From an uncultured bacterium (GTDB lineage: Bacteria > Patescibacteriota > Patescibacteriia > UBA9570 > XYC2-FULL-38-9), in contig CALKUP010000015.1 in assembly GCA_937996685.1 (NCBI GenBank), positions 7,900 through 71,899 on the forward strand: a stretch of DNA of 64,000 nt, given 5' to 3'. The notes beneath the pieces were generated by a model, which was given only the letters and a program-made list of their open reading frames with translations, did not search any database and had not been told where the DNA came from. Shown in pieces: positions 1 through 64,000 of this stretch (within the stretch, counting starts at the first letter, position 1; each line of letters opens with the position of its first letter). The position numbers were made by a program, and so were the translations under genes.

Positions 1-1165
1 GATCTTGTTCCACTTCATGCATCCGACGTTCCATCTCAAGCAGCTTGTATGGCTTTTCAATCTGACACCCACTCCCCATTCGATCACCAACACGCACTGC
101 CATTAAGTCATCAATGTGTTCTTTACCGATTCGTTTCACTAATCGACGCACACCCGCGTCACTGACTTCCCCGACACTATAAAAAAACATATGATTGCGG
201 ACCAAGTGTTCTGCGCGTTCTGTATCACGCTTGCTGAATTGTAACCGTTTGAAAATATCACGCGTCATATCAGCGCCAACGTGCTCATGGTTATGAAATG
301 TTGCGTTTGGGAACTCCCCTTCTTTGGTACGTGGTTTTCCGACATCATGTAAGAGCGCGGCGAAACGAACAATCGGATCATCCGACGGGCAATACTGCAT
401 CGCTTGCAAATTATGCATGAAGACAGAATAGATATGATGCTTGTTTTGCGCACACTGCACACCTTCTAATAATTCCGGTAAGGTGTGTTGCATGAGACCC
501 GTTTCAAACATCAACCACAATCCCCGGTAATTATTATCCGCGGCGATCGTTTTCAGCAACTCATCACGAATCCGCTCTTGAGACACTTGGGTCAGATTAT
601 TTTTTAAATCCGCAATCGCCGCTTGAGTGTCAGGCTCGAGCGCATAATCAAGCTGCGCGGCAAACCGGCAGGCGCGCATCATCCGAAGGGCATCTTCAGA
701 AAACCGTTCATGCGGGACACCAACAGTCCGAACAATTTTATTACTCAGGTCTTTTTGCCCGCCAAACAAATCCACAAGAGTCACCCCGTCAGTGGCCATC
801 GCGTTGATGGTGAAGTCACGACGCTTCAAGTCCTCTTCCAATGAATCACCAAACTCTACGACATCTGGATGCCGGCCATCAGAATAGCCTTGCTCGGTTC
901 GATATGGCGTCACTTCAATTGTTTGCGGCATATCCTCGTCATCTGTCACCCGCACCGCGACTGTTCCAAATGCATTGTTATAGAGCGTGTCTTCAAAGAC
1001 CTCTTGGATCTGCTCCGGCCGAGCATTCGTTGTCATGTCGTAATCATGCGGGACAACACCACGTAAGAGATCGCGGACACTCCCTCCAACAATGTATGCC
1101 TCAAATCCAGCGTCATTCAAACGCTTGATTGTCTGCTCTATATAATATGGAAGCTGTATGTTCAT
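1..1165 (-). CDS. cca: CCA-adding tRNA nucleotidyltransferase (poly(A) polymerase head domain plus HD domain); start codon at 1165, C-terminus runs off the window start
   Basis: Manual translation of the minus strand gives MNIQLPYYIEQTIKRLNDAGFEAYIVGGSVRDLLRG...DMTT...RDFTINAMA...LLHDVGKP, i.e. the GGSVRD nucleotidyltransferase motif and an HD motif. This ORF is absent from the supplied track because it is edge-truncated. Its ATG overlaps the stop of the upstream methyltransferase gene (ATGA). Confidence 0.8.
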   Translation of the reverse strand, partial: MNIQLPYYIEQTIKRLNDAGFEAYIVGGSVRDLLRGVVPHDYDMTTNARPEQIQEVFEDTLYNNAFGTVAVRVTDDEDMPQTIEVTPYRTEQGYSDGRHPDVVEFGDSLEEDLKRRDFTINAMATDGVTLVDLFGGQKDLSNKIVRTVGVPHERFSEDALRMMRACRFAAQLDYALEPDTQAAIADLKNNLTQVSQERIRDELLKTIAADNNYRGLWLMFETGLMQHTLPELLEGVQCAQNKHHIYSVFMHNLQAMQYCPSDDPIVRFAALLHDVGKPRTKEGEFPNATFHNHEHVGADMTRDIFKRLQFSKRDTERAEHLVRNHMFFYSVGEVSDAGVRRLVKRIGKEHIDDLMAVRVGDRMGSGCQIEKPYKLLEMERRMHEVEQD

Positions 1166-1863
1166 TTTCGTAGGATCATCCAATAATTTGTTGCTGTATA
1201 TGTTTGATTCATTTTTACTGCGGGCTTTGCACGCTTCTCTAAACACACGATCTCAAAATGTGCATACACTTCACGAAGCTCTTCTTCTGTGTAATCTTTT
1301 TGAAATTTTCCATTTGGCCAAAAGCAACTATTCAATTCTGATGCCGGACGCGCAGCAATTTGTTGCGCTTCATATTCATCATCAACTGAAACAACCTGAA
1401 CGAGCGCGTACCCTCCTGGTTTCAGGGTTCGATGCATTTCAGTTATTGCAATCATTCGACCAACTGCAGAGTCGACGTCAATTGTCGCAAATGAATCAAC
1501 GATCAAATCAAAAGAATTATCAGAGAATGACCACGTCTCATCCATTCGATGTTGCACCGCATGAATGTTTTTAGATACACCGCGCGCAATTGCTTGAGCC
1601 GCACAACCCTCAACTGCTTCGGCAACAAAATCCATTGCTGTCACAGAAAAGCCAATTGATGCTGCGTAGAGACTATTGCGCCCTTTGCCGCAACCAATAT
1701 CAAGGACGCTTCCGCTTACAACACCGCGCTCTTTGAGAAACGCAAAAAAATCCACCACACCACCGGATGGATCAAGTGGTGTATCGGCAGTTTCGGACGG
1801 CAAAAAATCACCTGCGACGTGCTCTTGCTGCCAAATAGAAAATTGGTTGTCTGATTGAGACAT
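1162..1863 (-). CDS. class I SAM-dependent methyltransferase
   Basis: 233-aa ORF with the glycine-rich SAM-binding motif VLDIGCGKGRN followed by an acidic residue (AMDF). It is translationally coupled to cca. Confidence 0.8.
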   Translation of the reverse strand: MSQSDNQFSIWQQEHVAGDFLPSETADTPLDPSGGVVDFFAFLKERGVVSGSVLDIGCGKGRNSLYAASIGFSVTAMDFVAEAVEGCAAQAIARGVSKNIHAVQHRMDETWSFSDNSFDLIVDSFATIDVDSAVGRMIAITEMHRTLKPGGYALVQVVSVDDEYEAQQIAARPASELNSCFWPNGKFQKDYTEEELREVYAHFEIVCLEKRAKPAVKMNQTYTATNYWMILRK

Positions 1864-1889
1864 ATATAAATGTCACTAATTATCTCTGT

Positions 1890-1962
1890 GTCCCGGACAC
1901 GATTCGAACGTGTGACCGCCAGCTTAGAAGGCTGATGCTCTATCCAACTGAGCTACCGGGAC
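1890..1962 (-). tRNA. tRNA-Arg (anticodon TCT)
   Basis: The reverse complement GTCCCGGTAGCTCAGTTGGATAGAGCATCAGCCTTCTAAGCTGG...GGTCACACGTTCGAATCGTGTCCGGGAC folds as a cloverleaf with a 7-bp acceptor stem, GTTCGAATC T-loop and anticodon loop CTTCTAA. CCA is not encoded. Confidence 0.85.
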
Positions 1963-2133
1963 AAAAAATTGAATGTACAAAAATGTATATGGATACTATG
2001 TTTTTTTTACCACTTGGTCAATGAATGGTGAGTGGTATATCAAACCGCATCTATACTTTTTCAACACCATCACGCGCGACCCTTCCATTGTTTTTAGAAA
2101 TGTGTATGATACCCTCATACACCCCGATAGCGT

Positions 2134-3627
2134 ATGCAGATTTTTATTCATGGATTTATTTACACAGGCAGCGAAACCGAATGGGCGGACGCTCTTGTCA
2201 TTGACGGTGCTGGCATGATCTTGGCAGTTGGGTCACAAGAAGATCTACAGCGACGCTTCCCGAACGCGATTACAGAAGACCTGAACGGACAATATCTCTT
2301 CCCTGGTTTTATCGACGCACATTCACATCCTGCAATATTTTGTCGGGAAATTCGTGATCCCAATTTTGGCAACGTGCGCAACTGGAACATCGCGCGTTCT
2401 CACATTCAAGAATATATTCAAGCACACCCGAATCGTCCGTGGTATGTCATTTTTGGTTGGAATGAAAAAAAATGGGGCGAGCTCACTCAAGATATCCTCG
2501 ACACGGTGACCACAGACCACCCTCTCTTTATTATTCACGAATCAAATCAAAAGGGTGTTATTAACTCAATCGGAATTGAGACAATTCATGACACAGAAAA
2601 ACGACTTCGTCATACGAACGGTGTGATTCACGAACAAGATTTTCGGCGCGTACAAAAATACACCTTTCCATCATACGATGAAATCCTCACGCTCTTGCCA
2701 CGCTACCTGCGACAGATGCGACTCAACGGAACAACGACAGTCCACGACATGTTAGTCATGAGCATTGATCAGCTGCATGCATACATCACCCTTGATCAAG
2801 CAGGCCTCCTCCCATTAGAAGTCATTGTCTACCTCCATGAATCACTGCTGCACCACCCGGACATTGAAACGTACTTAAAATATACCGGCAAACACCTCAC
2901 GGTCGCGGGAATCAAAGTGTTCATCGACGGGACTGTTCGTGAGCACACTGCCCTGTTCCATGAACCATACAGCGATGGGATTGGCGGCACAGGACTTGCC
3001 AACGTCAGTGAAGAGACGATGCAAGAAATGATTGAACATGCGCAAGAGCTTGGTTTGCGAGATATTGCATTCCACGCCATTGGTGATGCTGGAGTGACTC
3101 GAGCAATTGACATGATTGAGTCGTATAAAAAAAATCAGCCCGACAGTCCGTTGCAATTTCGGATCGAGCACGCTGAATTTGTCCGACCTGCTGATTACAG
3201 CCGATTACATGATTTGGGCATTCGCGTTGTCGTTGAACTGACCAACGTTCTTGATCGCTTTCGATATGCTGACCGACTCGGATCACGCACCAAAGAAATC
3301 AACCGCTTAAAAGACTTGCGCGAAGCTGGCGTCTTTATCGGCACCGGCACAGAAGACAAAGGCATCACCCCAATGGGCGCCATTGCAGAAGCCGCAAAAA
3401 ATGACCTCCTCTCTGCACAGCGAATCTCAATTCACGATGGCTTTGAATTATTCCTCTCAGCTGGCGCAACACTCTCTCTGATGGATCAATTTATTGGATC
3501 ACTCGCGCCAGGCAAACGCGCAGACATGATGCTTTTGAGCGGAAATCCGTTTGAACGAGGCATTCAGCTACAGAGCGTTACGATCACCCAAACATGGTTT
3601 TCTGGCATCCCACAAAACATCCAATAG
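2134..3627 (+). CDS. metal-dependent amidohydrolase family protein
   Basis: 497-aa ORF with N-terminal FPGFIDAHSHP (the HxH metal-binding motif of the amidohydrolase superfamily) and later FHAIGD and IEHAEF motifs. Confidence 0.75.
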   Translation: MQIFIHGFIYTGSETEWADALVIDGAGMILAVGSQEDLQRRFPNAITEDLNGQYLFPGFIDAHSHPAIFCREIRDPNFGNVRNWNIARSHIQEYIQAHPNRPWYVIFGWNEKKWGELTQDILDTVTTDHPLFIIHESNQKGVINSIGIETIHDTEKRLRHTNGVIHEQDFRRVQKYTFPSYDEILTLLPRYLRQMRLNGTTTVHDMLVMSIDQLHAYITLDQAGLLPLEVIVYLHESLLHHPDIETYLKYTGKHLTVAGIKVFIDGTVREHTALFHEPYSDGIGGTGLANVSEETMQEMIEHAQELGLRDIAFHAIGDAGVTRAIDMIESYKKNQPDSPLQFRIEHAEFVRPADYSRLHDLGIRVVVELTNVLDRFRYADRLGSRTKEINRLKDLREAGVFIGTGTEDKGITPMGAIAEAAKNDLLSAQRISIHDGFELFLSAGATLSLMDQFIGSLAPGKRADMMLLSGNPFERGIQLQSVTITQTWFSGIPQNIQ

Positions 3628-3679
3628 TGCGACTATTGCATTTTTTTTTATTTTTGATATAGTAAGTCACGCAATTTAT

Positions 3680-3754
3680 GGTGGCTATAGCTCAGTTGGT
3701 TAGAGCATCGGTTTGTGGTACCGGGGGTCGTGGGTTCAAGTCCCATTAGCCACC
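3680..3754 (+). tRNA. tRNA-His (anticodon GTG) with encoded G-1
   Basis: GGTGGCTATAGCTCAGTTGGTTAGAGCATCGGTTTGTGGTACCGGGGGTCGTGGGTTCAAGTCCCATTAGCCACC. The anticodon loop TTGTGGT gives GTG. The extra 5' G pairs with discriminator C73, as is typical of tRNA-His. Confidence 0.85.
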
Positions 3755-3768
3755 CATGAAAAGAAAGG

Positions 3769-3792
3769 ATGTCCCTCAGGGGGCATTTTTTC
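3769..3792 (+). terminator. intrinsic terminator after tRNA-His and the amidohydrolase gene
   Basis: Hairpin ATGTCCC-TCAG-GGGGCAT (7 bp with one G-U wobble) followed by TTTTTT. Confidence 0.6.
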
Positions 3793-4114
3793 TTTTCATT
3801 TGTTGAATAAATGGACTTGAAGGGTATCCGAGATGACTGCCAAATGGCAGTCGACGAGGAACCCAGGTTTTGAAGGAGATGTGAGCCATGCCGCAAAGCG
3901 GCGGAGCGAGCATCGGGTGAAAAAAAGTCCCACCTATACCTTTATAAAATATTAGCTATCAAGAATAGGACTTCGATCGTATATTTGATTTGTTTATCAA
4001 AACAAGGTTCAATAGCTATATAACATTGTCGGAAAACCTTTTGCATCACAACAAATTAATATAATTTATATACTATATTCATACTTAAAATAAACATAAT
4101 ACATACTATTAATT

Positions 4115-4375
4115 ATGCAATTTATTAAAAAAACACTCGCTCATTTTACCGATATAATGCTTGTCGCAATATTAATTGTACTTATTTTAATTCTTCAAAA
4201 AATACCGCCTGCACAACATTTCTTAACTGCAAATGAAGCGGCGAATGCAAAAATTAACCCACGAGATCTACCTGCGGTTTATATTAAAAATAGCTCACTG
4301 ACTATCGACGGAACTGTAGATGTAGAAAAAATACAAGATAGGGTTGATGTAAAAATTGACGATAGTTTATTTTAG
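4115..4375 (+). CDS. hypothetical small membrane-anchored protein
   Basis: 86-aa ORF with an N-terminal hydrophobic helix, in a ~30% GC stretch. No homology recognised. Confidence 0.4.
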   Translation: MQFIKKTLAHFTDIMLVAILIVLILILQKIPPAQHFLTANEAANAKINPRDLPAVYIKNSSLTIDGTVDVEKIQDRVDVKIDDSLF

Positions 4376-4414
4376 ATATCGATAATTATAATAAACATTC
4401 AATACAATATTTGT

Positions 4415-4669
4415 ATGCTAAAGAACATTTTAAAAAAAATCCCTTGGGTTAAATTAGTGCTTATTTTAATAATTGTTTTAAGTGTTGTGTTTATTTTTTA
4501 TTGGTATTCATGGCAACCAACTGAAGCGCGGAAATCGTGCGACAATGAAGCAAGAGAGGGAGTAAAATCAAACATAGAAAAAAAGAACATAGAAAATAGC
4601 AGCGACCTCTACAGTACTTATACTACTTATTATGAGCGATGTTTGCATCAAAAAGGTTTAGCTAAATAG
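4415..4669 (+). CDS. hypothetical small membrane-anchored protein
   Basis: 84-aa ORF with an N-terminal TM helix, AT-rich, in tandem with the previous ORF. Confidence 0.4.
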   Translation: MLKNILKKIPWVKLVLILIIVLSVVFIFYWYSWQPTEARKSCDNEAREGVKSNIEKKNIENSSDLYSTYTTYYERCLHQKGLAK

Positions 4670-4735
4670 TAGAAGTATCTTCTATAACATTGAAACAAGA
4701 ACCTAATATTATAATCGAGGCACTTGCATTGTTTT

Positions 4736-5377
4736 TTACCAACTCGTTGAAATAGCAAATACCACCAGAAAAATAATACCTAGTCTAAACGTAACATTAA
4801 TATAACTAGGAAGTGCCTGATTAATTTTTTCAGCTGATTTTCTTTTTTGACTTGCCAACTCTTTTTGTTTTTCAAAAAACTGTAGATTGTTTGTCGTACT
4901 TTTTTTGTCTTCCTCTAAAGTCCCATCCCGCATAACTAACATTCCCAGTTCATGTAATGCAAGTTTGTTTTTCTTATCGCGCGCTTCAAAATCAGCGTAA
5001 TCACTCATAGTGTCCCAATACATGGCATCGAGATGACGTTTCGAGAATAAGAGCACTAAAGCAATCGTAATCGCAAAAAATATCCACGCGAGCCAAAGTG
5101 TATGAATGTTTGTTAAAAAGCATAATATCACCACTCGATTTAAATCATCAATTTTATCAATATAAGAAACCGACAATGCAATCGCGCCACCAGAAACCGT
5201 GCCTATATACGCGTAAAATTTAGCATACTCATTCAAAGTACTGCGGTTAGCGGTTTCAATTTTCTCTTTGTGTAACGGCCGTTTTTTATCAAGCTCTCGA
5301 CGCTCTTCCGCCACATCTTGTATCTGCAATTCTTTGTCCATAGGAATAAATCTACCATATACATTTATATGTTCCAA
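4736..5377 (-). CDS. hypothetical membrane protein
   Basis: 213-aa ORF with two central hydrophobic helices. No recognisable domain. Confidence 0.5.
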   Translation of the reverse strand: MEHINVYGRFIPMDKELQIQDVAEERRELDKKRPLHKEKIETANRSTLNEYAKFYAYIGTVSGGAIALSVSYIDKIDDLNRVVILCFLTNIHTLWLAWIFFAITIALVLLFSKRHLDAMYWDTMSDYADFEARDKKNKLALHELGMLVMRDGTLEEDKKSTTNNLQFFEKQKELASQKRKSAEKINQALPSYINVTFRLGIIFLVVFAISTSW

Positions 5378-5714
5378 GGATATTTATTTATTTGGTTACG
5401 CAAGTGCTTTGTTGAGACTGAAAGATATGCCATGTTAGTTGATATAACTGCATGTCCCTTCACGCAGAATTTGAAACTTTCCGCTTCTACTAAACATATA
5501 ACAATTCAGTCCGAACCTCATCCAGCAACCGACCGATGATAAGAAATGAACTTGAAGGGCATTGGCCGCTCAAGTGTTGTCTAAGGAAAATATAACCAAA
5601 GTTCTATAGAAAAACTCCGCTTCAAATGTAGATTTTTTTGATATAAAAAAAGGGTGACGAGGAGACGGCATCGACGAGCGCACAATTGCACTTGAAGTTG
5701 CCGCCCCCCGAGGC

Positions 5715-5960
5715 TCACTGCGGGACGCCGGGATTGGCGAGGTGGAACGCAAGCTTCACAACGAGAAGGCAGAGGATCATCGTCCCCAGACCACTCACCA
5801 TCCCACCCGCGCTGATGCTACCGAGCCTGTAGGACTTCGAACGGATGACGACCAAGCGACCGGGCTGCAGTGCCCCGATCACGCCGAAGATGGTCCCTGT
5901 GCCAAGACCAAGAGCCGCGCCGATCAGGCAGATCGGTTGTACGAGACCAAGGAGCTCCAT
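5715..5960 (-). CDS. small glycine-rich two-TM membrane protein (cassette copy 1); ends ...LAFHLANPGVPQ, loosely reminiscent of ATP synthase c-subunit C-termini but lacks the carboxylate
   Basis: 81-aa ORF in a GC-rich (~62%) stretch with a strong SD (AAAGGAGGAAGCC-ATG), GxxxG-rich TM1 and a second TM. Paralogous to 9550..9765, sharing an SxxYxLGxIS motif. Confidence 0.6.
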   Translation of the reverse strand: MELLGLVQPICLIGAALGLGTGTIFGVIGALQPGRLVVIRSKSYRLGSISAGGMVSGLGTMILCLLVVKLAFHLANPGVPQ

Positions 5961-6048
5961 GGCTTCCTCCTTTTGTAAGATGTCGCCTTGTTAAGTAAGC
6001 GACTACCATGGGTATTGCCAGCCTACCCCTAACAGCTGTTTTGTCAAC
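5961..6048 (-). promoter_or_regulatory. promoter (TTGACA-17-TAGGCT) plus conserved ~53-nt structured 5' leader of cassette copy 1
   Basis: Minus-strand read: TTGACAAAACAGC...TAGGCT...CCAUGGUAGUCGCUUACUUAACAAGGCGACAUCUUACAAAAGGAGGAAGCCAUGG. It has a GUCGCU/GGCGAC hairpin and two self-complementary CCAUGG sites, one at the start codon. About 87% identical to the leader of the paralog at 9766..9852. Confidence 0.5.
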
Positions 6049-6100
6049 GACAACAAGAATGCCGTGGAACATTAATCCACGCTTCCTCAACAAGCCGAAC

Positions 6101-6478
6101 TCAATGATTGTGGTCTGGTGTAAAAAATGTTATTTCAAATCCTTCAGGGTCAGCTATACAAAACGATGTGTCCCCCCAATCATTTTTCCGTATTGGAAAA
6201 ATAACACTTTCATCATCCTTAAACTTTTCCCAGATTGCATGCACATTGGAAACCCGCAAAGAAATATCGTTGCTGTAGGCCGCTCCATCACTTTGATGCG
6301 CGTCAGATAAAAGCTCAATAATGCCACTCCCCGTATCAAACATTACACCGCGATGCGCAGGACCATCATTCCATTCTGTACGTACGGAAAATCCAAGTGT
6401 GTCAGCATAAAATGCCCGAACACGATCAAAATACTTTGGGTATAATTTTAAACGAAATTCTAAAACGTCAATTTTCAT
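6101..6478 (-). CDS. VOC family protein (glyoxalase/bleomycin-resistance fold)
   Basis: 125-aa ORF whose length and motif spacing (MKIDVLEFRLKLYPKYFDRVRAFYADTLGF...GIIELL) fit a single VOC fold. Confidence 0.7.
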   Translation of the reverse strand: MKIDVLEFRLKLYPKYFDRVRAFYADTLGFSVRTEWNDGPAHRGVMFDTGSGIIELLSDAHQSDGAAYSNDISLRVSNVHAIWEKFKDDESVIFPIRKNDWGDTSFCIADPEGFEITFFTPDHNH

Positions 6479-6491
6479 AAGGGAATTCTAC

Positions 6492-6558
6492 AGGTTCTTA
6501 CTTCGTCCAGCAACCAACCTCATGATAAAAAAGGATGTCCTTCAGAGGCATTTTTTTG
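6492..6558 (+). repeat. degenerate copy of the tRNA-His 3' end plus its terminator (att-like direct repeat)
   Basis: CAGGTTCTTACTTCGTCCAGCAACCAACCTCATGATAAAAAAGGATGTCCTTCAGAGGCATTTTTTT aligns with 3732..3792 (TGGGTTCAAGTCCCATTAGCCACCCATGAAAAGAAAGGATGTCCCTCAGGGGGCATTTTTT). The terminator hairpin is preserved. Confidence 0.55.
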
Positions 6559-6576
6559 GAGCGCACTGTGCCTCAC

Positions 6577-7587
6577 CTACATCACTGACGGCAATACATC
6601 TTTAAACTGCTTAAAATGTTGCAACGCCCGATCCTGCAGCATTCTCTCTACCTCATCATTTTCCGCTCCCTCCTGATTTACAAAACGAACCAATATTGCC
6701 TTGCTATTTCTTTTGAGCTCATCAATAACCTCCTGAATATCTTGAACATACTGAGTGATAATTTCTTTAGCTTCCTGGATAGAGCACTGTAATTCTGTCG
6801 CGATACTATTCACAGTATTTTCATCAATACTATCGATATTGATATCTTGAATAGATGTATTTTCAGTTAACATTGAAAAAAGATACCATTCCAATTTTGG
6901 TGAATCAAGATACGAACCAAACACACCGCCATATATCAAATCAATCTGCACCAACTCCGCGAGCAACCATTCCTTCTCAATGGGCTCGTTACTATAGATG
7001 CGCTCTATATCAAAATGCTCATTTTCAACAAGCAATGAAGTCTTCTCTTTTTCAGCGTAAATAGTGGGTGATATAAACGCATGTGCTTGTGGCATTGCCG
7101 CATACAAACGTTGTTCCGCTGTATGACACTCCTCCATCGCCTCTCTATACTCCACTTCTAAATCATATCCAATATTTCGTAGCAGGATTGGATTTTTCTT
7201 ACACGTCTCAATCTGCTCTGGCGTTGCATTCCGCGGATAGAGCACGCCAAAATTCAACACATATTCAAATTTATCCATAGCCGACATACGCATCGGTCGA
7301 CCGTCCTTTCCAACACCTTCATCGGAAGTCCATTCAAATCCTGGAATGACGTAATTATGTGCGTCAAGAAATGTAAAAATCTTTTTTCTTATGTGACTTA
7401 GTGCTGTTTTATATGGCTGCAGTTCTGTTTTCAGAGAGGCATCCCAATTCTCCATTGCACTTGCGTATTCCATATCATTGCTCACCTTCTGGTGTACGAC
7501 TGGATTATTCATTTCTTCCCGAAAAAAAGCCCATGTACTATCAGCTTTTTCAGAATCAAACGCAATATATTGTATATCTATACTCAT
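6577..7587 (-). CDS. hypothetical protein
   Basis: The track ORF runs to a GTG at 7695. I prefer the ATG at 7587 (MSIDIQYIAF...) because the GTG start would overlap the divergent promoter region of the 7734 gene. No known domain. Confidence 0.5.
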   Translation of the reverse strand: MSIDIQYIAFDSEKADSTWAFFREEMNNPVVHQKVSNDMEYASAMENWDASLKTELQPYKTALSHIRKKIFTFLDAHNYVIPGFEWTSDEGVGKDGRPMRMSAMDKFEYVLNFGVLYPRNATPEQIETCKKNPILLRNIGYDLEVEYREAMEECHTAEQRLYAAMPQAHAFISPTIYAEKEKTSLLVENEHFDIERIYSNEPIEKEWLLAELVQIDLIYGGVFGSYLDSPKLEWYLFSMLTENTSIQDINIDSIDENTVNSIATELQCSIQEAKEIITQYVQDIQEVIDELKRNSKAILVRFVNQEGAENDEVERMLQDRALQHFKQFKDVLPSVM

Positions 7588-7733
7588 AGATCGATTGTAG
7601 TTGAGCGGCAATGTACTGTAAAGGACGTCTTTAAGATAAAAAAATAATCTGAGAGCGATGCCTTGATTTTTTAGCTCCGTTATTGTACACCACACCTACC
7701 GCAGTTTTGATCTCAACAGACACGGAGGTTCAC

Positions 7734-8177
7734 ATGCCTATTGTCCGGACCCTGAAACCTCATTGCGGCTACACTCGCCTCATGCTCCACAACACGTGGC
7801 GCAAGGATTGTGGCTTGTACTGGTTCATCGTGTTGCAGCTCGAGGACGATCTCCTGATCATTCTCTCGAATACCGAAGGAGAGCTCGCTCCAACAATTCG
7901 TCAACTGGCTCACAAGGCCATTGAGATGGAAATGGAGCCAATGAAGACGGACTCGCTGTTCACCGACATAATGCGCATCAACCCCGAAGCGCTGCCTATC
8001 GTTGCGACCGGTGCCCTGCACGTGTACAAGAGCGTTCTAGAGTCATACGGCTCCGATCAAGAGCTTTGGGATCGACGCGTTCTCTGGGCGCCGCACTCCC
8101 TAAACACAATGCTTTTAGATGTGCAACTCAACGACGCTGTCCAGGCAGGGATCGAGGAATTCCTCTGCCAGGACTAG
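7734..8177 (+). CDS. hypothetical protein encoded in a GC-rich (~57%) insert
   Basis: ATG at 7734 preceded by a GGAGG SD at -7. The track start (TTG at 7683) is less likely. A GCGGA/TCCGC hairpin plus T-run terminator follows at about 8192-8225. Confidence 0.55.
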   Translation: MPIVRTLKPHCGYTRLMLHNTWRKDCGLYWFIVLQLEDDLLIILSNTEGELAPTIRQLAHKAIEMEMEPMKTDSLFTDIMRINPEALPIVATGALHVYKSVLESYGSDQELWDRRVLWAPHSLNTMLLDVQLNDAVQAGIEEFLCQD

Positions 8178-8309
8178 GCGCTACCGGTCATAAAAAATCA
8201 CAGCACAATTTACTGTCGTTTGCGGACCTGACCACTCCGCTTTTTTTCTTATTATGATTTTTTGCTTCTCAATTTTATCTAGACTATACTAAAAAAATCT
8301 ACATACACT

Positions 8310-8888
8310 ATGAAATATCAAACACCTCTCATTGCAACAACCACCTTTTTAGGAGTCATTGTTCTCATAGGAATCTATCAATATGCCTTTAACAGTGACG
8401 GTGATCTATTTGATGCGTTACAATCATCATCTGCCGTCGAAACAACGTTTCATGAAAATACAGACAGGATAAATCAAATTCATACAACTACCAAGGAAAC
8501 GAACCAGAGCTTTTATTTGCGACCATGGACAACAGGCTGCATCAACACCCTTGATACACAATGCGTAGAAAAATCAGCACTAGACAGCATTGGTTTGCTT
8601 GCCTTTAAAACCGATCCGAAATTCAAACAGGTAGAGCACCTGAAAGAGTTTGGTGAATCAACTTGGTTTACATTTGATGAGCGAAAACATTTTGATAAAC
8701 GTCGAGAAATTGGCATCGTTCTTGTAGACGACCCTGACTCTTTTATCAAAACATTGCACGACTCTCCTTTTTACGAAAACATCGATCAGCTCGACAAACA
8801 CATTACAGAACACCCAACCGCAACCAGTTACGCATTTGCCCGTATAGAAAATGGTGTATACGTTTTTTATCAATACACGCCATATTAG
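8310..8888 (+). CDS. hypothetical membrane-anchored exported protein
   Basis: 192-aa ORF with an N-terminal TM helix (TTTFLGVIVLIGIY). No recognised domain. Confidence 0.55.
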   Translation: MKYQTPLIATTTFLGVIVLIGIYQYAFNSDGDLFDALQSSSAVETTFHENTDRINQIHTTTKETNQSFYLRPWTTGCINTLDTQCVEKSALDSIGLLAFKTDPKFKQVEHLKEFGESTWFTFDERKHFDKRREIGIVLVDDPDSFIKTLHDSPFYENIDQLDKHITEHPTATSYAFARIENGVYVFYQYTPY

Positions 8889-9025
8889 TTCAGTGGATAT
8901 ACAGTTCTCTTTTTTTTATAACGAACCTACACTCTTCCCTGTCATTTCATATAGATTTATATGTCTCTGTATGCTTAAATACAGGTATTATTTAATATAC
9001 GTATTTATTCAATATTCTACACACT

Positions 9026-9397
9026 ATGGCGACAATAAATCCTTGGATCAATTTTAATGGCAATGCTGAAGAAGCATTTGATTTCTATCAATCAGTGTTC
9101 GGCGGCGAAGTAACAAAAGCAGAAAATGGAATGTTTATTTCTTTGCCGATTGGTAAAGAGAATCGCCTCATTGCCAATAATGTTCCACCAGAAATGGGCC
9201 GTGTGAATGAAAATGAAAATAGAAGCAAAATTGCAGTGAGCGCGGAAAGCAAAGAAGAAGCTGATAGAATTTTTAACGGCCTTTCAGCGGGCGGTGCTGT
9301 TGAAGTGCCAATGTCTGATGGCATGGGATTCTATATGGGGATGTTTCGAGATCAATATGGCATTGAATGGATTATTGAATACACACCAAATAACTAA
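9026..9397 (+). CDS. VOC family protein (PhnB-like glyoxalase fold)
   Basis: 123-aa ORF: MATINPWINFNGNAEEAFDFYQSVFGGEV...MFRDQYGIEWII matches the PhnB-like VOC architecture. Confidence 0.75.
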   Translation: MATINPWINFNGNAEEAFDFYQSVFGGEVTKAENGMFISLPIGKENRLIANNVPPEMGRVNENENRSKIAVSAESKEEADRIFNGLSAGGAVEVPMSDGMGFYMGMFRDQYGIEWIIEYTPNN

Positions 9398-9422
9398 CTC
9401 TTCAAAAGTAATAAAAGACTAC

Positions 9423-9452
9423 AAAAAATCCGCTGACTATGCGGATTTTTTT
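9423..9452. terminator. bidirectional intrinsic terminator
   Basis: AAAAAA-ATCCGC-TGACTAT-GCGGAT-TTTTTT. It serves the + VOC gene and the minus-strand small-protein gene. Confidence 0.7.
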
Positions 9453-9549
9453 ATACGATACAATAAGAAATAAGGACAGGAGACGACTATCTTCAAGCGC
9501 GTGTTGCACTGAAAGTTGTCGTCTCCGAAAGATCAGCTTTCTTGCAAAG

Positions 9550-9765
9550 CTAGAAGTACTGCAAGTAATTGAAGATGATCAGCCCGCACGAGATACTCAT
9601 CAACCCAGCTGTAAAGGCAACGGATATAATCTTGCCTAAAGGGTACGTTTGAGAGCCAATAGGCACCGGGACAGTACTCTGGATCATGACGTTGACGCTA
9701 AAAAGAGCAACATAAGACGTCATCAACCCGCCAATCACGCACAGGATCGCAGCAAGGATCGCCAT
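9550..9765 (-). CDS. small two-TM membrane protein (cassette copy 2, paralog of 5715..5960)
   Basis: 71-aa ORF with SD AAAGGGAGGAAACC-ATG. The N-terminus aligns to copy 1 with a 3-codon indel, and the SQTYPLGKIIS motif matches SKSYRLGSIS. Confidence 0.55.
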   Translation of the reverse strand: MAILAAILCVIGGLMTSYVALFSVNVMIQSTVPVPIGSQTYPLGKIISVAFTAGLMSISCGLIIFNYLQYF

Positions 9766-9852
9766 GGTTTCCTCCCTTTGTACGATGTCGCTCTGTTGAG
9801 TAAGCGACGACCATGGATACTATAAACCTACCTTTTGTGGCTGTTTTGTCAA
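9766..9852 (-). promoter_or_regulatory. promoter (TTGACA-16-TAGGTT) plus conserved 5' leader of cassette copy 2
   Basis: Minus-strand read: TTGACAAAACAGCC...TAGGTT...CCAUGGUCGUCGCUUACUCAACAGAGCGACAUCGUACAAAGGGAGGAAACCAUGG. Same hairpin and paired CCAUGG sites as copy 1. Confidence 0.5.
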
Positions 9853-9907
9853 TAAAAAAGGCTCCATACAAAAAACGTCACATACGGATTGACCAACCGT
9901 TTTTTTA

Positions 9908-10687
9908 TTATGACCGCACTTCAACCGAAGGGTTCGTAAAACGCTCTTGAAGATCTGGATTATTCTGACATTGCTGTACAAGCGTGAAAAACGCATCTTG
10001 CATTAATGCAACCTCTACTTCATTATGTTGATTTGTCCAAGGCGCACTTCTATCCACAACACCCAAAACACTGAGAGTTGGATCAGCAATAGATTTCAGT
10101 AAATTCGACTTCTTCCCAGATCGTAACAATAAAGAAACGAGTGCTTTCATTTTTTCTGCATACTCCGCAGAAATCAAACCGCGCTGCACTTTTGCATCCA
10201 GCGACAGTGGCCGTGTTTCCTCTCCTGCCTGTACAACACGCGCATCAACAAGAAGTGTCTGTATTCCAGAAGTGATAGACTGATATTCATCAAACATTTG
10301 ATCTGTGTTCAACTCCTGAGGCAATGCTGTAAGCATACGATTGATAAGCTCTCTAAAATAGATTGAAGTCGCCTGGTTCATAGGACTGCGATTACGCTCT
10401 CCTTTATCTATCTCGCGCTTAGTTAAACTGGTCATTTCATGAGGCGTCATGGGCACTGTTCGGTGTAATCGTTGTTTTATTTCAACAAACGACTCAGCTA
10501 ATGCATCTTCACCTTGAGCACTGATTAACGCAAAAATATCTCTTTCCATTTGAGCATCTTTCTGCTCGCGAGCTTCTTGATCTTCCCGAGCCTCTCTTTC
10601 TTTTCGGAGCTCATCATCTGCTTCTGTAAAAACAGGACGCTTAGGGCCTCGGTCAAATGAAGGCATAACAAATATATTTAGTATCAA
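9908..10687 (-). CDS. hypothetical protein (charged, Glu/Arg-rich N-terminal region)
   Basis: 259-aa ORF with no recognisable domain. An internal ATG 7 codons downstream is an alternative start. Confidence 0.5.
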   Translation of the reverse strand: MILNIFVMPSFDRGPKRPVFTEADDELRKEREAREDQEAREQKDAQMERDIFALISAQGEDALAESFVEIKQRLHRTVPMTPHEMTSLTKREIDKGERNRSPMNQATSIYFRELINRMLTALPQELNTDQMFDEYQSITSGIQTLLVDARVVQAGEETRPLSLDAKVQRGLISAEYAEKMKALVSLLLRSGKKSNLLKSIADPTLSVLGVVDRSAPWTNQHNEVEVALMQDAFFTLVQQCQNNPDLQERFTNPSVEVRS

Positions 10688-10764
10688 TACTCTTACAAGG
10701 GATATCCTAGCAAAAGGCTAAATCCTTCACAAGCAATCACCATAAACCAATTCTTCATGCAAGG

Positions 10765-12384
10765 CTACCGACGCACTAAATAGTCTTTCCCATATATATT
10801 CGCAAACTCAGTTGTATATAACTCAAGTGTGTTTTGATTTAAAAATGCGAGGAACGGCGTGTTGTTGCGACCAAGCGTTACTGACAGTTGGTGAGTGACG
10901 AAGAAATCTGTTGTTTCTAGATTCACAACATCATTGACCGCAAAATCAGACTGGCAATTCGCGTCATTACATTTCAAGAATCGGATATATCCGCGGGTTG
11001 TGTCCATATATGCAGCCATTGGAAATCCGTCAGGAGCTAGCGCCATCGTCACTCCTTGTCCCATATCACCAGTGAGATCCACAACGGAAAACTGTGCCGC
11101 ACCATTTGAACACACGGTGTCTCCACATTTTGCGATCTTTAAATTTGCATCGGTTTGATCATAATATCCAACCACCGGCAGTGCGTCTGGACCTACCACC
11201 AATGAATTATAGGAGCCGACCTCTGAAGCTCCTCCGTCATCTAGAACATTTAAAATACTGACCTCGCAATCAAACAATGGGCAAGTCGCGACCTTTAATG
11301 TACCTGCCCTTGAATAGGAAATATAGGTAAACCCTAATGGTGATGTCGCAATACTCACTGGATTCTGACTGACATTGTCTGCATCAAGGGTTCGTGTGAC
11401 ATTCCCAGACGCACAATCAAGACTGCCGCATGATGTTATTTTTAAGTCTGCCGTAGCCGAATCAACATACGCAATAATTGGAAAGCCGCGCTCATTCACC
11501 GTCACTGACAAAAATCCTGTTTGAATATTTTCAACCGATGTAATCACATTGCCGCTAGAGCACGTCGGATTCCCGCATTTCAATAACATGAGATGATGAT
11601 CACTCCAGCGATCATAGACAATGACAGGATTTCCGTCAGACCCAATAATCATCGCGGTGTACAGCGTTGCATCATCCGACAATACGGAAACAGTCGACGC
11701 GGTACATGCAACATTTTCGCAATGGACAAATTTTAAATCACGATCATTCACATTTGTATATGAAATAACCGGCAGCCCGTCTGTGCCAATTGTGGTTGAT
11801 GCACCGGCACCAATATATCCACCACCTGAACCATCAACCGAAGTTGTGATATTTCTTGCTGGAACAGATGGGATTGCTGGTAAAATAGGATCTGCTGCCG
11901 CAACACCAGTTTCATCAGTAGCGCATTCCCAACTACTTGCGCCCATTTTCGCAATTTGCCCTGCGGAACAACTTGGTAACGAGCGAATCGCCGCAACGGT
12001 TGCTTGCAGCGCTGTGAGACTTGAGCTGAGCGTTGCTGTTGTGGTCTCAGTCGTATTCACACGAGAACCCAATGTCTCCACTTGCCCGCTCAAAGTACTC
12101 GCCGCTGCACCCTGCCCTGTCACCGTCGCCTGCAACGCACTCACATCAACCCCGTCAACTGTCTTATTTTCTGGAACGGTAATATTTCCTGTCACTCGTA
12201 AATCATCTTTCACAGTCACCGGCTTTGCTCCTTTTTGCTGAAGATATCCTGTGCTTTTGAATACGACACTTGCAACATTTGTCAGCTTCACTGGTGTTGC
12301 TGCGCCTGCTGCCGCTGGAGCTACCGCACTCAAACAAATACTGAATGCCACAACAAGACGACGGATCGAGAAAAAAGTACGCAT
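10765..12384 (-). CDS. secreted protein with seven ~45-aa Cys-pair tandem repeats (beta-propeller-like) and a tail-fibre-like N-terminal region
   Basis: Signal peptide MRTFFSIRRLVVAFSICLSAVAPAAAGAA. Repeats of the form DG.PvI.Y.d....LK...C....C (e.g. DGLPVISYTNVNDRDLKFVHCENVAC, DGNPVIVYDRWSDHHLMLLKCGNPTC). The N-terminal Ala/Thr/Ser-rich segment is coiled-coil-like. Confidence 0.7.
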   Translation of the reverse strand: MRTFFSIRRLVVAFSICLSAVAPAAAGAATPVKLTNVASVVFKSTGYLQQKGAKPVTVKDDLRVTGNITVPENKTVDGVDVSALQATVTGQGAAASTLSGQVETLGSRVNTTETTTATLSSSLTALQATVAAIRSLPSCSAGQIAKMGASSWECATDETGVAAADPILPAIPSVPARNITTSVDGSGGGYIGAGASTTIGTDGLPVISYTNVNDRDLKFVHCENVACTASTVSVLSDDATLYTAMIIGSDGNPVIVYDRWSDHHLMLLKCGNPTCSSGNVITSVENIQTGFLSVTVNERGFPIIAYVDSATADLKITSCGSLDCASGNVTRTLDADNVSQNPVSIATSPLGFTYISYSRAGTLKVATCPLFDCEVSILNVLDDGGASEVGSYNSLVVGPDALPVVGYYDQTDANLKIAKCGDTVCSNGAAQFSVVDLTGDMGQGVTMALAPDGFPMAAYMDTTRGYIRFLKCNDANCQSDFAVNDVVNLETTDFFVTHQLSVTLGRNNTPFLAFLNQNTLELYTTEFANIYGKDYLVRR

Positions 12385-12521
12385 ATATATTTTGATGTTG
12401 TGTTTATACAGAAAGTATACCCAGACAACAACAGAGCGTCAAAGAAAGAGAGGCTTTTTTTCAATGCCGAACAATGCTATATTCTACACAGAAGATCAAC
12501 AAGATATTTTACGCAAAATCT

Positions 12522-12758
12522 ATGAAAACAATGACCTGCAAACAACTCGGCGGACCATGTGAGATGGCATTTCACACCAACACTGCTGATGAAGCAATTA
12601 AAGCCCAAGACAAACACTTGAAAGAAATGGTTGCTCAAGGCGACGTCGCACACGAACCAGCGAATACAGAAATGCGTGGTCGTTGGAAAAACCCAATTGG
12701 GGGCATAAAGTGGTATATGAAAGCGAAAAAAGATTTCGCTGCATTGTCTGAAGAATAA
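12522..12758 (+). CDS. DUF1059 family small protein
   Basis: Preferred start MKTMTCKQLGGPCEMAFHTNTADEAIKAQDKHLKEM... matches the conserved DUF1059 N-terminus (MxxMxCxxLGGxC). The track ORF begins upstream at 12474. Confidence 0.7.
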   Translation: MKTMTCKQLGGPCEMAFHTNTADEAIKAQDKHLKEMVAQGDVAHEPANTEMRGRWKNPIGGIKWYMKAKKDFAALSEE

Positions 12759-12772
12759 TTATTTTCATACCT

Positions 12773-13333
12773 ATGGCAAAAAAATCTCTTTCTGCAAAAC
12801 AACAAACTGAATTACTTAGTACATTGCAAACTCGTTTTGAAAAAAACATGAATCGCCACAAAGGCGTGAAATGGGACGCTGTTGCAAAACGACTTGAAGC
12901 AAAACCAGCAGCACTCTGGTCACTCTTTCAAATGGAAGAAACCGGCGGTGAACCTGATGTCGTTCGGATCAATAAAAAAACTAGTGAACTCTTGTTTATT
13001 GACTGCGCTCCAGAAAGTCCGAAAGGTCGCAGAAGTTTTTGCTTTGATCGCGCTTCCCTGAATTCTCGCAAAACCTTTAAACCAAAAAATAGCGCACTCG
13101 ATGCAGCAAAAGAAATGGGTATTGAAATTCTCACAGAGGAAGACTATCGTTTCCTGCAAACCCTTGGCGAATTCGATACCAAAACATCCAGCTGGATCGC
13201 AACCCCAACAGAAATTCGAAAACGCGGCGGCGCACTATTTTGTGACCGACGATATGACCATGTTTTCGTTTATCACAATGGCGCAGAATCATATTACGCA
13301 GCCCGTGGATTCCGAGGCTCACTGTTAGTGTAA
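12773..13333 (+). CDS. hypothetical protein (DUF4256-like, from memory)
   Basis: 186-aa soluble ORF. The family assignment needs an HMM check. Confidence 0.5.
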   Translation: MAKKSLSAKQQTELLSTLQTRFEKNMNRHKGVKWDAVAKRLEAKPAALWSLFQMEETGGEPDVVRINKKTSELLFIDCAPESPKGRRSFCFDRASLNSRKTFKPKNSALDAAKEMGIEILTEEDYRFLQTLGEFDTKTSSWIATPTEIRKRGGALFCDRRYDHVFVYHNGAESYYAARGFRGSLLV

Positions 13334-13405
13334 GTACTGATTAACTACTGTCCATTGAATGCAATCTATATTGCGTCTACTATTTTTTTACTTCTACATG
13401 TGACT

Positions 13406-14155
13406 ATGAAAAAAGGGAAAACTCTCACAACCATTCTTGAACAGATTGGACTCAGCGAACAAGAACAAACCCTCTACCTCGCTCTGCTGCATATGGGCAG
13501 CGGAACACTCGCTGACATTGTTCGTGAAACAAAAACGCATCGCCCGACAATGCAAAAATGGATTCCCCTACTTCTTGAAAAGGATCTGATTTCAGCAGTA
13601 ACCAAAGGGAAACGCACGGTATATTATCCTGCTTCCCCGACTCAATTACAAACACTTGTTCAAGAAACCGAACGCGCTTTAAGTGCTTTTTTGCCGAACC
13701 TACAAGATATTTACGATACAACGCACGAAAAACCGACGATTCGATATTTTGAAGGAAAAAATATTACAACTCTTATTTACACGGACGTGCTAGATACATG
13801 TCAAAAAGGTGACATCATCTATCGACATGAAGCGCCCGTCAATTACAAAACATTCACTGAATGGTTGCCGCCTGAATATTTTGAACGAATGCGTGAGCGC
13901 AAAGAAGTTCAGCAATTTGTTATTGTGAATGAAAAAACTGCCAAAGGAAAAAAGCACCTAGACGAAGATATTGAACGTGTTGTACCGACCGATATACACC
14001 TATTCAACACAAACGTTACCCAACTGATTTATAAACACAAAATTGCATTTATTGATTTTGAATCGAGCACTGCTTGGATTATCGAGAACACACGCTTTGC
14101 AGAATTTCAACGCGCGTTGTTTATTGCATTGTTTCAAACACTGGAAAACATCTAA
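13406..14155 (+). CDS. TrmB-family transcriptional regulator
   Basis: N-terminal winged HTH (LTTILEQIGLSEQEQTLYLALLHMGSGTLADIVRETK) and a TrmB-like C-terminal domain. Paralog of 46774..47499. Start moved from the track's 13355 to the ATG at 13406. Confidence 0.7.
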   Translation: MKKGKTLTTILEQIGLSEQEQTLYLALLHMGSGTLADIVRETKTHRPTMQKWIPLLLEKDLISAVTKGKRTVYYPASPTQLQTLVQETERALSAFLPNLQDIYDTTHEKPTIRYFEGKNITTLIYTDVLDTCQKGDIIYRHEAPVNYKTFTEWLPPEYFERMRERKEVQQFVIVNEKTAKGKKHLDEDIERVVPTDIHLFNTNVTQLIYKHKIAFIDFESSTAWIIENTRFAEFQRALFIALFQTLENI

Positions 14156-14156
14156 G

Positions 14157-17100
14157 CTATTTGCTTACAGCGAAAGTTCCGTTAGTCTTGAGCTTCCATG
14201 TGCGACTCACGCGTTTGCCTGATTTGCCATAGGTCACAGTCACTTGTTTCTTTTTTGTATTCACCGACAAGACTGGCTTTGATAAGTCGGTCACAGTAAG
14301 CGATTGTGATTGCTGTTTTGTGAGCGTATGCGCAGTTGTTAAACGCATTCCATAGACTCGCGCAGTCTTTCCTTTGACTGCTGCAATAAAGACTGAATCA
14401 TAACTATTGTATACCCGAGTCACAGCAATGCGATAATTTGCGCTTGTGTAGGCTGTTTTTCCAATTGTTTTTTTCGCTACTTGTACTCCATTTTTAAAGA
14501 CACGAACATCTTTACCGTTTGTTACAACAATACGCTTTTTATCTGTCGATAAGGCATATCGAAAATTTTTCGACGTTCCAAATGGTCTGAGTGTTGCAGT
14601 TGTTGTATCAGCATATGTCACTGTCAGCGCGGCACCACTTTGACGCACCGTCCGCACTGCTCCGTGATCTACCGGCGTTGTATCAACTGGCTCTGGAACA
14701 ACTTCAGGAGCGACAACCGTTACTGTGCGAGTCACTTCTGTTGCGGCATTTCCTGTACTATCTTGCACGTTATACCGCAATGTATATGTCCCAACAGTAT
14801 TCACATCAACGCTACCCGTTTGCACAATACTACTGGTGACCACACCCTGGACCGCATCTGTCGCTGTTGCTCCAGCGTCCGTATAACTATCACCTTGCGT
14901 GATTGTGACCGCGGAATTGCCAAGCAATGAAATCGTTGGTGCTGCCCGATCAAGTGTCACAGTAGACGCGACAGCTGATACTGTTGTATTTCCAAGTGCG
15001 TCTTGATACCGCAGTGTCACTGTGTACACACCGTCTGCCAAAGTTGATGCAGACGCAGAAGTAACATGGCTAGAAGTAAATAAATTTGAAAGTTGAAGCG
15101 TACTATTTACAGATTGCGTTGTATCCATCAACAACGTTGTTGAGCCGCTGGCATTATCAAATGACACTGAAATAGTGTTTGATTGTGGCCCTTCTGGAAG
15201 AGAATATTGCAATTGCAACGCGTTATTAAAACTACTGCTCGCAGGTGATGTGAGCGTCGGGGTTTGGGTTGTTGTATCAATAATAACACTCGTTGCAACA
15301 GCACTCGTTGCTGGATTATTACGACCATCACGATAACTAAGTGTCACAGTGTGTGTTCCGTCAGCAAGGACTGGCATCGCACTTGGCGTAATCGTATTGA
15401 TATTTGAAAGATTATCAAAATTTACTTGATTGCCACTATCTGCAGGATTAAACAAAAAATTCACTGACTGACTATTTTCCATTTGGAATACTACCGTGCC
15501 ACTGGTTGCTACATTCGTGAATGTGACACGCACGCTTCCGGCAAGTGGTGCTTCTGGAAGAGAATATTGCAGACGGACTCGATTCATCGATCCTGACCCT
15601 GGCGATGACAATGTTGGTGATTGCGTAACAGTGTCAACTGTAACCGTCGTTTGCGCTGCAACAGAAATATCCCCTTCATCATCCACGGAAAAAATACTGT
15701 AGTAATAAAGACGATCCAGCAAATCATTATCTGAACGTGTTGTTCCGGTCACACCACTCGCAACAGCTGAGCCATCCGTCACACTCGTCGGATACGCTGA
15801 TGTACTACGACGAATTGTCACTGACGAAAAATGCGGATCGGTTGAATTTGTCCACGCAAGGTTCACGTCATTCCCAACAGCTGTCGCAGTAAAAGCCGTC
15901 GGCGGAGTGGTATAGCCTAATTCGTACGCACCAATATCACAATTGGTATTTTGCGGGCGAGAAGTTTGCCGTGAATCTGTTATAAGAGCCGAACCAGCTG
16001 CATCTGTACATGACACAGGCGGGATAAGATTTAATGTATCACCAACTCCTGACAATGCGAGTGTTTGCACAAAACCTCCATTATTTGCCGGCACCGCTGT
16101 TGCCATGTAACTCGGTGGCACTGGATGATTGAATGAATCTCCTGTCACTGAGGTGATAAAACAATCTTCTCTTAATTCCCCAATATAATTATAGCCTTGT
16201 GATGTAAGGTTTCCTTGGCAATCCTCATAAAAAGGTGATGGCATTGGAGCAACAAAATTGGATGCAATAATGTTATTTTTCAGAATAACATTACTAAATC
16301 CCCCACTATAGACACCAGCTGCAATACCTGCATGATTATTTGTAAAGGTTGAAAACGCAATCACAATTTCTGGTGTATCACCTGTACTTGAATTGAATCC
16401 ACCCCCAGTATCAGATGCGGTATTATTATAAAACGTACCATTAGTAATCTGCATTGGCGTGCCAGCAAATACACCACCTCCAGCCACCGCTGTGTTCTCA
16501 ATAAAGGTGACACGATTCATAACAATTGGATTATTCCCTTCAGGCCCAGAACCAGAAAGACCTCCACCAGCATCTACCGCTGCTGTATTATTTGTAAACT
16601 CAACATCGGTGAGCGTATTGGTTGTTGTTGTGTTTGTATCAATAAACATACCACCGCCACTAGCAGCTGAGTTTCCAGAAATGATTGTACGACTGATATC
16701 AGATGTACAATCACCTGAAATTCCGATACCGCCACCAAACACTGTTTGCACCCCTGGATCAGCTGACATGTTGCCACTCACTGTCACATCCGTCAGTGTT
16801 ATATCCCCGGCTGCACAATAGATACCAGCGCCATACTGCGAAATAATCCCACTTGGGTTATCAAGGACACTATTTTGGATTGTCACATGTGAAAACACCA
16901 ATGAGCCCTCATTTAATACACCGCCACCATTTGCACTGGTCACTGAACTGTCATTCACAGTCACACCAGACATTGTCGCTCGCGCCCCGCTGGCAATATG
17001 AAAAGCACGGTCAAGATCATCTGAGTCAATAATGGTCGTTGCCATGTCAGCGCCAGTCACGGTTGTGAGGTCTGCATCAAGAAAGTCAAAATCACCCGTT

Positions 17101-17351
17101 ACATTCAAGTCTTCACCTGCTCCTGATCGTGTAATATGGTACGTATTTGCTGGCAACACAATCGTATCAACACCTCCACTATTTGCCGCAGTCACTGCTT
17201 CACGCAACGAACAATCGGAGTCACATGTACCGTCGGCTGTATCGGTATTTTTTGTGACTGTATACGTTGCGGCGTGTGCAACTGTTGGCGTCAATCCAAT
17301 AAGAACAAAGAAGAGAATTGATAACGCGCTACCATAAAATATTTTCAGCAT
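14157..17351 (-). CDS. giant secreted right-handed beta-helix protein with Ig/FN3-like domains and a conserved C-terminal module
   Basis: 1064 aa with a signal peptide. N-terminal CDSDCSLREAVTAANSGG then many PbH1-type repeats (NNTA..GGG). Thr/Ser-rich Ig-like segments follow. The C-terminal ~170 aa are homologous to the C-terminus of the 18990..25397 protein. Confidence 0.85.
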   Translation of the reverse strand: MLKIFYGSALSILFFVLIGLTPTVAHAATYTVTKNTDTADGTCDSDCSLREAVTAANSGGVDTIVLPANTYHITRSGAGEDLNVTGDFDFLDADLTTVTGADMATTIIDSDDLDRAFHIASGARATMSGVTVNDSSVTSANGGGVLNEGSLVFSHVTIQNSVLDNPSGIISQYGAGIYCAAGDITLTDVTVSGNMSADPGVQTVFGGGIGISGDCTSDISRTIISGNSAASGGGMFIDTNTTTTNTLTDVEFTNNTAAVDAGGGLSGSGPEGNNPIVMNRVTFIENTAVAGGGVFAGTPMQITNGTFYNNTASDTGGGFNSSTGDTPEIVIAFSTFTNNHAGIAAGVYSGGFSNVILKNNIIASNFVAPMPSPFYEDCQGNLTSQGYNYIGELREDCFITSVTGDSFNHPVPPSYMATAVPANNGGFVQTLALSGVGDTLNLIPPVSCTDAAGSALITDSRQTSRPQNTNCDIGAYELGYTTPPTAFTATAVGNDVNLAWTNSTDPHFSSVTIRRSTSAYPTSVTDGSAVASGVTGTTRSDNDLLDRLYYYSIFSVDDEGDISVAAQTTVTVDTVTQSPTLSSPGSGSMNRVRLQYSLPEAPLAGSVRVTFTNVATSGTVVFQMENSQSVNFLFNPADSGNQVNFDNLSNINTITPSAMPVLADGTHTVTLSYRDGRNNPATSAVATSVIIDTTTQTPTLTSPASSSFNNALQLQYSLPEGPQSNTISVSFDNASGSTTLLMDTTQSVNSTLQLSNLFTSSHVTSASASTLADGVYTVTLRYQDALGNTTVSAVASTVTLDRAAPTISLLGNSAVTITQGDSYTDAGATATDAVQGVVTSSIVQTGSVDVNTVGTYTLRYNVQDSTGNAATEVTRTVTVVAPEVVPEPVDTTPVDHGAVRTVRQSGAALTVTYADTTTATLRPFGTSKNFRYALSTDKKRIVVTNGKDVRVFKNGVQVAKKTIGKTAYTSANYRIAVTRVYNSYDSVFIAAVKGKTARVYGMRLTTAHTLTKQQSQSLTVTDLSKPVLSVNTKKKQVTVTYGKSGKRVSRTWKLKTNGTFAVSK

Positions 17352-17462
17352 AAAGATATAATTGATTTTGAAAGATTATCTTTATTCTATCATAGATTCA
17401 TTGCGTGTGACTACAAAAAAAGGCGGCTCATGTGCCACCTTTTTTAGAGAACTCTTATGTTC

Positions 17463-17798
17463 TTATTTTACTGCGAGCAACTCAACGTCGAAATGCAACG
17501 TTGCGCCACCAGGGATCACGCCCGGAATACCCATTGGTCCATATGCCAAGTCTGATGGGATGACCAATTTCCGTGTTCCGCCAACTTTCATCCCAGCAAC
17601 ACCTTCATCCCAACCAGCAATCACCATGCCGCCACCGAGCGCGAATTCAAACGGCCCACGCGCGCGTGAACTATCAAACTGCGTTCCGTCTTCCAATGTT
17701 CCAGTGTAATGCACTGAAACCATCATGCCTTTAACAGCTTCCGCTCCGTCACCCACTGTGACATCTTCATATTGTAAGCCTGTGTTTGTTGTAACCAT
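17463..17798 (-). CDS. FKBP-type peptidyl-prolyl cis-trans isomerase
   Basis: 111 aa: GLQYEDVTVGDGAEAVKGMMVSVHYTGTLEDGTQFDSS...GMKVGGTRKLVIPSDLAYG is a canonical FKBP domain. Confidence 0.9.
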   Translation of the reverse strand: MVTTNTGLQYEDVTVGDGAEAVKGMMVSVHYTGTLEDGTQFDSSRARGPFEFALGGGMVIAGWDEGVAGMKVGGTRKLVIPSDLAYGPMGIPGVIPGGATLHFDVELLAVK

Positions 17799-17885
17799 AC
17801 ATAATCAATCAATAATAGACTCATACTGTAACACAAAGTCCCTGACTCTATCTAGTTCTTGGTTCTTGTGGTAGGGTCTCTCTGA

Positions 17886-18956
17886 ATGAATACACCTATT
17901 ATACCGAGTCCAACACAACGCGATTTTCTTGTTATTTACAGCAATATCGATGCCCACAGCGCAGCTGACGGGGGTTATACTGGAGTTTCCCCATTTGCTG
18001 GACGAGGTGAAATGGCAAGCTGCAATCGCAGTTATGCCTATCTCTTGAAATATGCCAAACGCATTGGAATGTCTGGCGGATTTGCGACCGTTGCTGATAT
18101 TAGCGCAGCCGGCACCGTCTCTTCCTATTGGACATACACCACTCAATGGAATCGTGTCCACACCCCTGCCACAACAACAGTGGTGTTTGATAAATTCTCA
18201 AATGCTGAGCACACGAATGATGCAGCAATGAAACAATTGCTTGGTGACTCTGAATCGATTGCGCTGTATCACAATCACGACACACGGATGTTGTTTGATA
18301 ACAAACTCACCACCCACGCCGCCCTCTCCCAATACATGTTGCCGACTGTTGCGGTCAATCTTGGTTCACTCAAAACTATGAACGCAGCCAAACGCGCGCT
18401 CAAAAAACAAATCGACAATCATGCGCATATTGAAGACTTTACAAAAGAGTTGATTTTAAAAGATGTCTTCGGCGGTGGTGGCGATCATATTTATAAAATT
18501 CATACAGATGCAGCGTTTGCGAAAATCCCAACCGGTGTTGATGATGTGCAATTTTTATTACAACCATTTATTCATGCCAGCAATTTTGATACTGGGCGCA
18601 AAAATGGCAAGGCTGATTTACGCGTGATTATCGGTGATAAACAAATTTTGCAAAGTTTTATTCGCACAGCCAAAAGTGGTGATTTTCGCGCGAACACAAA
18701 ACAAGGCGGCGCGATTGATTACATCACGACAGATGACATTCCAGAACAAGTCGTGAAAATGATTGCAAAGATTCAAAAAACCGCACGTCTCAAAACCGGC
18801 ATGTACACCCTTGATTTTATGCGTAGCAAAAACGGCAACTTATATCTCGTTGAAGGAAACGCAAGCCCAGGACTTACCTGGTCAAACCCTGAAGATGAAC
18901 GCCGTGCAAAACAATTGATTCGCATTATCGTCAAACAACTACAGCTCATGAAGTAA
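17886..18956 (+). CDS. ATP-grasp domain protein (YheC/YheD- or RimK-like ligase), substrate unknown
   Basis: Gly-rich loop KDVFGGGGDHIYKI, then QPFIHA, DLRVIIG, and C-terminal LDFMRSKNGNLYLVEGNASPGL (the E-x-N metal-binding motif of ATP-grasp enzymes). Confidence 0.6.
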   Translation: MNTPIIPSPTQRDFLVIYSNIDAHSAADGGYTGVSPFAGRGEMASCNRSYAYLLKYAKRIGMSGGFATVADISAAGTVSSYWTYTTQWNRVHTPATTTVVFDKFSNAEHTNDAAMKQLLGDSESIALYHNHDTRMLFDNKLTTHAALSQYMLPTVAVNLGSLKTMNAAKRALKKQIDNHAHIEDFTKELILKDVFGGGGDHIYKIHTDAAFAKIPTGVDDVQFLLQPFIHASNFDTGRKNGKADLRVIIGDKQILQSFIRTAKSGDFRANTKQGGAIDYITTDDIPEQVVKMIAKIQKTARLKTGMYTLDFMRSKNGNLYLVEGNASPGLTWSNPEDERRAKQLIRIIVKQLQLMK

Positions 18957-18984
18957 AAAATACCCGGTGCGCCGGGTATTTTTC
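18957..18984. terminator. bidirectional intrinsic terminator
   Basis: AAAAAA-TACCCGG-TGCG-CCGGGTA-TTTTT between convergent genes. Confidence 0.65.
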
Positions 18985-18989
18985 TGCTC

Positions 18990-21900
18990 TTATTGTTTTT
19001 TCAATGCACCGCTTGATTGCACAAGCCATGTATATGATTGCTTTTTCTTGCCTGAACCAAAAGTGGTTGTGAGTTGTTTTTTCTTTACAGAGAACCCAAT
19101 ATTGAGTTTTGTATTACTTTGAATTTTGACTGTTTGAGCAGTTTTTTTCTTTAACCCATTCCCTGTTGTGAGCTGATGCGCAAAGACTGTTGCCGTCGTC
19201 TTTTTTGGAGCGATTGTGACAAAGACTGAGTCAAAATTCTTGTGCACTTTTCTGACAGAAAGTGTGTATTGTCCTTTTTGTACTGTTGCGTTTCCAAGTT
19301 TCGCTCGCGCAACCCGACGACTATTTGCAAACACGCGAATTTCTTTTCCGTTTGTCGCAACGATCCGTTTTTTATTACTTGATAACGTATAGAGAAAGTT
19401 TGCAGACGTTCCAAATGGTTGAATTGTCGCTGTTGTCGCATCACGATATGTCACAAGTAACTGGTTGTTGATTTTTTGTACAGTCGTAATGACTCCATCA
19501 TTTGTTGTTGTGACAGGTGGCGTTGTCGGAGTTTCTGTTGTCGTTCCTGGATCAGTAGCCGGCTCATCAACTGGACAACCCGTCGTCGTAAAGATCCCAG
19601 CATCTGATGTCGAGCGATTACCAGAAGTATCGGCGGATGACGCAGTATATTGATACGTTGTACATGCCGTGAGACCAGACAGCAATACAGCATGGCTGGT
19701 CACACGTGGCGCAAAGTCTACTTCTGCAGTTGTTGTCGTTGACCCGCCAACCGGACCATATGACACGCGACTTGATGACGCTTCATTCGTTGTCCATGTG
19801 ATAGTAGCTCCTGTTGTCGCTGGCGTTGCGCTCAACGCTGTAATAGCTGGGGGCGTACTATCATCCATGCCCCCAATAGACCACAGCTCTCGCCCATAGG
19901 CCTGGGATTGCGCAGTAAATACTGCTCCACCCCCAAAACCAAGTACCGTCGATGGATCGCTGCCCAATAGGCCTGGATTAATATCAGACAGCATGTATGT
20001 CCCGTTTGATGTTCCGTCTGAACGCCACAACTCTAGACCATGTGCTCCATCGTGTACTTGAAAATATAATATCCCATTGACTGCACTAAAATCACCCCAA
20101 CTCGAATTATTCGCACTTGTCACTTCTTTTACTTGAACTGTTCCTTCAGTTGTACCATCCGTTTTCCATAATTGGGGAAACCCAGATCCGTTATCGGCGG
20201 TAAAAAAGAGTGAACCGCCAACGATGGTTAAATTCCCTGGATAGCTATCACCTCCTGTGTTTTCATTGATATCTTTTACCAGCGCTGTTCCTTCTTCTGT
20301 TCCATTTGATTTCCAGAGCTCCGTGCCACCTTCATTACTATTGTATGCAGAAAAATACATCCAATCATTCAGCACAACCATACTGCTCGGCAAGGCACTG
20401 CAATCAGGACAGAGATCAACTGCGAGTACTGTTCCTTCAGTTGTGCCATCAGTCTTCCATAACTCATACTCATGAGAATCATCACTAGCAGTAAAATACA
20501 ACGTACCGTGATACTCAACAAATCCAAATGGACCACTGCCTGTACTGCCTGGGAATATATCTTTCACGAGCGTTGTTCCTTCTTCTGTTCCATTAGATTT
20601 CCACAATTCAAAACCATGAGCGCTGTCATATGCAGAAAAATATAACTCACTATTGTATGTAAATCCACCCTGGATATAGGACATTCCCTCTTCATTTACA
20701 TCTTTTACGAGCGCTGTTCCTTCGGTTGTACCGTCCGTCTTCCATAACTCGTAACTATGCGTTCCATCATCAGCGGTAAAATACAGAGCATTACCAACTA
20801 TCTTAAAATTATATGGATATGAATTATCAACTCCTGTAAAAATATCTTTTACCATTACTGTTCCTTCTTCAGTTCCATCAGTCTTCCATAGTTCGTAGCC
20901 ATGCGTTCCGTCATCAGCGGTGAAATATGTAACACCATCGAGGTAGATAAAACCGTATGGATAACTACTACCACTTGGACGAATATCTTTTAATAATTGC
21001 GTACCCTCTGCTGTGCCGTCTGATACATACACCTCTGCGCCAGTGGACGGATGTGACGCAACACCAATTAAGCGACTCCCTGCAACAATAAAATCTGCCA
21101 CACTTCCACCAGTTCCGCTGCTGTCATTTACTTCAGCGACCATGGAAAAATTATTTTCAGTGGTGCTAAATTTCCACAAACGTTGACCGCTGTCGCCATT
21201 GTCTCCGGCAAATAACAGATTCGTCCCATTTATCGTAAACCACTCTATGCCATCACCTGTTGGGTTCAGATCCTCAACCATCAATGTTCCTTCTTCAGTT
21301 CCATCAGTCTTCCATAGTTCATAGCCATGCGTTCCGTCATCAGCGGTGAAAAAGACCTGACCGTCTACAATAGTAAACATTCGTATATCCAGACTACGAT
21401 CACCTTCGTTAATATCTTTCACCAACGTTGTTCCTTCAGTTGTGCCGTCGGTCTTCCATAACTCGTAGCCATGCGTTCCGTCATTTGCAGCAAAAAATAA
21501 TGTTGAGCCAGTGCCAAAAAACATTCCCGGACTAGCATTTGCGCTGCCAGGATTAATATCTTTCACCACATAGGTTCCTTCATCAGTTCCATCAGTACGC
21601 CAGAGCTCAGAACCATTTGTACTATTTGTGAGCTGGTAATAACCAATGCCATTAAAACTATACACATCACCAATGGTAACTCCAGAGCCGATTGGTTCAA
21701 TGTTCTTAATCAAATATGTGCCACGAGCAGTTCCGTTTGTTCTCCATAACTCCCAACCATTTACACCATCATCAGCTGCAAACACCACTGTTCCATCCCC
21801 TATCTGAGTAAAGAAACAAGCATATGAACCATATGATCCCGCATTCACATCTTTCACCATACGTGTTCCGTTTGGCGTTCCATCAGTTTTCCATAACTCA

Positions 21901-24900
21901 CTGCCATTGATGCCGTCATCCGCCGTGAAATACATCACTGAATCAAACACCGTTTGCCTATCAATCCTTGCTTGGTCTTCAGGGTGAATATCTTTAATCA
22001 TTTCTGTTCCGTTTGGCGTTCCGTCAGATGCCCACATTTCTCGACCATGCACTCCGTCATCTGCTGAGAATACAATCCGACCATTCACAACATACAAAGA
22101 TTGAATTGACTCTGAATACGGACTGATTTGTTTTATAAATTCTGTCCCAGCATCTGTCCCGTCTGATTTCCATATTTCTGATGAGTCACTAAAGAACACA
22201 GAAAAATATGCGGTAGACCCAATAACCTCAATATCATTGATATACCCCTCTTCACCCGAAAATGAGCGCAAGAGAGTCGTTCCACCTGTTGTACCGTCTG
22301 TTTTCCAAAGCTCACTGTCGTCTTTTGCTTTAAAATAGGTCACGCCGTCACCAGTTGCAATGTCACCTATGTCTGCATCAGCAGGGCCATCATCAATGTC
22401 TTTTATCAACTCTGGCGTTTCTGAAGCACCTGCACTTGGACAACCATTCGTCAAAAAATATTTTGAATTACTTTGCGCTGAGTTCTCTGCAGTATCAACT
22501 GACTGCACGGTGTATCCATAATGCGTACACGGCAGCAATTCAGTCAGTACAACTGAATGACTTGTCACTCTCGGGTCTATGTCAATTTGACTTGTTGTTA
22601 TTGGCGCTTGATTTGTTGCGTGATACGACACCTCACTCGAGCTCGCCTCATTGGTATTCCATGTAATTGTTACACTTTCATCTGTAATACTTACCTCTTG
22701 CTGATAAATACTTGGGCCCGTTGTATCCGTAATACTCCCTAATACCCACGGCTCCCAATTATATTCTGGTGTATATGCTGAAAAAAATACACGGCCTTCA
22801 AAAGATGTGAAAAAAGCCGGATAACTAGAATCTACACCAGGATTCAAATCTGCAAGCTCTTGCGTTCCGCCTTCAGTCCCATCCGATACCCATGGTTCAG
22901 TTCCGTGATCGGTTGTATTCACACTAAAATACAACAAACCGTTTATTGCTGTAAGGTTTGAAAATGCATAACTCGAAACATCCGTAATGTCTTTTACTTT
23001 ATGTGTCCCACCCTCGGTTCCATCAGACGCATAGAGCTGTCGAGATCCTGTCCCGTCATCGGCAATGAAAAATAACGTATCACCAACGACTATCATCTGC
23101 TCAGGACTTGCATACGCGGTACCTGGCGCAATATCTTTCACCATGTACGTTCCACTTTCAGTCCCATCTGAACGCCAGAGCTCGACTCCAGTGTCGGTAT
23201 CTGGAGAATATATTTCAAAATATGCAATACCATTCATTGCCACAATATATGATGGCTGACCTGAACATCCACTAGAACACGCATCTTTTACCATGTATGT
23301 TCCGCCTTCAGTCCCATCTGAACGCCAGAGCTCCATGCCATGTACGCCATCATTTGTATTAAACAATACAGTTGAATCATCAATCGCCGTTAAATCATAT
23401 GGATCTCCATTGCCCGAAGGATTTGTATCTTTGACCATGTATGTTCCTTCCTCGGTTCCGTCAGAACTCCAGAGCTCTGTTCCGTTGGTGTCATCTGTTG
23501 CAACAAAAAATGCCGTATCACCAGCGTTAATGATATACGTTGGATCACTAGAGCCTGACAACCGAATATCCTTCACCAGCATTGTTCCGCTTTCAGTCCC
23601 ATCTGAACGCCAAAGTTCTTTTCCGTTTACCCCATCAGTTGCAGCAAAAAACAACATGCCATTGACGACAGTAAATGATTCAATGTCACTAGAGTCAACT
23701 CCAGTGTTAATGTCTTTTAACAAGAACGTCCCTTCAGGAGTTCCATTTGATTGCCAAAGCTCTGTTCCATGATCAGCGTCAGTGGCTGTAAAATATGTCA
23801 CACCATCGAGATAGGTAAAATGATCTGGAGCGCCGTCATTTCCAAGGTATATATCTTTCACCAGCGTTGTTCCGCTTGGCGTCCCATCAGAAATATAGAG
23901 TTCATTTCCAGTCACCGGTGACGTTGCTGAGCCAATCATAAAACTGCCCGCAGCAATAAATTGAGAACCACCATCCATTGTTGCAGTGCCACGATACAAA
24001 GACTTCACTTTCACTGTCCCTCCTTCTGTTCCGTCTGACTTCCAAAGACCTGTTCCATCGGGTCCTGTTGTACCTGCAAAAAACACGTTGGTTCCCGTTG
24101 AGCTAAATTGACCACCATATTGAAACACAACGCCGTTCGAGTACGGACTCACATCACGAATCAATGTCGTCCCTCCTTCTGTACCGTCGGTTTTCCATAG
24201 CTCATGTCCATATACCGGATCAATAGCACTAAAGACAACATCTGAACCGACCATTTGAAAATTCGATGGGTATGCATTTGAATTGCCTGGGAAAATATCT
24301 TTGACCAAAACAGTACCCCCTTCTGTTCCATTTGATTTCCAGAGCTCGCTACCATGAACGCCGTCGTCAGCAACAAAGAATACAGAATCATTATATATAA
24401 AGAAATCAAACATATTTGAACCTTCAGTACCTGGGAAAATATCTTTGACTAATACAGTACCTTCCTCAGTTCCGTCTGATTTCCATAATTCAGCACCATT
24501 TGTACCATCATTTAATGAAAAATACGCCACTCCATTATGGGCAATACTGTAATACACGGCAGAGCTTGCGCTCCCAGGGGCAATATCAGACACCAGCGTC
24601 GTCACGTCAGTATCCTTTACTGTTTTCCATATTTCAGATCCGTAATCCGGCGTGGTAGCGCTATAGAGAATCGAATCACCAATGTCAACTAAATAACCTG
24701 GATACGCCCCCCCGATGCCTGCGTATAGAGGAGCCACCATATACGTCCCTATTTCTGTTCCATCTGATTTCCAGAGCTCGCTACCATCAAATCCGTTACT
24801 TGCGGCAAAATACAACCCTGAACTCGTTGCAAGCATAGAGCTAATCCCAGAATCATCTGTTGAGAGATTAATCTCAGCAACCATCACCGTTCCACCTTCT

Positions 24901-25397
24901 GTTCCGTCTGATTTCCAGAGCTCTCGACCATGTGTATCATCTTCGGCTGTAAAAAACAGCGTCCCAGAAACATCGATCAAATCACGCGGATAACTTCCAC
25001 CACTTGTATTAATATCTTTTACTTTTACTGTCCCTTCCTCTGTTCCATCTGATTTCCAGAGCTCTTGCCCGTCACTTGAATCATTAGAAACAAAAAACAA
25101 CGTCCCGTTCGACGCTGTTAGATAATCAATATTCGCAGAACCTCCCACATTCGGATTCGCGACTAATACCGTTCCACCTTCTGTCCCATCTGATTTCCAT
25201 AACGCATTCCCATTCACACCATCATTTGTTGTGAAATAGGTTGTTGTTCCAATAGTCGTGAGATTCAAAATATCATCTGCCTCTGGAGCAGTATTCATAT
25301 CTTTAAACAGCTCGGGCGTATCATACGCAAACGCAGCTGCTGTATGAAAAACGAAGACGCTTGCAAGTACTATAGAAAATATCAGGCGCTGTATCAT
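18990..25397 (-). CDS. giant (2135 aa) secreted ELWxxDGT-repeat protein with FN3-like domains and the shared C-terminal module
   Basis: Signal peptide MIQRLIFSIVLASVFVFHTAAAFA. About 40 repeats of ~45 aa (GxELWKSDGTEGGTVLVKDIxPG...). Two FN3-like Thr/Ser-rich segments (ITWTTNEASSSRVSYGP). C-terminus VTYRDATTATIQPFGTSANF...KKRIVATNGK... is homologous to the end of 14157..17351. Confidence 0.9.
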   Translation of the reverse strand: MIQRLIFSIVLASVFVFHTAAAFAYDTPELFKDMNTAPEADDILNLTTIGTTTYFTTNDGVNGNALWKSDGTEGGTVLVANPNVGGSANIDYLTASNGTLFFVSNDSSDGQELWKSDGTEEGTVKVKDINTSGGSYPRDLIDVSGTLFFTAEDDTHGRELWKSDGTEGGTVMVAEINLSTDDSGISSMLATSSGLYFAASNGFDGSELWKSDGTEIGTYMVAPLYAGIGGAYPGYLVDIGDSILYSATTPDYGSEIWKTVKDTDVTTLVSDIAPGSASSAVYYSIAHNGVAYFSLNDGTNGAELWKSDGTEEGTVLVKDIFPGTEGSNMFDFFIYNDSVFFVADDGVHGSELWKSNGTEGGTVLVKDIFPGNSNAYPSNFQMVGSDVVFSAIDPVYGHELWKTDGTEGGTTLIRDVSPYSNGVVFQYGGQFSSTGTNVFFAGTTGPDGTGLWKSDGTEGGTVKVKSLYRGTATMDGGSQFIAAGSFMIGSATSPVTGNELYISDGTPSGTTLVKDIYLGNDGAPDHFTYLDGVTYFTATDADHGTELWQSNGTPEGTFLLKDINTGVDSSDIESFTVVNGMLFFAATDGVNGKELWRSDGTESGTMLVKDIRLSGSSDPTYIINAGDTAFFVATDDTNGTELWSSDGTEEGTYMVKDTNPSGNGDPYDLTAIDDSTVLFNTNDGVHGMELWRSDGTEGGTYMVKDACSSGCSGQPSYIVAMNGIAYFEIYSPDTDTGVELWRSDGTESGTYMVKDIAPGTAYASPEQMIVVGDTLFFIADDGTGSRQLYASDGTEGGTHKVKDITDVSSYAFSNLTAINGLLYFSVNTTDHGTEPWVSDGTEGGTQELADLNPGVDSSYPAFFTSFEGRVFFSAYTPEYNWEPWVLGSITDTTGPSIYQQEVSITDESVTITWNTNEASSSEVSYHATNQAPITTSQIDIDPRVTSHSVVLTELLPCTHYGYTVQSVDTAENSAQSNSKYFLTNGCPSAGASETPELIKDIDDGPADADIGDIATGDGVTYFKAKDDSELWKTDGTTGGTTLLRSFSGEEGYINDIEVIGSTAYFSVFFSDSSEIWKSDGTDAGTEFIKQISPYSESIQSLYVVNGRIVFSADDGVHGREMWASDGTPNGTEMIKDIHPEDQARIDRQTVFDSVMYFTADDGINGSELWKTDGTPNGTRMVKDVNAGSYGSYACFFTQIGDGTVVFAADDGVNGWELWRTNGTARGTYLIKNIEPIGSGVTIGDVYSFNGIGYYQLTNSTNGSELWRTDGTDEGTYVVKDINPGSANASPGMFFGTGSTLFFAANDGTHGYELWKTDGTTEGTTLVKDINEGDRSLDIRMFTIVDGQVFFTADDGTHGYELWKTDGTEEGTLMVEDLNPTGDGIEWFTINGTNLLFAGDNGDSGQRLWKFSTTENNFSMVAEVNDSSGTGGSVADFIVAGSRLIGVASHPSTGAEVYVSDGTAEGTQLLKDIRPSGSSYPYGFIYLDGVTYFTADDGTHGYELWKTDGTEEGTVMVKDIFTGVDNSYPYNFKIVGNALYFTADDGTHSYELWKTDGTTEGTALVKDVNEEGMSYIQGGFTYNSELYFSAYDSAHGFELWKSNGTEEGTTLVKDIFPGSTGSGPFGFVEYHGTLYFTASDDSHEYELWKTDGTTEGTVLAVDLCPDCSALPSSMVVLNDWMYFSAYNSNEGGTELWKSNGTEEGTALVKDINENTGGDSYPGNLTIVGGSLFFTADNGSGFPQLWKTDGTTEGTVQVKEVTSANNSSWGDFSAVNGILYFQVHDGAHGLELWRSDGTSNGTYMLSDINPGLLGSDPSTVLGFGGGAVFTAQSQAYGRELWSIGGMDDSTPPAITALSATPATTGATITWTTNEASSSRVSYGPVGGSTTTTAEVDFAPRVTSHAVLLSGLTACTTYQYTASSADTSGNRSTSDAGIFTTTGCPVDEPATDPGTTTETPTTPPVTTTNDGVITTVQKINNQLLVTYRDATTATIQPFGTSANFLYTLSSNKKRIVATNGKEIRVFANSRRVARAKLGNATVQKGQYTLSVRKVHKNFDSVFVTIAPKKTTATVFAHQLTTGNGLKKKTAQTVKIQSNTKLNIGFSVKKKQLTTTFGSGKKKQSYTWLVQSSGALKKQ

Positions 25398-25522
25398 AAA
25401 AGAGGCAAATCAATTTTTATATGGGATTGCCTATCAGTATATCATGGAAGATGCTGTTTTTGGAATAAAAAACAGCAGCGATTCACTCACTGCTGTTTTG
25501 GACTACGGCAACCCCTATCTTC

Positions 25523-26089
25523 TTATTGAGCGCTTTGTGTTGTCGTTGTAGTCGCTGCATCACTGGTTCCACCCGCTATACCGCGTGGTCCGTGGTCACC
25601 GTCCGGCCCCATGCCTTTCCCATGACCGAGCTGCAGATATTCCATTGGAACATTATTGTCAGTTGCCCATTTTTGCAACTCTTCCATCTTCGTCTTCATT
25701 TCTGCCTGATGTTCTTCACGTGTTTTTGTGTCAGCTGTTCCTGGCTGCGGCCGATTCGCTTCCAGCTCTTTTTGTTTTGCGACAATTTTATCCATCTGCT
25801 CTTGTGTCAGCTTGCCGTCTTTTACTGCTTGATTCAACTGATCTGTAACAGCCTGCTGTCGCTGTGCATCCATTTCTGTTTTTTGCTCATCAAAGACTTT
25901 CTGGACATCGTCTTTATTGAGATTGAACTTCGTTGAAATTTTTGTAACCAGCGAATCCATTGGATTTGTCTGCTGCGTTTCAGCGGCATGCGTTGCTCCA
26001 GCTGCAAAAGCGGAGAGCCCGCCGGCAAGCACAAGCGCTGTTAAGACTGATGGAACGACGTTCTTTTTTGAAAATGTGATATTTTTCAT
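25523..26089 (-). CDS. CpxP/Spy/ZraP-family periplasmic protein (LTxxQ motif, Gly/His-rich C-terminus)
   Basis: Start moved to MKNITFSKK... (signal peptide). Helical Gln/Lys/Glu-rich body with KLTQEQ, C-terminus GHGKGMGPDGDHGPRG. It lies directly downstream of the HK/RR pair. Confidence 0.6.
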   Translation of the reverse strand: MKNITFSKKNVVPSVLTALVLAGGLSAFAAGATHAAETQQTNPMDSLVTKISTKFNLNKDDVQKVFDEQKTEMDAQRQQAVTDQLNQAVKDGKLTQEQMDKIVAKQKELEANRPQPGTADTKTREEHQAEMKTKMEELQKWATDNNVPMEYLQLGHGKGMGPDGDHGPRGIAGGTSDAATTTTTQSAQ

Positions 26090-26275
26090 ATGTATTATAT
26101 TGATGAATAAAGCACTCGCACACAACAGCGTTGCACTCCAAGTTTCCGATCGAAAAACCCAGGGCACGCGTTGAACACAATGGACTGTCGTGTAGGGAGC
26201 GAAGCCGCGACACTGTCGTGACCTATCCACAGCATACCAATACCTCAATGAACTGAAGGTGAAGAAATAGAGTCG

Positions 26276-27445
26276 TTACACTGTCAGTGTAATTGTTGTT
26301 CCGCTTTGTTTGTTTTCTGATACAATTTGCGAATCAATCACAACAGTCCCGTGATGCTTTTCAATAATGGATTGTGTAATCGCGAGCCCAAGCCCCGTTC
26401 CGCCAGTATGCCGTGCGCGTGAATCATCAACCCGATAAAATCGCTCTGTTACATGTGACAGTGCTCCCACTGGAATACCTGCGCCATCATCGTGAATACG
26501 CACCACCGCATTATCGTTATCTGACGATACGGTTACAGAAATAGTATGCGCACCATATTTAATCGCATTTTCAATACAATTCATAAAGGCGCGTTGCAAT
26601 AATGTCGCGCTGCCCTCGCGCATCACAGCCTCACTTGCAATATCAAGATGAATCACTTTCCCGTCACGCTCTGCAATCGGAGTCAGCTGATCAACCGCAC
26701 GCTGCACAACTTCAACGATATTTACCATATCGCGCGTCATCTGATCTTGAGGCAATGACAATAATAATAAATCCTCAATCAATCGATTCATAAACTGCGT
26801 TGATTGCAATGACTGATCAATCGCCTCTGACACAACTGGAACAGCCGTTGCGTCATCGCGCACTGATTCTAAATTTGTTTGCACAATTGTCAGCGGTGTC
26901 TTGAGTTCATGTGAAGCATTTTCAACAAACCGTTTCTGCGCTGCAAACGCTTCATGCAAACGGCGTAGCATGGCATTAAAATTTCCAACCAACTCACCAA
27001 GCTCATCATTCGTGTTCACGCCCGCAACATGAATGTCCAAGTTATCACTATCAACAATATGTGTTGCTTCTGTAATCTTACGAATCGGTTTCAATAACCG
27101 ACCAGTAATAATGTATCCACCACCAAATGACAAAAACATCACGACAAACAATATAATGATTGTTGCTTGCTGAACCTGCGCTTGATCCTCCTCACGAACC
27201 TGTTCAATTAACTGACGCACTTCCGCCGGAGCCGGCCCTTCCCCTTTCGTATCTGGGGGACGATTTTGCGATCGCTGAAATAACGCACGCGCTTCTGGGT
27301 CTTTTACTTGTTCAAACACCTCTTGCGGCGTCTTGCGAAATTGATATTCAGAATAGACTCGCACAGACCCAGTAAATACCAAAATTGCGAGCAACAAAAT
27401 ACATGAATACCACAAGGTTAATTGAAAGCGAATGGATAATGTCAT
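26276..27445 (-). CDS. sensor histidine kinase (HAMP, HisKA, HATPase_c)
   Basis: Two N-terminal TM helices; H-box SHELKTPLT; N/G boxes DDGAGIP and GGTGLGLAI. Confidence 0.9.
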   Translation of the reverse strand: MTLSIRFQLTLWYSCILLLAILVFTGSVRVYSEYQFRKTPQEVFEQVKDPEARALFQRSQNRPPDTKGEGPAPAEVRQLIEQVREEDQAQVQQATIIILFVVMFLSFGGGYIITGRLLKPIRKITEATHIVDSDNLDIHVAGVNTNDELGELVGNFNAMLRRLHEAFAAQKRFVENASHELKTPLTIVQTNLESVRDDATAVPVVSEAIDQSLQSTQFMNRLIEDLLLLSLPQDQMTRDMVNIVEVVQRAVDQLTPIAERDGKVIHLDIASEAVMREGSATLLQRAFMNCIENAIKYGAHTISVTVSSDNDNAVVRIHDDGAGIPVGALSHVTERFYRVDDSRARHTGGTGLGLAITQSIIEKHHGTVVIDSQIVSENKQSGTTITLTV

Positions 27446-28107
27446 AATTGAATTGTATAGCCTTTTCCGCGAACGGTTGTAATCACACGTTTGTCTGGAT
27501 CAATTTTTTGTCGCAAGGTTTTCATATGGGTTTTAACAGTGTCTGTAAAAATATTTACTTCACGATCCCACACATGTTCCAATAATTCTTCCGTCGAGAC
27601 AATACGATTATTATTACGTAATAAATACTCTAAAATCGCCGTCTCTTTTGTTGTTAGCTCAACACTGTTCCCATTTTTGAGCATGACCTGATTTTTTTCT
27701 GGAAACAGCGTTGCTTCACCAAATTCTAATGCCTGCGATTGATTCGGACTGTGTCGCTTAATCAGCGAACGCACTCGCGCCACAAGCTCTTCAATATGAA
27801 ACGGCTTCACCATATAATCATCAGCGCCTGATTCAAATCCTTCCAACGTGTTTTCCAATTGCCCACGCGCTGTCAAAAACAGAATCGGTGTCGTGTTCCC
27901 ATCTGCTCGCAACATTCGTGCAATCTCTAAACCACTGATTTCCGGCAGGTTGATATCGAGAATCAAGCAATCATACGCATGAATCTGAGCAAGCGCGAGC
28001 CCGCTTTTCCCGTCCATTGCAACGTCCACAGCAAATTGCTCTTTTTCTAAAGAGCGCTTTAATGGGGTCACAATCCCTTGTTCATCTTCAACAAATAGTA
28101 ATCTCAT
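27442..28107 (-). CDS. OmpR-family response regulator
   Basis: MRLLFVEDEQ...DLILDINLPEISG receiver domain plus winged-helix C-terminus (VWD...RVITTVRGKGY). Its stop overlaps the HK start (ATGA). The track's upstream extension to 28173 was rejected. Confidence 0.9.
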   Translation of the reverse strand: MRLLFVEDEQGIVTPLKRSLEKEQFAVDVAMDGKSGLALAQIHAYDCLILDINLPEISGLEIARMLRADGNTTPILFLTARGQLENTLEGFESGADDYMVKPFHIEELVARVRSLIKRHSPNQSQALEFGEATLFPEKNQVMLKNGNSVELTTKETAILEYLLRNNNRIVSTEELLEHVWDREVNIFTDTVKTHMKTLRQKIDPDKRVITTVRGKGYTIQL

Positions 28108-28251
28108 ATACGCAGTATAATACATTCCTTGCGTGAAGTCTCGGTGAAGGATTATCAAGAGACCGCTCCCCACTTCACAATCATTTCACTTTTTGTGCTC
28201 TATACTAGCTCCAGATTACATAATCTTTAATACATTTTCATTACAGTACAT

Positions 28252-28671
28252 ATGAACAAACTATACCTATTTCTTTTCGGCGCGCTTGGCGTGATTGTGA
28301 TTGGCAGCGGCATTATTGCATTAACAGCGAATACAACTGCAGGCACTGCAACAAATACACAAGCCACATCTGCTACTACTGTTTCTACAACTACAGGAGC
28401 AGCAAACACAACAACCAACGGCGATAGTTACACCCTGGCTGACATTAGTACACACAGCACCAGCTCCGACTGCTGGATGGCAATTGAAGGAAACGTGTAT
28501 GACGTCACTTCCTATATCAGTCAACATCCTGGCCGAGACACAATTTTGGAAGGCTGCGGAATTGACGCGACAGATTTGTTTACTGGCAAAAGTCGCCTTG
28601 GCAAACTCCATTCCAGCGCCGCTCGAGCACTCTTAAAAAACATGCTTGTCGGCACACTACAAAGCTCATAA
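28252..28671 (+). CDS. membrane-anchored cytochrome b5-like heme-binding domain protein
   Basis: N-terminal TM, Thr-rich linker, then DCWMAIEGNVYDVTSYISQHPG (cyt-b5 signature). Confidence 0.7.
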   Translation: MNKLYLFLFGALGVIVIGSGIIALTANTTAGTATNTQATSATTVSTTTGAANTTTNGDSYTLADISTHSTSSDCWMAIEGNVYDVTSYISQHPGRDTILEGCGIDATDLFTGKSRLGKLHSSAARALLKNMLVGTLQSS

Positions 28672-28696
28672 CACAACAGACAATACGCTGCACATA

Positions 28697-28741
28697 CTGA
28701 CCCAGCACAGCCGCACCTGTCTGGGTCAGTATCTTTTTTTG
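28697..28741 (+). terminator. intrinsic terminator
   Basis: CTGACCCAG-(15 nt)-CTGGGTCAG, a 9-bp stem, then TATCTTTTTTT. Confidence 0.65.
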
Positions 28742-28765
28742 ACAGTTTTTTGTATACTGCCTGTC

Positions 28766-29302
28766 ATGAAACATACACGTAAACCCTCACACATTATCAT
28801 TGACCGCAAACGTAGCAGCAATGACGAACGCGTCATTCGCAGTTTCAAGGCAGACACCAATGCAAAACGCACGCTCTCTGAAAAAGTTGCTGACACACTG
28901 ACCAGTCGGTTTGGCAGCATGCTTTTCCTGAGTATTAATATCCTATGGTTCAGCGTCTGGATTGTAATCAATCTTGGCATCATCCCGGGAGTCCATGCTT
29001 TTGATCCATATCCATTCGGTTTTTTGACGATGGTCGTTTCACTCGAAGCAATTATTCTGGCAATTGTGGTGTTAGTTTCTCAAAACCGCGCCGCAACCAT
29101 TGCAGATGTTCGAGAAGAAGTCACATTGCAAATGGACATCATCATTGAACGTGAACTTACGAAGACGCTACAGCTCGTCACAAAAATTGCTGAAAAAAAC
29201 GGCATCGACTTATCACACGACCCAGAGCTCAAAACAATGCTCAAAGCAACTGACGTCTCAGAGATCGAAGAAATCCTCGAAGATGAAATCACTGTACAAT
29301 AA
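28766..29302 (+). CDS. DUF1003 family membrane protein
   Basis: Start moved to MKHTRKPSHII... Two TM helices (LFLSINILWFSVWIVINLGIIPG, FGFLTMVVSLEAIILAIVVL) followed by a C-terminal coiled coil, the typical DUF1003 layout. An extended -10 (TGTATACT) lies upstream. Confidence 0.7.
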   Translation: MKHTRKPSHIIIDRKRSSNDERVIRSFKADTNAKRTLSEKVADTLTSRFGSMLFLSINILWFSVWIVINLGIIPGVHAFDPYPFGFLTMVVSLEAIILAIVVLVSQNRAATIADVREEVTLQMDIIIERELTKTLQLVTKIAEKNGIDLSHDPELKTMLKATDVSEIEEILEDEITVQ

Positions 29303-29350
29303 CGCTCTTTTCTGCTATAATACACTTACTTAATTCGTCAATATACAAAT

Positions 29351-29779
29351 ATGGAAACAAAATCATATCTTATGCACCCCGTTGCAATCGCAAACTACGT
29401 TGGTAGTATTTTATTTATTGTCGCTGGACTTCTCACTTGGATCGTTGTCCCAGAAGGCAGTTTAGCAAGTTATGCCAAAACAACTATTGAAAGTGCTGTT
29501 CAACCAAAACAAACCTTTGTTATGGTGATCGGCGTTCTGTTATTACTCCTCTCTGCATTTGCAGCTTGGAAAACTAAAAAGGCAGTATCTATTGTCAGCC
29601 TCCTCTTATTGATTGTTGTGCTCGTTCCAATGGCAACAGCGAACGTTTCTAGTAGTGCGGCTGCTGAAACTCTTGGTATCACCAAAATGGAAATGGGGTA
29701 TTATGTTGCATGGCTTGCGTGGGTCGTCTCATTCATTGCCTCTGTCGCAACCTTCTTCACCTACAAAAAACAAGCGTAA
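29351..29779 (+). CDS. hypothetical 4-TM membrane protein
   Basis: 142-aa ORF, hydrophobic throughout; a terminator follows. Confidence 0.55.
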   Translation: METKSYLMHPVAIANYVGSILFIVAGLLTWIVVPEGSLASYAKTTIESAVQPKQTFVMVIGVLLLLLSAFAAWKTKKAVSIVSLLLLIVVLVPMATANVSSSAAAETLGITKMEMGYYVAWLAWVVSFIASVATFFTYKKQA

Positions 29780-29802
29780 TCATCTATTCTCTACGCTATG
29801 CA

Positions 29803-29832
29803 AAAACCCTCATCTACTGAGGGTTTTTTCTT
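29803..29832 (+). terminator. intrinsic terminator
   Basis: AAACCCTCA-TCTAC-TGAGGGTTT-TTTT. Confidence 0.65.
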
Positions 29833-30036
29833 TTCCACTAACATAAGACAAAAAACCTGGACAAATTCACTGATATGCGCTATAAACGGTTCATTTATTA
29901 CTGCTCTTTCTCGGATCTATACGAGATTCACATTCGGCAATTGCAGATTTATAGAAAGTCGATTTATATCGATCTGCAGTTGCTGAATCACTCAGCACTG
30001 GCGCGCCCATCCCGGGTTGCGCAAGGGAGGTAGACC

Positions 30037-30279
30037 ATGGAACGATGGCTCTTCTCCGGGGCTGCCGTGAGCGCACTCGCGCTCTGGCTGTCCCACTCCT
30101 GCCCTGGCGGCGTGACTGGCCTTCTGGTCACGCTTCTCGTCTCGGAGATCGGCGCTTTTGGCGTCAGCCTCCTTCCTTGGACCGACACGGAGCGTGAAGA
30201 CGCCGTGACCGGCCTCCGCAAGGTTGGGCGAATCTCCGCCCTGCCTTTCCTCCTCGCAAGAGGGTGGAGCCAGTCCTGA
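30037..30279 (+). CDS. small two-TM membrane protein in a ~63% GC insert
   Basis: 80-aa ORF with a canonical SD (AGGGAGGTAGACC-ATG). The GC-rich block at about 29990-30345 contrasts sharply with its ~40% GC flanks. Confidence 0.5.
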   Translation: MERWLFSGAAVSALALWLSHSCPGGVTGLLVTLLVSEIGAFGVSLLPWTDTEREDAVTGLRKVGRISALPFLLARGWSQS

Positions 30280-30357
30280 TCCGACTGGTGCGTTCTGTGA
30301 GGAAATCCTCGCCTGGCCACTGTGAAAACAGTGTGTTGGTCGAGGTTGTTTTTTTAT

Positions 30358-31845
30358 CTAAAACAATGTGCCACTTGTTATCCCTGGCGCCCACTGTGCA
30401 ATATACGCCTCAAGATCAAACTTTTTTTTGAGACCTGACTGCGCCATAAACCGAACCGTTCCAAACACCTCGCGATCAAACCACGGCCGATCATGCACCC
30501 CGCCAATGGACCATGCAATGCCAACATATCCATTCGGATCACGTCCATCGAGTGAATATCGATCATTGAGCACAATCGCCCATTTCTGCGCTTGCTCTGG
30601 ATCTTTCGTCCACTCAAGTATTTTTTTTGCCCAATACATTCGCATATAGCCGTGCATTTTCCCTGTCCGAACCATTTGCAGTTGCGCCGCATTCCACGCC
30701 GGATCATGCGTCTTGCCCTGTTCAAATTCTTTCAGTGTATATAGATATTCTCGCTGATCTGTTCGATGCGCATTCAAGGTCTGCTGCGCCCACTCTGGAA
30801 AACCAGCAAACGAATCGTAGTGCGGTTGATAGAAACAATAATTATCCGACAGCTCGCGGCGCACAATCAGCTCTTCCAAAAACGCTGCAGCAGAATCCGC
30901 AAGCGACATCTGCTTCGACTGCTTTTCTCGTGACGCAGCGTTTGCTCGCGCATCAAACAATCGATTGACTGACGCGCCAGATACTGCAATCACTGACAGC
31001 GCGACACGTTGCGGTGCAATCATTCCATAATGTAGATACGGCGACAGATCTGATTGCCCATCAATTGTCGGATCATTGCGGTCGATGCCATATTCTTTCA
31101 ACCTCTCGATAAACACCTCAAGTTGTTTGTGCGCAGCAGACTCTCCGGAAGCCACGGCAATCTCAGCATCAATCGCGTGTGGCTTCGGCCCTGCTTTTTC
31201 AAGTGTCTTCCATTTTGGTGCGTGCGGTTGCGGATGGACATCTGCAATCAAACGCTGCTGTTTTGGCGAGTGCACTTCTGGAAAATCGGTTAAAAAATCC
31301 GGCAATCGCTTGTGAATCTTTGGTCTGATGGTGCGCGCTGCCCATTCTTGTTTATCAGACGTCTCCCACACCGGGACGATATTGTGCGCATCCACTTCAA
31401 TCAGCGAAAGGTTCGGCAACGCTTTCATCAACGCCACATTCCACTGTCGTTGAATCTTCAATGGATTACAATCAACCACGACTGTTTGCACATCCCATTT
31501 CTTAAGCAGCGTAGCCATATCAGCTTCTGCGTCATCACCCGCTGTCACCATCAGCGGAATATGGTGTTTATGCAACGCCACTTCAACGCTCTGCAGTCCT
31601 TCAAGCTTGAAGCGATACTGTCGTGCCCCACCACCAAGATACTCCGACTTCAAATTATACATCACAACAAGGGGTAGTTGCTGCTCCTGCGCCACCTCAA
31701 TCGCCGTCAGCAAACTCCAATTATCCTGCACCCGCATCTCTCGAGTCATCCAATACACCACAACTTGTGGCTGTGCACTTGCGACAGCTGCGCCTGCTTG
31801 CAACACACGCTGGCGTCGTTTGTCAGTCTTTGTGATATTCGTCAT
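30358..31845 (-). CDS. phr: class II CPD deoxyribodipyrimidine photolyase
   Basis: C-terminal class II hallmarks (DPNGYVGIAWSIGGVHDRPWFDREVFGTVRFMAQSGLKKKFD) and an N-terminal alpha/beta domain. ATG at 31845 (MTNITK...) is preferred over the track's TTG at 31863. Confidence 0.9.
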   Translation of the reverse strand: MTNITKTDKRRQRVLQAGAAVASAQPQVVVYWMTREMRVQDNWSLLTAIEVAQEQQLPLVVMYNLKSEYLGGGARQYRFKLEGLQSVEVALHKHHIPLMVTAGDDAEADMATLLKKWDVQTVVVDCNPLKIQRQWNVALMKALPNLSLIEVDAHNIVPVWETSDKQEWAARTIRPKIHKRLPDFLTDFPEVHSPKQQRLIADVHPQPHAPKWKTLEKAGPKPHAIDAEIAVASGESAAHKQLEVFIERLKEYGIDRNDPTIDGQSDLSPYLHYGMIAPQRVALSVIAVSGASVNRLFDARANAASREKQSKQMSLADSAAAFLEELIVRRELSDNYCFYQPHYDSFAGFPEWAQQTLNAHRTDQREYLYTLKEFEQGKTHDPAWNAAQLQMVRTGKMHGYMRMYWAKKILEWTKDPEQAQKWAIVLNDRYSLDGRDPNGYVGIAWSIGGVHDRPWFDREVFGTVRFMAQSGLKKKFDLEAYIAQWAPGITSGTLF

Positions 31846-31879
31846 ACTGTGAGTATAAAACAATCATTCGCTTTTTCCT

Positions 31880-32458
31880 ATGCTTCTCACTCTCACCCAA
31901 TTCACCGTATTAGTCTGCTACGTCTTTATCGTTGGCGTTATCTTAGCAATTCTGGAAATTCAAATTGAAGGGCGTGACGGCTGGGCCGCAAAACTTCCTG
32001 CCTGGAAACCTAAAAAAAACAGCCGGACTGCGAAAATCACCTATGCCCTGACACGCAAAGATATGACCGGATATCACCTCTCACTCTTCACCCTGTTGTT
32101 ATTCTTTTTTCATTTACCGTTTGTCTGGAATTGGACATGGAACTGGCAGCAAGAAATTCAAGTTCTCGCATTCTTTTTTGTCTTTGCCGTCATTTGGGAC
32201 TTCCTCTGGTTTGTCTTAAACCCGCATTATGCACTGCGCGATTTTGGACCAGAAGCAGTCTGGTGGCATCGCACATGGCTGTTGAAACTGCCGCTTGATT
32301 ATTGGATGGGATATCTCTGCGCGGCAATCCTCTATCTCCCACTCATCTGGAAATTCGGCAACGTCGCACTAATGCAACTCACAATCTTACTCGGCCTCAA
32401 CCTTCTGCTGACGACAATCACAATTATGCTCTACCCACACCGCAATGGAAAACAATAA
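31880..32458 (+). CDS. hypothetical polytopic membrane protein (Trp-rich)
   Basis: 192-aa ORF with 5-6 predicted TM helices; no recognised domain. Confidence 0.55.
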   Translation: MLLTLTQFTVLVCYVFIVGVILAILEIQIEGRDGWAAKLPAWKPKKNSRTAKITYALTRKDMTGYHLSLFTLLLFFFHLPFVWNWTWNWQQEIQVLAFFFVFAVIWDFLWFVLNPHYALRDFGPEAVWWHRTWLLKLPLDYWMGYLCAAILYLPLIWKFGNVALMQLTILLGLNLLLTTITIMLYPHRNGKQ

Positions 32459-33074
32459 CGACATCATTCACAACATCACCGCCCGCGTCGAAACAGCAAT
32501 GACCGGCGAAGGAACCGGCCACGACTGGCGACATGTACAGCGCGTGGTGAAACTCGCTCAATGGATCGCTGCTCGTGAAAACGCTGACTTCTACATTGTC
32601 ACACTCGCTGCGCTGCTCCACGATATTGCCGACCACAAATTTCACAATGGCGACCGCGAGATTGGCCCACGCATTGCCCGAGACATTATTCTCAGCGAAG
32701 GTGGAGACGACACAACAGCGGATATCGTTTCTGACATTATTGCACGCGTGTCATTTAGTGGATCTGGCGGGCAGAAAAACATGCAATCTATCGAAGGAAT
32801 GTGCGTTCAAGACGCTGATCGACTCGATGCGATGGGCGCGATTGGGATTGCTCGTGCGTTTGCCTATGGCGGCGCAAAAGGGCGCTTGCTCTATGAAGAA
32901 CAAAGTCCTGACTCCAGCCTTGCCCACTTCGACGACAAGCTCCTCTTACTGAAAGACTTAATGAATACAGCAACCGGCCGCGCTATTGCTGAACAGCGCC
33001 ATGCTGTGCTACACAATTACAAACAACAATTCCTCGCTGAATGGAATGGAACAGATTATGAATCACTCACTTGA
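32445..33074 (+). CDS. HD-domain phosphohydrolase
   Basis: WRHVQRV...AALLHDIADHK...DADRLDAMGAIG gives the H..HD..D motif set. Confidence 0.8.
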   Translation: MENNNDIIHNITARVETAMTGEGTGHDWRHVQRVVKLAQWIAARENADFYIVTLAALLHDIADHKFHNGDREIGPRIARDIILSEGGDDTTADIVSDIIARVSFSGSGGQKNMQSIEGMCVQDADRLDAMGAIGIARAFAYGGAKGRLLYEEQSPDSSLAHFDDKLLLLKDLMNTATGRAIAEQRHAVLHNYKQQFLAEWNGTDYESLT

Positions 33075-33915
33075 ACAACTGTGCATGCGCAATGGCGAGC
33101 TCATTTCTGCCGCTGACGCAGTGCTCCCAGTCGCAAATACAGAACTTGAATATGGTTTCGGGGTGTATGAAACCATTCGGATTGAAAATGGCATTGCGTA
33201 TTTTACTGCGCAGCATATTGATCGACTCTTCTATTCTGCGAATCACATCGGACTTGCACATCAATTTTCACAACAGCAAATCACTGAGCAGCTGAATACA
33301 TTTATTACTCAGGCTATTGCAGTCGCTCAAACCTGCAATATCAAAATCTTGTTTCTCGGCGCGGCAGACCCTGCTGATACACAACTCTATTTCTTTGCAT
33401 CTGCTCCACTCTTTGTTGACCGTAAGCTCTATAAAACCGGCTGTCATACTATAACGCACGCCTATGAACGGCCGTTTCCACAAGCCAAAACTCTCGCAAT
33501 GCTCGGCAGTTATTTGGCCTATCGAGAAGCGAAAAAAGCGGGAGCGTATGACGCCTTACTGCTCAATCGCAACAACGAAATTACTGAAGGCACCCGCACC
33601 AATTTTTTTGCTGTCAAAGGAAAAACCCTCTATCACCCACCGCAAAAAGAGATCCTTGAAGGAGTGACAAAACTTGTTCTGCAAGATATTGCGATTCAAC
33701 ATGGTTGGTCTATTATTGAGCACGAAATTTTGCATTCAGATATCAGCTCATACGACGGTGCATTCTTGACCAGCACCAGCACAAAAGTCTTACCTATTCA
33801 ATCGATCAATAACTTTTCATTTGAAACTATTGCTCCGGGTGTGCTCGAGCTTTCAACACTGTATCGTGAATACTGGACACACAGTCAGGGAATCCACAGA
33901 CAATCCGCTCTATAG
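33058..33915 (+). CDS. class IV (fold type IV) PLP aminotransferase: branched-chain or D-amino-acid aminotransferase, or ADC lyase
   Basis: EGTRTNFF, LEGVTK and AFLTSTSTKVLPI motifs. The ATG at 33058 overlaps the HD gene end by 17 nt. The upstream part of the track ORF was rejected. Confidence 0.75.
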   Translation: MNHSLEQLCMRNGELISAADAVLPVANTELEYGFGVYETIRIENGIAYFTAQHIDRLFYSANHIGLAHQFSQQQITEQLNTFITQAIAVAQTCNIKILFLGAADPADTQLYFFASAPLFVDRKLYKTGCHTITHAYERPFPQAKTLAMLGSYLAYREAKKAGAYDALLLNRNNEITEGTRTNFFAVKGKTLYHPPQKEILEGVTKLVLQDIAIQHGWSIIEHEILHSDISSYDGAFLTSTSTKVLPIQSINNFSFETIAPGVLELSTLYREYWTHSQGIHRQSAL

Positions 33916-34249
33916 TGTTTATTCTCTGTGGATAACACTAGATGTAGTAATTAAAAAACTATGTTATAGTGCTTGTACTATCGTTCTTTGCTCGAAGTTT
34001 GTCACCTTCTTTGCAACGGAAGTCTAGGTGTGATCCCTAGCGCTGACCCGCAACTGTAATATCGCCTTCACCAGAAGCGCGAATAAGCCAGGTCCAGTTC
34101 AAAGATTTTTCTGACGTTTCTCGTGGAATAGAAACAGCGTATGTGAATATTTTTGATATTCCGGCTGTGCCCGGTTTTTTTGTTGCCAAAATTCGTTGAT
34201 GCCGCCACATTGACAAATCTTCGGAGCAAACAAACCAGGAGGTGCTCCT

Positions 34250-34753
34250 ATGAGGATGACGCGTAGAGAATTTTTGAGCGGACTGAGTTGCGCCGTGATT
34301 GCTGGCAGTATTGCGACCACCACTGGTTGCACTATCACCGGAAAGACGACTGAAGACCTTGTCATTCCAGGCGCACTGATCGCGAACGGAACGACCATCG
34401 AGAACGACACTCTTGCAGACCTCTTGGAGTGGTTGATTAAAACCGATGAGTTCACTCGCATTCGAGGACTCGTTGTCGCTGAATGTCCAGAACTCGAGAG
34501 CATTGAAAATCTGGGCGAACACACGCGACTGCCCGCAGGACTCGAAATCACCTTCCGGTACGTTCAGGCGATGAAGATTGTCCGAGGAGACAACCTCTCT
34601 GGCCAGACGGTCGGCGACATCCGCCGTGAACACAACGCAAACGTGATCATCGTCAACAACGGCAATGCCCTGGAACTCAATGATGCGGAGCCGGTCTACT
34701 CTGACGACTGGATCGTCATCAATCCTGGAGAATCAAGTCGCAATAGTACCTGA
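34250..34753 (+). CDS. Tat-signal (RREFL) exported hypothetical protein in a GC-rich (~56%) insert
   Basis: MRMTRREFLSGLSCAVIAGSIATTTGCT with an AGGAGG SD. The overlapping antisense ORF 34037..34633 has no start context and was rejected. Confidence 0.65.
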   Translation: MRMTRREFLSGLSCAVIAGSIATTTGCTITGKTTEDLVIPGALIANGTTIENDTLADLLEWLIKTDEFTRIRGLVVAECPELESIENLGEHTRLPAGLEITFRYVQAMKIVRGDNLSGQTVGDIRREHNANVIIVNNGNALELNDAEPVYSDDWIVINPGESSRNST

Positions 34754-34908
34754 CGCAAACAACACCACCAGCACAATGGTTCAACAATCTCGAGAATGAG
34801 AGCGTGAATTTGAGTGCTGGTTATTTTTTTGACAGCACAGTGTTTTCTTTTTTTATTATAAATATCCGATTCATTGACAATCAAGCGCTATTTACGTACA
34901 ACTGATAC

Positions 34909-35331
34909 ATGACATTGCCAGAAATCATGGACAATTTGCGCGGCGACGGATATCGCTTAACGGTTTCACGGAAAGCCTTGCTTGAAATTCTCTACTCTGC
35001 CGACACTCCACTGTCTGCACAAGAACTCCTTGCAGCACTCACAAAGAAAAAAATCACCGTGAACAAAACAACTGTCTATCGAGAGCTTGATTTTTTGCAT
35101 GACAAAGAATTGATTGAAGAAGTGCAGTTCGGAAAAGAATCAATGAAACGCTATGAATTCGCACTTGGCACACACCACCATCACATTCAATGCATGAACT
35201 GTGGAACCGTCGCTGATGTTGATATGCCTGATGAGCTCAAAAGTGCCAGCGCTCTGATTCGCAAACAGACTGGTTTTCGCGTTCTTGAACATTCATTAGA
35301 GTTTTCTGGACTCTGCGATAATTGTCAGTAA
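34909..35331 (+). CDS. zur: Fur-family metalloregulator, probably Zur
   Basis: 140 aa with a winged helix and HHHIQCMNCG...CDNCQ metal sites. Immediately upstream of znuA. Confidence 0.85.
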   Translation: MTLPEIMDNLRGDGYRLTVSRKALLEILYSADTPLSAQELLAALTKKKITVNKTTVYRELDFLHDKELIEEVQFGKESMKRYEFALGTHHHHIQCMNCGTVADVDMPDELKSASALIRKQTGFRVLEHSLEFSGLCDNCQ

Positions 35332-35393
35332 TAGAGACCACTGATTCTTTCTTCCGTGTGGTTATCCACATTTTTTTATAGGCCGTTCTTGCA

Positions 35394-35412
35394 AATGCAA
35401 CTGAGTTGCGTT
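35394..35412. promoter_or_regulatory. candidate Zur/Fur operator (near-perfect 19-bp palindrome) upstream of znuA
   Basis: AATGCAACTGAGTTGCGTT (GCAACT-G-AGTTGC core) lies 45 bp upstream of the znuA ATG. Confidence 0.35.
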
Positions 35413-35454
35413 AGTCTGTGAACATCTGAATCCTATCTTCCCTCTATTCATCAT

Positions 35455-36438
35455 ATGAAAAAACTACTCCTGTCTCTACTTCTCCTCGCCTTTGTCGGCA
35501 CTGCAATTTTTATTACCGTATCACGCAAGCCTGATCCTGTTATCCCATCAAACCCAAACACTGTAACGGTCGTGACAAGCAACATGACAATTGCAGCATT
35601 TGCAAAAGACGTTGCCGGCGACAGCGCCACTGTCACAAGCCTTGCAAAGCCCGGCATCGAAGTGCACGACTTTGAGCCAACACCGAAACAAATCGCAAGC
35701 CTGTCAGATGCCGACCTCTTCATTATCAACGGCGCTGGACTTGAGCCATGGGCTGAAAAAATCATCCCAGATCTTCAAAAAAATGGCGTGACTGTTGTGC
35801 GCTTATCTGATTCGGTTACATTACGCAAGGCAGATAAAACATCTGACGAACATGGTCATGATGAAACTGAGACATCTGATTCACACGGACATGACGAAGC
35901 TGAAATGTCTGACCCACATTTTTGGCTCAGTCCGGTTGTAATGCAAAAAGGCATTACCGCTATTGCTGAAGGATTACGCAGTGTAGAACCAACAAACGCT
36001 GACCAATACACCAAAAACGCAGCGACGGTGAATACAGAGCTCGCAAACCTTGATGCAGAATATCGCAAAAATCTCGCTCCAGAACGCTGCCAATTAGATA
36101 CTATTATTGCCGCGCATGATGCGTATGGATATCTTGCAGCGGAATACGGTTTCACTATTGAAGCAATTTCCGGCATCTCTCCTGAAGAAGAACCGTCCGC
36201 CGCTCGATTATCTGAACTTGCAGAATTGGTTAAAAAAACTGGCATCAAACACATTTTCTTTGAAAGCCTCACGAGTCCAAAACTCGCTGAAACAATTGCC
36301 AAAGAAACGGGAGCAACAACGCTCGAACTCAATCCATTGGAAGGTTTTTCAGAAGAGGATATCGCAAACAAAAAAACATACATTTCTATCGCCAAGGACA
36401 ATCTCGCAAACCTGAAAACTGCCATGCAGTGCCAATAG
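35455..36438 (+). CDS. znuA: zinc ABC transporter substrate-binding protein (ZnuA/TroA cluster A-I) with a His-rich loop
   Basis: N-terminal TM anchor, DEHGHDETETSDSHGHDEAEMSDPHFW His/Asp/Glu loop, and overall ZnuA architecture. Confidence 0.9.
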   Translation: MKKLLLSLLLLAFVGTAIFITVSRKPDPVIPSNPNTVTVVTSNMTIAAFAKDVAGDSATVTSLAKPGIEVHDFEPTPKQIASLSDADLFIINGAGLEPWAEKIIPDLQKNGVTVVRLSDSVTLRKADKTSDEHGHDETETSDSHGHDEAEMSDPHFWLSPVVMQKGITAIAEGLRSVEPTNADQYTKNAATVNTELANLDAEYRKNLAPERCQLDTIIAAHDAYGYLAAEYGFTIEAISGISPEEEPSAARLSELAELVKKTGIKHIFFESLTSPKLAETIAKETGATTLELNPLEGFSEEDIANKKTYISIAKDNLANLKTAMQCQ

Positions 36439-36491
36439 ATCGTCAAGGAAGCAAAAGCAGTATATACTACATTTCATTACTATTGCTTTGT

Positions 36492-37592
36492 ATGAAAAAT
36501 ATCATTCTCACATCTCTATTCTGCCTGTCACTCCTTCTCCCAACAGCGACACACGCCCAAATTGCCAGCGGTGATACCGTTGAATATTTCAAAGGCGTCA
36601 TTACAGACATCCGCAACACTACTTCCCCTGCCGGCGGCAGCGAACAAACCTTCACAGTAAAATACTGTTGCGACGCAAACAAGAATGAACAATTCGCCGA
36701 AGTTAAACAAGTCAAAAGCTCGGACGATGGAGAAGAACGAGACTTTTCAAAAAACGATCGCGTTGTCATTTTGCATTTACAAAATGAATCACAGAATGCG
36801 TTTTATATTACTGAGCATTATCGCTTAAATGGCTTACTGATATTACTCGCCATCTTTGTATTGATTGCATCTATCATTGGTAGAAAAAAATCACTTGCAG
36901 CATTTGCTGGTTTAGGCTTTTCGTTTCTTGTCTTGATGTATTTTATTGTCCCGCAAATTATTCAAGGCCACAGTCCGCTGATCGTCGGCACAATTGGATC
37001 ACTCGTGATCGCGCTCATCGCAATTTTCATGGCGCACGGCATTGAAAAAAAGACCGTTCTTGCAGTTCAAGGAACGATCATTACCATTGCGCTCGCCTTT
37101 CTGTTTTCTGCCGGATCCATCTGGCTCGTCAAACTATTTGGCAAAGGATCGGAAGACGCCTTTTATGTGCAATCAGCGTTTCAGGGCGCGATCAACATGA
37201 AAGGCTTGTTGCTGATCGGTATGATTATCGGCGTCCTTGGCGTGTTAGACGACGTGACAACCGCGCTCACCGCAACGATTGAGGAAATCCACACCGCAAA
37301 CCCCGCACTTTCAAGTAAGGATCTGTTTCAAAAAGGTATGCGAGTCGGGAGAGAGCACATTGCCTCACTGATTAACACCCTTGTTCTTGCCTACGCTGGA
37401 TCATCACTTCCCCTCCTGTTATTATTTCGTGTGCAAACCCAGCCGTGGTGGGTGTCACTGAACAGCCAATTCCTTGCCGAAGAAATCACCCGTGCAATCA
37501 TCGGTAGTACTGCCTTGATTCTCGCTGTCCCAATCACCACCTTTATTGCGGCTCGCGCATACGGCCCCGAAAAGCAGTCTCTGGACAAATAA
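36492..37592 (+). CDS. YibE/F-family polytopic membrane protein with an N-terminal extracytoplasmic domain
   Basis: Signal peptide MKNIILTSLFCLSLLLPTATHAQ, a ~110-aa extracellular domain containing a CC pair, then 7-8 TM helices typical of YibE/F. Confidence 0.7.
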   Translation: MKNIILTSLFCLSLLLPTATHAQIASGDTVEYFKGVITDIRNTTSPAGGSEQTFTVKYCCDANKNEQFAEVKQVKSSDDGEERDFSKNDRVVILHLQNESQNAFYITEHYRLNGLLILLAIFVLIASIIGRKKSLAAFAGLGFSFLVLMYFIVPQIIQGHSPLIVGTIGSLVIALIAIFMAHGIEKKTVLAVQGTIITIALAFLFSAGSIWLVKLFGKGSEDAFYVQSAFQGAINMKGLLLIGMIIGVLGVLDDVTTALTATIEEIHTANPALSSKDLFQKGMRVGREHIASLINTLVLAYAGSSLPLLLLFRVQTQPWWVSLNSQFLAEEITRAIIGSTALILAVPITTFIAARAYGPEKQSLDK

Positions 37593-37626
37593 TAAAAATC
37601 TGATTATAATAGCTTTCGCTAGACCT

Positions 37627-37703
37627 GTCAGGGTAGCTCAGTTGGTTAGAGCACGGGACTCATAAGCCCGGGGTCGAGAGTTCGAATCTCTCCTCTGACA
37701 CCA
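37627..37703 (+). tRNA. tRNA-Met (anticodon CAT; elongator versus Ile2/initiator not resolved), CCA encoded
   Basis: GTCAGGGTAGCTCAGTTGGTTAGAGCACGGGACTCATAAGCCCGGGGTCGAGAGTTCGAATCTCTCCTCTGACACCA. Anticodon loop CTCATAA. Confidence 0.85.
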
Positions 37704-37713
37704 TATCGAAAGA

Positions 37714-39513
37714 CTACTGCCAACCGGCCACACGTGCGCCGGTTTTGTCTTTTGTGCCGAAATACACCTCTGTCATGATGGCTTTCTGTTTTGGTTGAAT
37801 TTTAAATAATCGCACCATTGACTGACCAGCGCTTGCCTGACTTGTTAAAATTTCATCTTTCCCATCGCCATTCGAATCGTAACTCGCGACATCAATCGTG
37901 CCATAAAATGACCGTGAGAATGGTTCAATAACCGTTCGGCCCTTGGTTGGATTCGCAAACGGAATCGCAATGACTCTTCCTGGTCGCCCGCCGGTCGCTG
38001 TCACTCCGACAATCACTTCATCAATACCATCTCCGTTCACATCGCCGGCTGCTACATTCGCACCCTTTGTATATTTCTTTGTGAGTACAGTAATTTTTTT
38101 CAAACGCTCACCAGACAATCGATTCACGATTGCCACTGTCGTTGTTTTGCTCGCACGGGTTGTTGTAATGATTTCATCAATCCCATCCCCGTTCACATCG
38201 CCGGCTGCTACATCCAAGCCTTCTTTTTTTGTTTTTTCAAACGGCGCGAATTCACCAATCAGTGAACCATTCATTGAAAAGACACGAACATTTTTTTGCG
38301 ACCCTGGTCCGTATGCAACAATAATTTCATCGGTTCCATCGCCGTTCACGTCGCCGGCTGCAACGCGTGCTGAAGACTGCGACTGATATGGATACGCTTG
38401 AAAGCGTGAAACACGAATCCCTTCGCTATCAAACACCGACACCATTGCATTACTACCACCGCGCACTGTCACTGTTTCTTGTGAACCATCACCATTCAAA
38501 TCACCGGTCGCAACATCACCACTTTCTTTTGATGCACTTGATTGCGGCGCTAACGTGCGCTCAATGCCACCGGATTGATAGATCACATGCGCAAGCATTC
38601 CAGTTCCACGACGCTTCAATACAACACCACCCAGCGCTGTATTCATCCGCATGTTCCGGCTCAATTTTACAATCTTACGTGTTTGATTTCCAAGCCGGTC
38701 AGTTCCAGTGATTTTTACATAACTTTTTCCATTGTCCATATTCGGCAACGCGATTGTCACACGATATGGATATGATGCGCTTTTATTATATTCCGCAACT
38801 TTTTTCCAGGTTGCTTGTGAATCTTCTGACACTTCAACGACTGTCGTATTCATTAAACTCCCTAAATCCTGTGCATCAATCGTAAATCGCAATGTGTCCC
38901 CAACAATTGAACTACTTGAAAACACTGCGCTGATTGTTGGACGGAAACGATCTTTTGTTAAACGATCAGCAATAAATCGACCTGGATCATGCCAGTACAT
39001 TTCTGTTGCCTTAGAGCGTACATGACCATAATAAATCCAGACTGCGCTGTACGCATCTTTGTGAATCCCAAAATGTAAATGTGGTGTCCAGCCGCCATTT
39101 TCTGCACTTGTTCCAAGACTCCCAACACGATCGCCCATCCGCACTACTTCTCCAACAGCCACCGGTTGATCCGATGGTTTTAAATGACCATATAACGAGA
39201 CTACCTTTGTTCCGTCAGAGAGCGTGTGTTCAATTAATACAACAAGGCCAAAAGAAGTGCGCTCTTGCACTTCTTTCACGACCCCATCACCAACTGCATA
39301 CACTGGCGCGCCAGCTCCAAGCTCTCCTCCAAGATCAACACCCATGTGATACGCGCCTGAACTCAACAAATCACCTTGTTCTGTCACAAGGTTCCAGGTC
39401 CGCATCGGATAAATAAACGTTTTTGCAACCGGAGTTGCAGCTTGTGATTGCGTCGGGAAAAACACCGACAAGAATACAAACGATAACAGAACGCGAACAA
39501 TCAACTGTTTCAT
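37714..39513 (-). CDS. secreted M23 (LytM) peptidase fused to FG-GAP/VCBS repeats
   Basis: Signal peptide; HMGVDLGG...HLHFGIH M23 motifs; then five GDxNGDGxDEIxx FG-GAP-type repeats. Confidence 0.85.
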   Translation of the reverse strand: MKQLIVRVLLSFVFLSVFFPTQSQAATPVAKTFIYPMRTWNLVTEQGDLLSSGAYHMGVDLGGELGAGAPVYAVGDGVVKEVQERTSFGLVVLIEHTLSDGTKVVSLYGHLKPSDQPVAVGEVVRMGDRVGSLGTSAENGGWTPHLHFGIHKDAYSAVWIYYGHVRSKATEMYWHDPGRFIADRLTKDRFRPTISAVFSSSSIVGDTLRFTIDAQDLGSLMNTTVVEVSEDSQATWKKVAEYNKSASYPYRVTIALPNMDNGKSYVKITGTDRLGNQTRKIVKLSRNMRMNTALGGVVLKRRGTGMLAHVIYQSGGIERTLAPQSSASKESGDVATGDLNGDGSQETVTVRGGSNAMVSVFDSEGIRVSRFQAYPYQSQSSARVAAGDVNGDGTDEIIVAYGPGSQKNVRVFSMNGSLIGEFAPFEKTKKEGLDVAAGDVNGDGIDEIITTTRASKTTTVAIVNRLSGERLKKITVLTKKYTKGANVAAGDVNGDGIDEVIVGVTATGGRPGRVIAIPFANPTKGRTVIEPFSRSFYGTIDVASYDSNGDGKDEILTSQASAGQSMVRLFKIQPKQKAIMTEVYFGTKDKTGARVAGWQ

Positions 39514-39515
39514 TA

Positions 39516-40067
39516 TTATTCAATCAATGTTGCATTTCCAAGCAATACATCAACAACAATTAATCCTTTGCCAGATAATGATTGCACTAATTCGTGGTGC
39601 ACCTGACGTTCAATTTGTGAACGGTTGCTACTAAAAAAGTCATGCGCATTCCATTGTGCGCCAACTGTGCGGATTCGTGATCGAATAGTTGGACGAATAA
39701 TCTTTTCAATATAGTTGTCACCAATAAATTGCCACAATTGTGTTGCGTTATCTGGATCAACATGAAATAAAATAGTCATCTCCAATTCAACATTTTGTGC
39801 ATCATGACTTGCCACAATAATTGATTGATCACCAAGATCGCTCACTGCAATATCAAAGCCTCGACGAATTTGATATTCTTGCACTTGCGTGTTAAACAAT
39901 TTTGCTTTATGCCAAAACGGAAGCTTCAAATGAAGACCCGGACGCAATACTTTTAACAACACACCTTGTCCGTGTGAATAAATACAAGCGACATACCCCG
40001 GCGGCACAGAAACGAACATGCCGAATAAAATGTCTTCAACTGCGAGCGAAATAATTAGTTTGTCCAT
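39516..40067 (-). CDS. SPFH/band-7 domain protein
   Basis: 183 aa with an N-terminal hydrophobic stretch and PHB-like core (IVASHDAQNVELEMTILFHV). Confidence 0.7.
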   Translation of the reverse strand: MDKLIISLAVEDILFGMFVSVPPGYVACIYSHGQGVLLKVLRPGLHLKLPFWHKAKLFNTQVQEYQIRRGFDIAVSDLGDQSIIVASHDAQNVELEMTILFHVDPDNATQLWQFIGDNYIEKIIRPTIRSRIRTVGAQWNAHDFFSSNRSQIERQVHHELVQSLSGKGLIVVDVLLGNATLIE

Positions 40068-40795
40068 AAGTCATCAATCTTTTGTTTAAGTTTCTCATCT
40101 TTTACAATATATTTCAAGGCGATAATCTTCACAGCGAGGATAACCAAGCTAAATATCATTGTTGTTGAAAGAAAAAGGGCTTTTGCGGATGGAAGTACAA
40201 TACATGCCAAATAGATACCGAGCGGAAACACACCAATCATCAGCAGGTCTGTACGCGTCTTTGTTCCAGTTCGATTAAAGTAATGCACAATCTGACTAAC
40301 AAGCATCACACCCGCTGCAAACAATGAAGCGCTGTTATTGGTGACAATGAGATTCAAACGACCAAGAAAATACGGATTCACAATCCCCGGATCTTGGATA
40401 AAGCCATAAATTTCATTTCGGCCAAGCCCAGGCTGCAAGCCAGACGCAAAAATTTCATATAACACTAAAAAGAAAAAGACCTGGAACATCAAGGCAACAG
40501 TACTCGACAACACGCCGATATTGTTTTTCTTCAACAAGCGTCGAATCGCCTCTCGTTGTTTTTCAAGATTGTGTTTATATCGAACTTTAATCTCTTCAAT
40601 CAGCGGCTGTAATTGAGTCAGACGAATTTCCGCGCGCGTACCGCGAATCGACAATGGCAACAATATAATACGAATCGCAATCGTAAATAAAATCACCGCA
40701 ATACCCATATCTGGCCCGGGCGAGATATTATAAAAAAACATCAACGCGTTATACAGCGGGATATACAATAAATCGTGCCAGAAGAAGTCAAACAT
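40055..40795 (-). CDS. yidC: membrane protein insertase YidC (short form)
   Basis: MFDFFWHDLLYIPLYNALMFFYN...AIVLFTIAIRIILLPLS matches the conserved YidC/Oxa1 TM core. ATG at 40795 preferred. Confidence 0.8.
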   Translation of the reverse strand: MFDFFWHDLLYIPLYNALMFFYNISPGPDMGIAVILFTIAIRIILLPLSIRGTRAEIRLTQLQPLIEEIKVRYKHNLEKQREAIRRLLKKNNIGVLSSTVALMFQVFFFLVLYEIFASGLQPGLGRNEIYGFIQDPGIVNPYFLGRLNLIVTNNSASLFAAGVMLVSQIVHYFNRTGTKTRTDLLMIGVFPLGIYLACIVLPSAKALFLSTTMIFSLVILAVKIIALKYIVKDEKLKQKIDDLWTN

Positions 40796-40818
40796 ATTCC
40801 TTTGTAGTATACTACAAA

Positions 40819-42033
40819 ATGATGAAAAAATCAAACTCATTCTTCACGACCGAATGGCTCACAAGCATCGCAATGATTGTTGGTTTTTTGTTCTACGTGA
40901 AAGTATGCCTCTTTGTTGTCGGTGACCTTGCAAACAATATGCCATTTTTTTGCGGGGGATGTCACAGCTCAAATGTCTTGTGGTCGCAAAATGTTGTCCG
41001 CACCACACACTCCGTCTGGCAAACCTGGGACGCGCAAAATTACCTCTACCTCGCAGAAAATTGGTACACCCCGAATCACAAAAGCATTGCGTTCTATCCA
41101 CTACTCCCAGCAATCGTTCGCAGCGTCTGGATTGTCACCGGTGTCTCATTTTGGAGCGCCGAGCTCGTAGCAACACTGATTTCTATGGCAGCTGTCATCG
41201 CGCTGTATTCAGCGATCAAAGTCCTGACAAACAACACAATCGCACTCTGGAGCACGTTGCTCTACATCACATTCCCAACTGCATTTTTTCTCCACCTACT
41301 CTATACAGAATCGTTGTTCATTCTTTTAGTCTCGTGTGTAATTATCAGCGTCAGAAAACAGCATGCACTCGCGACGGCGCTTGCCAGCGGGTTACTTGTA
41401 CTCACGCGCTCACATGGAACCATTGCACTCATTGGGATCGTGTTCGCCAGTCTGTTCTGGGAATACACTAAAACGCAGAGGCCGCGATATAACAACGCGT
41501 GGCGGATCACGATATTCGGACTCGTCATCGGCAGCCTTGCTGGAGCGGTGCTCTATTTTTACAACATGCAATTCTTTACTGGATCACCAACTGCTGGGTT
41601 TGTTATTCAAAAAGAATTCGGCAGTCAATTCAGCTGGCTGTATGCGCTCCACCCTGTCCGCTGGGTGCAAGACGCCTTTTTGTCTCCAGGTCTATTCATG
41701 AGCATCAACAACAGTAGTATTAGTCGAGCCTTGTTCTTTCTCTCATTGATCGGCGCTGTGTTCGTGTGGAAATCACGTTCAATGAAACCATTCTTCCCAA
41801 TGGTCGTTGGACTCATTTTGTTTTCCGCACTTCCCGGAACCCTCGCGTCATACACCCGATATGCCCTCGCCTTGTTCCCAATATTTCCGGCAATTGTTGA
41901 ACGAGCCATCGACACCGAAAAGCGATCACAAAAAATCATCGGCTACACGGCACTGATTGTTTTTGGCCTTGTCAGTCTGACCCTCCAACTCTGTTTATTT
42001 TTCTATCACGCAAACAATCTCTGGATTGGGTAA
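40819..42033 (+). CDS. GT-C fold membrane glycosyltransferase (PIG-V/GT76- or PMT-like mannosyltransferase family)
   Basis: 404 aa, polytopic; WQTWDAQNYLYLAENWY resembles the PIG-V/GT-C loop motif. Confidence 0.6.
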   Translation: MMKKSNSFFTTEWLTSIAMIVGFLFYVKVCLFVVGDLANNMPFFCGGCHSSNVLWSQNVVRTTHSVWQTWDAQNYLYLAENWYTPNHKSIAFYPLLPAIVRSVWIVTGVSFWSAELVATLISMAAVIALYSAIKVLTNNTIALWSTLLYITFPTAFFLHLLYTESLFILLVSCVIISVRKQHALATALASGLLVLTRSHGTIALIGIVFASLFWEYTKTQRPRYNNAWRITIFGLVIGSLAGAVLYFYNMQFFTGSPTAGFVIQKEFGSQFSWLYALHPVRWVQDAFLSPGLFMSINNSSISRALFFLSLIGAVFVWKSRSMKPFFPMVVGLILFSALPGTLASYTRYALALFPIFPAIVERAIDTEKRSQKIIGYTALIVFGLVSLTLQLCLFFYHANNLWIG

Positions 42034-42057
42034 AAGTATGATATTATCATACTTTTT
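42032..42057 (+). terminator. intrinsic terminator (perfect 12-bp palindrome)
   Basis: AAAAGTATGATA-T-TATCATACTTTT straight after the stop codon. A TTGACA-17-TAGTAT promoter follows at about 42075-42110. Confidence 0.6.
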
Positions 42058-42152
42058 AGGCCATTTATCCCCTTGACAGGGGTTTGAAAAACCCATAGTA
42101 TCACTGGTCACTCAGCGCACAGACTCTGATACAGACGACTACATTACATACT

Positions 42153-43307
42153 ATGGCCAAAGATAAAAAAGAAGATCAAGTACTCTCACTCCTGGAAAAT
42201 TCCAGCGCGATTTTAATTGCACTTCCCCACAGCCCAACCACTGACGCAATCGCATCTGGACTTGCGATGTTAGCCGTGTGCGAAAAACTCAAAAAACGCG
42301 CGAAAATTGTTTCGTATAATTTTCAACTTCCGGCGAACAACGCCTTCCTCCCAAAGAGTGAGGAAATTTTTGCTGACATTTCCAGTCTCAAAAAATTCAT
42401 CATCTCCCTCAATCTTGAAAAAGCCGCTGTCGAAGAACTATCCTATGAAATTCAAGATGGTCGTTTAAATATTTTCATCACACCAAAATCCGGACACTTC
42501 AGCGCTGGCGATGTCGCAACATCTGACAGTGACTATGCATTTGATTGCGTTGTGACTGTTGACGCAAAAGACCTGGAATCACTCGGGCAGCTCTACGAAA
42601 AAAATGCTGAATTTTTTTACAGCACACCAATCATCAATATTGACCACACCGCTGCAAACGATCACTTCGGGCAAGTGAATTTGGTGAATGTGACTGCCAC
42701 TTCAACATCAGAAGTCATTTTTGAAATGTTGGAATATTGGCCGCATGAATTTCTCGATGAATATATTGCTACCAATTTACTCACGGGGATGATTAGTAAA
42801 ACAAAGAGCTTCCAATCAGGGTCAGTTACTCCTCGTTCACTCGCGATTGCTTCCCACCTCATTGATCAAGGTGCACGCCGTGATGAAATTGTGAAACATT
42901 TGTATCAAAGCAAGAGCGTCAACACACTGAAACTATGGGGCAAAGTACTTTCTGGATTGCAAGCAGACAGTGACAACGACCTTGTGTGGTCACGCATTCA
43001 CGCAGCAGACCTCGAAGAAACGGGCGCGAGCGTTGATGCAATTGGCGACGTCATCGATGAATTGATCATCAACACACCAGATGCACGAAATGTGGTTATT
43101 CTCTATGAAAACAACACACTAGACAGCGCTGAGATTTCTGCTGTGATTAGCACTGCTCCATTTATTAACGCGAAAACACTGTTTGAAGATTTTACGCCAG
43201 CTGGCTCAGATCATTTTGTGACAATTTCGAGCACACTCGGCATTGCAGAGTTTGAACGCGTGATCACCGACCGCATTCGCACACAAATGCAGCAAGCGAA
43301 AAAATAA
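42153..43307 (+). CDS. DHH/DHHA1 family phosphoesterase (NrnA-like)
   Basis: DHH-type motifs (IDHT.AND, DxD) and a C-terminal DHHA1 region. Confidence 0.8.
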   Translation: MAKDKKEDQVLSLLENSSAILIALPHSPTTDAIASGLAMLAVCEKLKKRAKIVSYNFQLPANNAFLPKSEEIFADISSLKKFIISLNLEKAAVEELSYEIQDGRLNIFITPKSGHFSAGDVATSDSDYAFDCVVTVDAKDLESLGQLYEKNAEFFYSTPIINIDHTAANDHFGQVNLVNVTATSTSEVIFEMLEYWPHEFLDEYIATNLLTGMISKTKSFQSGSVTPRSLAIASHLIDQGARRDEIVKHLYQSKSVNTLKLWGKVLSGLQADSDNDLVWSRIHAADLEETGASVDAIGDVIDELIINTPDARNVVILYENNTLDSAEISAVISTAPFINAKTLFEDFTPAGSDHFVTISSTLGIAEFERVITDRIRTQMQQAKK

Positions 43308-43360
43308 ACAGGCGGACACACTTCGCATTTCGGCATAAACTTTGATATACTATTGTCACT

Positions 43361-45217
43361 ATGAACAATGGTTTTTTATCTATTGAAGATTTGCTTCCAA
43401 AAAAATCAGATGCTACCACACCTGTTGTTCGACCTACTCGCGCGCCGCAGTATTCCGCACCAGCAAACACGCAACAATCCGCCGCAACTCCTGCGCAATC
43501 AAATGTAATCAACACCGAAGACTCTCCTGCTCCCACAACTGATACTACCGACAACACGGTTCATCTTGATGCAAACCTTGCGGACAAAATTCAAACATTT
43601 GATTTAGAAACTGCAGAACGTGAAGTGAAACAACATGCCAGCATGCTTGGTGTTCCATATATTCAACTCGACGGGTTTCCAATTGGCCCGGAAATTATCA
43701 GCATTTTACCAGAAGAAACTGCCCGAAAAAACAATGTTGTCGCATTCTTTCGTCTGGAAAACCAAATGCGTGTTGGAGCACTTGACCCAACAAGTCCGGG
43801 AACACTTACTGTTCTCACACAACTAGAACAAGAACACCCTGGCACAAACATTGTTGCCTACATGGTCTCTCCCCGCTCACTCGCGAAAGCCTTGGAGCTG
43901 TATAAAAATGTGACGAAAGTGCAGGAAGTTGAATACGGCGTTCATATTACTGCCGAGCAACTCAAGCAATATGAAAAAGAAATCACGTCATACGATATTT
44001 TAGAGCAACGACTCAAAACAACAAACATGACTGATGTGTTTGCAATGCTTGTTTCAATGGCACTGACAAGTGGATCATCGGATATTCATATTGAAGCGGA
44101 AAAAGAATCAGCGGTTGTGCGCTTTCGTATTGATGGCGTGTTAATTGTTGTTGCTCATTTGCCGCTCACAGAACTCCCACGATTAGTCTCACGCGTCAAA
44201 GCGATCGCAGAATTAAAATTAAATATCACAGAAATTCCGCAAGACGGACGCATCTCGATTGAATTTGAAGGTGGCGAAAATCTTGATATTCGTGTTTCCA
44301 CTCTCCCAAGTGCGTTTGGCGAAAGTATTGTTATGCGTTTATTGAAGTCGTCATCCGTTGGATTGTCATTTGAAGATCTCGGAATGCGACCGTTGCAATT
44401 CGCGCGTTTGAAAGCAGAAATTGAAAAGCCAAACGGCATGATTATCACAACCGGTCCAACTGGCTCTGGTAAAACCACGACGTTGTACGCCATTTTGAAT
44501 AAACTGAACACAGAAGACACTAAAATTATTACATTGGAAAATCCAGTGGAATACAAATTAAAAGGCATTGTTCAAAGCCAAGTCGATCCAAGTAAAAAAT
44601 ATACGTTTGCATTAGGCCTGCGCGCGATTCTCCGTCAAGATCCAGATGTTGTAATGGTTGGTGAAATCCGTGATTTAGAAACTGCGAAGACCGCTGTTGA
44701 AGCATCACTGACTGGACATATCATGCTTTCCACAATTCACACCAATGATGCCGCTGGGGCTGTTCCCCGCTTCCTTGGAATGGGCGTCGAAGGTATTTTC
44801 TTAGCTCCAGCATTGAACGCTGTCATTGGGCAACGCTTGGTGCGTCGCGTCTGTTCAAATTGTGTTGAAAGTTACACGCCAACTGCTGAAGAAATCACTC
44901 GCGCCACAGAATGGATTGCGGCAATTCCAGAAAAATCCGGTGAAGAAAAACCAGATATCACAACCGTTGATTGGAAACACGGCAAAGGCTGTGTGAAATG
45001 CGCAAACACAGGATATAAAGGTCGCGTCGGTATTTATGAAATCTTCACAATGAACGCAGAAATTGAACAAGAAATCTTGAGTTCCGCGATTTCCGAATAT
45101 CGGATGAAAGAATTACTCCATGAAACCGGCATGGTGACAATGGGACAAGACGGCATCTTGAAAGCCGTTGAAGGCATCACAACCCTCGACGAAATTTTCC
45201 GTGTTGCGAAGGGGTAA
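43361..45217 (+). CDS. pilB: type IV pilus / type II secretion assembly ATPase (PilB/GspE family)
   Basis: Walker A GPTGSGKTTTLYA, VMVGEIRD, the His box, and the tetracysteine CSNC...CVKC motif. The N-terminal extension is low-complexity. Confidence 0.9.
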   Translation: MNNGFLSIEDLLPKKSDATTPVVRPTRAPQYSAPANTQQSAATPAQSNVINTEDSPAPTTDTTDNTVHLDANLADKIQTFDLETAEREVKQHASMLGVPYIQLDGFPIGPEIISILPEETARKNNVVAFFRLENQMRVGALDPTSPGTLTVLTQLEQEHPGTNIVAYMVSPRSLAKALELYKNVTKVQEVEYGVHITAEQLKQYEKEITSYDILEQRLKTTNMTDVFAMLVSMALTSGSSDIHIEAEKESAVVRFRIDGVLIVVAHLPLTELPRLVSRVKAIAELKLNITEIPQDGRISIEFEGGENLDIRVSTLPSAFGESIVMRLLKSSSVGLSFEDLGMRPLQFARLKAEIEKPNGMIITTGPTGSGKTTTLYAILNKLNTEDTKIITLENPVEYKLKGIVQSQVDPSKKYTFALGLRAILRQDPDVVMVGEIRDLETAKTAVEASLTGHIMLSTIHTNDAAGAVPRFLGMGVEGIFLAPALNAVIGQRLVRRVCSNCVESYTPTAEEITRATEWIAAIPEKSGEEKPDITTVDWKHGKGCVKCANTGYKGRVGIYEIFTMNAEIEQEILSSAISEYRMKELLHETGMVTMGQDGILKAVEGITTLDEIFRVAKG

Positions 45218-45327
45218 ATGTAAATAAGAAAAAAAGCAGGTGGTCAGTCTGCTTTGTGTGCCGAGCTCCCCGTCGTGGGAACTCGAACGTTTTTATTTAT
45301 TGACCGTTGTCGTCTTGAATCGCTGTT

Positions 45328-46011
45328 TCAGCGAGACAAAATGACGCGACCCAGGCCTATGAAGAGGACTTCACACGCATGAACAGCGAGTTGCTGGCCA
45401 GCGTAGATCTCTTCGTGAGCCCGTGGATCAGTCCTCCGCCGCTCAAGCACATCTTGCAGCGCGAGCCGTGCTGCAGTTGCATGATCGATCTCCGCTCCGA
45501 CGTGGAGGTCGAAGTAGCGACGCGGCTCGTCAGGCACGTTGCTTCGAATCAAGGCCGCGGCCAGGATCCCGTGCGTCATGCCGGCGATGTACTCGAGAGT
45601 GACGTGAAATCCAATTGCCTTCCACGGACTCGCAACGTCGCTCCACACCTTGAGCGCGAACTCTGAGAACGCCTTGACCTCAGGCGTGGCATCACTGTTT
45701 GCGAGATCAGCGCCAATCCAGTCGACGAATGTCTTGAGAAGAATGTCGTGCGACTGCGCAACATCCCCACCACCGAACTCTTCCGCGATCTCGTGCGTGA
45801 CGCGTGACAGATAGCCCGCATCGAAGTCGAACAGAGTCATCGGCAGATGCAGGAGCGCGAGCTTGTGTCCGCGCACCGTGTGCCACCACTGGCCGGCGAA
45901 CAACCGGAGCTGCTCAACGGTCAGAGGCCCTCCGGCTTCCAAATGCCGCAGAAACTGAACATGTCTCACCTTCTCCGCTGCAATCAACGGATCGAATACG
46001 AAGATCTGCAT
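45328..46011 (-). CDS. heme-oxygenase-like fold / iron-containing redox enzyme family protein (tentative)
   Basis: GC-rich (~60%) gene with SD AAGGGAGG. E/H-rich helical motifs (EIAEEFGGGD..H, HVGAEIDHA). Confidence 0.5.
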   Translation of the reverse strand: MQIFVFDPLIAAEKVRHVQFLRHLEAGGPLTVEQLRLFAGQWWHTVRGHKLALLHLPMTLFDFDAGYLSRVTHEIAEEFGGGDVAQSHDILLKTFVDWIGADLANSDATPEVKAFSEFALKVWSDVASPWKAIGFHVTLEYIAGMTHGILAAALIRSNVPDEPRRYFDLHVGAEIDHATAARLALQDVLERRRTDPRAHEEIYAGQQLAVHACEVLFIGLGRVILSR

Positions 46012-46022
46012 TGCGCCCTCCC

Positions 46023-46595
46023 TTAATCCATGTCTCGTTGTAATTCACTTTCGGTCTTTTTGACGACCAGAAAGCAGCACGCTTCTCTCCATTTATTGAG
46101 ATAATCAGAAACGTGAAGAATGCTTTCACCGAACGGCCTATGGATATGTCCGCAGTACGCACGACCGTACGTATCTCGGCAGACCGAGCCCAAGGCAACG
46201 ACAGGAAAGCGCCGCACCACATTGGGGTGCTGCTCTGCGAGACAGAGCATTTCTGCCATGGTCCCAGGCCTATAGCCTTGTGCCCCAATGTTGGCCAAAG
46301 CCATCGGAGTTTCCGTCTCCTGCTCAAACTTCATGAGTTCAACAGTGACAACAACCTCCCCCTCACAACGATGAGGGAAGGTAGCCTCATTTATGTCTGA
46401 GGAATACACCCTAGCTGCAGCTGCCATTTGCGCGATAGTCAACCTGTAGTCGATGGACAGTAAAAAAGCATTTCCGAACTCAGGCTCAGGAGTGGCAACT
46501 CCATTCAGAAACACCTGCAACTTCGCACGAGTGACGAAGCCAGAATGAATCTGCGCGAACAGCTCCTCCATCTGCTCAAAGGTAGGCTTGCTCAT
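46023..46595 (-). CDS. hypothetical protein (GC-rich, co-oriented with 45328..46011)
   Basis: 190 aa with SD GAGGGAG. No recognised domain. Confidence 0.5.
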   Translation of the reverse strand: MSKPTFEQMEELFAQIHSGFVTRAKLQVFLNGVATPEPEFGNAFLLSIDYRLTIAQMAAAARVYSSDINEATFPHRCEGEVVVTVELMKFEQETETPMALANIGAQGYRPGTMAEMLCLAEQHPNVVRRFPVVALGSVCRDTYGRAYCGHIHRPFGESILHVSDYLNKWREACCFLVVKKTESELQRDMD

Positions 46596-46727
46596 ATTCT
46601 ATCTCCCTCATTTCATTTTCAATGAACGTCTCACAGATGGATTTCCGTGAGAACAGAGTAATATATATTGAAAAAGGAATTTTTATACATTTTTATTGAA
46701 AACACTACTATAAAATATCATATAGTA

Positions 46728-46755
46728 TTGACAATATTGATTATTTCATTATAAT
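46728..46755 (+). promoter_or_regulatory. near-consensus sigma70 promoter for the TrmB-like gene
   Basis: TTGACA-16 nt-TATAAT in a very AT-rich divergent intergenic region. Confidence 0.5.
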
Positions 46756-46773
46756 AGATTTTGAAAATACTCT

Positions 46774-47499
46774 ATGATTACCCAACTCCAACAACTTGGA
46801 CTCACGCAACAAGAAGCGCTTGTGTATTTGTTTTTACTCGAAAATGGCCAATCAACCGTTAAACAACTCAGTAAAACCTTGAATATTTCTGCAACTAATT
46901 GCTATCACCTCCTTGATTCTCTGGTCGCCCAAAAACTGATTACTGAAGTCACGGGTGTAAAAATCAAAACCTATGTCGCGCGAGATCCAGAATCTCTGAT
47001 TCAACGCACGACAGACCTTCAAACCATTGCACAGCAACTCGCCCCGGATTTACGTGCGCTCTACACCATTCAAAAAAATAAACCAACTGTCCGATTCTTT
47101 GATGGACAAGATGGTATTCAAGAAATCTATTTACAGACGCTGCACGCGCAGACGAAAAAAATCATCGCCGTAGGCTCAACCAACCAACTGAATAAGTCGA
47201 TGCAACGCTTTTTTGATCGCTATCGCAAACAAGTGCACGATCGTGAAATTGTGGTCTATGATATTTTAACTCCCAATTCGGCAGCCGTTGCAAATGCGAC
47301 AAAACAAGTGATGCGTGGATATTATGACGCCAAACTCCTCCCAAAAAATGTTGCTGATATTCCAACAGACATTTTGATTTGGGATGATTCGGTTGCCCTG
47401 ATTACCTTACAAGAGCCCTATTTTGGGACAATTATCACACAGCCACTCATCGCTCAAACCATGAGCGCGGTGCTTGAAACATTGTGGGCGAAATTATAA
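46774..47499 (+). CDS. TrmB-family transcriptional regulator
   Basis: N-terminal wHTH (LTQQEALVYLFLLENGQSTVKQLSKTL) and a TrmB C-terminal domain. Paralog of 13406..14155. Confidence 0.7.
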   Translation: MITQLQQLGLTQQEALVYLFLLENGQSTVKQLSKTLNISATNCYHLLDSLVAQKLITEVTGVKIKTYVARDPESLIQRTTDLQTIAQQLAPDLRALYTIQKNKPTVRFFDGQDGIQEIYLQTLHAQTKKIIAVGSTNQLNKSMQRFFDRYRKQVHDREIVVYDILTPNSAAVANATKQVMRGYYDAKLLPKNVADIPTDILIWDDSVALITLQEPYFGTIITQPLIAQTMSAVLETLWAKL

Positions 47500-49974
47500 T
47501 TCATTCAGCAGCCGCTTTTTCTCTTCAAGTTCATCACGCGTTTGTTGCACTAAATGCGCTGGTGCTTTTTCAGAATATGACGGATTTGCAAGACGGCCTT
47601 CAAGAACTGTAATTGCCTGCGCAAGCTCTTCTTTCTTTCGAGCAGCAATTTCCGCTTCCACTTTTGGATCTTTTTTCTCTTCCAATTTTTTCAATTCACG
47701 TTCTTTCAATAACTGTGCAATATGCTCATGTGCATTCGTAATTTCATCTGTAAATGTATAGGCATCATTTGCTACTGGCCATTGCGCAATCAATAACAAT
47801 GAATCAAATAGCTCTAACTCTTTCGCAATAACCTCAGTTACAAATGGTGCGACTGGGTGTAATAATTTCAATACTTCTGTGAGCACATATCGCTGCATCA
47901 CACATTCAACATCATCACGCTTTGCTTCTTCTAAATACCATGCCGCAAAATCATTCCACACAAAGTCATACAACTTTGCCGGAACCAAACCAAAGCGATC
48001 ATGTTCAAAATCCGCTGTCACTTCACGGATAACATCTTGCAATGAAGCGAGGATAAGTTGATCTGGCTGCGATAAATTTTCAAACACAATGCCATCTGGC
48101 GCCGCTGGTGCTTTTTCATTCACAAACCGTGCAACGTTCCACAACTTCGTCACAAAATTCCGTGACTTCACGACCTTGTCTTCATAAAATCGCGCGTCAT
48201 TGCCGGGGGTGATATTTTCAATCAACGACATCCGCAACGCATCTGTTCCATATTCCGCAATCACATCAAGCGGATTAATGCCGTTCCCTGATGACTTACT
48301 GAATTTCTTCCCTTCTTTATCACGCAAAATTCCGTGGATGTAGACACGCTTAAACGGAATATCATCGAGCGCGTAGGTCGTCATCAAAATCATCCGCGCC
48401 ATCCAGAAAAACAAAATCTCATGGCCCATCTGCATCCAACTGGTTCCACCTTGGTGATACGTTTTCATGTCAGCTGTATCCTCTGGCCAGCCGAGCGTCG
48501 AAAATGTCCATGAGCCTGAACTAAACCAGGTGTCGAGCGTATCCTCATCTTGCGCCCAACCTTCACCCGGAGACTCAACCTGCACTTTCACCTCACCATC
48601 TTTATGCCACGCTGGAATCCGATGTCCCCACCAAATTTGCCGAGAAATATTCCAATCACGCAACCCTTCAATCCAATGGTCATACACCTTTTGAAAGCGC
48701 CCTGGAATAATCTCGATCTTTTTCGCAGCATCACCGCCGTGTCCTGTGGTCACCGCTTCACGCATAAAATCCTTCAACGTTTTTCCGCGTCCAGGAACTT
48801 CTTTGTTTACGTTAATAAACCACTGCTCCATTGGAACGGCTTCAACAATATCTCCAAAGCGATCTGACGTTGCAACATTTTGTTCAATGTCTTCTTCTGA
48901 AATCATCAAACCAGAATCACGCAGCCAATCAACGATTTTTTCACGGCACTCCGGAACAGACAATCCTGCATACGCACTTCCTGAAACAGGCAACATCTTG
49001 CCGTCTTTTCCAATCACTGGCAACACACCAATCTCTGGGTTCTTCACATACATTTCATAATCAATTTGCGCATGCGCTGTTGTCACACCCAAGGCTCCTG
49101 TTCCAAAATCTGGATCGATACCATCATCCGCAATAACTCGAATCGTTAAGTCTGCGCCCGCTCCATTTGCACCACCAAAAGCTGCAATCTCAAACGTCTG
49201 TCCAATGTATTCCTTCCACTGTCCGTCTGGATGCACCGCTACTGCCGTGTCTCCCAATTTTGTTTCTGGACGCGTTGTCGCAATCGGAATCGGAAAATCA
49301 GCGCTATATCGAAATGTATACAGCTTTGATGGTCGCGTCACATACACTAACTCATCATCCGAACACGTCGATTGCCCTTTGACAGACCAGTTCACCACGC
49401 GATAGCCGCGATAAATCAACCCGTCGTTATACATCCGAACAAACAGTTCATTGACCGCGCGATTGCGCTGTTCATCAAACGTATACGCGAGCCGATCCCA
49501 ATCAGCACTCGTTCCCATTTTCTCAATCTGATTCAAAATCGTCGCCTTGGATTGTTCAGCAAACCCACGAATCCGTTCAAGCAAACCGTCGCGCCCAAAC
49601 TCCTTGCGTGGATTATCTGACTGTTCAAACTTGCCACTTCCAATTGGCCATTCAAATTCGCCCTTCTTCAACAAGCCTTCCACTTTCGCCTGCGTTGCCA
49701 CTGCTGCGTGATCTGTTCCTGGAAGCAACAACGCTCGTTTGCCGCGCATCCGTTCAAACCGAATTTTCGCATCCAGCAATGTGTTTTCAAGCGCATGTCC
49801 CAAATGCAGCACTCCTGTCACATTCGGCGGTGGCATCATCACAGCGAACGGCTCTCGCCCTTCAGCGTCCAGCAAATTTTCTGGGTGAAAAAAACCGCTG
49901 TTTTTCCAAGCAGCGTAGATCTCATTTTCATACTGTTGTGGGTTGTACTGTTTTTCCATACGCTTAACAATCAA
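47494..49974 (-). CDS. valS: valyl-tRNA synthetase
   Basis: PPPNVTGVLHLGHA (HIGH region), KFSKSSGN (KMSKS), editing domain, and a C-terminal coiled coil, as is usual for ValRS. Confidence 0.9.
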   Translation of the reverse strand: MIVKRMEKQYNPQQYENEIYAAWKNSGFFHPENLLDAEGREPFAVMMPPPNVTGVLHLGHALENTLLDAKIRFERMRGKRALLLPGTDHAAVATQAKVEGLLKKGEFEWPIGSGKFEQSDNPRKEFGRDGLLERIRGFAEQSKATILNQIEKMGTSADWDRLAYTFDEQRNRAVNELFVRMYNDGLIYRGYRVVNWSVKGQSTCSDDELVYVTRPSKLYTFRYSADFPIPIATTRPETKLGDTAVAVHPDGQWKEYIGQTFEIAAFGGANGAGADLTIRVIADDGIDPDFGTGALGVTTAHAQIDYEMYVKNPEIGVLPVIGKDGKMLPVSGSAYAGLSVPECREKIVDWLRDSGLMISEEDIEQNVATSDRFGDIVEAVPMEQWFINVNKEVPGRGKTLKDFMREAVTTGHGGDAAKKIEIIPGRFQKVYDHWIEGLRDWNISRQIWWGHRIPAWHKDGEVKVQVESPGEGWAQDEDTLDTWFSSGSWTFSTLGWPEDTADMKTYHQGGTSWMQMGHEILFFWMARMILMTTYALDDIPFKRVYIHGILRDKEGKKFSKSSGNGINPLDVIAEYGTDALRMSLIENITPGNDARFYEDKVVKSRNFVTKLWNVARFVNEKAPAAPDGIVFENLSQPDQLILASLQDVIREVTADFEHDRFGLVPAKLYDFVWNDFAAWYLEEAKRDDVECVMQRYVLTEVLKLLHPVAPFVTEVIAKELELFDSLLLIAQWPVANDAYTFTDEITNAHEHIAQLLKERELKKLEEKKDPKVEAEIAARKKEELAQAITVLEGRLANPSYSEKAPAHLVQQTRDELEEKKRLLNEL

Positions 49975-49985
49975 AATATACCGAT

Positions 49986-50981
49986 TTATTCTTGCACTAC
50001 TTTAATATAGTGACCTTTCGCCTGCTGTGCAAGAAACACTTCATTTGATGCTTCAAGACTTGGGTCAAGCTCCGAAATACGTTGCAATGATTTTGCGCCG
50101 CCGCTCTCGACCATCACAAACGGATCAACCAGTCGAATCTTCGGGCGAATGTGATAATCATAGTCTGTTGCATTCTCCTCAACAGCAACATGTTCCATAT
50201 CATGCAAATATTTTCGAATTTGCGGATTTTCACTGTGTCGCATTTTTTGATACACCTCTTCATCAGTCGTGAACAAATCTTCAAATGTAATCTCCCCTGT
50301 TTCTAAACCTTCTTTTAAGGCATTACTCAATAAATAATAGAGCGCTGCTTGCAACGGATGTGCCCACAACTTTTCATTCGCGCCGCGATACACCAATGCA
50401 AATTGCCGCGCCAAGTCGACTGTTTGAAATGCGATCTCACCTTGATAGACCGTCATATCTTCGACCATCTTCCGCGCGTCTCGCAAATCAAGCTGCTTGT
50501 CTGTCACGCAATCGCGAAAAAAATAATCGATTCTGTCAGCGCACAAATTCGGCAAACTACTTTCTGCTAAATGAAACGATTTTTTATCCAGCAACTTCCA
50601 AACAGATAATCCATGTCGCTTCAAAATTTGTGGGATATCTGAACTAAATAAAATCTTTTCATGAAATCGATCATGAAAAGTTTGTGACGCATCTTCGAAG
50701 ACAACGTCAGAGACATGTGAAAAGGCGGTGTGTGGCGTGTCATGCAATAACCCAGCAATTTGCTCGAGTAACGGTGCGCCCAGTTTCCGCAAAATGAAGT
50801 AGACACCAACACTGTGCTCAAATCGAGTGGTTGTAAGATGTGGGAAACGATAAAACGCTGCTCCGTATTGATTAATCTTCTTCAAGCGTTGCAGCGGCGC
50901 ACTTTCAAGCAACTCAATAATTACTGGTTCATCAATGGTGAAGCTTCCGTAAATCCGATCTGTATATTCCATAAAAACCAT
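49986..50981 (-). CDS. HD-domain phosphohydrolase (COG1078 / dNTP triphosphohydrolase-like)
   Basis: RFEHSVGV...LLHDTPHTAFSH...DRIDY motifs. Confidence 0.75.
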   Translation of the reverse strand: MVFMEYTDRIYGSFTIDEPVIIELLESAPLQRLKKINQYGAAFYRFPHLTTTRFEHSVGVYFILRKLGAPLLEQIAGLLHDTPHTAFSHVSDVVFEDASQTFHDRFHEKILFSSDIPQILKRHGLSVWKLLDKKSFHLAESSLPNLCADRIDYFFRDCVTDKQLDLRDARKMVEDMTVYQGEIAFQTVDLARQFALVYRGANEKLWAHPLQAALYYLLSNALKEGLETGEITFEDLFTTDEEVYQKMRHSENPQIRKYLHDMEHVAVEENATDYDYHIRPKIRLVDPFVMVESGGAKSLQRISELDPSLEASNEVFLAQQAKGHYIKVVQE

Positions 50982-51118
50982 TCAATAATACCTCTATTTT
51001 ACTATAAAAATGGCCCTTCGTCAATAAAAAAAGGCCCCGAAACAGCAACGCGACGTTGTCTGCTATTCCGAGACCGTGGACGTGAGCCCTCCGCTGCACC
51101 CTCTTCGACGAAGCGCGG

Positions 51119-51496
51119 CTAGGCCGCTTCTGGCAGCTCCGGCGGATCTTCGTCTTCATCTGAGAAGTCCTCGCCGATCGTCCAGCCAAGTGACCCCAGG
51201 AACGCCTGGCACCACTTTCGAGCGGCGGCGCAGGTCAATGCGGCGGCGCCGGTTTTATCTCCTTCTGCCGGAAGGCGAAACACAACCTGGATGGAAATCC
51301 GTTCTCCTTCAGGTGAAATGATCCACAGTCCTGGCCCACCCGGTGACGACGGAGTAATAACAGCGTACGAAATGCCGTCAAGAACTCCTTCTGCGACCCG
51401 ATAGTGACGCAGGTGAACCAACTTCTCTCCATCATGCCAAGTGATCACCTGCGAAGAACGCGCACCCTGATATACATCGATTCGATTGGTCCCCAT
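51119..51496 (-). CDS. hypothetical protein in a GC-rich insert
   Basis: ATG (MGTNRIDVYQ...) with a GGAGA SD is preferred over the track's TTG at 51559. ~60% GC. Confidence 0.45.
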   Translation of the reverse strand: MGTNRIDVYQGARSSQVITWHDGEKLVHLRHYRVAEGVLDGISYAVITPSSPGGPGLWIISPEGERISIQVVFRLPAEGDKTGAAALTCAAARKWCQAFLGSLGWTIGEDFSDEDEDPPELPEAA

Positions 51497-51602
51497 GACT
51501 CGTTTCTCCGTGCGTGAATGTGCATACTCTAACCTATCAAACGATGCGTCATTTGACAATCACCTATTGCACATAGTTTTCAGAGGTGTATACTAGCGCT
51601 AT

Positions 51603-52163
51603 ATGTCACTCGGGAAACTCGAACAACTGATCATGAACCACATTTGGGAGCACTACGCTGACACGCCTTTTACTGTCCGTGACGTGACAGCAACACTCAC
51701 CCGAGAATGCGGCACTGAATACGCCTACAACACGATTCTCACCGTTGTCACCCATTTATTTCAAAAGGAATTACTCCTTCGCCGCAAGATCGGCAAAACC
51801 TGCGTCTACCGAATAGCGGTTTCAAAAAACGACTACGTTGAATTGCTGAGCAAAAAAGTATTCACTGACATGAAAAAGCAATACGGTAAAATCGCTGTTG
51901 CCCATTTTGCCAATCTCGTTGATAGCCTTGATTCAAAAACACTGAAATCCGCACGCGACTATATCAAACAACATCAACTCGCTTTTTTTCTTGGACTTGC
52001 CAGCGCTCTCCTCTTTTTACAAACCCCTGTCCTGGCTGATGTTCGTGATTTCTTTTTTGTCGACTCCCAAGAAACCTGCACCGCCACTGCCGGACAATCC
52101 CACGAGGTTCAATCTCGTAATCTGAAACTACAAAGCCACGAAACTCCTGGGCGTTGTAGTTAA
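51603..52163 (+). CDS. BlaI/MecI/CopY-family transcriptional repressor-like protein with a hydrophobic C-terminal extension
   Basis: LEQLIMNHIW...TVRDV...YNTILTVVTHLFQKELLLRRKIGKTCVYR winged helix. Confidence 0.6.
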   Translation: MSLGKLEQLIMNHIWEHYADTPFTVRDVTATLTRECGTEYAYNTILTVVTHLFQKELLLRRKIGKTCVYRIAVSKNDYVELLSKKVFTDMKKQYGKIAVAHFANLVDSLDSKTLKSARDYIKQHQLAFFLGLASALLFLQTPVLADVRDFFFVDSQETCTATAGQSHEVQSRNLKLQSHETPGRCS

Positions 52164-52244
52164 CAAGACGCACGATTGTCTTGCACATATTTTCAAAATC
52201 AACTATCCTATATAGGTGATTAATTAAACAATATTTTATTTCGT

Positions 52245-53027
52245 ATGGAAGAACAAAAACCATCAATGCCGACACCACAAAAAGGTGAGAGCGTCTTCAG
52301 TGCGATGCCTCCAAAATTTGCATTCTGGGCTGGTATCGTTGCAGCAACTGCTGTGATCTCTTTAGTTGGATTCGGTATCATGCTCTACATCTTGTTGAGC
52401 GGAACTGAAATCGGCAGTAAAACAACAACGACTACAACGACAACAAACGCTGCTGCTGCAAACACAAATGCAGCCGCTGCCGCAGACCCAACACCGTCTG
52501 GTACAATCGATTCAAAAGATGTGCGCAACGTGACTGGAAAAGGTGATTTCACATTGTTGGAATTCTCTGATCTTGATTGCCCATTCTGTAAACAATTTCA
52601 CCCAACAGTGGAACAAGTCTTAAAAGACTATGACGGCAAAGTCAAAGTCGCTTTCATGCACTTCCCTCTCAGTATTCATCCAGGCGCGCAAGGAGCTGCT
52701 GAAGCTGCTGAATGCGCTGCGGAACAAGGAAAATTCTGGGAATTCATCAACGATCATTTCACTACACAGTCAACAAACATGACAGCAGATCAACATGCTG
52801 ATGCTGCAGAAAAACTTGGCATGAACAAAGACAAATTCAAAAAATGTCTTGCTGATGGAACTGGAAAAAGTCGAATCACTTCTGACGCTGCAATGGCGCA
52901 AAAGTTCGGCGCGCAAGGAACTCCATATTCTTTGATTCTTGATAAAAAAGGCAACATCGTTGGCAGTATCAACGGTGCACTCCCAATTGCTCAAGTAAAA
53001 GCAACATTGGACGGCTTAGTAAAATAA
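52245..53027 (+). CDS. DsbA-family thiol:disulfide oxidoreductase (membrane-anchored)
   Basis: N-terminal TM, Thr/Ala-rich linker, and CPFC active site (DLDCPFCKQFHP). Confidence 0.8.
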   Translation: MEEQKPSMPTPQKGESVFSAMPPKFAFWAGIVAATAVISLVGFGIMLYILLSGTEIGSKTTTTTTTTNAAAANTNAAAAADPTPSGTIDSKDVRNVTGKGDFTLLEFSDLDCPFCKQFHPTVEQVLKDYDGKVKVAFMHFPLSIHPGAQGAAEAAECAAEQGKFWEFINDHFTTQSTNMTADQHADAAEKLGMNKDKFKKCLADGTGKSRITSDAAMAQKFGAQGTPYSLILDKKGNIVGSINGALPIAQVKATLDGLVK

Positions 53028-53046
53028 GCAACCCTCGTTCAATACA

Positions 53047-53075
53047 GAAAAGCCCGGATCTTCCGGGTTTTTTGT
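53047..53075 (+). terminator. intrinsic terminator
   Basis: AAAAGCCCGGA-TCTT-CCGGGTTTTTTG. Confidence 0.65.
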
Positions 53076-53130
53076 TTGACAGTTTTGCGCCAGTCTGAAA
53101 AGATGCGCGCACAACCACAAGGGGTGTCCT

Positions 53131-53814
53131 TTGAACAATCCTGAAATCTCGTCCTCCCAGCCCAACACTCGCTTCCAGCGGTTCGCCGCCTGGTACAGCA
53201 ATGCGATCAACAAGCTGGTTCCGGCACACTGGTCACCGAACATGTTGACGTTGCCGCGTGTGCCGCTGGCCTATATCGCGATTGGATTCTTCTCGTTCGA
53301 CTACTTCATCGCGGCGTTCATCGCGGCCTGTCTGGTGGACGTCACGGACTTCGTCGATGGCATCATCGCCCGGTCGCGCAATCAAGTGACGACCTTCGGC
53401 AAGTTCTTCGACCCGATCGCTGATGCGCACGGTCGCTGGATCTTGTTTTTCGGTCTCTGGCATTACGCCGGAGTCGGACACGTCAGCATGATCCTCGGAA
53501 TCTTGTTCCGTGACATGGCGATCGCGTTTCTGCGCCAATACGCAGCGAGCACCAACACAGTTCTCGCAGCCCGAGACAGCGGTAAACTGAAGGCTGTTGT
53601 CCAGTGGATCTGCACAGATACCATGTTCGGCCTCATTGCGATCTACGGTACAGAGAACCCCATTGTCTGGCGCATTGTCACAACCTTGATGGGGATTTCA
53701 GCAGCCATTTCGCTGTGGTCGCTCGTTGAGTACACGACCGCTTACCGGTCACTGCTCTCAGACGGCTTCTGGGACCGGAAACCGCAAGACACCAACGAGA
53801 ACGGTCAGGTATAA
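53131..53814 (+). CDS. CDP-alcohol phosphatidyltransferase family protein (PgsA-like)
   Basis: DFVDGIIAR...G...D...D signature. GC-rich (~58%) with SD AAGGGG and a TTG start. Confidence 0.8.
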   Translation: MNNPEISSSQPNTRFQRFAAWYSNAINKLVPAHWSPNMLTLPRVPLAYIAIGFFSFDYFIAAFIAACLVDVTDFVDGIIARSRNQVTTFGKFFDPIADAHGRWILFFGLWHYAGVGHVSMILGILFRDMAIAFLRQYAASTNTVLAARDSGKLKAVVQWICTDTMFGLIAIYGTENPIVWRIVTTLMGISAAISLWSLVEYTTAYRSLLSDGFWDRKPQDTNENGQV

Positions 53815-53916
53815 ATCGGCAACAAGCAGGGTGTGCCACAACAGCTGCCCGCCCGCCTATCGCCGATTTCCTTTTTCTATTACAACACACAATCTTCAAG
53901 TACCATTTCACCGCAA

Positions 53917-53947
53917 ACAAAAAACCCGGAACATGTCCGGGCTTTTG
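53917..53947. terminator. bidirectional intrinsic terminator
   Basis: AAAAAACCCGGA-ACATG-TCCGGGCTTTTG between convergent genes. Confidence 0.65.
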
Positions 53948-53967
53948 TATCTATGTGATTGAAGCTA

Positions 53968-54798
53968 TTAGTCAACAGTTTCAACGTATTCGATCAGTGT
54001 ACCTGAACCCATGCCGAGTGCGTATGCTGCACTTTTACCTTGTTGCATGATTTCGAGGAATCGTTTTTCACCCATACCAGATGATCCGATTGTGAATGCC
54101 ACAGTGTTATCTGGGATATCCTTCAAACGGTTGTAGCATGGCAAACGAAGTTGTTTGTTTGGTCCAACACGGACAATTACATTCTTCCCAACTTCAAAGT
54201 TTACTTCTTCTGGCAAGATGTTTGTCTTCAAGTTACCGAATGAATCAACCCAACATACTGCATTTGGGATGAGTGGCACTTGTGTGAATGTATCTGTTTT
54301 TGGCAGTTGTTCACCAGCCATGATATGAGCCGCAAGTCGTGGCAAATAGTCAAAACTACGGAACTGCGTGTTAATAATGTGCTCTTGCTTTTCTGGACTC
54401 AATCCTTGCATGTGTGGCACAACAGATGGAATGTCATAAATATCAACAGTGATATCATGATCAAGCAACTTTTGCACAAGACTTAAGATATATCCATCAA
54501 TGGTTGTAAAAATATCCAATTCACCGATTCGGAAATGACCGAATGGAGTACCGTTTGGCCATTTTTTCGCATGACCTTCGCGACGAGCAACGTTTGCAAG
54601 GATAACGCCAGGAGCGCCATCATACGCATCAATCATATCAACTAAGTTGATTGCCGCTTCAATATCATCGCGGACACCAACAAACGTGATGTTGCTATCT
54701 TTAAAGAGAGTTGCAACACGTGATTTTAAACGACCTTGTGTATTATCATCTCGGCAATCCGAAATGTATACAACGGGGTGGGAGTAGTTTTCAACCAT
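53968..54798 (-). CDS. possible SAM hydroxide adenosyltransferase (DUF62) family protein (tentative)
   Basis: 276 aa; architecture loosely resembles DUF62/SalL-like proteins (N-terminal ISDCRDDNTQG...). Not verified. Confidence 0.4.
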   Translation of the reverse strand: MVENYSHPVVYISDCRDDNTQGRLKSRVATLFKDSNITFVGVRDDIEAAINLVDMIDAYDGAPGVILANVARREGHAKKWPNGTPFGHFRIGELDIFTTIDGYILSLVQKLLDHDITVDIYDIPSVVPHMQGLSPEKQEHIINTQFRSFDYLPRLAAHIMAGEQLPKTDTFTQVPLIPNAVCWVDSFGNLKTNILPEEVNFEVGKNVIVRVGPNKQLRLPCYNRLKDIPDNTVAFTIGSSGMGEKRFLEIMQQGKSAAYALGMGSGTLIEYVETVD

Positions 54799-55109
54799 AG
54801 GATGAAAAAATGTTAAGTGTTAAGTTCTTTTAGGCACTAATGATAGCACAAAACAACTCTTTTTTCAAGTCCTGCCCCCAAAGCACTATAAAATCACAGG
54901 ATTTAATAAGAAAAGGGTCGAAACGCTTGAGGAGATCCGAAGATCAATCTTCAAGCTGCTCAACCAACGCGGTCAACGCGGCGATTGCCGCCAGAACGAG
55001 CACAACCACTGCGGTCCGTACCAGATCCATGACTCACCTCCAATGTCACCCTACAGAACAATTGACGGAAAAGCAAGGATTATGTATAGTATTCGAGCTA
55101 GATTGATTT

Positions 55110-55184
55110 GCTCGCATCGTCTAATGGTTAGGACACCAGGTTTTCATCCTGGCAATCGGGGTTCGATTCCCCGTGCGAGTACCA
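55110..55184 (+). tRNA. tRNA-Glu (anticodon TTC), CCA encoded
   Basis: GCTCGCATCGTCTAATGGTTAGGACACCAGGTTTTCATCCTGGCAATCGGGGTTCGATTCCCCGTGCGAGTACCA. Anticodon loop TTTTCAT. Confidence 0.85.
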
Positions 55185-55320
55185 AAGAGAAAAGTCGTCC
55201 TCCTGGGCGGCTTTTTCTTTTGCTTTCTTGCAAAGGGGAATCGACGATTCACCAGCTTGTGCCCCGGAGGGGTATGCGAGTACCAAAGAGAAAAGTCGTC
55301 CTGCTGGGCGGCTTTTTTGT
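55175..55320 (+). repeat. tandem ~47-bp direct repeat: tRNA-Glu 3' end plus terminator duplicated 99 bp downstream
   Basis: GCGAGTACCAAAGAGAAAAGTCGTCCT[C/G]CTGGGCGGCTTTTT at 55175-55221 and again at 55274-55320. The second copy is preceded by a degenerate T-arm-like CCCCGGAGGGG. Confidence 0.6.
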
Positions 55321-55374
55321 TGCGCACATTTCAAAAAATCAGTATAATTGAGCGGATAGAAAAAATACAAACCT

Positions 55375-55956
55375 ATGTCCGCAGTTGAAGAATTCGCCCG
55401 TAAAATGGAAGAGCTTGATGCTCAAGAAGTCCAATATACAGAAGACTTTTTTCGACGTGAGTTCGGCGGTCTCGACACACCGTTTCATCCAAATGCTGAA
55501 TCTGACACCGCAGACCTCATTCGTGACACCGGCGCTCACCTCCCAAAGACCAATATGGCGCCAAGTTACTCTGGAAAAGACATTGATGAAACCTGGCTCA
55601 CAGAAGACGCTGTTTCCTATGAAGGAGAGCTCGCAGTCGACGTTTTTCACACAGAAACAGAACTGATTATTACCTCAACAGTTGCTGGCGTCCGCAAAGA
55701 AGACCTTGATATTGATATGAATGGCGACATGATCACGATCCGCGGCATCCGACGTCCACAATTTGCTCATATCCCAGAAGATGACTTTTTTGTCCGCGAA
55801 TGCTATTGGGGCGGCTTTTCTCGCAGTATTATCTTGCCGATTGATATTCAGTATGATAAGGTCCGCGCAACACTAGAAAACGGCATTTTAACGATTGCGC
55901 TGCCGAAGGCAACACACTCAAAAAACGGGAAAATCGCCATTGAAGAAGTGTCTTAA
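55375..55956 (+). CDS. Hsp20/alpha-crystallin small heat-shock protein
   Basis: ACD motifs: ELAVDVFHTETELIITSTVAGV...GILTIALPK. Confidence 0.85.
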   Translation: MSAVEEFARKMEELDAQEVQYTEDFFRREFGGLDTPFHPNAESDTADLIRDTGAHLPKTNMAPSYSGKDIDETWLTEDAVSYEGELAVDVFHTETELIITSTVAGVRKEDLDIDMNGDMITIRGIRRPQFAHIPEDDFFVRECYWGGFSRSIILPIDIQYDKVRATLENGILTIALPKATHSKNGKIAIEEVS

Positions 55957-55984
55957 ATTACACAAGCATATATCTCCATTATAT

Positions 55985-56188
55985 ATGATGGGAACCTCAC
56001 AACGCGTTCGCGTTACTGCCATAGATGAAAACAACATCACTGTAGAAACACCTGATGGCGCTGTGTTTTCATGGCCACGAAAAAATGCCGCCAGTGAATT
56101 ACTGCCTGTTGCTGTAAATGACGAACTTGTCCTCACTCTTACCTCTTCTGACAACCTCTTAAACGATTTACTGACCAAACATGAATAA
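55985..56188 (+). CDS. DUF3006-like small protein
   Basis: MMGTSQRVRVTAIDENNITVETPDGAVFSWPRK... is my preferred start; the track ORF begins at 55895. Confidence 0.45.
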   Translation: MMGTSQRVRVTAIDENNITVETPDGAVFSWPRKNAASELLPVAVNDELVLTLTSSDNLLNDLLTKHE

Positions 56189-58220
56189 CGAAAAACCGCA
56201 TGCGCACCATGGCGCGGCACAGCATACACACGAGCATCATGAAACCGCTCATGCGCAACATGATACACCGGAAGTAACGACACATCATCACACGTCAACA
56301 CAAAAAAAACATCATACACTCAAACGAATTACCATTGTTTTCGCTGTTGTTCTTTTTGCACTACTCCTTGCAGCTGGAGCACTCGCAGCAACCATTCTTG
56401 GCGTCTACAAAGACACTGTTCTCCCCCGCACAGCCCTTGGCTCAATTGATCTTTCTGGAAAAACACTCGACGGCGCAACAGAAACCTTTACCGCTTCAGC
56501 TGATCTTATTGAACAACAAGGACTCAGCTTGCGCGTCAACGACGATCAAATCACAATCCCCGGCACCATTACCGCGGAAGATGCCGGCGGCACAGACTTG
56601 GTATTATTTGATATTGATGCCCAAAAATCAGTAGAAGAACTATTCGCTATTGGACACACCGGCTCTCCATGGGAAAGACTACAATCCGGCGTTTTACATA
56701 TTCTCTTCCCACAACATACACCAATTCATATCACCGTTGATCGAGAACAAATCACGGCTTTTCTTGATTCAGCGCTCGCAAAATATGAAGTTGCCCCAGA
56801 AAATGCAACGATTGCTATTGAGGACGGAAAAAACCTCAACATTACTCCGGAGAAAAACGGCAAAACAATCAACCGCACAACCATTATTGATCAAATCACT
56901 GATCGCCTGTACGAACTGAACCAAGACCAAATTGATGTCACCATTGAAACCGCCGTTCCTGCGCTCACTGCAAAAGATATTCAAACTCATGAAGCTGACA
57001 TTCTTGGACTCTTGCAACACACTCCGCTGCAATTGACCTATGAAGACAAAACATGGGACTTCGATGCGTCGAGTGTTGGCAGCTGGCTTATGTACACAAA
57101 AGACGGCGCATCAATAAACACTGACGCACTACGCAAAAGTCTTGATGACAAAAAACTGGATATTGAAGTTGCGCCAAAAGAAGGTAAATGGAAAGTTGAA
57201 GCCACTGACAACAAGGTCACTGCCATCACTCCGTTATCAGATGCTGTGGTTGGAAAAAAGATCGACACTGACGCGCTTGCAACAAAAATTATTCCTGCGC
57301 TAGAAAATGCAACAGACGACACTCCACGCATTGCACTCTCCCTCATTGAAGAACAACCAAAATTTGGGAACACTGACGCAAAGGAATTGCCTGTGAAAGA
57401 ATTACTCGGGACCGGACATTCAAATATGACTGGCAGCCCATATAATCGCCAACTGAATATTCGTCGCGGTGCTGATTTATTAAATGGTCTTGTCATCGCT
57501 CAAGGTGAAGAATTTTCACTCCTTGAAGCACTGAAACCGTTTAGCGAAGGCAATGGGTATCACGCTGAACTCGTCATTAAAGGGAATGAAACATTGCCGG
57601 AAATTGGCGGCGGGCTGTGCCAAGTCGGGACAACGACTTTCCGTGCTGCAATGAACGCCGGGCTTGATATCACACGACGTCAAAACCATAGCTATGCTGT
57701 CTCCTATTATTCAGATGACCGCAACGGCTTGCCTGGAACAGACGCAACGATTTATGACCCAGCTCCCGACTTTCGGTTTATCAATGACACATCGGGACCC
57801 ATTATTATTCAAACACGCATTGAAGGCACACACTTATACTTTGATTTCTGGGGCAATTCGGATGGTCGCAAAGGCGAATTTTCTGCACCGACAATTTCCG
57901 GCTGGATTCAACCACCGCCAGTCAAAGAAGTAGAAACTGACACGCTCCCAGAAGGCGGTCGGAAATGTACAGAAACTGCACATCCTGGAACAACAGCCTC
58001 TTTCAAATACACTGTCACAAAAGCTGACGGAACAACCCACGAAGAAACATTCACCTCTGTCTATAAACCATGGCAAGCTGTCTGTCTCGTCGGCAAGAAA
58101 AAAGCAGCACCAGCGCCAGCTGCTCCTGCCAAAACTGAAACAAAGAAAGACACGAAAAAGGATACGAAGAAGACTGACAAAAAAACCAATTCAAATTCAA
58201 GCACGAGTACAAAACAATAA
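56181..58220 (+). CDS. VanW-family protein (His-rich N-terminus, TM anchor, VanW domain, Lys-rich tail)
   Basis: LPEIGGGLCQVGTTTFRAAMNAGL is the VanW core motif. Confidence 0.75.
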   Translation: MNNEKPHAHHGAAQHTHEHHETAHAQHDTPEVTTHHHTSTQKKHHTLKRITIVFAVVLFALLLAAGALAATILGVYKDTVLPRTALGSIDLSGKTLDGATETFTASADLIEQQGLSLRVNDDQITIPGTITAEDAGGTDLVLFDIDAQKSVEELFAIGHTGSPWERLQSGVLHILFPQHTPIHITVDREQITAFLDSALAKYEVAPENATIAIEDGKNLNITPEKNGKTINRTTIIDQITDRLYELNQDQIDVTIETAVPALTAKDIQTHEADILGLLQHTPLQLTYEDKTWDFDASSVGSWLMYTKDGASINTDALRKSLDDKKLDIEVAPKEGKWKVEATDNKVTAITPLSDAVVGKKIDTDALATKIIPALENATDDTPRIALSLIEEQPKFGNTDAKELPVKELLGTGHSNMTGSPYNRQLNIRRGADLLNGLVIAQGEEFSLLEALKPFSEGNGYHAELVIKGNETLPEIGGGLCQVGTTTFRAAMNAGLDITRRQNHSYAVSYYSDDRNGLPGTDATIYDPAPDFRFINDTSGPIIIQTRIEGTHLYFDFWGNSDGRKGEFSAPTISGWIQPPPVKEVETDTLPEGGRKCTETAHPGTTASFKYTVTKADGTTHEETFTSVYKPWQAVCLVGKKKAAPAPAAPAKTETKKDTKKDTKKTDKKTNSNSSTSTKQ

Positions 58221-58283
58221 TAAAAAAGCTCCGATATATTCGGAGCTTTTTCTTGTGCGAGTCTCTTGTCTGTCAAACAAACG

Positions 58284-58985
58284 CTAATCAATAGCGAGTG
58301 ATCGCAATACTTTTGCTGACATGCCGTTACTCACGGCGTTCAACTGTGTGTTGAATTTTTTGTCCACTCGAACTGGATTTTCACCGTCTTCAATATTTGT
58401 TGGAACATAGTACATTTTTCCATGATCATCGCTCACGAGAACAAAATATCCTTTATAGGCTTGCTGAATTGCTTTTGCTACTGCCACTTCTTGCTTAGAT
58501 CCACCGCGACCAAACAACTGCACAAATTGTGCTTTCGTAATCATCCTCACTCCAGAGTTGCGTCCACGTGCCATTGCAAGCGCTGTTGCATCAGGACGTT
58601 TCGTTGATACTTTTTTCGCGAACCCTTCGTTCACGTAATAATAAGATTTCCCTACTTTGTACATGCCTTGTGTATACGTTTTACGCAATAGCCCAAACCC
58701 ATCACCAGTATTGACCGCATATAATTCACCACGTGAGTGCACTCGCATGACAATACTATTTTCATAGCGAGCAATAATTGGATCGCAGAACGCACCATTT
58801 GACACCTTCACCGCATTTTTTGGCGCATGATCATGATAACAATGCGCGGATTTCAATTCCGTGTATGTTTTTTCTGAAATCGCCACAGTGTTTACTGGTG
58901 GTGTAATTGTTGACGCAGACGCTGTAACAGGAAGAATCATTCCAACTGTCAGCCCTGTAAAAAGGATCGTTTTTGTAAAACGCAT
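58284..58985 (-). CDS. secreted hypothetical protein
   Basis: Signal peptide MRFTKTILFTGLTVGMILPVTASA. No recognised domain. Confidence 0.55.
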   Translation of the reverse strand: MRFTKTILFTGLTVGMILPVTASASTITPPVNTVAISEKTYTELKSAHCYHDHAPKNAVKVSNGAFCDPIIARYENSIVMRVHSRGELYAVNTGDGFGLLRKTYTQGMYKVGKSYYYVNEGFAKKVSTKRPDATALAMARGRNSGVRMITKAQFVQLFGRGGSKQEVAVAKAIQQAYKGYFVLVSDDHGKMYYVPTNIEDGENPVRVDKKFNTQLNAVSNGMSAKVLRSLAID

Positions 58986-59065
58986 ACTATACTGTTTTGA
59001 TGAATAAAATATGTACAGCTCTTGTACATCAGTGTAAACGACAAAACAGGGAAAATGTTACACCG

Positions 59066-60430
59066 TTATTGAACAGCCGGTGGATAGGCATCATACATCA
59101 ATAATTGACCGGTTTTTGTACCATCGATGAGCATATCAAATCCAATTGATTTTCCAGCAATTTCGCCAATCATGCGATAAACTGGCTTCAAATACACTCC
59201 TTCGCTTGATTGTGTTTTTTCGGTCAGCATTTCATATTCCAAGTGAAAACCAGTTGGCGCAAACGTTGCCGGTTGTCCAAAGCCTACTGCTCCGCCTGTA
59301 AATGGCTCTGCAAACAAGAATCGTTTTGGATACACACCTAATCCAGAATTTTCTCCAAACGCACCTTTTTTCCATTCAGCTAAAAACTGATTGTATGCAT
59401 CGTTTGCTGAGAGCATCTCAACATCTTTCACCGCATCTCCTTTTTGAATCATTGTTCCAACTAATACTCGCAACCGACCATCAATCACAACCGCAGACCA
59501 ACTACGCTGTTTGCTGACAATACCATCAATTGTATAGTCTGGTGGGTACAGCAGATATTGCGCGCCTCCAACAACACCCGCAGGCGGCGCTGCAACAGCA
59601 CTCTGAATTTGTTCCGCTGTTGTTGCGTATAATTTCGCGAGCAACTCTTTCGCCTCTTGTTCTCCGTTTGCTGCTGCAACATCCGCTGTTTGCGAAAACC
59701 GAACAAAACCACTTGGTGATAACACGATACATTTTTGTGTCGGGGAATTTTCTGAGAACGCACACGCCAATGGATCTGCGCCAGTTTTTTGAATCGGGGC
59801 GTTGACGAATACCTCATTTGAAAATGGATCAACTACTACTCCAAATAACTGCTCTGTAATTCTAAACATTGCCGCACGATCTTTCAGCTCAGCGTCTGTT
59901 GCCGTGCGTACAGTAAACACTGTAGCAGCACGCGCATCTTGCGCATCTTGCGCTTCTGGCGTGAAGGCCGCAAACGCCCATTTCGCTGTATTCATTTCCA
60001 GCGCACCGCCGCGTGCAATTGTTGCATCTTGATACGCACTGTAATCATATTCCCGTTTTCGTGGCAATGCAGATTGCGCAATCACTGGAGCTGTCACCGT
60101 CTCATTTACTGGGATATTTGCATTGTTTGTATTCACAGCATCATTTGATGGGGTATTCACTTGTTGTGCGATTTCAGATGTCGGCGTCGCACGAGACAAG
60201 ATAACACCGAATCCAATAACAACAATTGCCGCGGCTCCAAGCGGGATAAAAACCATGCGCTGTTGAAACAATGATACAAACTTCTCCCATTGAGACGAGA
60301 CTTTCGACTCTTGCGGCTTCTCCACCTGCGTTGCCAAAATGGATTCCAACATCGCCGCCTTCTTCTGTGGGGTTAAACGCTCTGATCGACGAGCACTACT
60401 CTTTAATTGTTCTTCAATATTATATTTCAT
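59066..60430 (-). CDS. putative membrane-anchored anti-sigma factor with a large extracytoplasmic domain
   Basis: Starts just before the end of the ECF sigma gene (MKYNIEEQL...). Short cytoplasmic N-terminus, one TM (MVFIPLGAAAIVVIGFGVIL), ~380-aa external domain. The track start 60484 was rejected. Confidence 0.5.
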   Translation of the reverse strand: MKYNIEEQLKSSARRSERLTPQKKAAMLESILATQVEKPQESKVSSQWEKFVSLFQQRMVFIPLGAAAIVVIGFGVILSRATPTSEIAQQVNTPSNDAVNTNNANIPVNETVTAPVIAQSALPRKREYDYSAYQDATIARGGALEMNTAKWAFAAFTPEAQDAQDARAATVFTVRTATDAELKDRAAMFRITEQLFGVVVDPFSNEVFVNAPIQKTGADPLACAFSENSPTQKCIVLSPSGFVRFSQTADVAAANGEQEAKELLAKLYATTAEQIQSAVAAPPAGVVGGAQYLLYPPDYTIDGIVSKQRSWSAVVIDGRLRVLVGTMIQKGDAVKDVEMLSANDAYNQFLAEWKKGAFGENSGLGVYPKRFLFAEPFTGGAVGFGQPATFAPTGFHLEYEMLTEKTQSSEGVYLKPVYRMIGEIAGKSIGFDMLIDGTKTGQLLMYDAYPPAVQ

Positions 60431-60947
60431 ACTCTTTTTGTAATCGATCAATTGCACGAGACACTGCAGTTCGAATCGCGCCACTCTTCTTTCCTAGAAT
60501 ATGACCAATTTCTTCGAACGACAAATCTTCAATATACCGCAGCTCGAGCATTTCTTGCACTGACTTTGGCAAGACTCCAATTTTCTTCCAAAGCAATTGA
60601 ATATCCATCTGCGTCATAACCGTATCACTGCGGTCATCTTGTAATTCAAGTGCGTCAACATCAACGACGATTGCGTGCTTACGATAATAATCAACACACA
60701 ATGAACGAGCAACTTGATACAAGTACGCCGAATATGGATACCCTTGCCACGAGAAACGCGACAATTGAGTAAATGCTCGCGTGAATAATTCGGCCGTCAT
60801 ATCTTCTGCCGTTTCAGGATTTTGACCTGTCCGAAAATACAAAAATTGATACATTCTATCAATGTATTTTTCATACAACACAGCAAAGGCCTGCGGGTCT
60901 TGCTGGGCCGCGAGAATCAATTGTTGATCTTCGTGAGCTTCATTCAT
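60420..60947 (-). CDS. ECF-subfamily RNA polymerase sigma-70 factor
   Basis: Sigma-2 region (FAVLYEKYIDRMYQFLYFRTG) and sigma-4 (ELRYIEDLSFEEIGHILGKKSGAIRTAVSRAIDRL). Confidence 0.85.
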   Translation of the reverse strand: MNEAHEDQQLILAAQQDPQAFAVLYEKYIDRMYQFLYFRTGQNPETAEDMTAELFTRAFTQLSRFSWQGYPYSAYLYQVARSLCVDYYRKHAIVVDVDALELQDDRSDTVMTQMDIQLLWKKIGVLPKSVQEMLELRYIEDLSFEEIGHILGKKSGAIRTAVSRAIDRLQKEYEI

Positions 60948-61011
60948 ACGATGGCTTGCACTATCCTAAACGCAGTATACAAGAAAATGTTACAGCCACC
61001 TATCAGCCAAA

Positions 61012-61224
61012 ACAAAAACACTCCCGAAAAGGAGTGCTTTTTTTGATCAACACAATTCAGTAGGCAAGAGAATATCAAATTGGACGATTCGAGCCGTAGC
61101 CTGAGTTCTCCAACAGTGAGGTTCCCATGCTTGTCGTGCCTACTGGATTGTAGTGACCAAGCGTGTGTACATTCTGTGAAATGAGCTGTCTCAATCGCTG
61201 TCTGACTGGTGTGTCATACTGCGA
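61012..61224 (-). ncRNA. candidate ~200-nt non-coding RNA (6S-like or novel sRNA) with its own promoter and terminator
   Basis: Minus-strand TTGACA (61254-61259) -17 nt- TATAGT (61231-61236). No ORF over 17 codons. The transcript ends at the GGAGTG/CACTCC hairpin plus U-run (61019-61045). Internal 13-bp long-range stem CAATCCAGTAGGCA / TGCCTACTGAATTG. Confidence 0.4.
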
Positions 61225-61359
61225 CCCAGAACTATATGCCAAACAACGAGATTTGTCAAGGAGTGCTTTACGGCATTCTGTGTATAATCCTAATTTTTGG
61301 CTATTTTTAGCAAAATATTAGACAGCTTGTTATCCCCATGCTATACTATTCCCATATTT

Positions 61360-62406
61360 ATGGCTATTGACCTCATACCTCTACCGATCACTGAACCTGT
61401 AGAGCAACCAGAAGATACTTCCATTGAACAGACCTTGCGCCCTCAAGAGTTAGACTCTTATATTGGCCAAGAAACCGTCAAACAGAACCTCCAGATCATG
61501 ATGAGCGCCGCAAAAAAACGCGGACAACCACTTGATCACATTTTGCTTCATGGCAGTCCTGGGCTCGGGAAAACAACCCTGGCGCATATTATTGCACACG
61601 AGATGGGCGTTGGGATTCGCGTCACTTCCGGCCCTGCCATTGAACGCGCTGGCGATGTCGCGGCTATTTTAAGCGCACTACAACCAAATGATATCTTGTT
61701 TATTGATGAAATTCATCGCCTGCACAAAGTTGCGGAAGAAATCTTATATCCAGCAATGGAAGATTACGCACTTGATGTTGTGACCGGTAAAGGCCTGGCA
61801 GCTCGGACACTGCGCATTGATTTACCACGCTTTACAATTATCGGCGCGACCACTCGCATGTCGTTAATTTCCGCTCCCTTGCGTGATCGATTTGGCGTCC
61901 ATTATAAATTGGAGTTTTATTCAACCGCGGAAATGGAGACGATTATTCGTCGCACCAGCGATATCCTCGGCATCACCATTGATACAGAAACGGCACATGT
62001 CATTGCAACCCGTAGCCGAAAAACGCCACGCATTGCCAATCGGTTAATGAAACGCGTCCGGGATTACGCGGAAGTGCATAATAATGGCGTGATTACACCT
62101 GAAACAGCTGTTGCAGCCTTAGAGCTACTCCATATCGACGCGCTTGGACTGGATGACGTTGATCGCAAAATCCTTGAAACGATTATCACGCATTATCAAG
62201 GCGGCCCTGTTGGCCTTGGCACACTCGCCTCTGCCACCGCAGAAGAACAAGAAACCATCGAAGAGGTCCACGAACCATATCTCTTGCAAATCGGCATGCT
62301 CTCTCGCACACCGCGCGGTCGCATGGCAACAGCGCAGGCATGGAAACACCTTGGACTCACGCCTCCCGCAGATAACGCGCAACAAGGAAGCTTGCTCGCC
62401 GAATAA
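61360..62406 (+). CDS. ruvB: Holliday junction branch-migration ATPase RuvB
   Basis: [11 protein letters not shown]...[19 protein letters not shown]...[11 protein letters not shown] and a C-terminal winged helix. Start moved to the ATG at 61360 (track 61297). Confidence 0.9.
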
Positions 62407-62445
62407 ACCGTTGAGTCAGGCGCAGTGTAGTGGTATACTATTTTT

Positions 62446-62727
62446 ATGCAAGTCCCATTTTGGATATTATTAATCCCCTATATTTTTGGGATTATCGCCT
62501 TCACATTTTGGATGATTATCAATGTGTATCATCTCATTAAATTTGGTTTTTTTGATTTCACCGGGAAAATCACACTCCTTATTTTCGGCGCTCTCGCATT
62601 GATTGTCGTTGGTTTTTCCATCCTCTTTTTATGGAACACGCCATGGACCAGTACATTTAATATCTGGGATATCCCGAGCGCGCTGATTCCATTGCCGCAA
62701 AAATACAACCCAACATTGATTCAATAG
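62446..62727 (+). CDS. small 2-3 TM membrane protein, hypothetical
   Basis: 93-aa hydrophobic ORF. Confidence 0.5.
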   Translation: MQVPFWILLIPYIFGIIAFTFWMIINVYHLIKFGFFDFTGKITLLIFGALALIVVGFSILFLWNTPWTSTFNIWDIPSALIPLPQKYNPTLIQ

Positions 62728-62730
62728 CAT

Positions 62731-63474
62731 ATGCCTGGACTTGTACAACACACACCATCCCGCTTCAGTGAACACGAAGAACTCCGCTTTCCAACCCAGC
62801 GTCCGAATGAACACGTCGTTTTGTTATTGCGCCGTCATTGGACGATTATCGCAAAAGACGTCATTCAACTCGTTCTCGCTCTCTGTTTTTTACCGATTTT
62901 ACTTGCTGTCTTATTACTCTACTCAGACTTCACACTCTTTCCTGGAACTCTCAGCTTCGTGATTACAATTGAAGTCTTGAGTTTATATATTATCTTTGCG
63001 TTTTTATTTTATTTTGATTCATTTGTTGATTATCATTTAGATATTTGGGTTGTGACTGACGGCCGGATTGTCAGCATTGAACAAAACGGAGTATTTCGTC
63101 GCATTGTTTCAGAGCTCAATATTTTGCAAATGCAAGATGTGACATCTGAAGTAAACGGTTGGTTGCAAACCTTTCTGGATTTTGGACAAGTCTACATTCA
63201 AACTGCTGGTGAAAAACAACGCTTTGTTTTTGAAGAAGTCGCTCATCCATCCGAAGTTGCGAAAGTCATTCTACAAGTCCATGATCGAGCGGTAAAAATG
63301 CGTGACATCGCACAAGCGCGTGATCAATTGGCCTATGAGCAGGTTTACGAACAAGCTCAAACACAAACGCAAGTCCCAACGGCCGTTCCCCCGATGAACG
63401 TTGCGGAACACCAAAAAACAGTTGAACACCGCTCACGTTTACACATGCTGATGCACGATAACGATGCTGAATAA
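62731..63474 (+). CDS. bacterial PH-domain (YdbS/YdbT-like, DUF304) membrane protein
   Basis: Two TM helices followed by a bPH_2-like domain (IWVVTDGRIVSIEQNG...GQVYIQTAG). Confidence 0.55.
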   Translation: MPGLVQHTPSRFSEHEELRFPTQRPNEHVVLLLRRHWTIIAKDVIQLVLALCFLPILLAVLLLYSDFTLFPGTLSFVITIEVLSLYIIFAFLFYFDSFVDYHLDIWVVTDGRIVSIEQNGVFRRIVSELNILQMQDVTSEVNGWLQTFLDFGQVYIQTAGEKQRFVFEEVAHPSEVAKVILQVHDRAVKMRDIAQARDQLAYEQVYEQAQTQTQVPTAVPPMNVAEHQKTVEHRSRLHMLMHDNDAE

Positions 63475-64000
63475 CGATACCTTCCCCATTCAATTTACAC
63501 TCCCTGACGAGTTGATTGCACAGGCACCCGTTTCTGGAACACGGGACCAATCTCGCCTACTGGTTGTTGAGCGCAATACGAAACGACTTGAGCACACACA
63601 GTTTTTTGATATCACACGTCACCTCAAAGCCGGTGATTTGTTGGTTGTGAATAATTCAAAAGTTATTCCAGCTCGGCTATTTGGCCAAAAAACAACCGGC
63701 GGGCATGTGGAAGTGTTTTTACTCAGACCACTAGCTGGAGCAACCCAATCTGACACCCAGGAAACCTGGGAAGCAATGATTCGTTTTCGGGGTGCTAAAG
63801 CTGGAATGTCTTGCTCAATTTTGGACGCGACAAACAACCCAGTTGATGGCGCAGGCGTCACACTGCTTGAAAAAATATCAGAAAAAACCTGGTCTGTTGA
63901 AATTCACAGCAGCGCAGGCAGCAGCGTTCGCGACCTCATTGAACAGTGTGGGCACATGCCAATTCCGCCGTATATTGATCGCTCGGGCATGTCAGAACAA
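63464..64000 (+). CDS. queA: S-adenosylmethionine:tRNA ribosyltransferase-isomerase QueA (N-terminal part; continues beyond the window)
   Basis: Manual translation gives MLNNDTFPIQFTLPDELIAQAPVSGTRDQSRLLVVER...GDLLVVNNSKVIPARLFG...GHVEVFLL. Absent from the track because it is edge-truncated. Overlaps the previous gene by 11 nt. Confidence 0.8.
   Translation, partial: MLNNDTFPIQFTLPDELIAQAPVSGTRDQSRLLVVERNTKRLEHTQFFDITRHLKAGDLLVVNNSKVIPARLFGQKTTGGHVEVFLLRPLAGATQSDTQETWEAMIRFRGAKAGMSCSILDATNNPVDGAGVTLLEKISEKTWSVEIHSSAGSSVRDLIEQCGHMPIPPYIDRSGMSEQ

Follow-up and report, generated by a model that had tools for sequence, protein, structure and literature searches.

The window, by which we mean the whole 64-kb stretch of DNA analysed here, carries an intact tRNA-His gene, and a sequence starting at its 3' end recurs in direct orientation 2.7 kb downstream. 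The initial annotation took the two copies for an att-like scar bounding the remnant of an integrative element. We asked whether the repeat marks the ends of such an element, or whether it is a duplication of another kind, and how the DNA beyond the tRNA may have been assembled. The features discussed below are collected in Table 1.

Table 1. Features at and downstream of tRNA-His, in coordinates of the window
Feature	Position	Strand	Remarks
tRNA-His (GTG), intact	3681-3755	+	ARAGORN; Rfam tRNA 65.7 bits
Repeat copy A	3752-3791	+	Last 4 nt of tRNA-His, A-rich spacer, hairpin GGATGTCCC/GGGGGCAT, T-run
Right arm of palindrome	3798-3827	+	Contains GGACTTGAA and the motif ATGGACTTGAAGGGTAT (3811-3827)
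Remainder of the 195-nt insert (3756-3950)	3828-3950		Separates tRNA-His from the displaced tRNA end
Pseudo-3' end of tRNA-His with putative serine recombinase C-terminal relic	3951-3993	-	E 0.046 against L007
AT-rich module	3994-5513		The ten 500-nt stretches of the window with the lowest GC all lie in 3936-5513
Small ORF	4115-4375	+	N-terminal hydrophobic stretch
Small ORF	4415-4669	+	N-terminal hydrophobic stretch
201-aa ORFan	4736-5341	-	Many hydrophobic stretches
Partial third copy C	5514-5562	+	Left part resembles the left of copy B; right part resembles the motif at 3806-3827
Small-membrane-protein cassette	5607-6047	-	CDS 5715-5960
VOC/glyoxalase-family gene, 125 aa	6101-6478	-	PF00903, E 2.3e-8
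Repeat copy B	6500-6557	+	6517-6557, diverged copy of terminator A; 6500-6516, arm common to copy C
336-aa protein, no assigned function	6577-7587	-	Small family, 32 representatives
148-aa protein	7731-8177	+	About 54% GC; no family match
Right edge of islet	8256-8511	+	L006 colinearity resumes at the T-run of the L006 tRNA-His terminator

The terminator repeat and its copies

The repeat itself proved real. Copy A (ACC-CATGAAAAGAAAGGATGTCCCTCAGGGGGCATTTTTT) and copy B (ACCTCATGATAAAAAAGGATGTCCTTCA-GAGGCATTTTTT, 6517-6557) match in 35 of 41 columns (blastn-short E 1.7e-4), and this is the sole match of its strength in the window. Chance likeness between independently evolved terminators, an objection that the initial annotation had raised against its own reading, is effectively refuted and in our view extremely improbable: many terminators do share the shape of an A-run, a hairpin and a T-run, but the local score of 48 compares with at most 23 at unrelated places (both strands of the 64-kb window, 128 kb of sequence), none of 100 shuffles matched the motif, and the copies share both the loop TCAG and the non-structural spacer CATGA.AA.AAAGG. 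The repeat comprises the spacer after tRNA-His, the hairpin and the T-run, and of the tRNA itself it includes no more than the final 3-4 nt. The longest exact block common to both copies is 11 nt, and the six differences are scattered across the terminator, leaving no exact core. These differences are not adenine-specific, and DGR-type mutagenesis was rejected as their source.

The claim that the 3' 23 nt of tRNA-His reappear at 6492-6519 was not borne out. The tRNA body (3715-3752) aligned to 6479-6516 with a score below the shuffle mean (p = 0.77), an Islander-style blastn search with the tRNA genes (E <= 1000) gave no match at 6492-6519 among the eight best listed per tRNA, and at E <= 10 the Rfam model recognized not even part of a tRNA in 5440-6600. 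Pseudo-acceptor arms considered at 6492-6519 and 5514-5530 were likewise rejected, being at chance level by shuffles, absent from the eight best blastn matches listed for the tRNA gene and not recognized by the tRNA covariance model. An alignment of AGCCACC with AGCAACC across a 5-nt insertion is conceivable, without being demonstrably real. By definition, one end of an Islander-type island is occupied by an intact tRNA or tmRNA gene, here tRNA-His at 3681-3755, and the other by a displaced fragment of the same tDNA in the same orientation, which the site 6492-6519 does not contain. The distal repeat is a second copy of the terminator, not of tRNA-His.

Copy A forms a strong intrinsic terminator in both directions, with a GC-containing hairpin and U-run that fold at -23.9 kcal/mol (z -6.2; 0 of 200 shuffles equally stable). 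It resembles textbook Rho-independent terminators in its A-run, its 18-bp stem including the A/U extension and its T-run after a tRNA gene, and would today terminate tRNA-His transcription. A second copy of an intrinsic terminator at a distance of 2.7 kb, complete with non-structural spacer, would however not normally be expected, and copy B folds only weakly (-8.5 kcal/mol, z -1.3, and -9.0 kcal/mol on the other strand, z about -1.2 for both). In view of this contrast in folding, copy B looks like a decaying copy of terminator A; situated between the stop of the 336-aa gene (6577) and the start of the VOC gene (6478), it is at most a weak terminator between them. Another assembly of the same strain has the identical arrangement and layout around copy B.

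Terminator A also forms the centre of an 87-nt imperfect palindrome (3735-3821; -41.6 kcal/mol, z -6.0), the outer arms of which reach p about 0.04 by themselves. The element GGACTTGAA in its right arm is the reverse complement of the tRNA-His T-arm TTCAAGTCC. The T-arm-like words TTCAAGTCCCAT and AAGTCCCA were considered as an enrichment of the islet and rejected, as they are over-represented window-wide.

The partial copy C resembles the left of copy B at 80.6% of a 36-column alignment (TCCAGCAACC.ACC..ATGATAA.AAA) and the motif at 3806-3827 at 19 of 22 positions, both matches being marginally significant (E 0.039 and 0.35). The second of these corresponds to the pair of inner repeats of about 20 nt that had been noted before; the pair exists (15/17 identical, 19/22 when extended), but it sits at 3811-3827 and 5546-5562 rather than at 3818 and 5534. 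To their right, copies A, B and C have nothing in common.

A much cleaner layout of this kind is present at tRNA-Glu in the same window, where the repeat matches in 42 of 43 nt and includes the last 11 nt of the tRNA. A mini-element common to tRNA-His and tRNA-Glu was considered and rejected, since the best matches of the 58-nt tRNA-Glu spacer lie away from the tRNA-His ends. The relatives L004 and L007 showed no direct repeats of the DNA flanking the tRNA.

Extent and contents of the islet

The edges of the variable DNA were defined by comparison with relatives. L006 aligns to positions 1-3755 of the window and again to 8256-8511, with 46 nt between these blocks in L006, and the islet is thus placed at 3756-8255. 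Colinearity from 8256 runs on through the promoter and start of the gene 8310-8888, whose orthologue (60% identical) adjoins tRNA-His in L006, the only relative that carries this gene; the L006-type flank consists of GAAGTTCTAACTCG... and a terminator. The amidohydrolase beside tRNA-His is about 62% identical to that of L006 at the amino-acid level. The A and B repeats therefore do not bound the islet, as copy B is internal to it. In the comparison of relatives that had been suggested for 3796-6490, the block missing from L006 is 3756-8255 and not 3792-6516. The edges rest on this single, distant relative, and a deletion in L006 is a possible alternative.

Searches for closer relatives yielded proteins of only 24-31% identity in a genome scan, three unrelated lineages in a metagenome scan with the tRNA 3' half, and four homologues of 61-63% identity in a protein database. 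Four relatives keep the order methyltransferase, tRNA-Arg, amidohydrolase and tRNA-His, and the tRNA-His sequence is identical across L004-L007; the DNA beyond it differs in each. L004 continues with a retroelement (RT plus bAvd), L007 with a large serine recombinase (LSR) and L006 with the 8310-8888 orthologue. In L004, a Resolvase/Recombinase gene also follows tRNA-His at a distance of about 9.4 kb.

The 4.5-kb islet consists mostly of ORFans and is a compositional mosaic, with 32% GC at 3936-5513, 62% at 5715-5960 and 54.5% at 7736-8177, compared with 45.0 +/- 3.8% outside; the first stretch, 3756-3935, is roughly average at 48%. The AT-rich ORFs, the small-membrane-protein cassette and the VOC gene that the initial annotation listed between the repeats were all found. 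The promoter/5' UTR and the 3' UTR of the cassette are paralogous to those of 9420-9852, while the encoded proteins are not detectably alike. The two VOC genes, considered as paralogues that would point to local duplication of a whole block, are not similar, and this idea was rejected. Identity within the family of the 336-aa protein is at most 34% apart from the query's own sequence, and a terminator-like hairpin lies at 8224-8249, downstream of the 148-aa gene. Phage and plasmid DNA gave no match to the islet except the tRNA itself, the 148-aa and 336-aa genes had no phage or plasmid protein matches, no islet ORF matched a PHROG, and no viral contig was found with the tRNA 3' end, the terminator motif or the L007 recombinase.

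A putative recombinase relic beside tRNA-His

The last 10-11 nt of tRNA-His are duplicated across the 195-nt segment 3756-3950, which includes a perfect hairpin, GACTGCC-AAAT-GGCAGTC (3835-3852). The terminal 11 nt of the tRNA are ATTAGCCACCC (3745-3755), and the displaced pseudo-3' end is ATTAGCTATC (3951-3960), 196 nt after the tRNA. A longer displaced fragment, 3912-3960 with long gaps allowed, was rejected as not significant (p 0.03-0.06). The support for the 10-nt pseudo-end comes solely from its colinearity with L007, in which a gene with a Zn_ribbon_recom domain has its stop codon inside tRNA-His; the zinc-ribbon part of this gene is seen, and its N-terminus runs off the 3.8-kb contig.

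Positions 3951-3988 of the window match L007 2934-2971 at 27 of 38 nt. The minus-strand translation, TNQIYDRSPILDS, has the counterpart FSQMYDRSPVLGG in L007, with the stop at the same position; the peptides agree at 8 of 14 positions including the stop, as against at most 6 at all other places in six frames of the 64 kb, and five codon differences are synonymous. Window-wide, the match is inconspicuous (tblastn E 1.4; blastn score 16, the next-best being 15.5), and its weight lies in position, orientation and the shared stop codon, all of which were noticed after the match. From this sequence comparison, 3951-3993 appears to join a displaced tRNA-His end to what is left of a large serine recombinase, the last 13 codons of its C-terminus.

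No intact integrase lies in the interval, as the initial annotation stated, although the relic qualifies that statement. Scans with Pfam or NCBIfam detected no recombinase among the proteins scanned, tblastn with the relatives' recombinases detected none in the 64-kb window, and for tyrosine integrases there was neither a Phage_integrase match among the islet ORFs nor a tblastn match with the L004 tyrosine recombinase. Where an LSR element would have a gene with resolvase, recombinase and zinc-ribbon parts at one end, the window holds only the 13-codon relic.

Origin of the islet

We tentatively favour, at somewhat short of an even chance, the reading that successive integrations at a tRNA-His hot spot left 3756-8255 as a layered islet, now dead. 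As the relatives suggest, an LSR element would first have integrated in the short spacer that separates the terminator from tRNA-His, with the recombinase gene reading towards tRNA-His and ending inside it, as it still does in L007. The original terminator would have been displaced to the far side of the element, leaving its T-run at 8256. The recombinase gene would then have been destroyed, leaving its last 13 codons and the old tRNA 3' end at 3951-3993, its former space being taken by what is now AT-rich ORFan DNA and the rest by small genes of very different GC content. The 195-nt piece would have been inserted later at the tRNA-His 3' end, placing the strong bidirectional terminator directly behind the tRNA. 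Serine recombinases leave short common cores only (PMC10654092), so they would not yield a 41-nt direct repeat, and the A/B duplication thus needs a second process. Copies B and C would be diverged relatives of the terminator unit within the islet, perhaps fossil junctions or terminators from earlier rounds of similar insertion that have lost any recombination function.

The original proposal of a single element of about 2.7 kb (3792-6516), presumably inserted by a tyrosine integrase at the tRNA-His 3' end, with copies A and B as attL and attR and the integrase later lost, is improbable by comparison. The repeat is indeed direct, correctly oriented and begins at the tRNA 3' end, the DNA between its copies is compositionally foreign, and tRNA-Glu offers the cleaner example of the same layout; like Islander-type islands (PMC4383910), the islet has an intact tRNA at one end, odd foreign DNA downstream and the 10-nt pseudo-end. 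Such islands, however, are made by tyrosine integrases that regenerate the tDNA and displace a tDNA fragment (PMC4383910), whereas here the 41-nt repeat is terminator and not tDNA, its identity is spread without an exact core, and copy B has no displaced tRNA fragment. The repeat also fails to bound the variable segment, since the extra DNA relative to L006 goes 1.7 kb past copy B, to 8255. Furthermore, the window has no integrase gene and, by the search with the relatives' integrase, no tyrosine-integrase remnant; the sole recombinase trace is of the serine family and lies inside the supposed element, beside its own pseudo-tRNA end. What stands of the proposal is a lineage-specific, compositionally foreign insertion zone at tRNA-His with remnants of integration, without A and B as its ends.

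An origin without any mobile element is also unlikely, if slightly less so: in a fast-evolving chromosomal stretch, the terminator would have been copied by microhomology-mediated template switching or gene conversion to serve neighbouring genes, and L006 would have deleted genes. Both copies do lie at expected terminator sites, after tRNA-His and after the stop of the 336-aa gene, terminator A sits within an extended quasi-palindrome of the kind that template switching produces, the islet holds a paralogue of a nearby chromosomal cassette, and an intact mobility gene is absent. Yet the weak folding of copy B on both strands is not what selection for a terminator would be expected to leave, the 32% and 62% GC within 2 kb together with the ORFans point to foreign DNA, and the relic and the L007 arrangement argue for integration at this site. 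Very unlikely is a non-autonomous, cis-mobilizable array whose repeats are still usable, the modules A-C and C-B being moved by a recombinase encoded elsewhere in the genome. The three same-orientation copies share ACC.(C/G)ATGA.AA.AAA and delimit recombinase-less modules, much as attL, internal att and attR do in the accretion arrays of CIME/ICE systems (PMC5704250). The copies are, however, only 80-86% alike, with no shared exact core above 11 nt, copy C has no hairpin, the window offers neither a recombinase, by the domain scans and tblastn above, nor a helper element or evidence of mobility, and the arrangement around copy B is unchanged in the other assembly.

Compared with known LSR elements (phiC31, Bxb1, A118-type prophages and ICEs), the favoured layered islet agrees in that the L007 Zn_ribbon_recom gene stands at the edge of variable DNA, abutting its target, that the window retains a colinear relic of this gene, and that L004 also has its Resolvase/Recombinase gene near tRNA-His. 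It differs in that the last codons of the L007 gene overlap tRNA-His, and in that an intact recombinase is absent from the window, where attL and attR are not definable either. LSR elements would have attL and attR with no more than a short crossover core in common, flanked by imperfect dyad half-sites; the L007 contig of 3.8 kb stops short of the far end of its element, and in the window the ends are decayed. Known serine integrases have short common cores and, in the surveys PMC4383910 and PMC10654092, no tRNA sites; tRNA-linked targets are described there for tyrosine integrases only. We regard as speculative, and improbable at present, the further idea that the att site of a large serine recombinase in this lineage consists of the few bases that separate tRNA-His from its terminator, the reading frame of the recombinase crossing att and stopping in the tRNA so that its last residues would be host-encoded, and that the duplications of tRNA end and terminator at tRNA-His (196 nt) and tRNA-Glu (101 nt) are a recurrent footprint of repair or insertion. 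If true, this would be a serine-integrase element with a tRNA-linked target.

The value of these observations is mostly corrective: an att scar should not be assumed whenever a repeat starts at the 3' end of a tRNA, and here the repeat is a duplicated terminator. The likely true trace of integration, the 13-codon relic with its pseudo-tRNA end, lies elsewhere and was revealed only through comparison with a relative. Should the serine-recombinase reading be false, this would be an ordinary decayed islet whose cargo has no assigned role. If it is true, a bacterial lineage that has been little sampled would have an insertion hot spot at tRNA-His, and the candidate attB, recombinase and tRNA arrangement would be directly testable.

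Terminator repeats 3' of tRNA-His

We found that a segment starting in the last bases of tRNA-His (copy A) recurs in the same orientation within the window (copy B), with 35 of 41 columns identical and a local score of 48, whereas unrelated 120-nt stretches on both strands reach at most 23. The pair gave a blastn-short E value of 1.7e-4, and the consensus motif had no matches in 100 shuffles; thus the repeat is real and homologous rather than convergent. The TCAG loop and a non-structural spacer are also common to both copies.

Positions of the tRNA genes, repeat copies and 336-aa gene
Feature	Position	Strand	Details
tRNA-His(GTG)	3681-3755	+	
Copy A	3752-3791	+	ACC-CATGAAAAGAAAGGATGTCCCTCAGGGGGCATTTTTT
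Copy B	6517-6557	+	ACCTCATGATAAAAAAGGATGTCCTTCA-GAGGCATTTTTT
Copy C (partial third copy)	5514-5562		
336-aa gene	6577-7587	-	ATG at 7587; mechanical ORF 6577-7695, 372 aa
tRNA-Glu	55110-55184		

The initial annotation described the repeat as the tRNA-His 3' end together with its terminator. The terminator is indeed repeated, but the repeat takes in no more than the final 3-4 nt of the tRNA. The tRNA body (3715-3752) aligned to 6479-6516 below the shuffle mean (p = 0.77), and the alignment repeated at 5485-5530 gave p = 0.42. In a blastn search patterned on the Islander procedure for tRNA-gene genomic islands (tRNA gene as query, word size 7, E <= 1000; PMC4383910), the copy B site was absent among the eight best matches listed per tRNA, and the Rfam tRNA model had no match on 5440-6600 at E <= 10. 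The proposed pseudo-acceptor arm at copy B is therefore unsupported. An AGCCACC/AGCAACC alignment with a 5-nt insertion was likewise indistinguishable from chance.

Copy A folds as an intrinsic terminator that is strong and bidirectional (-23.9 kcal/mol, z -6.2; none of the shuffles is equally stable). The fold of copy B is weak whichever strand is taken (-8.5 and -9.0 kcal/mol, z about -1.2), and it resembles a copy in decay more than a terminator selected in its own right. Copy C and the left side of copy B have TCCAGCAACC.ACC..ATGATAA.AAA in common (E 0.039; 80.6% of a 36-column alignment). Copy C then runs on into ATGAACTTGAAGGGCAT, which matches 3806-3827 just 3' of copy A (E 0.35, 19/22); a degenerate motif for this right part has its only two occurrences at these sites, with 0.08 expected. 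Copy A is also the midpoint of an imperfect palindrome of 87 nt (3735-3821; -41.6 kcal/mol, z -6.0), in whose outer arms the tRNA T-arm TTCAAGTCC pairs with GGACTTGAA, an inverted T-arm copy. The outer arms taken alone are marginal (p about 0.04), and the structure may be a quasi-palindrome lengthened by template switching.

Elsewhere in the window, tRNA-Glu has a second copy of its last 11 nt and terminator (55174-55216) at a distance of 101 nt downstream (55275-55317; 42/43 identity), a much cleaner duplication than at tRNA-His, with almost nothing in the 58-nt spacer between copies. By eye, this spacer may hold a degenerate T-arm copy (GGGGAATCGACGATTCACCAG versus GGCAATCGGGGTTCGATTCCCCG). 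The top hit in a search with the spacer, an exact 14-nt match GCTTTCTTGCAAAG read by eye at about 55221-55234 and about 9535-9548, directly follows, at the latter site, the stop codon of the second small-membrane gene; each copy forms a small hairpin GCTTT...AAAGC, and chance alone would give about 0.02 such matches.

Limits and content of the islet

No close relatives were found in the genome scan or the protein database, and the amidohydrolase adjoining tRNA-His had only four homologues there, at 61-63% identity. The relatives' contigs (L004/L005, L006 and L007) all retain the order methyltransferase, tRNA-Arg(-), amidohydrolase, tRNA-His(+), with an identical tRNA-His, and diverge from its first 3' base. 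In L004 (GCA_964492735.1), a diversity-generating retroelement with reverse transcriptase and bAvd follows the tRNA, with a Resolvase/Recombinase gene beginning about 9.4 kb further on; the retroelement (11686-14373) directly adjoins tRNA-His and includes a 248-aa candidate target gene. In L007 (JGI 3300042861), a large serine recombinase gene with a Zn_ribbon_recom domain (minus strand; region 2870-3756) converges on tRNA-His, its stop codon falling inside the acceptor stem.

In L006, an orthologue (60% identity) of window gene 8310-8888 starts about 100 nt 3' of tRNA-His. By blastn, L006 aligns colinearly to window 1-3755 and again to 8256-8511, restarting at the T-run of its tRNA terminator, and the gap is 46 nt in L006 versus 4,500 nt in the window. 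The extra DNA, or islet, delimited against this sole informative relative, is thus 3756-8255. Copy B falls inside this segment, so that copies A and B do not mark the limits of the variable DNA as initially proposed. L006 and L007 share only the first ~12 nt 3' of the tRNA (CCAAGAC.GGAC), which is consistent with an attachment site there.

The islet is mosaic in composition: GC is 32% in 3936-5513, where the ten lowest-GC 500-nt windows of the entire 64 kb lie, 62% in the small-membrane CDS (5715-5960), 40% in the VOC gene, 39% in the 336-aa gene and 54.5% in 7736-8177, against 45.0 +/- 3.8% outside. Only the VOC gene received a family assignment. The homologue search with the 201-aa ORF found none. 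The 336-aa protein falls in a small family that lacks annotation; all members align from residue 37 of the 372-aa ORF, one database entry being the exact 336-aa product. The islet had no DNA or protein matches to phages or plasmids, and viral contigs gave no islet-related matches. The wider window is ordinary chromosome (ValRS, RuvB, PilB, photolyase); its ORF 18990-25397 (-) encodes 2135 aa with >20 diverged copies of a ~48-aa (144-nt) repeat.

The untranslated parts of the small-membrane-protein cassette at 5607-6047 are paralogous to those of 9420-9852. The promoter/5' UTRs (5940-6050 and 9745-9855, both minus strand) are 79% identical over 100 nt, and the 3' UTRs with terminators (5607-5717 and 9420-9535) are alike, whereas the proteins (81 and 71 aa) have no detectable similarity (E 2.0) and the CDSs differ in GC (62% versus 48%). 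In the predicted fold of the conserved leader, the start-codon region RCCATGG is paired with CCATGGT, and the enclosed sequence holds a GTCGC...GCGAC hairpin as well as the GGAGG ribosome-binding site, a layout typical of translationally silenced small-toxin mRNAs; the leader had no Rfam match.

A putative recombinase relic and the history of the locus

The relatives' recombinases, used as queries against the window, matched no integrase, intact or degraded, with one exception: at 3993-3952 (minus strand), the C-terminal residues of the L007 recombinase match. The integrase reported as absent is thus missing in intact form, but probably left a C-terminal relic. Window 3951-3988 (ATTAGCTATCAAGAATAGGACTTCGATCGTATATTTGA) agrees at 27/38 nt (E 0.046 within the islet) with L007 2934-2971 (ATTAGCCACCCAAGACGGGACTTCTGTCATACATTTGA), which comprises the tRNA-His 3' end and the recombinase's final codons. 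The translations, TNQIYDRSPILDS and FSQMYDRSPVLGG, each followed by a stop, agree at 8 of 14 positions, the stop among them; in a six-frame scan of the 64-kb window, no other position reached 7 and seven reached 6. Five codon differences are synonymous (TAC/TAT, GAT/GAC, CGA/AGA, CCT/CCC, CTT/TTG), a pattern expected of once-coding DNA. Window-wide the match is weak (tblastn E 1.4; DNA score 16 versus 15.5 for the runner-up), and its weight derives from lying 196 nt from tRNA-His, in L007-like orientation, and adjoining a pseudo-copy of the final 10 nt of the tRNA. The relic and the duplicated tRNA end at 3951-3993 are probably genuine; the last 10-11 nt of the tRNA (3745-3755, 3951-3960) would then be duplicated around a 195-nt insert starting with terminator A.

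We infer that an element with a serine recombinase inserted itself between tRNA-His and the terminator of this gene, as in L007, and decayed in place. The tRNA 3' end would later have received a 195-nt insertion that brought the new terminator, copy A; copies B and C would be older, diverged relatives of this unit. Since serine recombinases leave short common cores only (PMC10654092), such an enzyme would not be the source of the terminator duplication, which possibly arose by a microhomology-mediated copy or by another integration event involving a long segment of identity.

The initial observation was thus partly confirmed and its interpretation partly supported. The locus behaves like a tRNA-linked integration hot spot, but two features that define the Islander class are missing: no displaced tDNA fragment lies at the proposed end, and there is no tyrosine integrase. 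Its likeness to accretion arrays is superficial, because it has neither an exact core nor a helper element. Its one unusual element is the link to a serine recombinase, based on the truncated L007 contig and the 13-codon relic; a serine integrase with a tRNA-linked target is an unlikely reading. The tRNA-His locus is a decayed islet at a tRNA gene, of a known kind, and nothing suggests continued mobility. Today, transcription of tRNA-His would end at copy A, and copy B would be at most a weak insulator between the minus-strand genes on either side.

Follow-up and report, generated by a model that had tools for sequence, protein, structure and literature searches.

On the minus strand of a 64,000-nucleotide stretch of contig CALKUP010000015.1, from an uncultured bacterium of the Patescibacteriota (this whole stretch is called the window below), two small genes for membrane proteins are flanked by non-coding sequence that is far better conserved between the two copies than the coding sequences themselves. 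The locus thus raises the question of why a promoter, a 5′ leader and a 3′ element should be kept while the protein that they serve is allowed to change. A first-pass annotation of the sequence had answered in terms of a cis-regulatory RNA, either a riboswitch or an RNA thermometer, or of a protein-binding leader, carried on a mobile or acquired cassette, and had named a very recent duplication with selection relaxed on the coding sequence as the scenario that would speak against it.

Anatomy of the two units

Each unit is made up, in order, of a sigma-70-like promoter, a leader of about 53 nt, a strong Shine–Dalgarno (SD) sequence, a small open reading frame and a 48-nt hairpin terminator (Table 1). 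The SD sites, AAAGGAGGAA in copy 1 and AAGGGAGGAA in copy 2, are near-consensus and lie 5 nt from the ATG. Transcripts are predicted to start near 6013 and 9818, as judged from the −10-like hexamers at a 16-nt spacing; these hexamers are weak, and a scan for consensus promoters listed neither of the two promoters. The copies contain a 100-nt direct repeat (5948-6047 and 9753-9852, 79% identity) from which blastn recovers a 64-nt core at 85.9% identity (E = 4e-10), and a pattern written for the leader has no match in the window besides these two sites, where chance would give 0.

Table 1. Positions of the elements of the two units within the window.
Feature	Positions	Strand	Remarks
Copy 1, whole unit	about 6054..5607	minus	
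Copy 1, -35 TTGACA with 7-nt extension AAACAGC	6035..6047 (hexamer 6047..6042)	minus	13/13 the same as in copy 2
Copy 1, -10-like hexamer TAGGCT	6020..6025	minus	16-nt spacer; putative, assigned by reading the sequence; GGTAGG conserved
Copy 1, 5′ leader, about 53 nt	5961..6013	minus	start predicted from the -10
Copy 1, CCAUGG hexamers	6011..6006 and 5962..5957	minus	
Copy 1, P1 5′ strand CCAUGGU	6005..6011	minus	extreme 5′ end of the leader; predicted to pair with 5963..5957
Copy 1, P2 hairpin GUCGCUU-ACUUAACA-AGGCGAC	5982..6003	minus	7 pairs in either copy
Copy 1, SD core GGAGG	5966..5970	minus	5 nt from the ATG, inside an 18-nt A-rich stretch predicted to be unpaired
Copy 1, P1 3′ strand GCCAUGG	5957..5963	minus	includes the start codon
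Copy 1, CDS	5715..5960	minus	81 aa; two predicted membrane helices, short basic loop
Copy 1, intrinsic terminator with conserved element CAACUUCAAGUGCAAUUGUGCGCU	5645..5719	minus	hairpin 5708..5661; lower stem to 5719/5654; U7 5651..5645; from fold and pair counts
Copy 1, conserved 3′ element	5700..5678	minus	
Degenerate second terminator-like hairpin after copy 1, AAAAAAUCUAC...GCGGAGUUUUU	about 5607..5644	minus	homologous to 9420..9464
Copy 2, whole unit	about 9859..9420	minus	
Copy 2, -35 TTGACA with AAACAGC	9840..9852 (hexamer 9852..9847)	minus	
Copy 2, -10-like hexamer TAGGTT	9825..9830	minus	putative
Copy 2, leader	9766..9818	minus	P1 9816..9810 with 9768..9762; P2 9808..9787; SD 9775..9771
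Copy 2, CCAUGG hexamers	9816..9811 and 9767..9762	minus	
Copy 2, CDS	9550..9765	minus	71 aa; two predicted membrane helices
Copy 2, 3′ hairpin GGAGACGAC...GUCGUCUCC	9479..9526	minus	conserved apical element, then U-rich tail
Copy 2, conserved 3′ element	9518..9497	minus	
Bidirectional terminator common to copy 2 and the convergent PhnB/VOC gene 9026..9397	9423..9451	minus	

The 3′ element had been described as a conserved 22-nt sequence just after each stop codon. It is indeed present in both copies, but it is the apical part of an intrinsic terminator, recognizable as such from a stable 48-nt hairpin (fold z = −3.4 in copy 1 and −3.9 in copy 2) that is followed by a run of seven U residues in copy 1 and by a U-rich tail in copy 2. 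All 14 pairs counted in this hairpin form in both copies; of the changes within it, one is compensatory (G-C to A-U) and two are wobble changes. The second terminator-like hairpin is found in a related strain as well, at 1771-1810 of locus L007 (see below), where it stands beside an unrelated gene; it is therefore generic intergenic sequence and not specific to the cassette. The idea that leader and 3′ element pair specifically was rejected, as their duplex is weaker than in shuffled controls.

Age of the split and the small proteins

The similarity of the two copies comes in blocks. In a sliding-window profile, homology begins about 7 nt 5′ of the −35 hexamer, peaks at 80-90% in the leader, drops to 20-55% in the coding sequence and is back at 65-70% both at the 3′ element and at the second terminator-like hairpin. 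The identity of about 87% that had been given for the upstream 95 nt holds in the leader core only (55 of 64 nt between CCATGG and +12, or 86%); from the −35 hexamer to the ATG (94 nt) it is 76%, and over the 100-nt repeat it is the 79% given above. The promoter itself reads like a footprint, in which the −35 hexamer and its extension, TTGACAAAACAGC, are identical at 13 of 13 positions, the next 7 nt of the spacer at only one of seven, GGTAGG at all six, and the 8 nt from the −10 on, before CCATGG, at three of eight. Across the aligned codons nucleotide identity is 44%, and at the 21 residues that are identical in the two proteins the same codon is used in five cases and the same third base in six, so that synonymous sites are saturated. 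This alternation of perfect and scrambled blocks indicates that the copies diverged long ago while purifying selection acted on their non-coding parts, and not that they were duplicated recently. Combined with the saturation at neutral sites, it excludes the very recent duplication with a relaxed coding sequence that the first-pass annotation had named; the observation from which that annotation started, non-coding sequence conserved far above coding sequence, is upheld, with a leader core at 86% next to saturated synonymous sites and a saturated promoter spacer.

Similar upstream regions might also arise if a promoter and its untranslated region were copied or homogenized between older small genes that are unrelated or only distantly related, by promoter reuse or gene conversion, in which case the leader would have no special function. 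Cases of one promoter being reused in front of unrelated genes have been documented (Matus-Garcia et al. 2012, PMC3488235), and the putative mobile promoters of that study resemble the present case in that a closely similar promoter and leader precede strongly diverged genes of one genome; the marginal similarity of the two proteins, and the mosaic nature of the island with its shared intergenic terminators, would fit as well. Copying or conversion of a tract fits poorly with the footprint, however, as the spacer is scrambled between two perfect blocks, and the seven differences within the leader are evenly spread and leave no identical tracts. Unlike the mobile promoters, moreover, the units have downstream genes that are collinear weak homologues and a 3′ terminator that is conserved too, which would extend the shared ancestry beyond the promoter to the whole unit: the two copies stay similar and in register into the N-terminal codons, and become similar again first at collinear protein motifs and then at the terminator. 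Promoter copying of this kind is thus considered improbable.

The two proteins are 30% identical in a MAFFT alignment and share the collinear motifs C-x-I-G and S-x-x-Y-x-L-G-x-I. In a tblastn search within the window, run with composition correction off, each frame is the best match of the other (E = 0.03-0.045), whereas BLASTP with the correction gives E = 2, so that paralogy is probable from these alignments and not proven. The earlier description of divergent paralogs with two transmembrane segments and about one quarter of identical residues is borne out with respect to the two frames and their two predicted helices each, but understates the identity and is too firm on the paralogy. That both frames are coding is supported by their opening from a shared, conserved ATG, by a codon-position periodicity in GC content and by the two hydrophobic segments in each. 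The proteins end in HLANPGVPQ (copy 1) and NYLQYF (copy 2), and an AF2 model of the copy 1 protein (pLDDT 73.5) has a helix at residues 3-31, a beta-hairpin at 36-45 and a second helix at 46-75.

Neither protein could be assigned to a family. Word-indexed homologue searches with both proteins returned no match, and neither did an exhaustive HMMER search of 1.84 billion representative proteins with a profile built from the two sequences, while Pfam, NCBIfam, PHROGs and PADLOC gave no match above threshold; the profile search that had been proposed as a route to a known peptide family thus led to none in Pfam or NCBIfam. Two sub-threshold Pfam candidates, Romo1 (PF10247, 14.7 bits against a gathering threshold of 27.6) and DUF378 (PF04070, 14.2 bits against 25), were rejected, and a sequence search of the PDB together with Foldseek on the AF2 model found only generic helical hairpins, with E values of at least 1.2.

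Genomic setting

Both cassettes lie in a mosaic region that adjoins tRNA-His. The PhnB/VOC gene that converges on copy 2 has a homologue of 98% identity in locus L007, a JGI contig (locus L016 is the same strain from a second sample), and this strain shares the segments 3752-3932, 7724-8252, 8911-9428, 12751-13333 and 14189-15776 of the window at 81-98% identity. It has neither cassette at the syntenic sites: at the 3′ borders of the two units (9428 for copy 2, 5643 for copy 1) its homology to the window breaks off, and the sites are filled by other genes, including TrmB-family regulators. More distant PhnB contexts do not contain a cassette either, and because of these absences the units appear to be strain-variable and were probably acquired. 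This agrees with base composition. The GC content of the coding sequences is 62% (copy 1) and 48% (copy 2), and their GC3 values of 0.74 and 0.65 are atypical against 0.30-0.49 in 20 other genes, so that the earlier impression of strong SDs, raised GC and an acquired cassette looks sound. A search with the neighbouring amidohydrolase gene (2134..3627) retrieved no relatives beyond ones at 24-31% identity.

No terminal inverted repeats or target-site duplications were seen around the units. Integron cassettes are promoterless, are recognized by attC sites with R″/L″ and L′/R′ cores (RYYYAAC ... GTTRRRY) and have an integrase nearby. An attC assignment was rejected for the present units, in which the hairpin arms are without the core motifs, each unit has its own promoter, and the scanned neighbouring open reading frames contain no integrase domain.

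What the leader may do

The leader is predicted to fold into two helices. In P1 (7 bp), the 5′-terminal CCAUGGU would pair with the RCCAUGG that contains the start codon, and the helix would enclose P2, a 7-bp hairpin of the form GUCGCUU-8 nt-ARGCGAC. The first-pass annotation had pointed out that the two CCAUGG hexamers could pair over the AUG, which is compatible with both copies; it had also described a 6-bp hairpin directly 5′ of the SD, and the hairpin, GUCGCU(U)...(A)RGCGAC, is found in both copies but ends 11 nt before the SD. All 14 pairs of P1 and P2 are possible in either copy, and the three substitutions that fall in the helices all preserve pairing (U-A to U-G), two of them being one-sided changes in P2; the other four differences are in unpaired positions. 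No double compensatory change occurs in the leader, a count to which two sequences lend no statistical power and for which a shuffle control is uninformative. The evaluated energy of P1 and P2 together is −17.1 kcal/mol in copy 1 and −16.5 kcal/mol in copy 2, and the folding of the leader is not exceptional relative to shuffled sequence (z = −1.5 and −1.6). The AUG is predicted to be unpaired at 8% in copy 1 (37 °C) and at 44% in copy 2, where the minimum-free-energy fold favours an extended P2 over P1. The G-U pairs (U21-G32 and U14-G56 in copy 1, U22-G31 in copy 2) bear on the level at which the conserved sequence acts, since those in P1, P2 and the terminator stem are valid on the sense RNA only, which favours a function in the mRNA over one in an antisense RNA or a DNA palindrome. 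An upstream frame beginning at the first CCAUGG (MVVAY...) was rejected, as it shows two synonymous and five non-synonymous differences and its length differs between the copies.

The explanation that is tentatively preferred is that of two old, paralogous, self-contained and horizontally acquired small-gene units, in which promoter, leader and terminator have been kept by selection and the protein need only remain a two-helix membrane hairpin. The pairing of the 5′ end with the start-codon region in P1, around P2, would leave the SD unpaired within 18 nt of A-rich sequence, and this fold would limit the initiation of translation of a potentially membrane-active protein, while the mRNA would probably be stabilised by the pairing at its 5′ end together with the long hairpin at its 3′ end. 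The RNA and promoter elements would then be under purifying selection, and the protein would drift freely because it would need only to stay a hydrophobic helical hairpin. Read in this way, the units are orphan small membrane-protein genes with a leader predicted to occlude translation. With occluding 5′ UTR structures and 5′ stabiliser stem-loops they have in common a hairpin near the 5′ end, a predicted pairing of that end with the start-codon region and a strong SD; they differ from the occluding structures known as RNA thermometers and sequestering hairpins in that the SD is single-stranded and the predicted accessibility is insensitive to temperature. Structure alone leaves the conservation of loop and single-stranded nucleotides in the leader unexplained, which suggests a binding partner of unspecified kind.

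Regulation might instead take place on the DNA, with the conserved blocks serving as operators of a shared transcription factor and the RNA fold being incidental. Candidate operators are TTGACAAAACAGC, an inverted repeat GTCGC-N12-GCGAC at about +11 to +32, and the CCATGG hexamers, both of which are palindromic. The perfect 13-nt block runs 7 nt past the −35 hexamer, the half-sites of the inverted repeat are about 1.5 helical turns apart, the sequence between them is conserved although a hairpin loop would not need it, and TrmB-family regulators abound in the island of the related strain. Against this, outer stem positions pair as G-U only and are hence asymmetric as DNA, the 3′ hairpin, whose role as an RNA terminator is clear, shows the same pair-preserving pattern, and none of the genes near the cassettes in the window was recognised as a regulator. 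Operator function of this kind has about the same low probability as the promoter copying discussed above.

Slightly less probable again is a module like the type I toxin-antitoxin loci, in which a membrane-damaging peptide would be encoded by a leader-locked primary transcript and an antisense RNA would cover the leader or the 3′ hairpin, the RNA-RNA interaction then accounting for the conserved untranslated regions. Like ldr/rdl, ibs/sib, zorO/orzO, tisB/istR and dinQ/agrB, the units specify a small hydrophobic membrane protein, are duplicated, vary between strains and have a 5′ UTR fold predicted to block initiation. Duplicated loci with similarity reaching past the coding region, the arrangement found here, were a search criterion of Fozo et al. 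(2010, PMC2887945), and primary transcripts that are not translated are, according to two accounts (PMC5066626, PMC11228461), typical of tisB, dinQ and zorO; in full-length folds of both copies, furthermore, the SD pairs with the U-rich 3′ tail. By the criteria of Fozo et al. (2010, PMC2887945), however, a type I toxin is hydrophobic, is shorter than about 70 aa, crosses the membrane with a single segment and has a C-terminus that is polar or aromatic, and the present proteins, at 71 and 81 aa and with two membrane helices, are beyond that norm. The distances to the next genes, about 140 nt upstream and 150-340 nt downstream, fall below the spacing criteria of the same study. There is no promoter-like site on the plus strand in or beside the conserved blocks, and no small RNA is detectable in the units; the sense-specific G-U pairs, present in every helix, would become A-C mismatches on an antisense RNA, and complementarity between leader and 3′ element is not in excess. 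The units have no sequence or Rfam relation to the known families, the sole Rfam match to an antitoxin family being OrzO-P on the terminator (25.8 bits against a threshold of 60).

Further copies of the leader were sought widely, in collections that seem to leave out the genome of the window itself, so that a missing self-match carries no information and the genome may have more copies elsewhere. The leader pattern has no match in genome contigs (596 Gb of genomes), metagenome contigs or viral contigs. Relaxed patterns for the leader, the 3′ element and the promoter have none in viral contigs, and three relaxed-pattern matches in metagenomes were set aside as chance, lying inside GTPase or other coding sequence. 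A blastn search against plasmids and phages gave no relevant match, and a covariance model of the leader (P1 and P2) retrieved only the two copies from the window, with filters off, and nothing from 12 related loci. Known riboswitch classes, by comparison, are typically widespread. With Rfam 15, whose models the first-pass annotation had suggested scanning for known small riboswitches, no cis-regulatory family is found on the cassettes at gathering thresholds, and even at E ≤ 10 neither cassette has a relevant match.

The proposal of that annotation, a new ligand riboswitch or an RNA thermometer through which a signal would free the start codon, is the least probable of the readings and very improbable: a short conserved leader directly before a small membrane-protein gene does recall fluoride/crcB, guanidine-II and -III/SMR and preQ1-I, the leader is conserved above neutral sites, its loop nucleotides are conserved as a binding pocket would be, and alternative folds are available (P1 or the extended P2, and pairing of the SD to the conserved CUCCUUG / AUCCUUG at +5..+13), but there is no covariance-model match, no phylogenetic spread and no recognisable aptamer architecture, some 50 nt with two simple helices would make a very small aptamer, the downstream gene hints at no ligand, the leader bears no resemblance to ROSE, fourU or other Rfam thermometers, and the unpaired probability of SD and AUG, as predicted in silico, shifts by no more than 0.11 between 15 and 45 °C.

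A more far-reaching reading, in which the leader is an undescribed cis-regulatory RNA that gates orphan two-helix membrane proteins, its lock being opened by processing, a trans factor or a ligand, and in which the whole unit is a horizontally exchanged module of this uncultivated lineage, is unlikely. Gene content and one named homologue likewise point to a lineage that is probably Patescibacteria-like. As it stands, the two units form a two-copy family in a single genome, with no outside relatives in the collections searched, and leave current views unchanged. If the leader does gate translation, the units would be a case, from an uncultivated lineage that has been little studied, of a compact orphan regulatory RNA coupled to a small membrane protein that is an orphan as well, and would provide a clean example of untranslated regions that have outlived their coding sequence.

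The leader region and the neighbours of the cassettes

The AUG of the first CCAUGG hexamer, which lies at the 5′ end of the leader, opens an out-of-frame ORF in each of the two small membrane-protein cassettes (see the table), but a coding role for these ORFs is disfavoured, since their lengths are unequal and 2 synonymous changes stand against 5 non-synonymous ones. Read as its reverse complement on the plus strand (window 5951-5966), the Shine-Dalgarno and start region of copy 1 scores as terminator-like, and this site is not kept in copy 2.

Each cassette is directly adjoined by a gene of the glyoxalase/VOC superfamily. The neighbour of copy 1 (6101-6478, minus strand) lies upstream on the same strand, and that of copy 2 (9026-9397, plus strand) is convergent and PhnB-like. 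Both VOC genes are outside the duplicated segment, and their position beside the cassettes may therefore be a coincidence. A 1.3-kb ENA contig from another sample, L015, is 100% identical to window 8112-9418 and ends a few bases short of the cassette-2 terminator; because its coverage is 2x, this end may be an assembly break.

Other genes of the window

The gene at 7735-8177 (plus strand), with a GC3 of 0.68, is a third GC3-rich gene. It probably starts at ATG 7735, with a GGAGG site ahead, and family searches with it gave no match. Elsewhere, the window encodes a PilB-type ATPase and large surface-type proteins. The protein from 18990-25397 is 2135 aa long, and that from 14157-17351 has 1064 aa and a bacterial Ig-like domain; 37714-39513 encodes an M23 peptidase carrying FG-GAP repeats, and 56181-58220 a VanW/PG_binding_4 protein. 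These genes and one named PhnB homologue hint at a Patescibacteria-like organism.

Coordinates of the repeat copies, out-of-frame ORFs and large genes (window positions unless L007 is named)
Feature	Position	Strand	Remark
Intergenic repeat	3755-3791
Intergenic repeat	5509-5549
Intergenic repeat	6492-6557
Intergenic repeat	L007 120-183
Out-of-frame ORF, copy 1	6009..5818	-	AUG of first CCAUGG, MVVAYLTRRHLTKGG..., 63 codons
Out-of-frame ORF, copy 2	9814..9698	-	AUG of first CCAUGG, MVVAYSTERHRTKGG..., 38 codons
Large surface-type protein gene	14157-17351	-
Large surface-type protein gene	18990-25397	-
Large surface-type protein gene	37714-39513	-
Large surface-type protein gene	56181-58220	+
PilB-type ATPase	43361-45217

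Variability and repeats downstream of tRNA-His

Comparison of window 3756-10700 with L007, a locus of a closely related strain that is without both cassettes, revealed a hypervariable stretch downstream of tRNA-His, in which patches of 81-98% identity between the two close strains alternate with wholly different genes. Four TrmB-family regulator genes occupy places in L007 where the window has other ORFs, and the gene at 7735-8177 has its counterpart at L007 8021..8464 (82% nucleotide identity). An intergenic repeat, in which AGGTCCGAACCTCGTCCAGCAACCGACC precedes a terminator hairpin (CATGATAAGAAAGGATGTCCCTCAGGGGCATTTTTT), occurs in both the window and L007. The first window copy adjoins the 3′ end of tRNA-His, and two copies enclose a module of ~985 bp that comprises cassette copy 1 and its VOC gene. 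The copies of this element may be the module boundaries of a mosaic island.

Follow-up and report, generated by a model that had tools for sequence, protein, structure and literature searches.

Known Modes of Surface Retention

Several noncovalent wall-binding modules of monoderm bacteria, namely SLH, CWB2, GW/SH3-like, WxL, LysM, and SH3b domains and the basic anchors of Lactobacillus S-layer proteins, are folded, lie at a protein terminus, and are reused on many secreted passengers. Other systems, LPXTG/sortase, PEP-CTERM/exosortase, and the type 9 secretion system (T9SS) C-terminal domain, act at the extreme C terminus of choice-of-anchor Q/CSLREA and repeat-rich proteins. The name "choice-of-anchor" is given to domains of surface proteins whose C-terminal anchor is of the LPXTG, PEP-CTERM, or T9SS type (bioRxiv 10.1101/2023.03.06.531300).

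The C-terminal module described here has features of both groups. With the wall-binding modules it shares a folded, terminal, and reused character, a basic charge set against an acidic passenger, a flexible linker, the lack of a covalent sorting motif, and the presence of several paralogs per genome. However, it has no sequence relation to any of these domains in Pfam and NCBIfam searches (E ≤ 1), its own wall binding is putative, and it belongs to a CPR lineage, not to Bacillota or Actinomycetota. Its fold also differs, consisting of predicted β-propeller blades in contrast to the helical SLH, α/β CWB2, SH3-like, and LysM folds. With the LPXTG, PEP-CTERM, and T9SS systems the module shares the extreme C-terminal place, but LPXTG and PEP motifs, a hydrophobic helix followed by a basic tail, and a Por_Secre_tail match are all missing from it, these signals are shorter by a factor of two to five, and no cognate processing enzyme is encoded nearby.

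Two Secreted Proteins End in the Same Module

The window, which is the whole stretch of 64,000 nucleotides that was analyzed, comes from an uncultivated, ultra-small bacterium of the CPR/Patescibacteria and encodes two giant secreted proteins, here called winA and winB. Their genes, domains, and neighbors are arranged as follows.

13355..14155, plus strand: TrmB-like gene
14157..17351, minus strand: winA, gene for a 1064-aa secreted protein (ORF list)
14160..14663, minus strand: module copy A, winA residues 897–1064; basic, all-β, four predicted propeller-type blades
14664..14714, minus strand: winA Pro/Glu/Thr-rich linker, APEVVPEPVDTTPVDH, residues 880–896 (sequence)
14715..14933, minus strand: winA Ig-like domain PF16403/DUF5011, residues 807–879, directly upstream of the linker (Pfam, Bact_surface_Ig-like, E 8.9e-20)
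15918..16088, minus strand: winA choice-of-anchor Q domain, residues 422–478 (NF041518, E 1.7e-7, 31.3 bits, cutoff 25)
17271..17351, minus strand: winA Sec signal peptide, residues 1–27, ...TVAHA/ATYTV (sequence; the sole strongly hydrophobic window in winA)
17463..17798, minus strand: FKBP gene, between winA and winB
17886..18956, plus strand: RimK-like ATP-grasp gene, between winA and winB
18990..25397, minus strand: winB, gene for a 2135-aa secreted protein (ORF list)
18993..19496, minus strand: module copy B, winB residues 1968–2135 (BLASTP; HMM E 1e-92; pI 11.1)
19497..19583, minus strand: winB Thr/Pro-rich linker, ending CPVDEPATDPGTTTETPTTPPVTTTND, residues 1939–1967 (sequence)
19584..19835, minus strand: winB second FN3-like domain, residues 1855–1938 (Pfam Pur_ac_phosph_N, E 7e-14)
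22470..22691, minus strand: winB first FN3-like domain, residues 903–976, between the two repeat tracts (Pfam fn3, E 1.3e-4)
25326..25397, minus strand: winB Sec signal peptide, residues 1–24, ...AAAFA/YDTPE (sequence; hydrophobicity scan)

According to the ORF list, winA and winB both lie on the minus strand in a head-to-tail arrangement, and an earlier note on this DNA was mistaken in calling them convergent; the truly convergent pair is formed by the TrmB-like gene (plus) and winA (minus). The same list agrees with the note in placing the FKBP and ATP-grasp genes between the two. From its N terminus, winA comprises the signal peptide, a CSLREA N-terminal motif (TIGR04214; NCBIfam, 30.3 bits against a cutoff of 25), a Pmp/β-helix-like region with the choice-of-anchor Q domain, Ig-like domains, the linker, and the basic module. 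With NF041518 and TIGR04214 both above their curated cutoffs, the winA passenger is a choice-of-anchor Q/CSLREA surface protein. In winB, the signal peptide is followed by two ELWxxDGT repeat tracts, each ending in an FN3-like domain, and then by the Thr/Pro linker and basic module. Tandem TIGR04534 matches above cutoff (NCBIfam, 1676 bits against 65, 35 repeat stretches) identify its passenger as an ELWxxDGT repeat protein.

BLASTP comparison of the full proteins yields one significant alignment, in which winA residues 897–1058 and winB residues 1968–2130 are identical at 69 of 163 positions (42%), with 65% positives and a single gap (E 3e-36). All other segments have E > 3, and only the last ~165 residues are common to the two proteins. 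The colinear C-terminal module that had been described in two otherwise unrelated proteins is thus borne out, although the ~45% identity first given for it was slightly too high. Searches of the whole window by tblastn with either module as query recover just these two copies, at nucleotides 14160–14663 and 18993–19496. Their similarity is far beyond chance: among 1.84 billion proteins, 38 cluster representatives match a profile made from these copies alone at E ≤ 1e-10. The Lys-rich, β-rich composition noted at the outset also holds, with K+R making up 18–19% of the module, a pI of ~11, and an all-β model.

The Module Defines a Rare C-Terminal Family

The earlier note had suggested a profile search combined with a count of C-terminal occurrences. 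An exhaustive search of this kind matched 77 cluster representatives at E ≤ 1e-3 among the 1.84 billion proteins. The module lies at the extreme C terminus in 74 of the 77, mostly with a tail of ≤8 aa beyond it; the other three matches are weak multi-stretch repeat noise (domain E > 0.04) and were rejected, so that all 74 genuine members are C-terminal. In every fetched locus the module runs to the stop codon, and winA and winB end 0–1 residues past it. The two proteins match the seed HMM at E ~1e-92 and the 61-sequence HMM at 1e-48 to 1e-56, and both combine this profile match and extreme C-terminal position with a signal peptide and a basic module on an acidic passenger, as proposed for members of the family.

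Internal or N-terminal copies, or a match to a known domain of unrelated function, had been named as observations that would speak against the proposed role. No genuine copy is internal or N-terminal, and in Pfam, NCBIfam, and PDB sequence searches the module is not covered by any entry. Known wall-binding domains (SLH, CWB2, WxL, LysM, SH3b, GW, choline-binding, and PG_binding) gave no match in Pfam with both modules and 61 aligned modules at E ≤ 1; the commonest weak Pfam match, Tcp10_C, was found for 12 of the 61 modules, with a best E of 0.006, below threshold. The family includes two forms, a full, four-blade module of ~165 residues and a shorter, "core-only" three-blade module of ~125 residues that spans HMM positions ~45–166.

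Named family members are Kerfeldbacteria or Patescibacteria, and the named relatives of the window ValRS are all Patescibacteria, with Kerfeldbacteria among the closest. The window also carries genes for a short, 261-aa YidC, VanW, PilB, and TrmB. No outer-membrane genes were seen in the window, and the lineage apparently has no outer membrane. Module genes cluster as paralogs in islands of surface-protein genes, with two in the window, two each in loci L007 and L008, and at least four in L009. With 74 clusters at 50% identity, the family is too rare to be the means of anchoring used by CPR bacteria in general. The module is an uncatalogued folded domain of CPR/Patescibacteria, confined to surface proteins that are Sec-secreted and multidomain, in which it always comes last.

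Basic Modules Follow Acidic Passengers

N-terminal signal peptides are present in nearly all full-length members, including winA and winB. The one apparent cytoplasmic GT4 fusion was rejected: its gene call reads through, and an internal Met followed by a signal peptide lies within it. The module is shuffled among diverse passengers: among 64 members these include Ig-like (32), choice_anch_Q (25), CSLREA (21), FG-GAP (15), Chlam_PMP (7), SdiA-regulated/phytase-like (6), and M23 peptidase (1) domains, and winB adds the ELWxxDGT repeats as a further type. Across 65 members the module has a median pI of 10.4 (K+R 20%, D+E 7%), in contrast to passengers of pI ≤ 4.05 (K+R 2.4%, D+E 13%); the corresponding values for winA and winB are 10.9–11.1 and ≤4.05. 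The basic residues are located in blades II–IV, R110 is conserved in 97%, and the linkers preceding the module are rich in P/T/S and D/E, with K+R of ~2%. In choice-of-anchor Q proteins, the module fills the slot that LPXTG, PEP-CTERM, or T9SS anchors take in other phyla, and all three of these are absent here.

We infer from these features that the module is a noncovalent cell-envelope retention domain that binds an anionic component of the producer's own envelope, a reading whose chances we put at about even. Once the protein had been exported by Sec and its signal peptide removed, the highly basic domain (pI ~10–11), with its three or four predicted propeller-type blades, would bind an anionic envelope component, candidate ligands being a wall-associated acidic polymer, a peptidoglycan-linked glycan, or the head groups of anionic membrane lipids. 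The strongly acidic passenger, be it a β-helix, ELWxxDGT repeats, an FG-GAP propeller, Ig domains, or an enzyme, would be kept off the surface by the Pro/Thr- or Asp/Glu-rich linker. By analogy, the family member P0011, an M23 metallopeptidase followed by the module, may be counted as a precedent for wall binding within the family, with the module in the slot where M23 peptidoglycan hydrolases normally carry a wall-targeting domain.

The same fusion also parallels bacteriolytic enzymes, in which the C-terminal domain targets the wall of the victim, and CPR bacteria are typically episymbionts. The module could instead be the working end of these proteins, attaching to anionic glycopolymers or lipids of another bacterium, host or prey, and not holding the protein on the producer. 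Its basic charge would suit any anionic bacterial surface, and the β-propeller fold is frequent among lectins and receptor-binding domains. The platform of the Staphylococcus phage phi11 RBP, a five-bladed β-propeller that binds GlcNAc on anionic, GlcNAc-decorated wall teichoic acid, supplies a precedent both for such adhesion and for propeller-to-wall-polymer binding (PMC4901313), but it is a closed ring in a phage baseplate protein, has no detectable sequence relation to the module, and is not among the top fold matches. Adhesion to target cells nevertheless seems unlikely to us. After signal-peptide cleavage there is no other candidate anchor, so the proteins would be released. Moreover, the occurrence of one module on very different passengers, with several paralogs per locus, is the pattern seen when the anchor is shared and the passenger, which varies, does the work, and the FG-GAP, Ig-like, Pmp-like β-helix, and choice-of-anchor Q passengers are themselves typical adhesin heads.

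The very high K+R content would also suit the binding of extracellular polyanions apart from anchoring, such as DNA or RNA in a biofilm matrix or in nucleic-acid scavenging; CPR bacteria depend on scavenged nucleotides, and the window contains a PilB-type ATPase gene. However, the module resembles no nucleic-acid-binding family in Pfam and NCBIfam searches, the passengers look like adhesins or enzymes rather than nucleases or parts of an uptake system, and nothing specific favors DNA over other polyanions. The prospects of this role are accordingly slight in the extreme.

Searches for Sorting Motifs and Machinery

The strictly C-terminal position on varied secreted cargo, and the replacement of LPXTG, PEP-CTERM, or T9SS signals in choice-of-anchor Q proteins, would also fit a sorting or secretion signal that dedicated machinery recognizes, and perhaps cleaves or covalently attaches, in the manner of the T9SS C-terminal domain or sortase/exosortase signals. 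As had been remarked at first reading, winA and winB lack both an LPxTG-type motif close to the C terminus and a hydrophobic C-terminal segment: a regex search found no LPXTG-like motif in the last 250 aa of either protein, where the maximum 19-aa hydropathy is 0.7–0.9, and apart from the N-terminal signal peptide neither contains a hydrophobic stretch. NCBIfam sorting domains were not matched at E ≤ 1 by either full protein or by either module alone, and such domains are also absent from the 25 of 57 matched NCBIfam families listed for 64 members. The earlier note had advised looking for a co-occurring sortase-like or transpeptidase gene; no TLxTC sortase ORF was found in the window or the fetched loci, and no sortase-like, rhombosortase-like, or conserved neighbor gene, including any that would point to a receptor, adjoins the module genes in the window, L001, and L005–L010, which sample parts of genomes.

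Sec export would suffice in a lineage that apparently has no outer membrane. In addition, the 165-aa module does not resemble known sorting signals, as it lacks a conserved cleavage motif, a hydrophobic helix, and a tripartite signal; since these 165 residues are confidently predicted to fold, it is, as modeled, a domain rather than a short signal. A sorting role is thus very improbable. Of the "surface-anchoring or sorting domain" first proposed, the anchoring half is retained here, as suggested by the varied Sec-secreted passengers, the charge split, and the M23 fusion, and the half that invoked sorting or export machinery is set aside.

A Predicted Partial β-Propeller

The AlphaFold2 model of the 171-residue module (pLDDT 96) is all-β and contains four β-propeller blades. 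Its predicted four-stranded antiparallel blades stand side by side around an axis, as in the β-propeller class, and apparently form an open half-ring, in a monomeric model that cannot show real ring opening. The best superpositions are with arcs of seven- to eight-bladed rings, of which the module would represent just three to four blades, and no hemopexin-type four-bladed ring is found in the top 60 structural matches. The best of these matches are the PROPPIN β-propellers Hsv2, Atg18, and WIPI2 (13–16% identity); PROPPIN identity was rejected given this low identity, the 171 residues and four blades of the module against seven blades, and the lack of a Pfam WD40 or PROPPIN match. The blades are barely alike, the best hhalign pair being B3–B4 (55% probability), in contrast to the near-identical blades of engineered or dissected fragment and oligomeric propellers such as PDB 6r5y, an eight-bladed ring formed by two four-bladed fragments, and the BamB fragment 2yms.

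Because the predicted half-propeller is open, the domain may need a partner, and oligomerization may hence be its primary role. The open arc would pair with a second copy, the same or paralogous, to give a six- to eight-bladed ring that dimerizes or cross-links surface proteins, an arrangement compatible with anchoring. Consistent with such pairing, the family contains both four-blade and three-blade versions, and several paralogs are encoded side by side. However, joining two domains of ~+20 net charge would be electrostatically costly without a polyanion, and oligomerization alone leaves the strict C-terminal position and the charge split unexplained; we consider it quite improbable. The module could also be a split-propeller docking device of one CPR branch, in which each protein carries three or four blades and the ring closes only once a module has joined either a second module, around an anionic envelope polymer, or a putative envelope receptor, so that adhesins and enzymes combine (4+4, 4+3, or 3+3 blades) on the surface. 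This arrangement we regard as rather unlikely.

Implications for Surface Display in CPR Bacteria

Much of bacterial diversity belongs to the CPR/Patescibacteria, which live attached to other cells and whose surface display of adhesins and enzymes is little known. In Kerfeldbacteria-like lineages, the module marks proteins that are secreted and probably kept at the surface, and it provides a searchable signature for surface-proteome annotation of proteins now called "hypothetical" or "DUF5011 domain-containing." As a small, confidently modeled domain, it lends itself to expression and to assays of wall-polymer, lipid, or host-cell binding. If the module is an anchor, it would bring a new fold, a basic partial β-propeller, to the bacterial surface-anchoring domains and would offer a handle on an anionic envelope component of these uncultivated organisms. 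Split-propeller docking, if true, would be an anchoring principle without a described counterpart among bacterial surface proteins.

Two Secreted Proteins of Different Architecture Share Only Their C-Terminal Module

Comparison of the two giant secreted proteins of the window, winA and winB, by full-protein BLASTP revealed one significant alignment, between winA residues 897–1058 and winB residues 1968–2130 (42% identity, 65% positives, one gap, E 3e-36), and no other alignment at E < 3. This bears out the earlier note, which had described two unrelated giant proteins with a common C-terminal module. tblastn searches with either module in all six frames found exactly these two copies in the window. 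As had also been reported, neither protein contains an LPxTG-like motif or hydrophobic segment near its C terminus; strong hydrophobicity is confined in both to the N-terminal signal peptide. The locus is arranged as follows:

13355..14155 (+), TrmB-like regulator
14157..17351 (-), winA, 1064 aa
17463..17798 (-), FKBP-type PPIase, cytoplasmic
17886..18956 (+), RimK-like ATP-grasp ligase
18990..25397 (-), winB, 2135 aa

Thus, only the FKBP and ATP-grasp genes separate winA from winB, as stated previously, but the orientation of the pair had been misread as convergent. The two genes lie head-to-tail on the minus strand, 1.6 kb apart, and the truly convergent pair is winA and the TrmB-like gene, which ends 1 nt before the winA stop codon.

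The remainders of the two proteins, here called passengers, are built from different domains. The winA passenger opens with a CSLREA N-terminal motif, followed by a choice-of-anchor Q domain (each scoring above its NCBIfam cutoff), then a Pmp-like beta-helix region rich in Gly, Ig-like domains of bacterial type (PF16403, E 9e-20), and a short Pro/Glu/Thr linker. The winB passenger consists of ELWxxDGT repeats (TIGR04534, 1676 bits, 35 repeats) arranged in two tracts, with an FN3-like domain after each; a Thr/Pro linker then connects to the module.

The Module Defines a Strictly C-Terminal Domain Family

An exhaustive HMM search with the two-copy profile against 1.84 billion 50%-identity cluster representatives identified 77 proteins at E ≤ 1e-3, 38 of them at E ≤ 1e-10. 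Word-indexed homology searches greatly under-report the family, returning one protein with a two-sequence profile and three with a 61-sequence profile. When loci were sought in genome contigs, patterns from the window copies gave none, no pattern could be drawn from the 61-sequence alignment owing to its diversity, and a 10-sequence alignment gave three; no locus was confirmed in the metagenome contigs scanned for the module, and winA and the members P0003 and P0080 had no match in the contig index. No family in Pfam, NCBIfam, or the PDB sequences matches the module (the best profile match to PDB sequences, at E 0.54, is a chance one), and hence the module was not found to be a known domain of unrelated function. 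Nor do internal or N-terminal copies occur: with the domain remapped in each match, it lies at the extreme C terminus in 74 of the 77, usually followed by only 1–8 residues, and the remaining three (P0060, P0073, and P0076) are noise, each being a long repetitive protein that matches weakly and in several stretches. The module also reaches the stop codon in every fetched locus. Both outcomes that the earlier note had named as refuting its proposal were looked for, and neither was seen. The family is therefore strictly C-terminal, and it had not been catalogued before.

Nearly all full-length members carry an N-terminal Sec signal peptide. One apparent exception, P0038 (1236 aa), resembled a cytoplasmic GT4 glycosyltransferase fused to the module. 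It proved to be a gene call with read-through: a typical Met and signal peptide begin at residue 390, and a beta-helix protein of the CSLREA type comes next. Members fall into two length classes, a full form of ~165 aa, with four predicted blades, and a core-only form of ~125 aa that lacks the first blade. The latter, about one-third of members, covers only HMM positions ~45–166, without the first ~45 residues, and is preceded by a highly acidic linker.

Two further proteins of the window gave weak, nonsignificant scores with the module HMM:

37714..39513 (-), secreted M23 peptidase, its FG-GAP-like "AAGDVNGDGxDE" motif repeated four or five times (E 0.39)
56181..58220 (+), VanW/PG_binding_4 protein with a His-rich N terminus and a Lys/Thr-rich C-terminal tail (E 0.013)

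We attribute both scores to generic blade-like similarity rather than to copies of the module. Kinship with the WxL domain, suggested by a "TWKL" motif near the module end, found no Pfam support and was rejected.

The carriers are modular, the same C-terminal domain being joined to many kinds of passenger. The winB architecture, ELWxxDGT repeats plus module, is found in none of the 64 members tabulated.

Passenger features among 64 family members
PF16403 Ig-like, 32
Choice-of-anchor Q, 25
CSLREA, 21
FG-GAP, 15
Chlamydia-PMP repeats, 7
SdiA-regulated/phytase-like, 6
Beta-helix, 4
M23 peptidase, 1
RTX repeats, 1

The name "choice-of-anchor" reflects the nature of the carriers, surface proteins with any of several anchors at the C terminus: LPXTG, PEP-CTERM, or T9SS (bioRxiv 10.1101/2023.03.06.531300). 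In the choice-of-anchor Q proteins of this family, the module occupies the slot of the classical anchor.

The Module Is Strongly Basic and Is Predicted to Consist of Propeller Blades

Across 65 members, the module has a median pI of 10.4 (K+R 20%, D+E 7%) and the passenger a pI no higher than 4.05, the lowest value that the calculation returns (K+R 2.4%, D+E 13%). P/T/S or D/E residues abound in the 30 positions ahead of the module, where K/R is almost absent, and the basic residues of the module are concentrated in its last three quarters. Near-invariant positions are G53 (in "TNGK"), Y91, R110-L111 ("RLT"), L117, and G165; K54, R57, K68/69, K105, R110, K119/120, K141-R143, and K160 are conserved among the basic residues. 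That so basic a domain is a nucleic-acid binder is a reading to which we give very little weight.

AlphaFold2 modeling with a 61-sequence alignment, which replaced a poor single-sequence model (pLDDT 66), predicted an all-beta fold with very high confidence (pLDDT 96.3, pTM 0.91) with 15 strands grouped 4+4+4+3. Foldseek agrees, its matches including 6r5y (TM 0.55/0.58), and a viral structure library returned only generic WD40 matches. Because ~150 module residues superpose on consecutive blades of 7- to 8-bladed rings, and no closed four-bladed propeller is among the top fold matches, these scores point to an open half-ring as the most likely form of the model, with four blades in the full version and three in the core one. 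6r5y itself is an eight-bladed propeller built from two four-bladed fragments. A module serving chiefly as a split-propeller oligomerization device would fit such an open half-ring, although we regard this role as improbable. Blade-to-blade similarity is marginal, with the best hhalign pair at 55% probability, and the module is therefore not a recently amplified repeat.

Module Genes Cluster, with No Conserved Partner Found

Module genes tend to occur together. In addition to the two in the window, P0006 and P0017 lie 8 kb apart in one fetched locus (L008), P0023 accompanies a divergent 517-aa module copy in another (L007), and L009 (JGI 3300013121, Ga0172278_1290; 1..21323) harbors at least four within ~13 kb:

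8428..9978 (-), module gene
9935..11320 (+), module gene
11317..14469 (+), module gene
18110.. (continuing past the locus end), module gene

In L009 the module genes adjoin phage-type integrases, a SMODS/DncV-like (CBASS-type) nucleotidyltransferase gene, and a Fic gene, so that an island of surface proteins lies next to one of mobile or defense genes.

All-against-all BLAST of five loci revealed no other consistently shared gene, with only sporadic recurrence of module genes, TrmB-like regulators, and ABC, PNPOx, or amine-oxidase genes. P0006 too has a TrmB-like gene nearby, ~1.5 kb upstream. The ATP-grasp, FKBP, and winA ortholog trio is kept in the close relative L002 and is not found near distant family members; the FKBP and ATP-grasp genes are thus probably bystanders rather than functional partners. 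Directly upstream of winB, head-to-tail on the same strand, are three genes that may form an operon, or whose two-component system may regulate winB:

25523..26248 (-), secreted, charged, coiled-coil-like protein of 241 aa, no Pfam match
26276..27445 (-), HAMP histidine kinase
27442..28173 (-), response regulator

The earlier note had proposed a surface-anchoring or sorting domain and had suggested looking for a co-occurring sortase-like gene. Neither a sortase signature nor an LPXTG substrate is present in the window or any fetched locus. With no sorting machinery found, it is quite unlikely that the module is a sorting signal; the proposal is partly supported, its anchoring half remaining an inference, as discussed below.

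The Carriers' Lineage Apparently Has No Outer Membrane

The valyl-tRNA synthetase (ValRS) of the window has an identical counterpart encoded on a public contig of 168 kb. Named relatives of the window ValRS at 51–60% identity are almost all Patescibacteria (including Kerfeldbacteria, Buchananbacteria, Falkowbacteria, Magasanikbacteria, and Uhrbacteria), the exceptions being entries labeled just "bacterium" and one Planctomycetes-labeled MAG. Among named family members, P0005 is from Candidatus Kerfeldbacteria and P0011 from a "Patescibacteria group bacterium." The window's gene content (a short 261-aa YidC, VanW with a PG-binding domain, TrmB regulators, a PilB-type ATPase, and many family-less ORFs, with no outer-membrane genes seen) fits a CPR bacterium. 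A diderm origin was raised by the NCBI label of MAG JBIIKE01, "Bdellovibrionales bacterium," which contains a winA ortholog (82% identical, in conserved synteny) and a second module gene; two of its contigs, JBIIKE010000014.1 and JBIIKE010000048.1, are syntenic with the window (orthologs ~70–99% identical in amino acid sequence, most ≥82%). The ValRS relatives and gene content favor Patescibacteria and, since the window ValRS groups there, the label or the binning of JBIIKE01 is probably wrong. The lineage appears to lack an outer membrane.

Two other window genes were observed:

10765..12384 (-), 539-aa Sec-secreted protein with no Pfam family and without the basic C-terminal module
30358..31863 (-), class II (phr2-type) photolyase

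The former has an Ala/Thr-rich coiled N-terminal part followed by six ~45-aa repeats, each with a "[DN]LK[IFV]xxCxxxxC" cysteine pair, and may be an uncharacterized disulfide-stapled repeat or propeller protein. The photolyase gene, at the window's only G+C peak (0.51 vs. ~0.44), may have been acquired horizontally.

A Candidate Module for Envelope Retention

Noncovalent envelope-retention modules include SLH, CWB2, GW, WxL, and the basic anchoring domains of Lactobacillus S-layer proteins. The family shows the hallmarks of this class, namely a strictly C-terminal position, Sec-secreted, acidic, multidomain carriers in a lineage apparently without an outer membrane, shuffling among unrelated passengers, several copies per genome, and extreme positive charge; to these it adds a predicted propeller-blade fold, and we give about an even chance that the module has the same role. 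Binding to the wall or envelope specifically is argued for by its fusion to an M23 peptidoglycan hydrolase and by its replacement of classical anchors in choice-of-anchor Q proteins; that it is instead an adhesive end binding a host cell seems doubtful. As an envelope-retention domain, the basic module would most likely bind an anionic wall polymer or anionic lipid head groups, electrostatically and specifically, while the acidic passenger would project outward on its linker. A beta-propeller of phage phi11 binds wall teichoic acid (PMC4901313). C-terminal surface-anchoring modules are already well known as a functional class; the domain family, its fold in this proposed role, and its lineage are uncatalogued.
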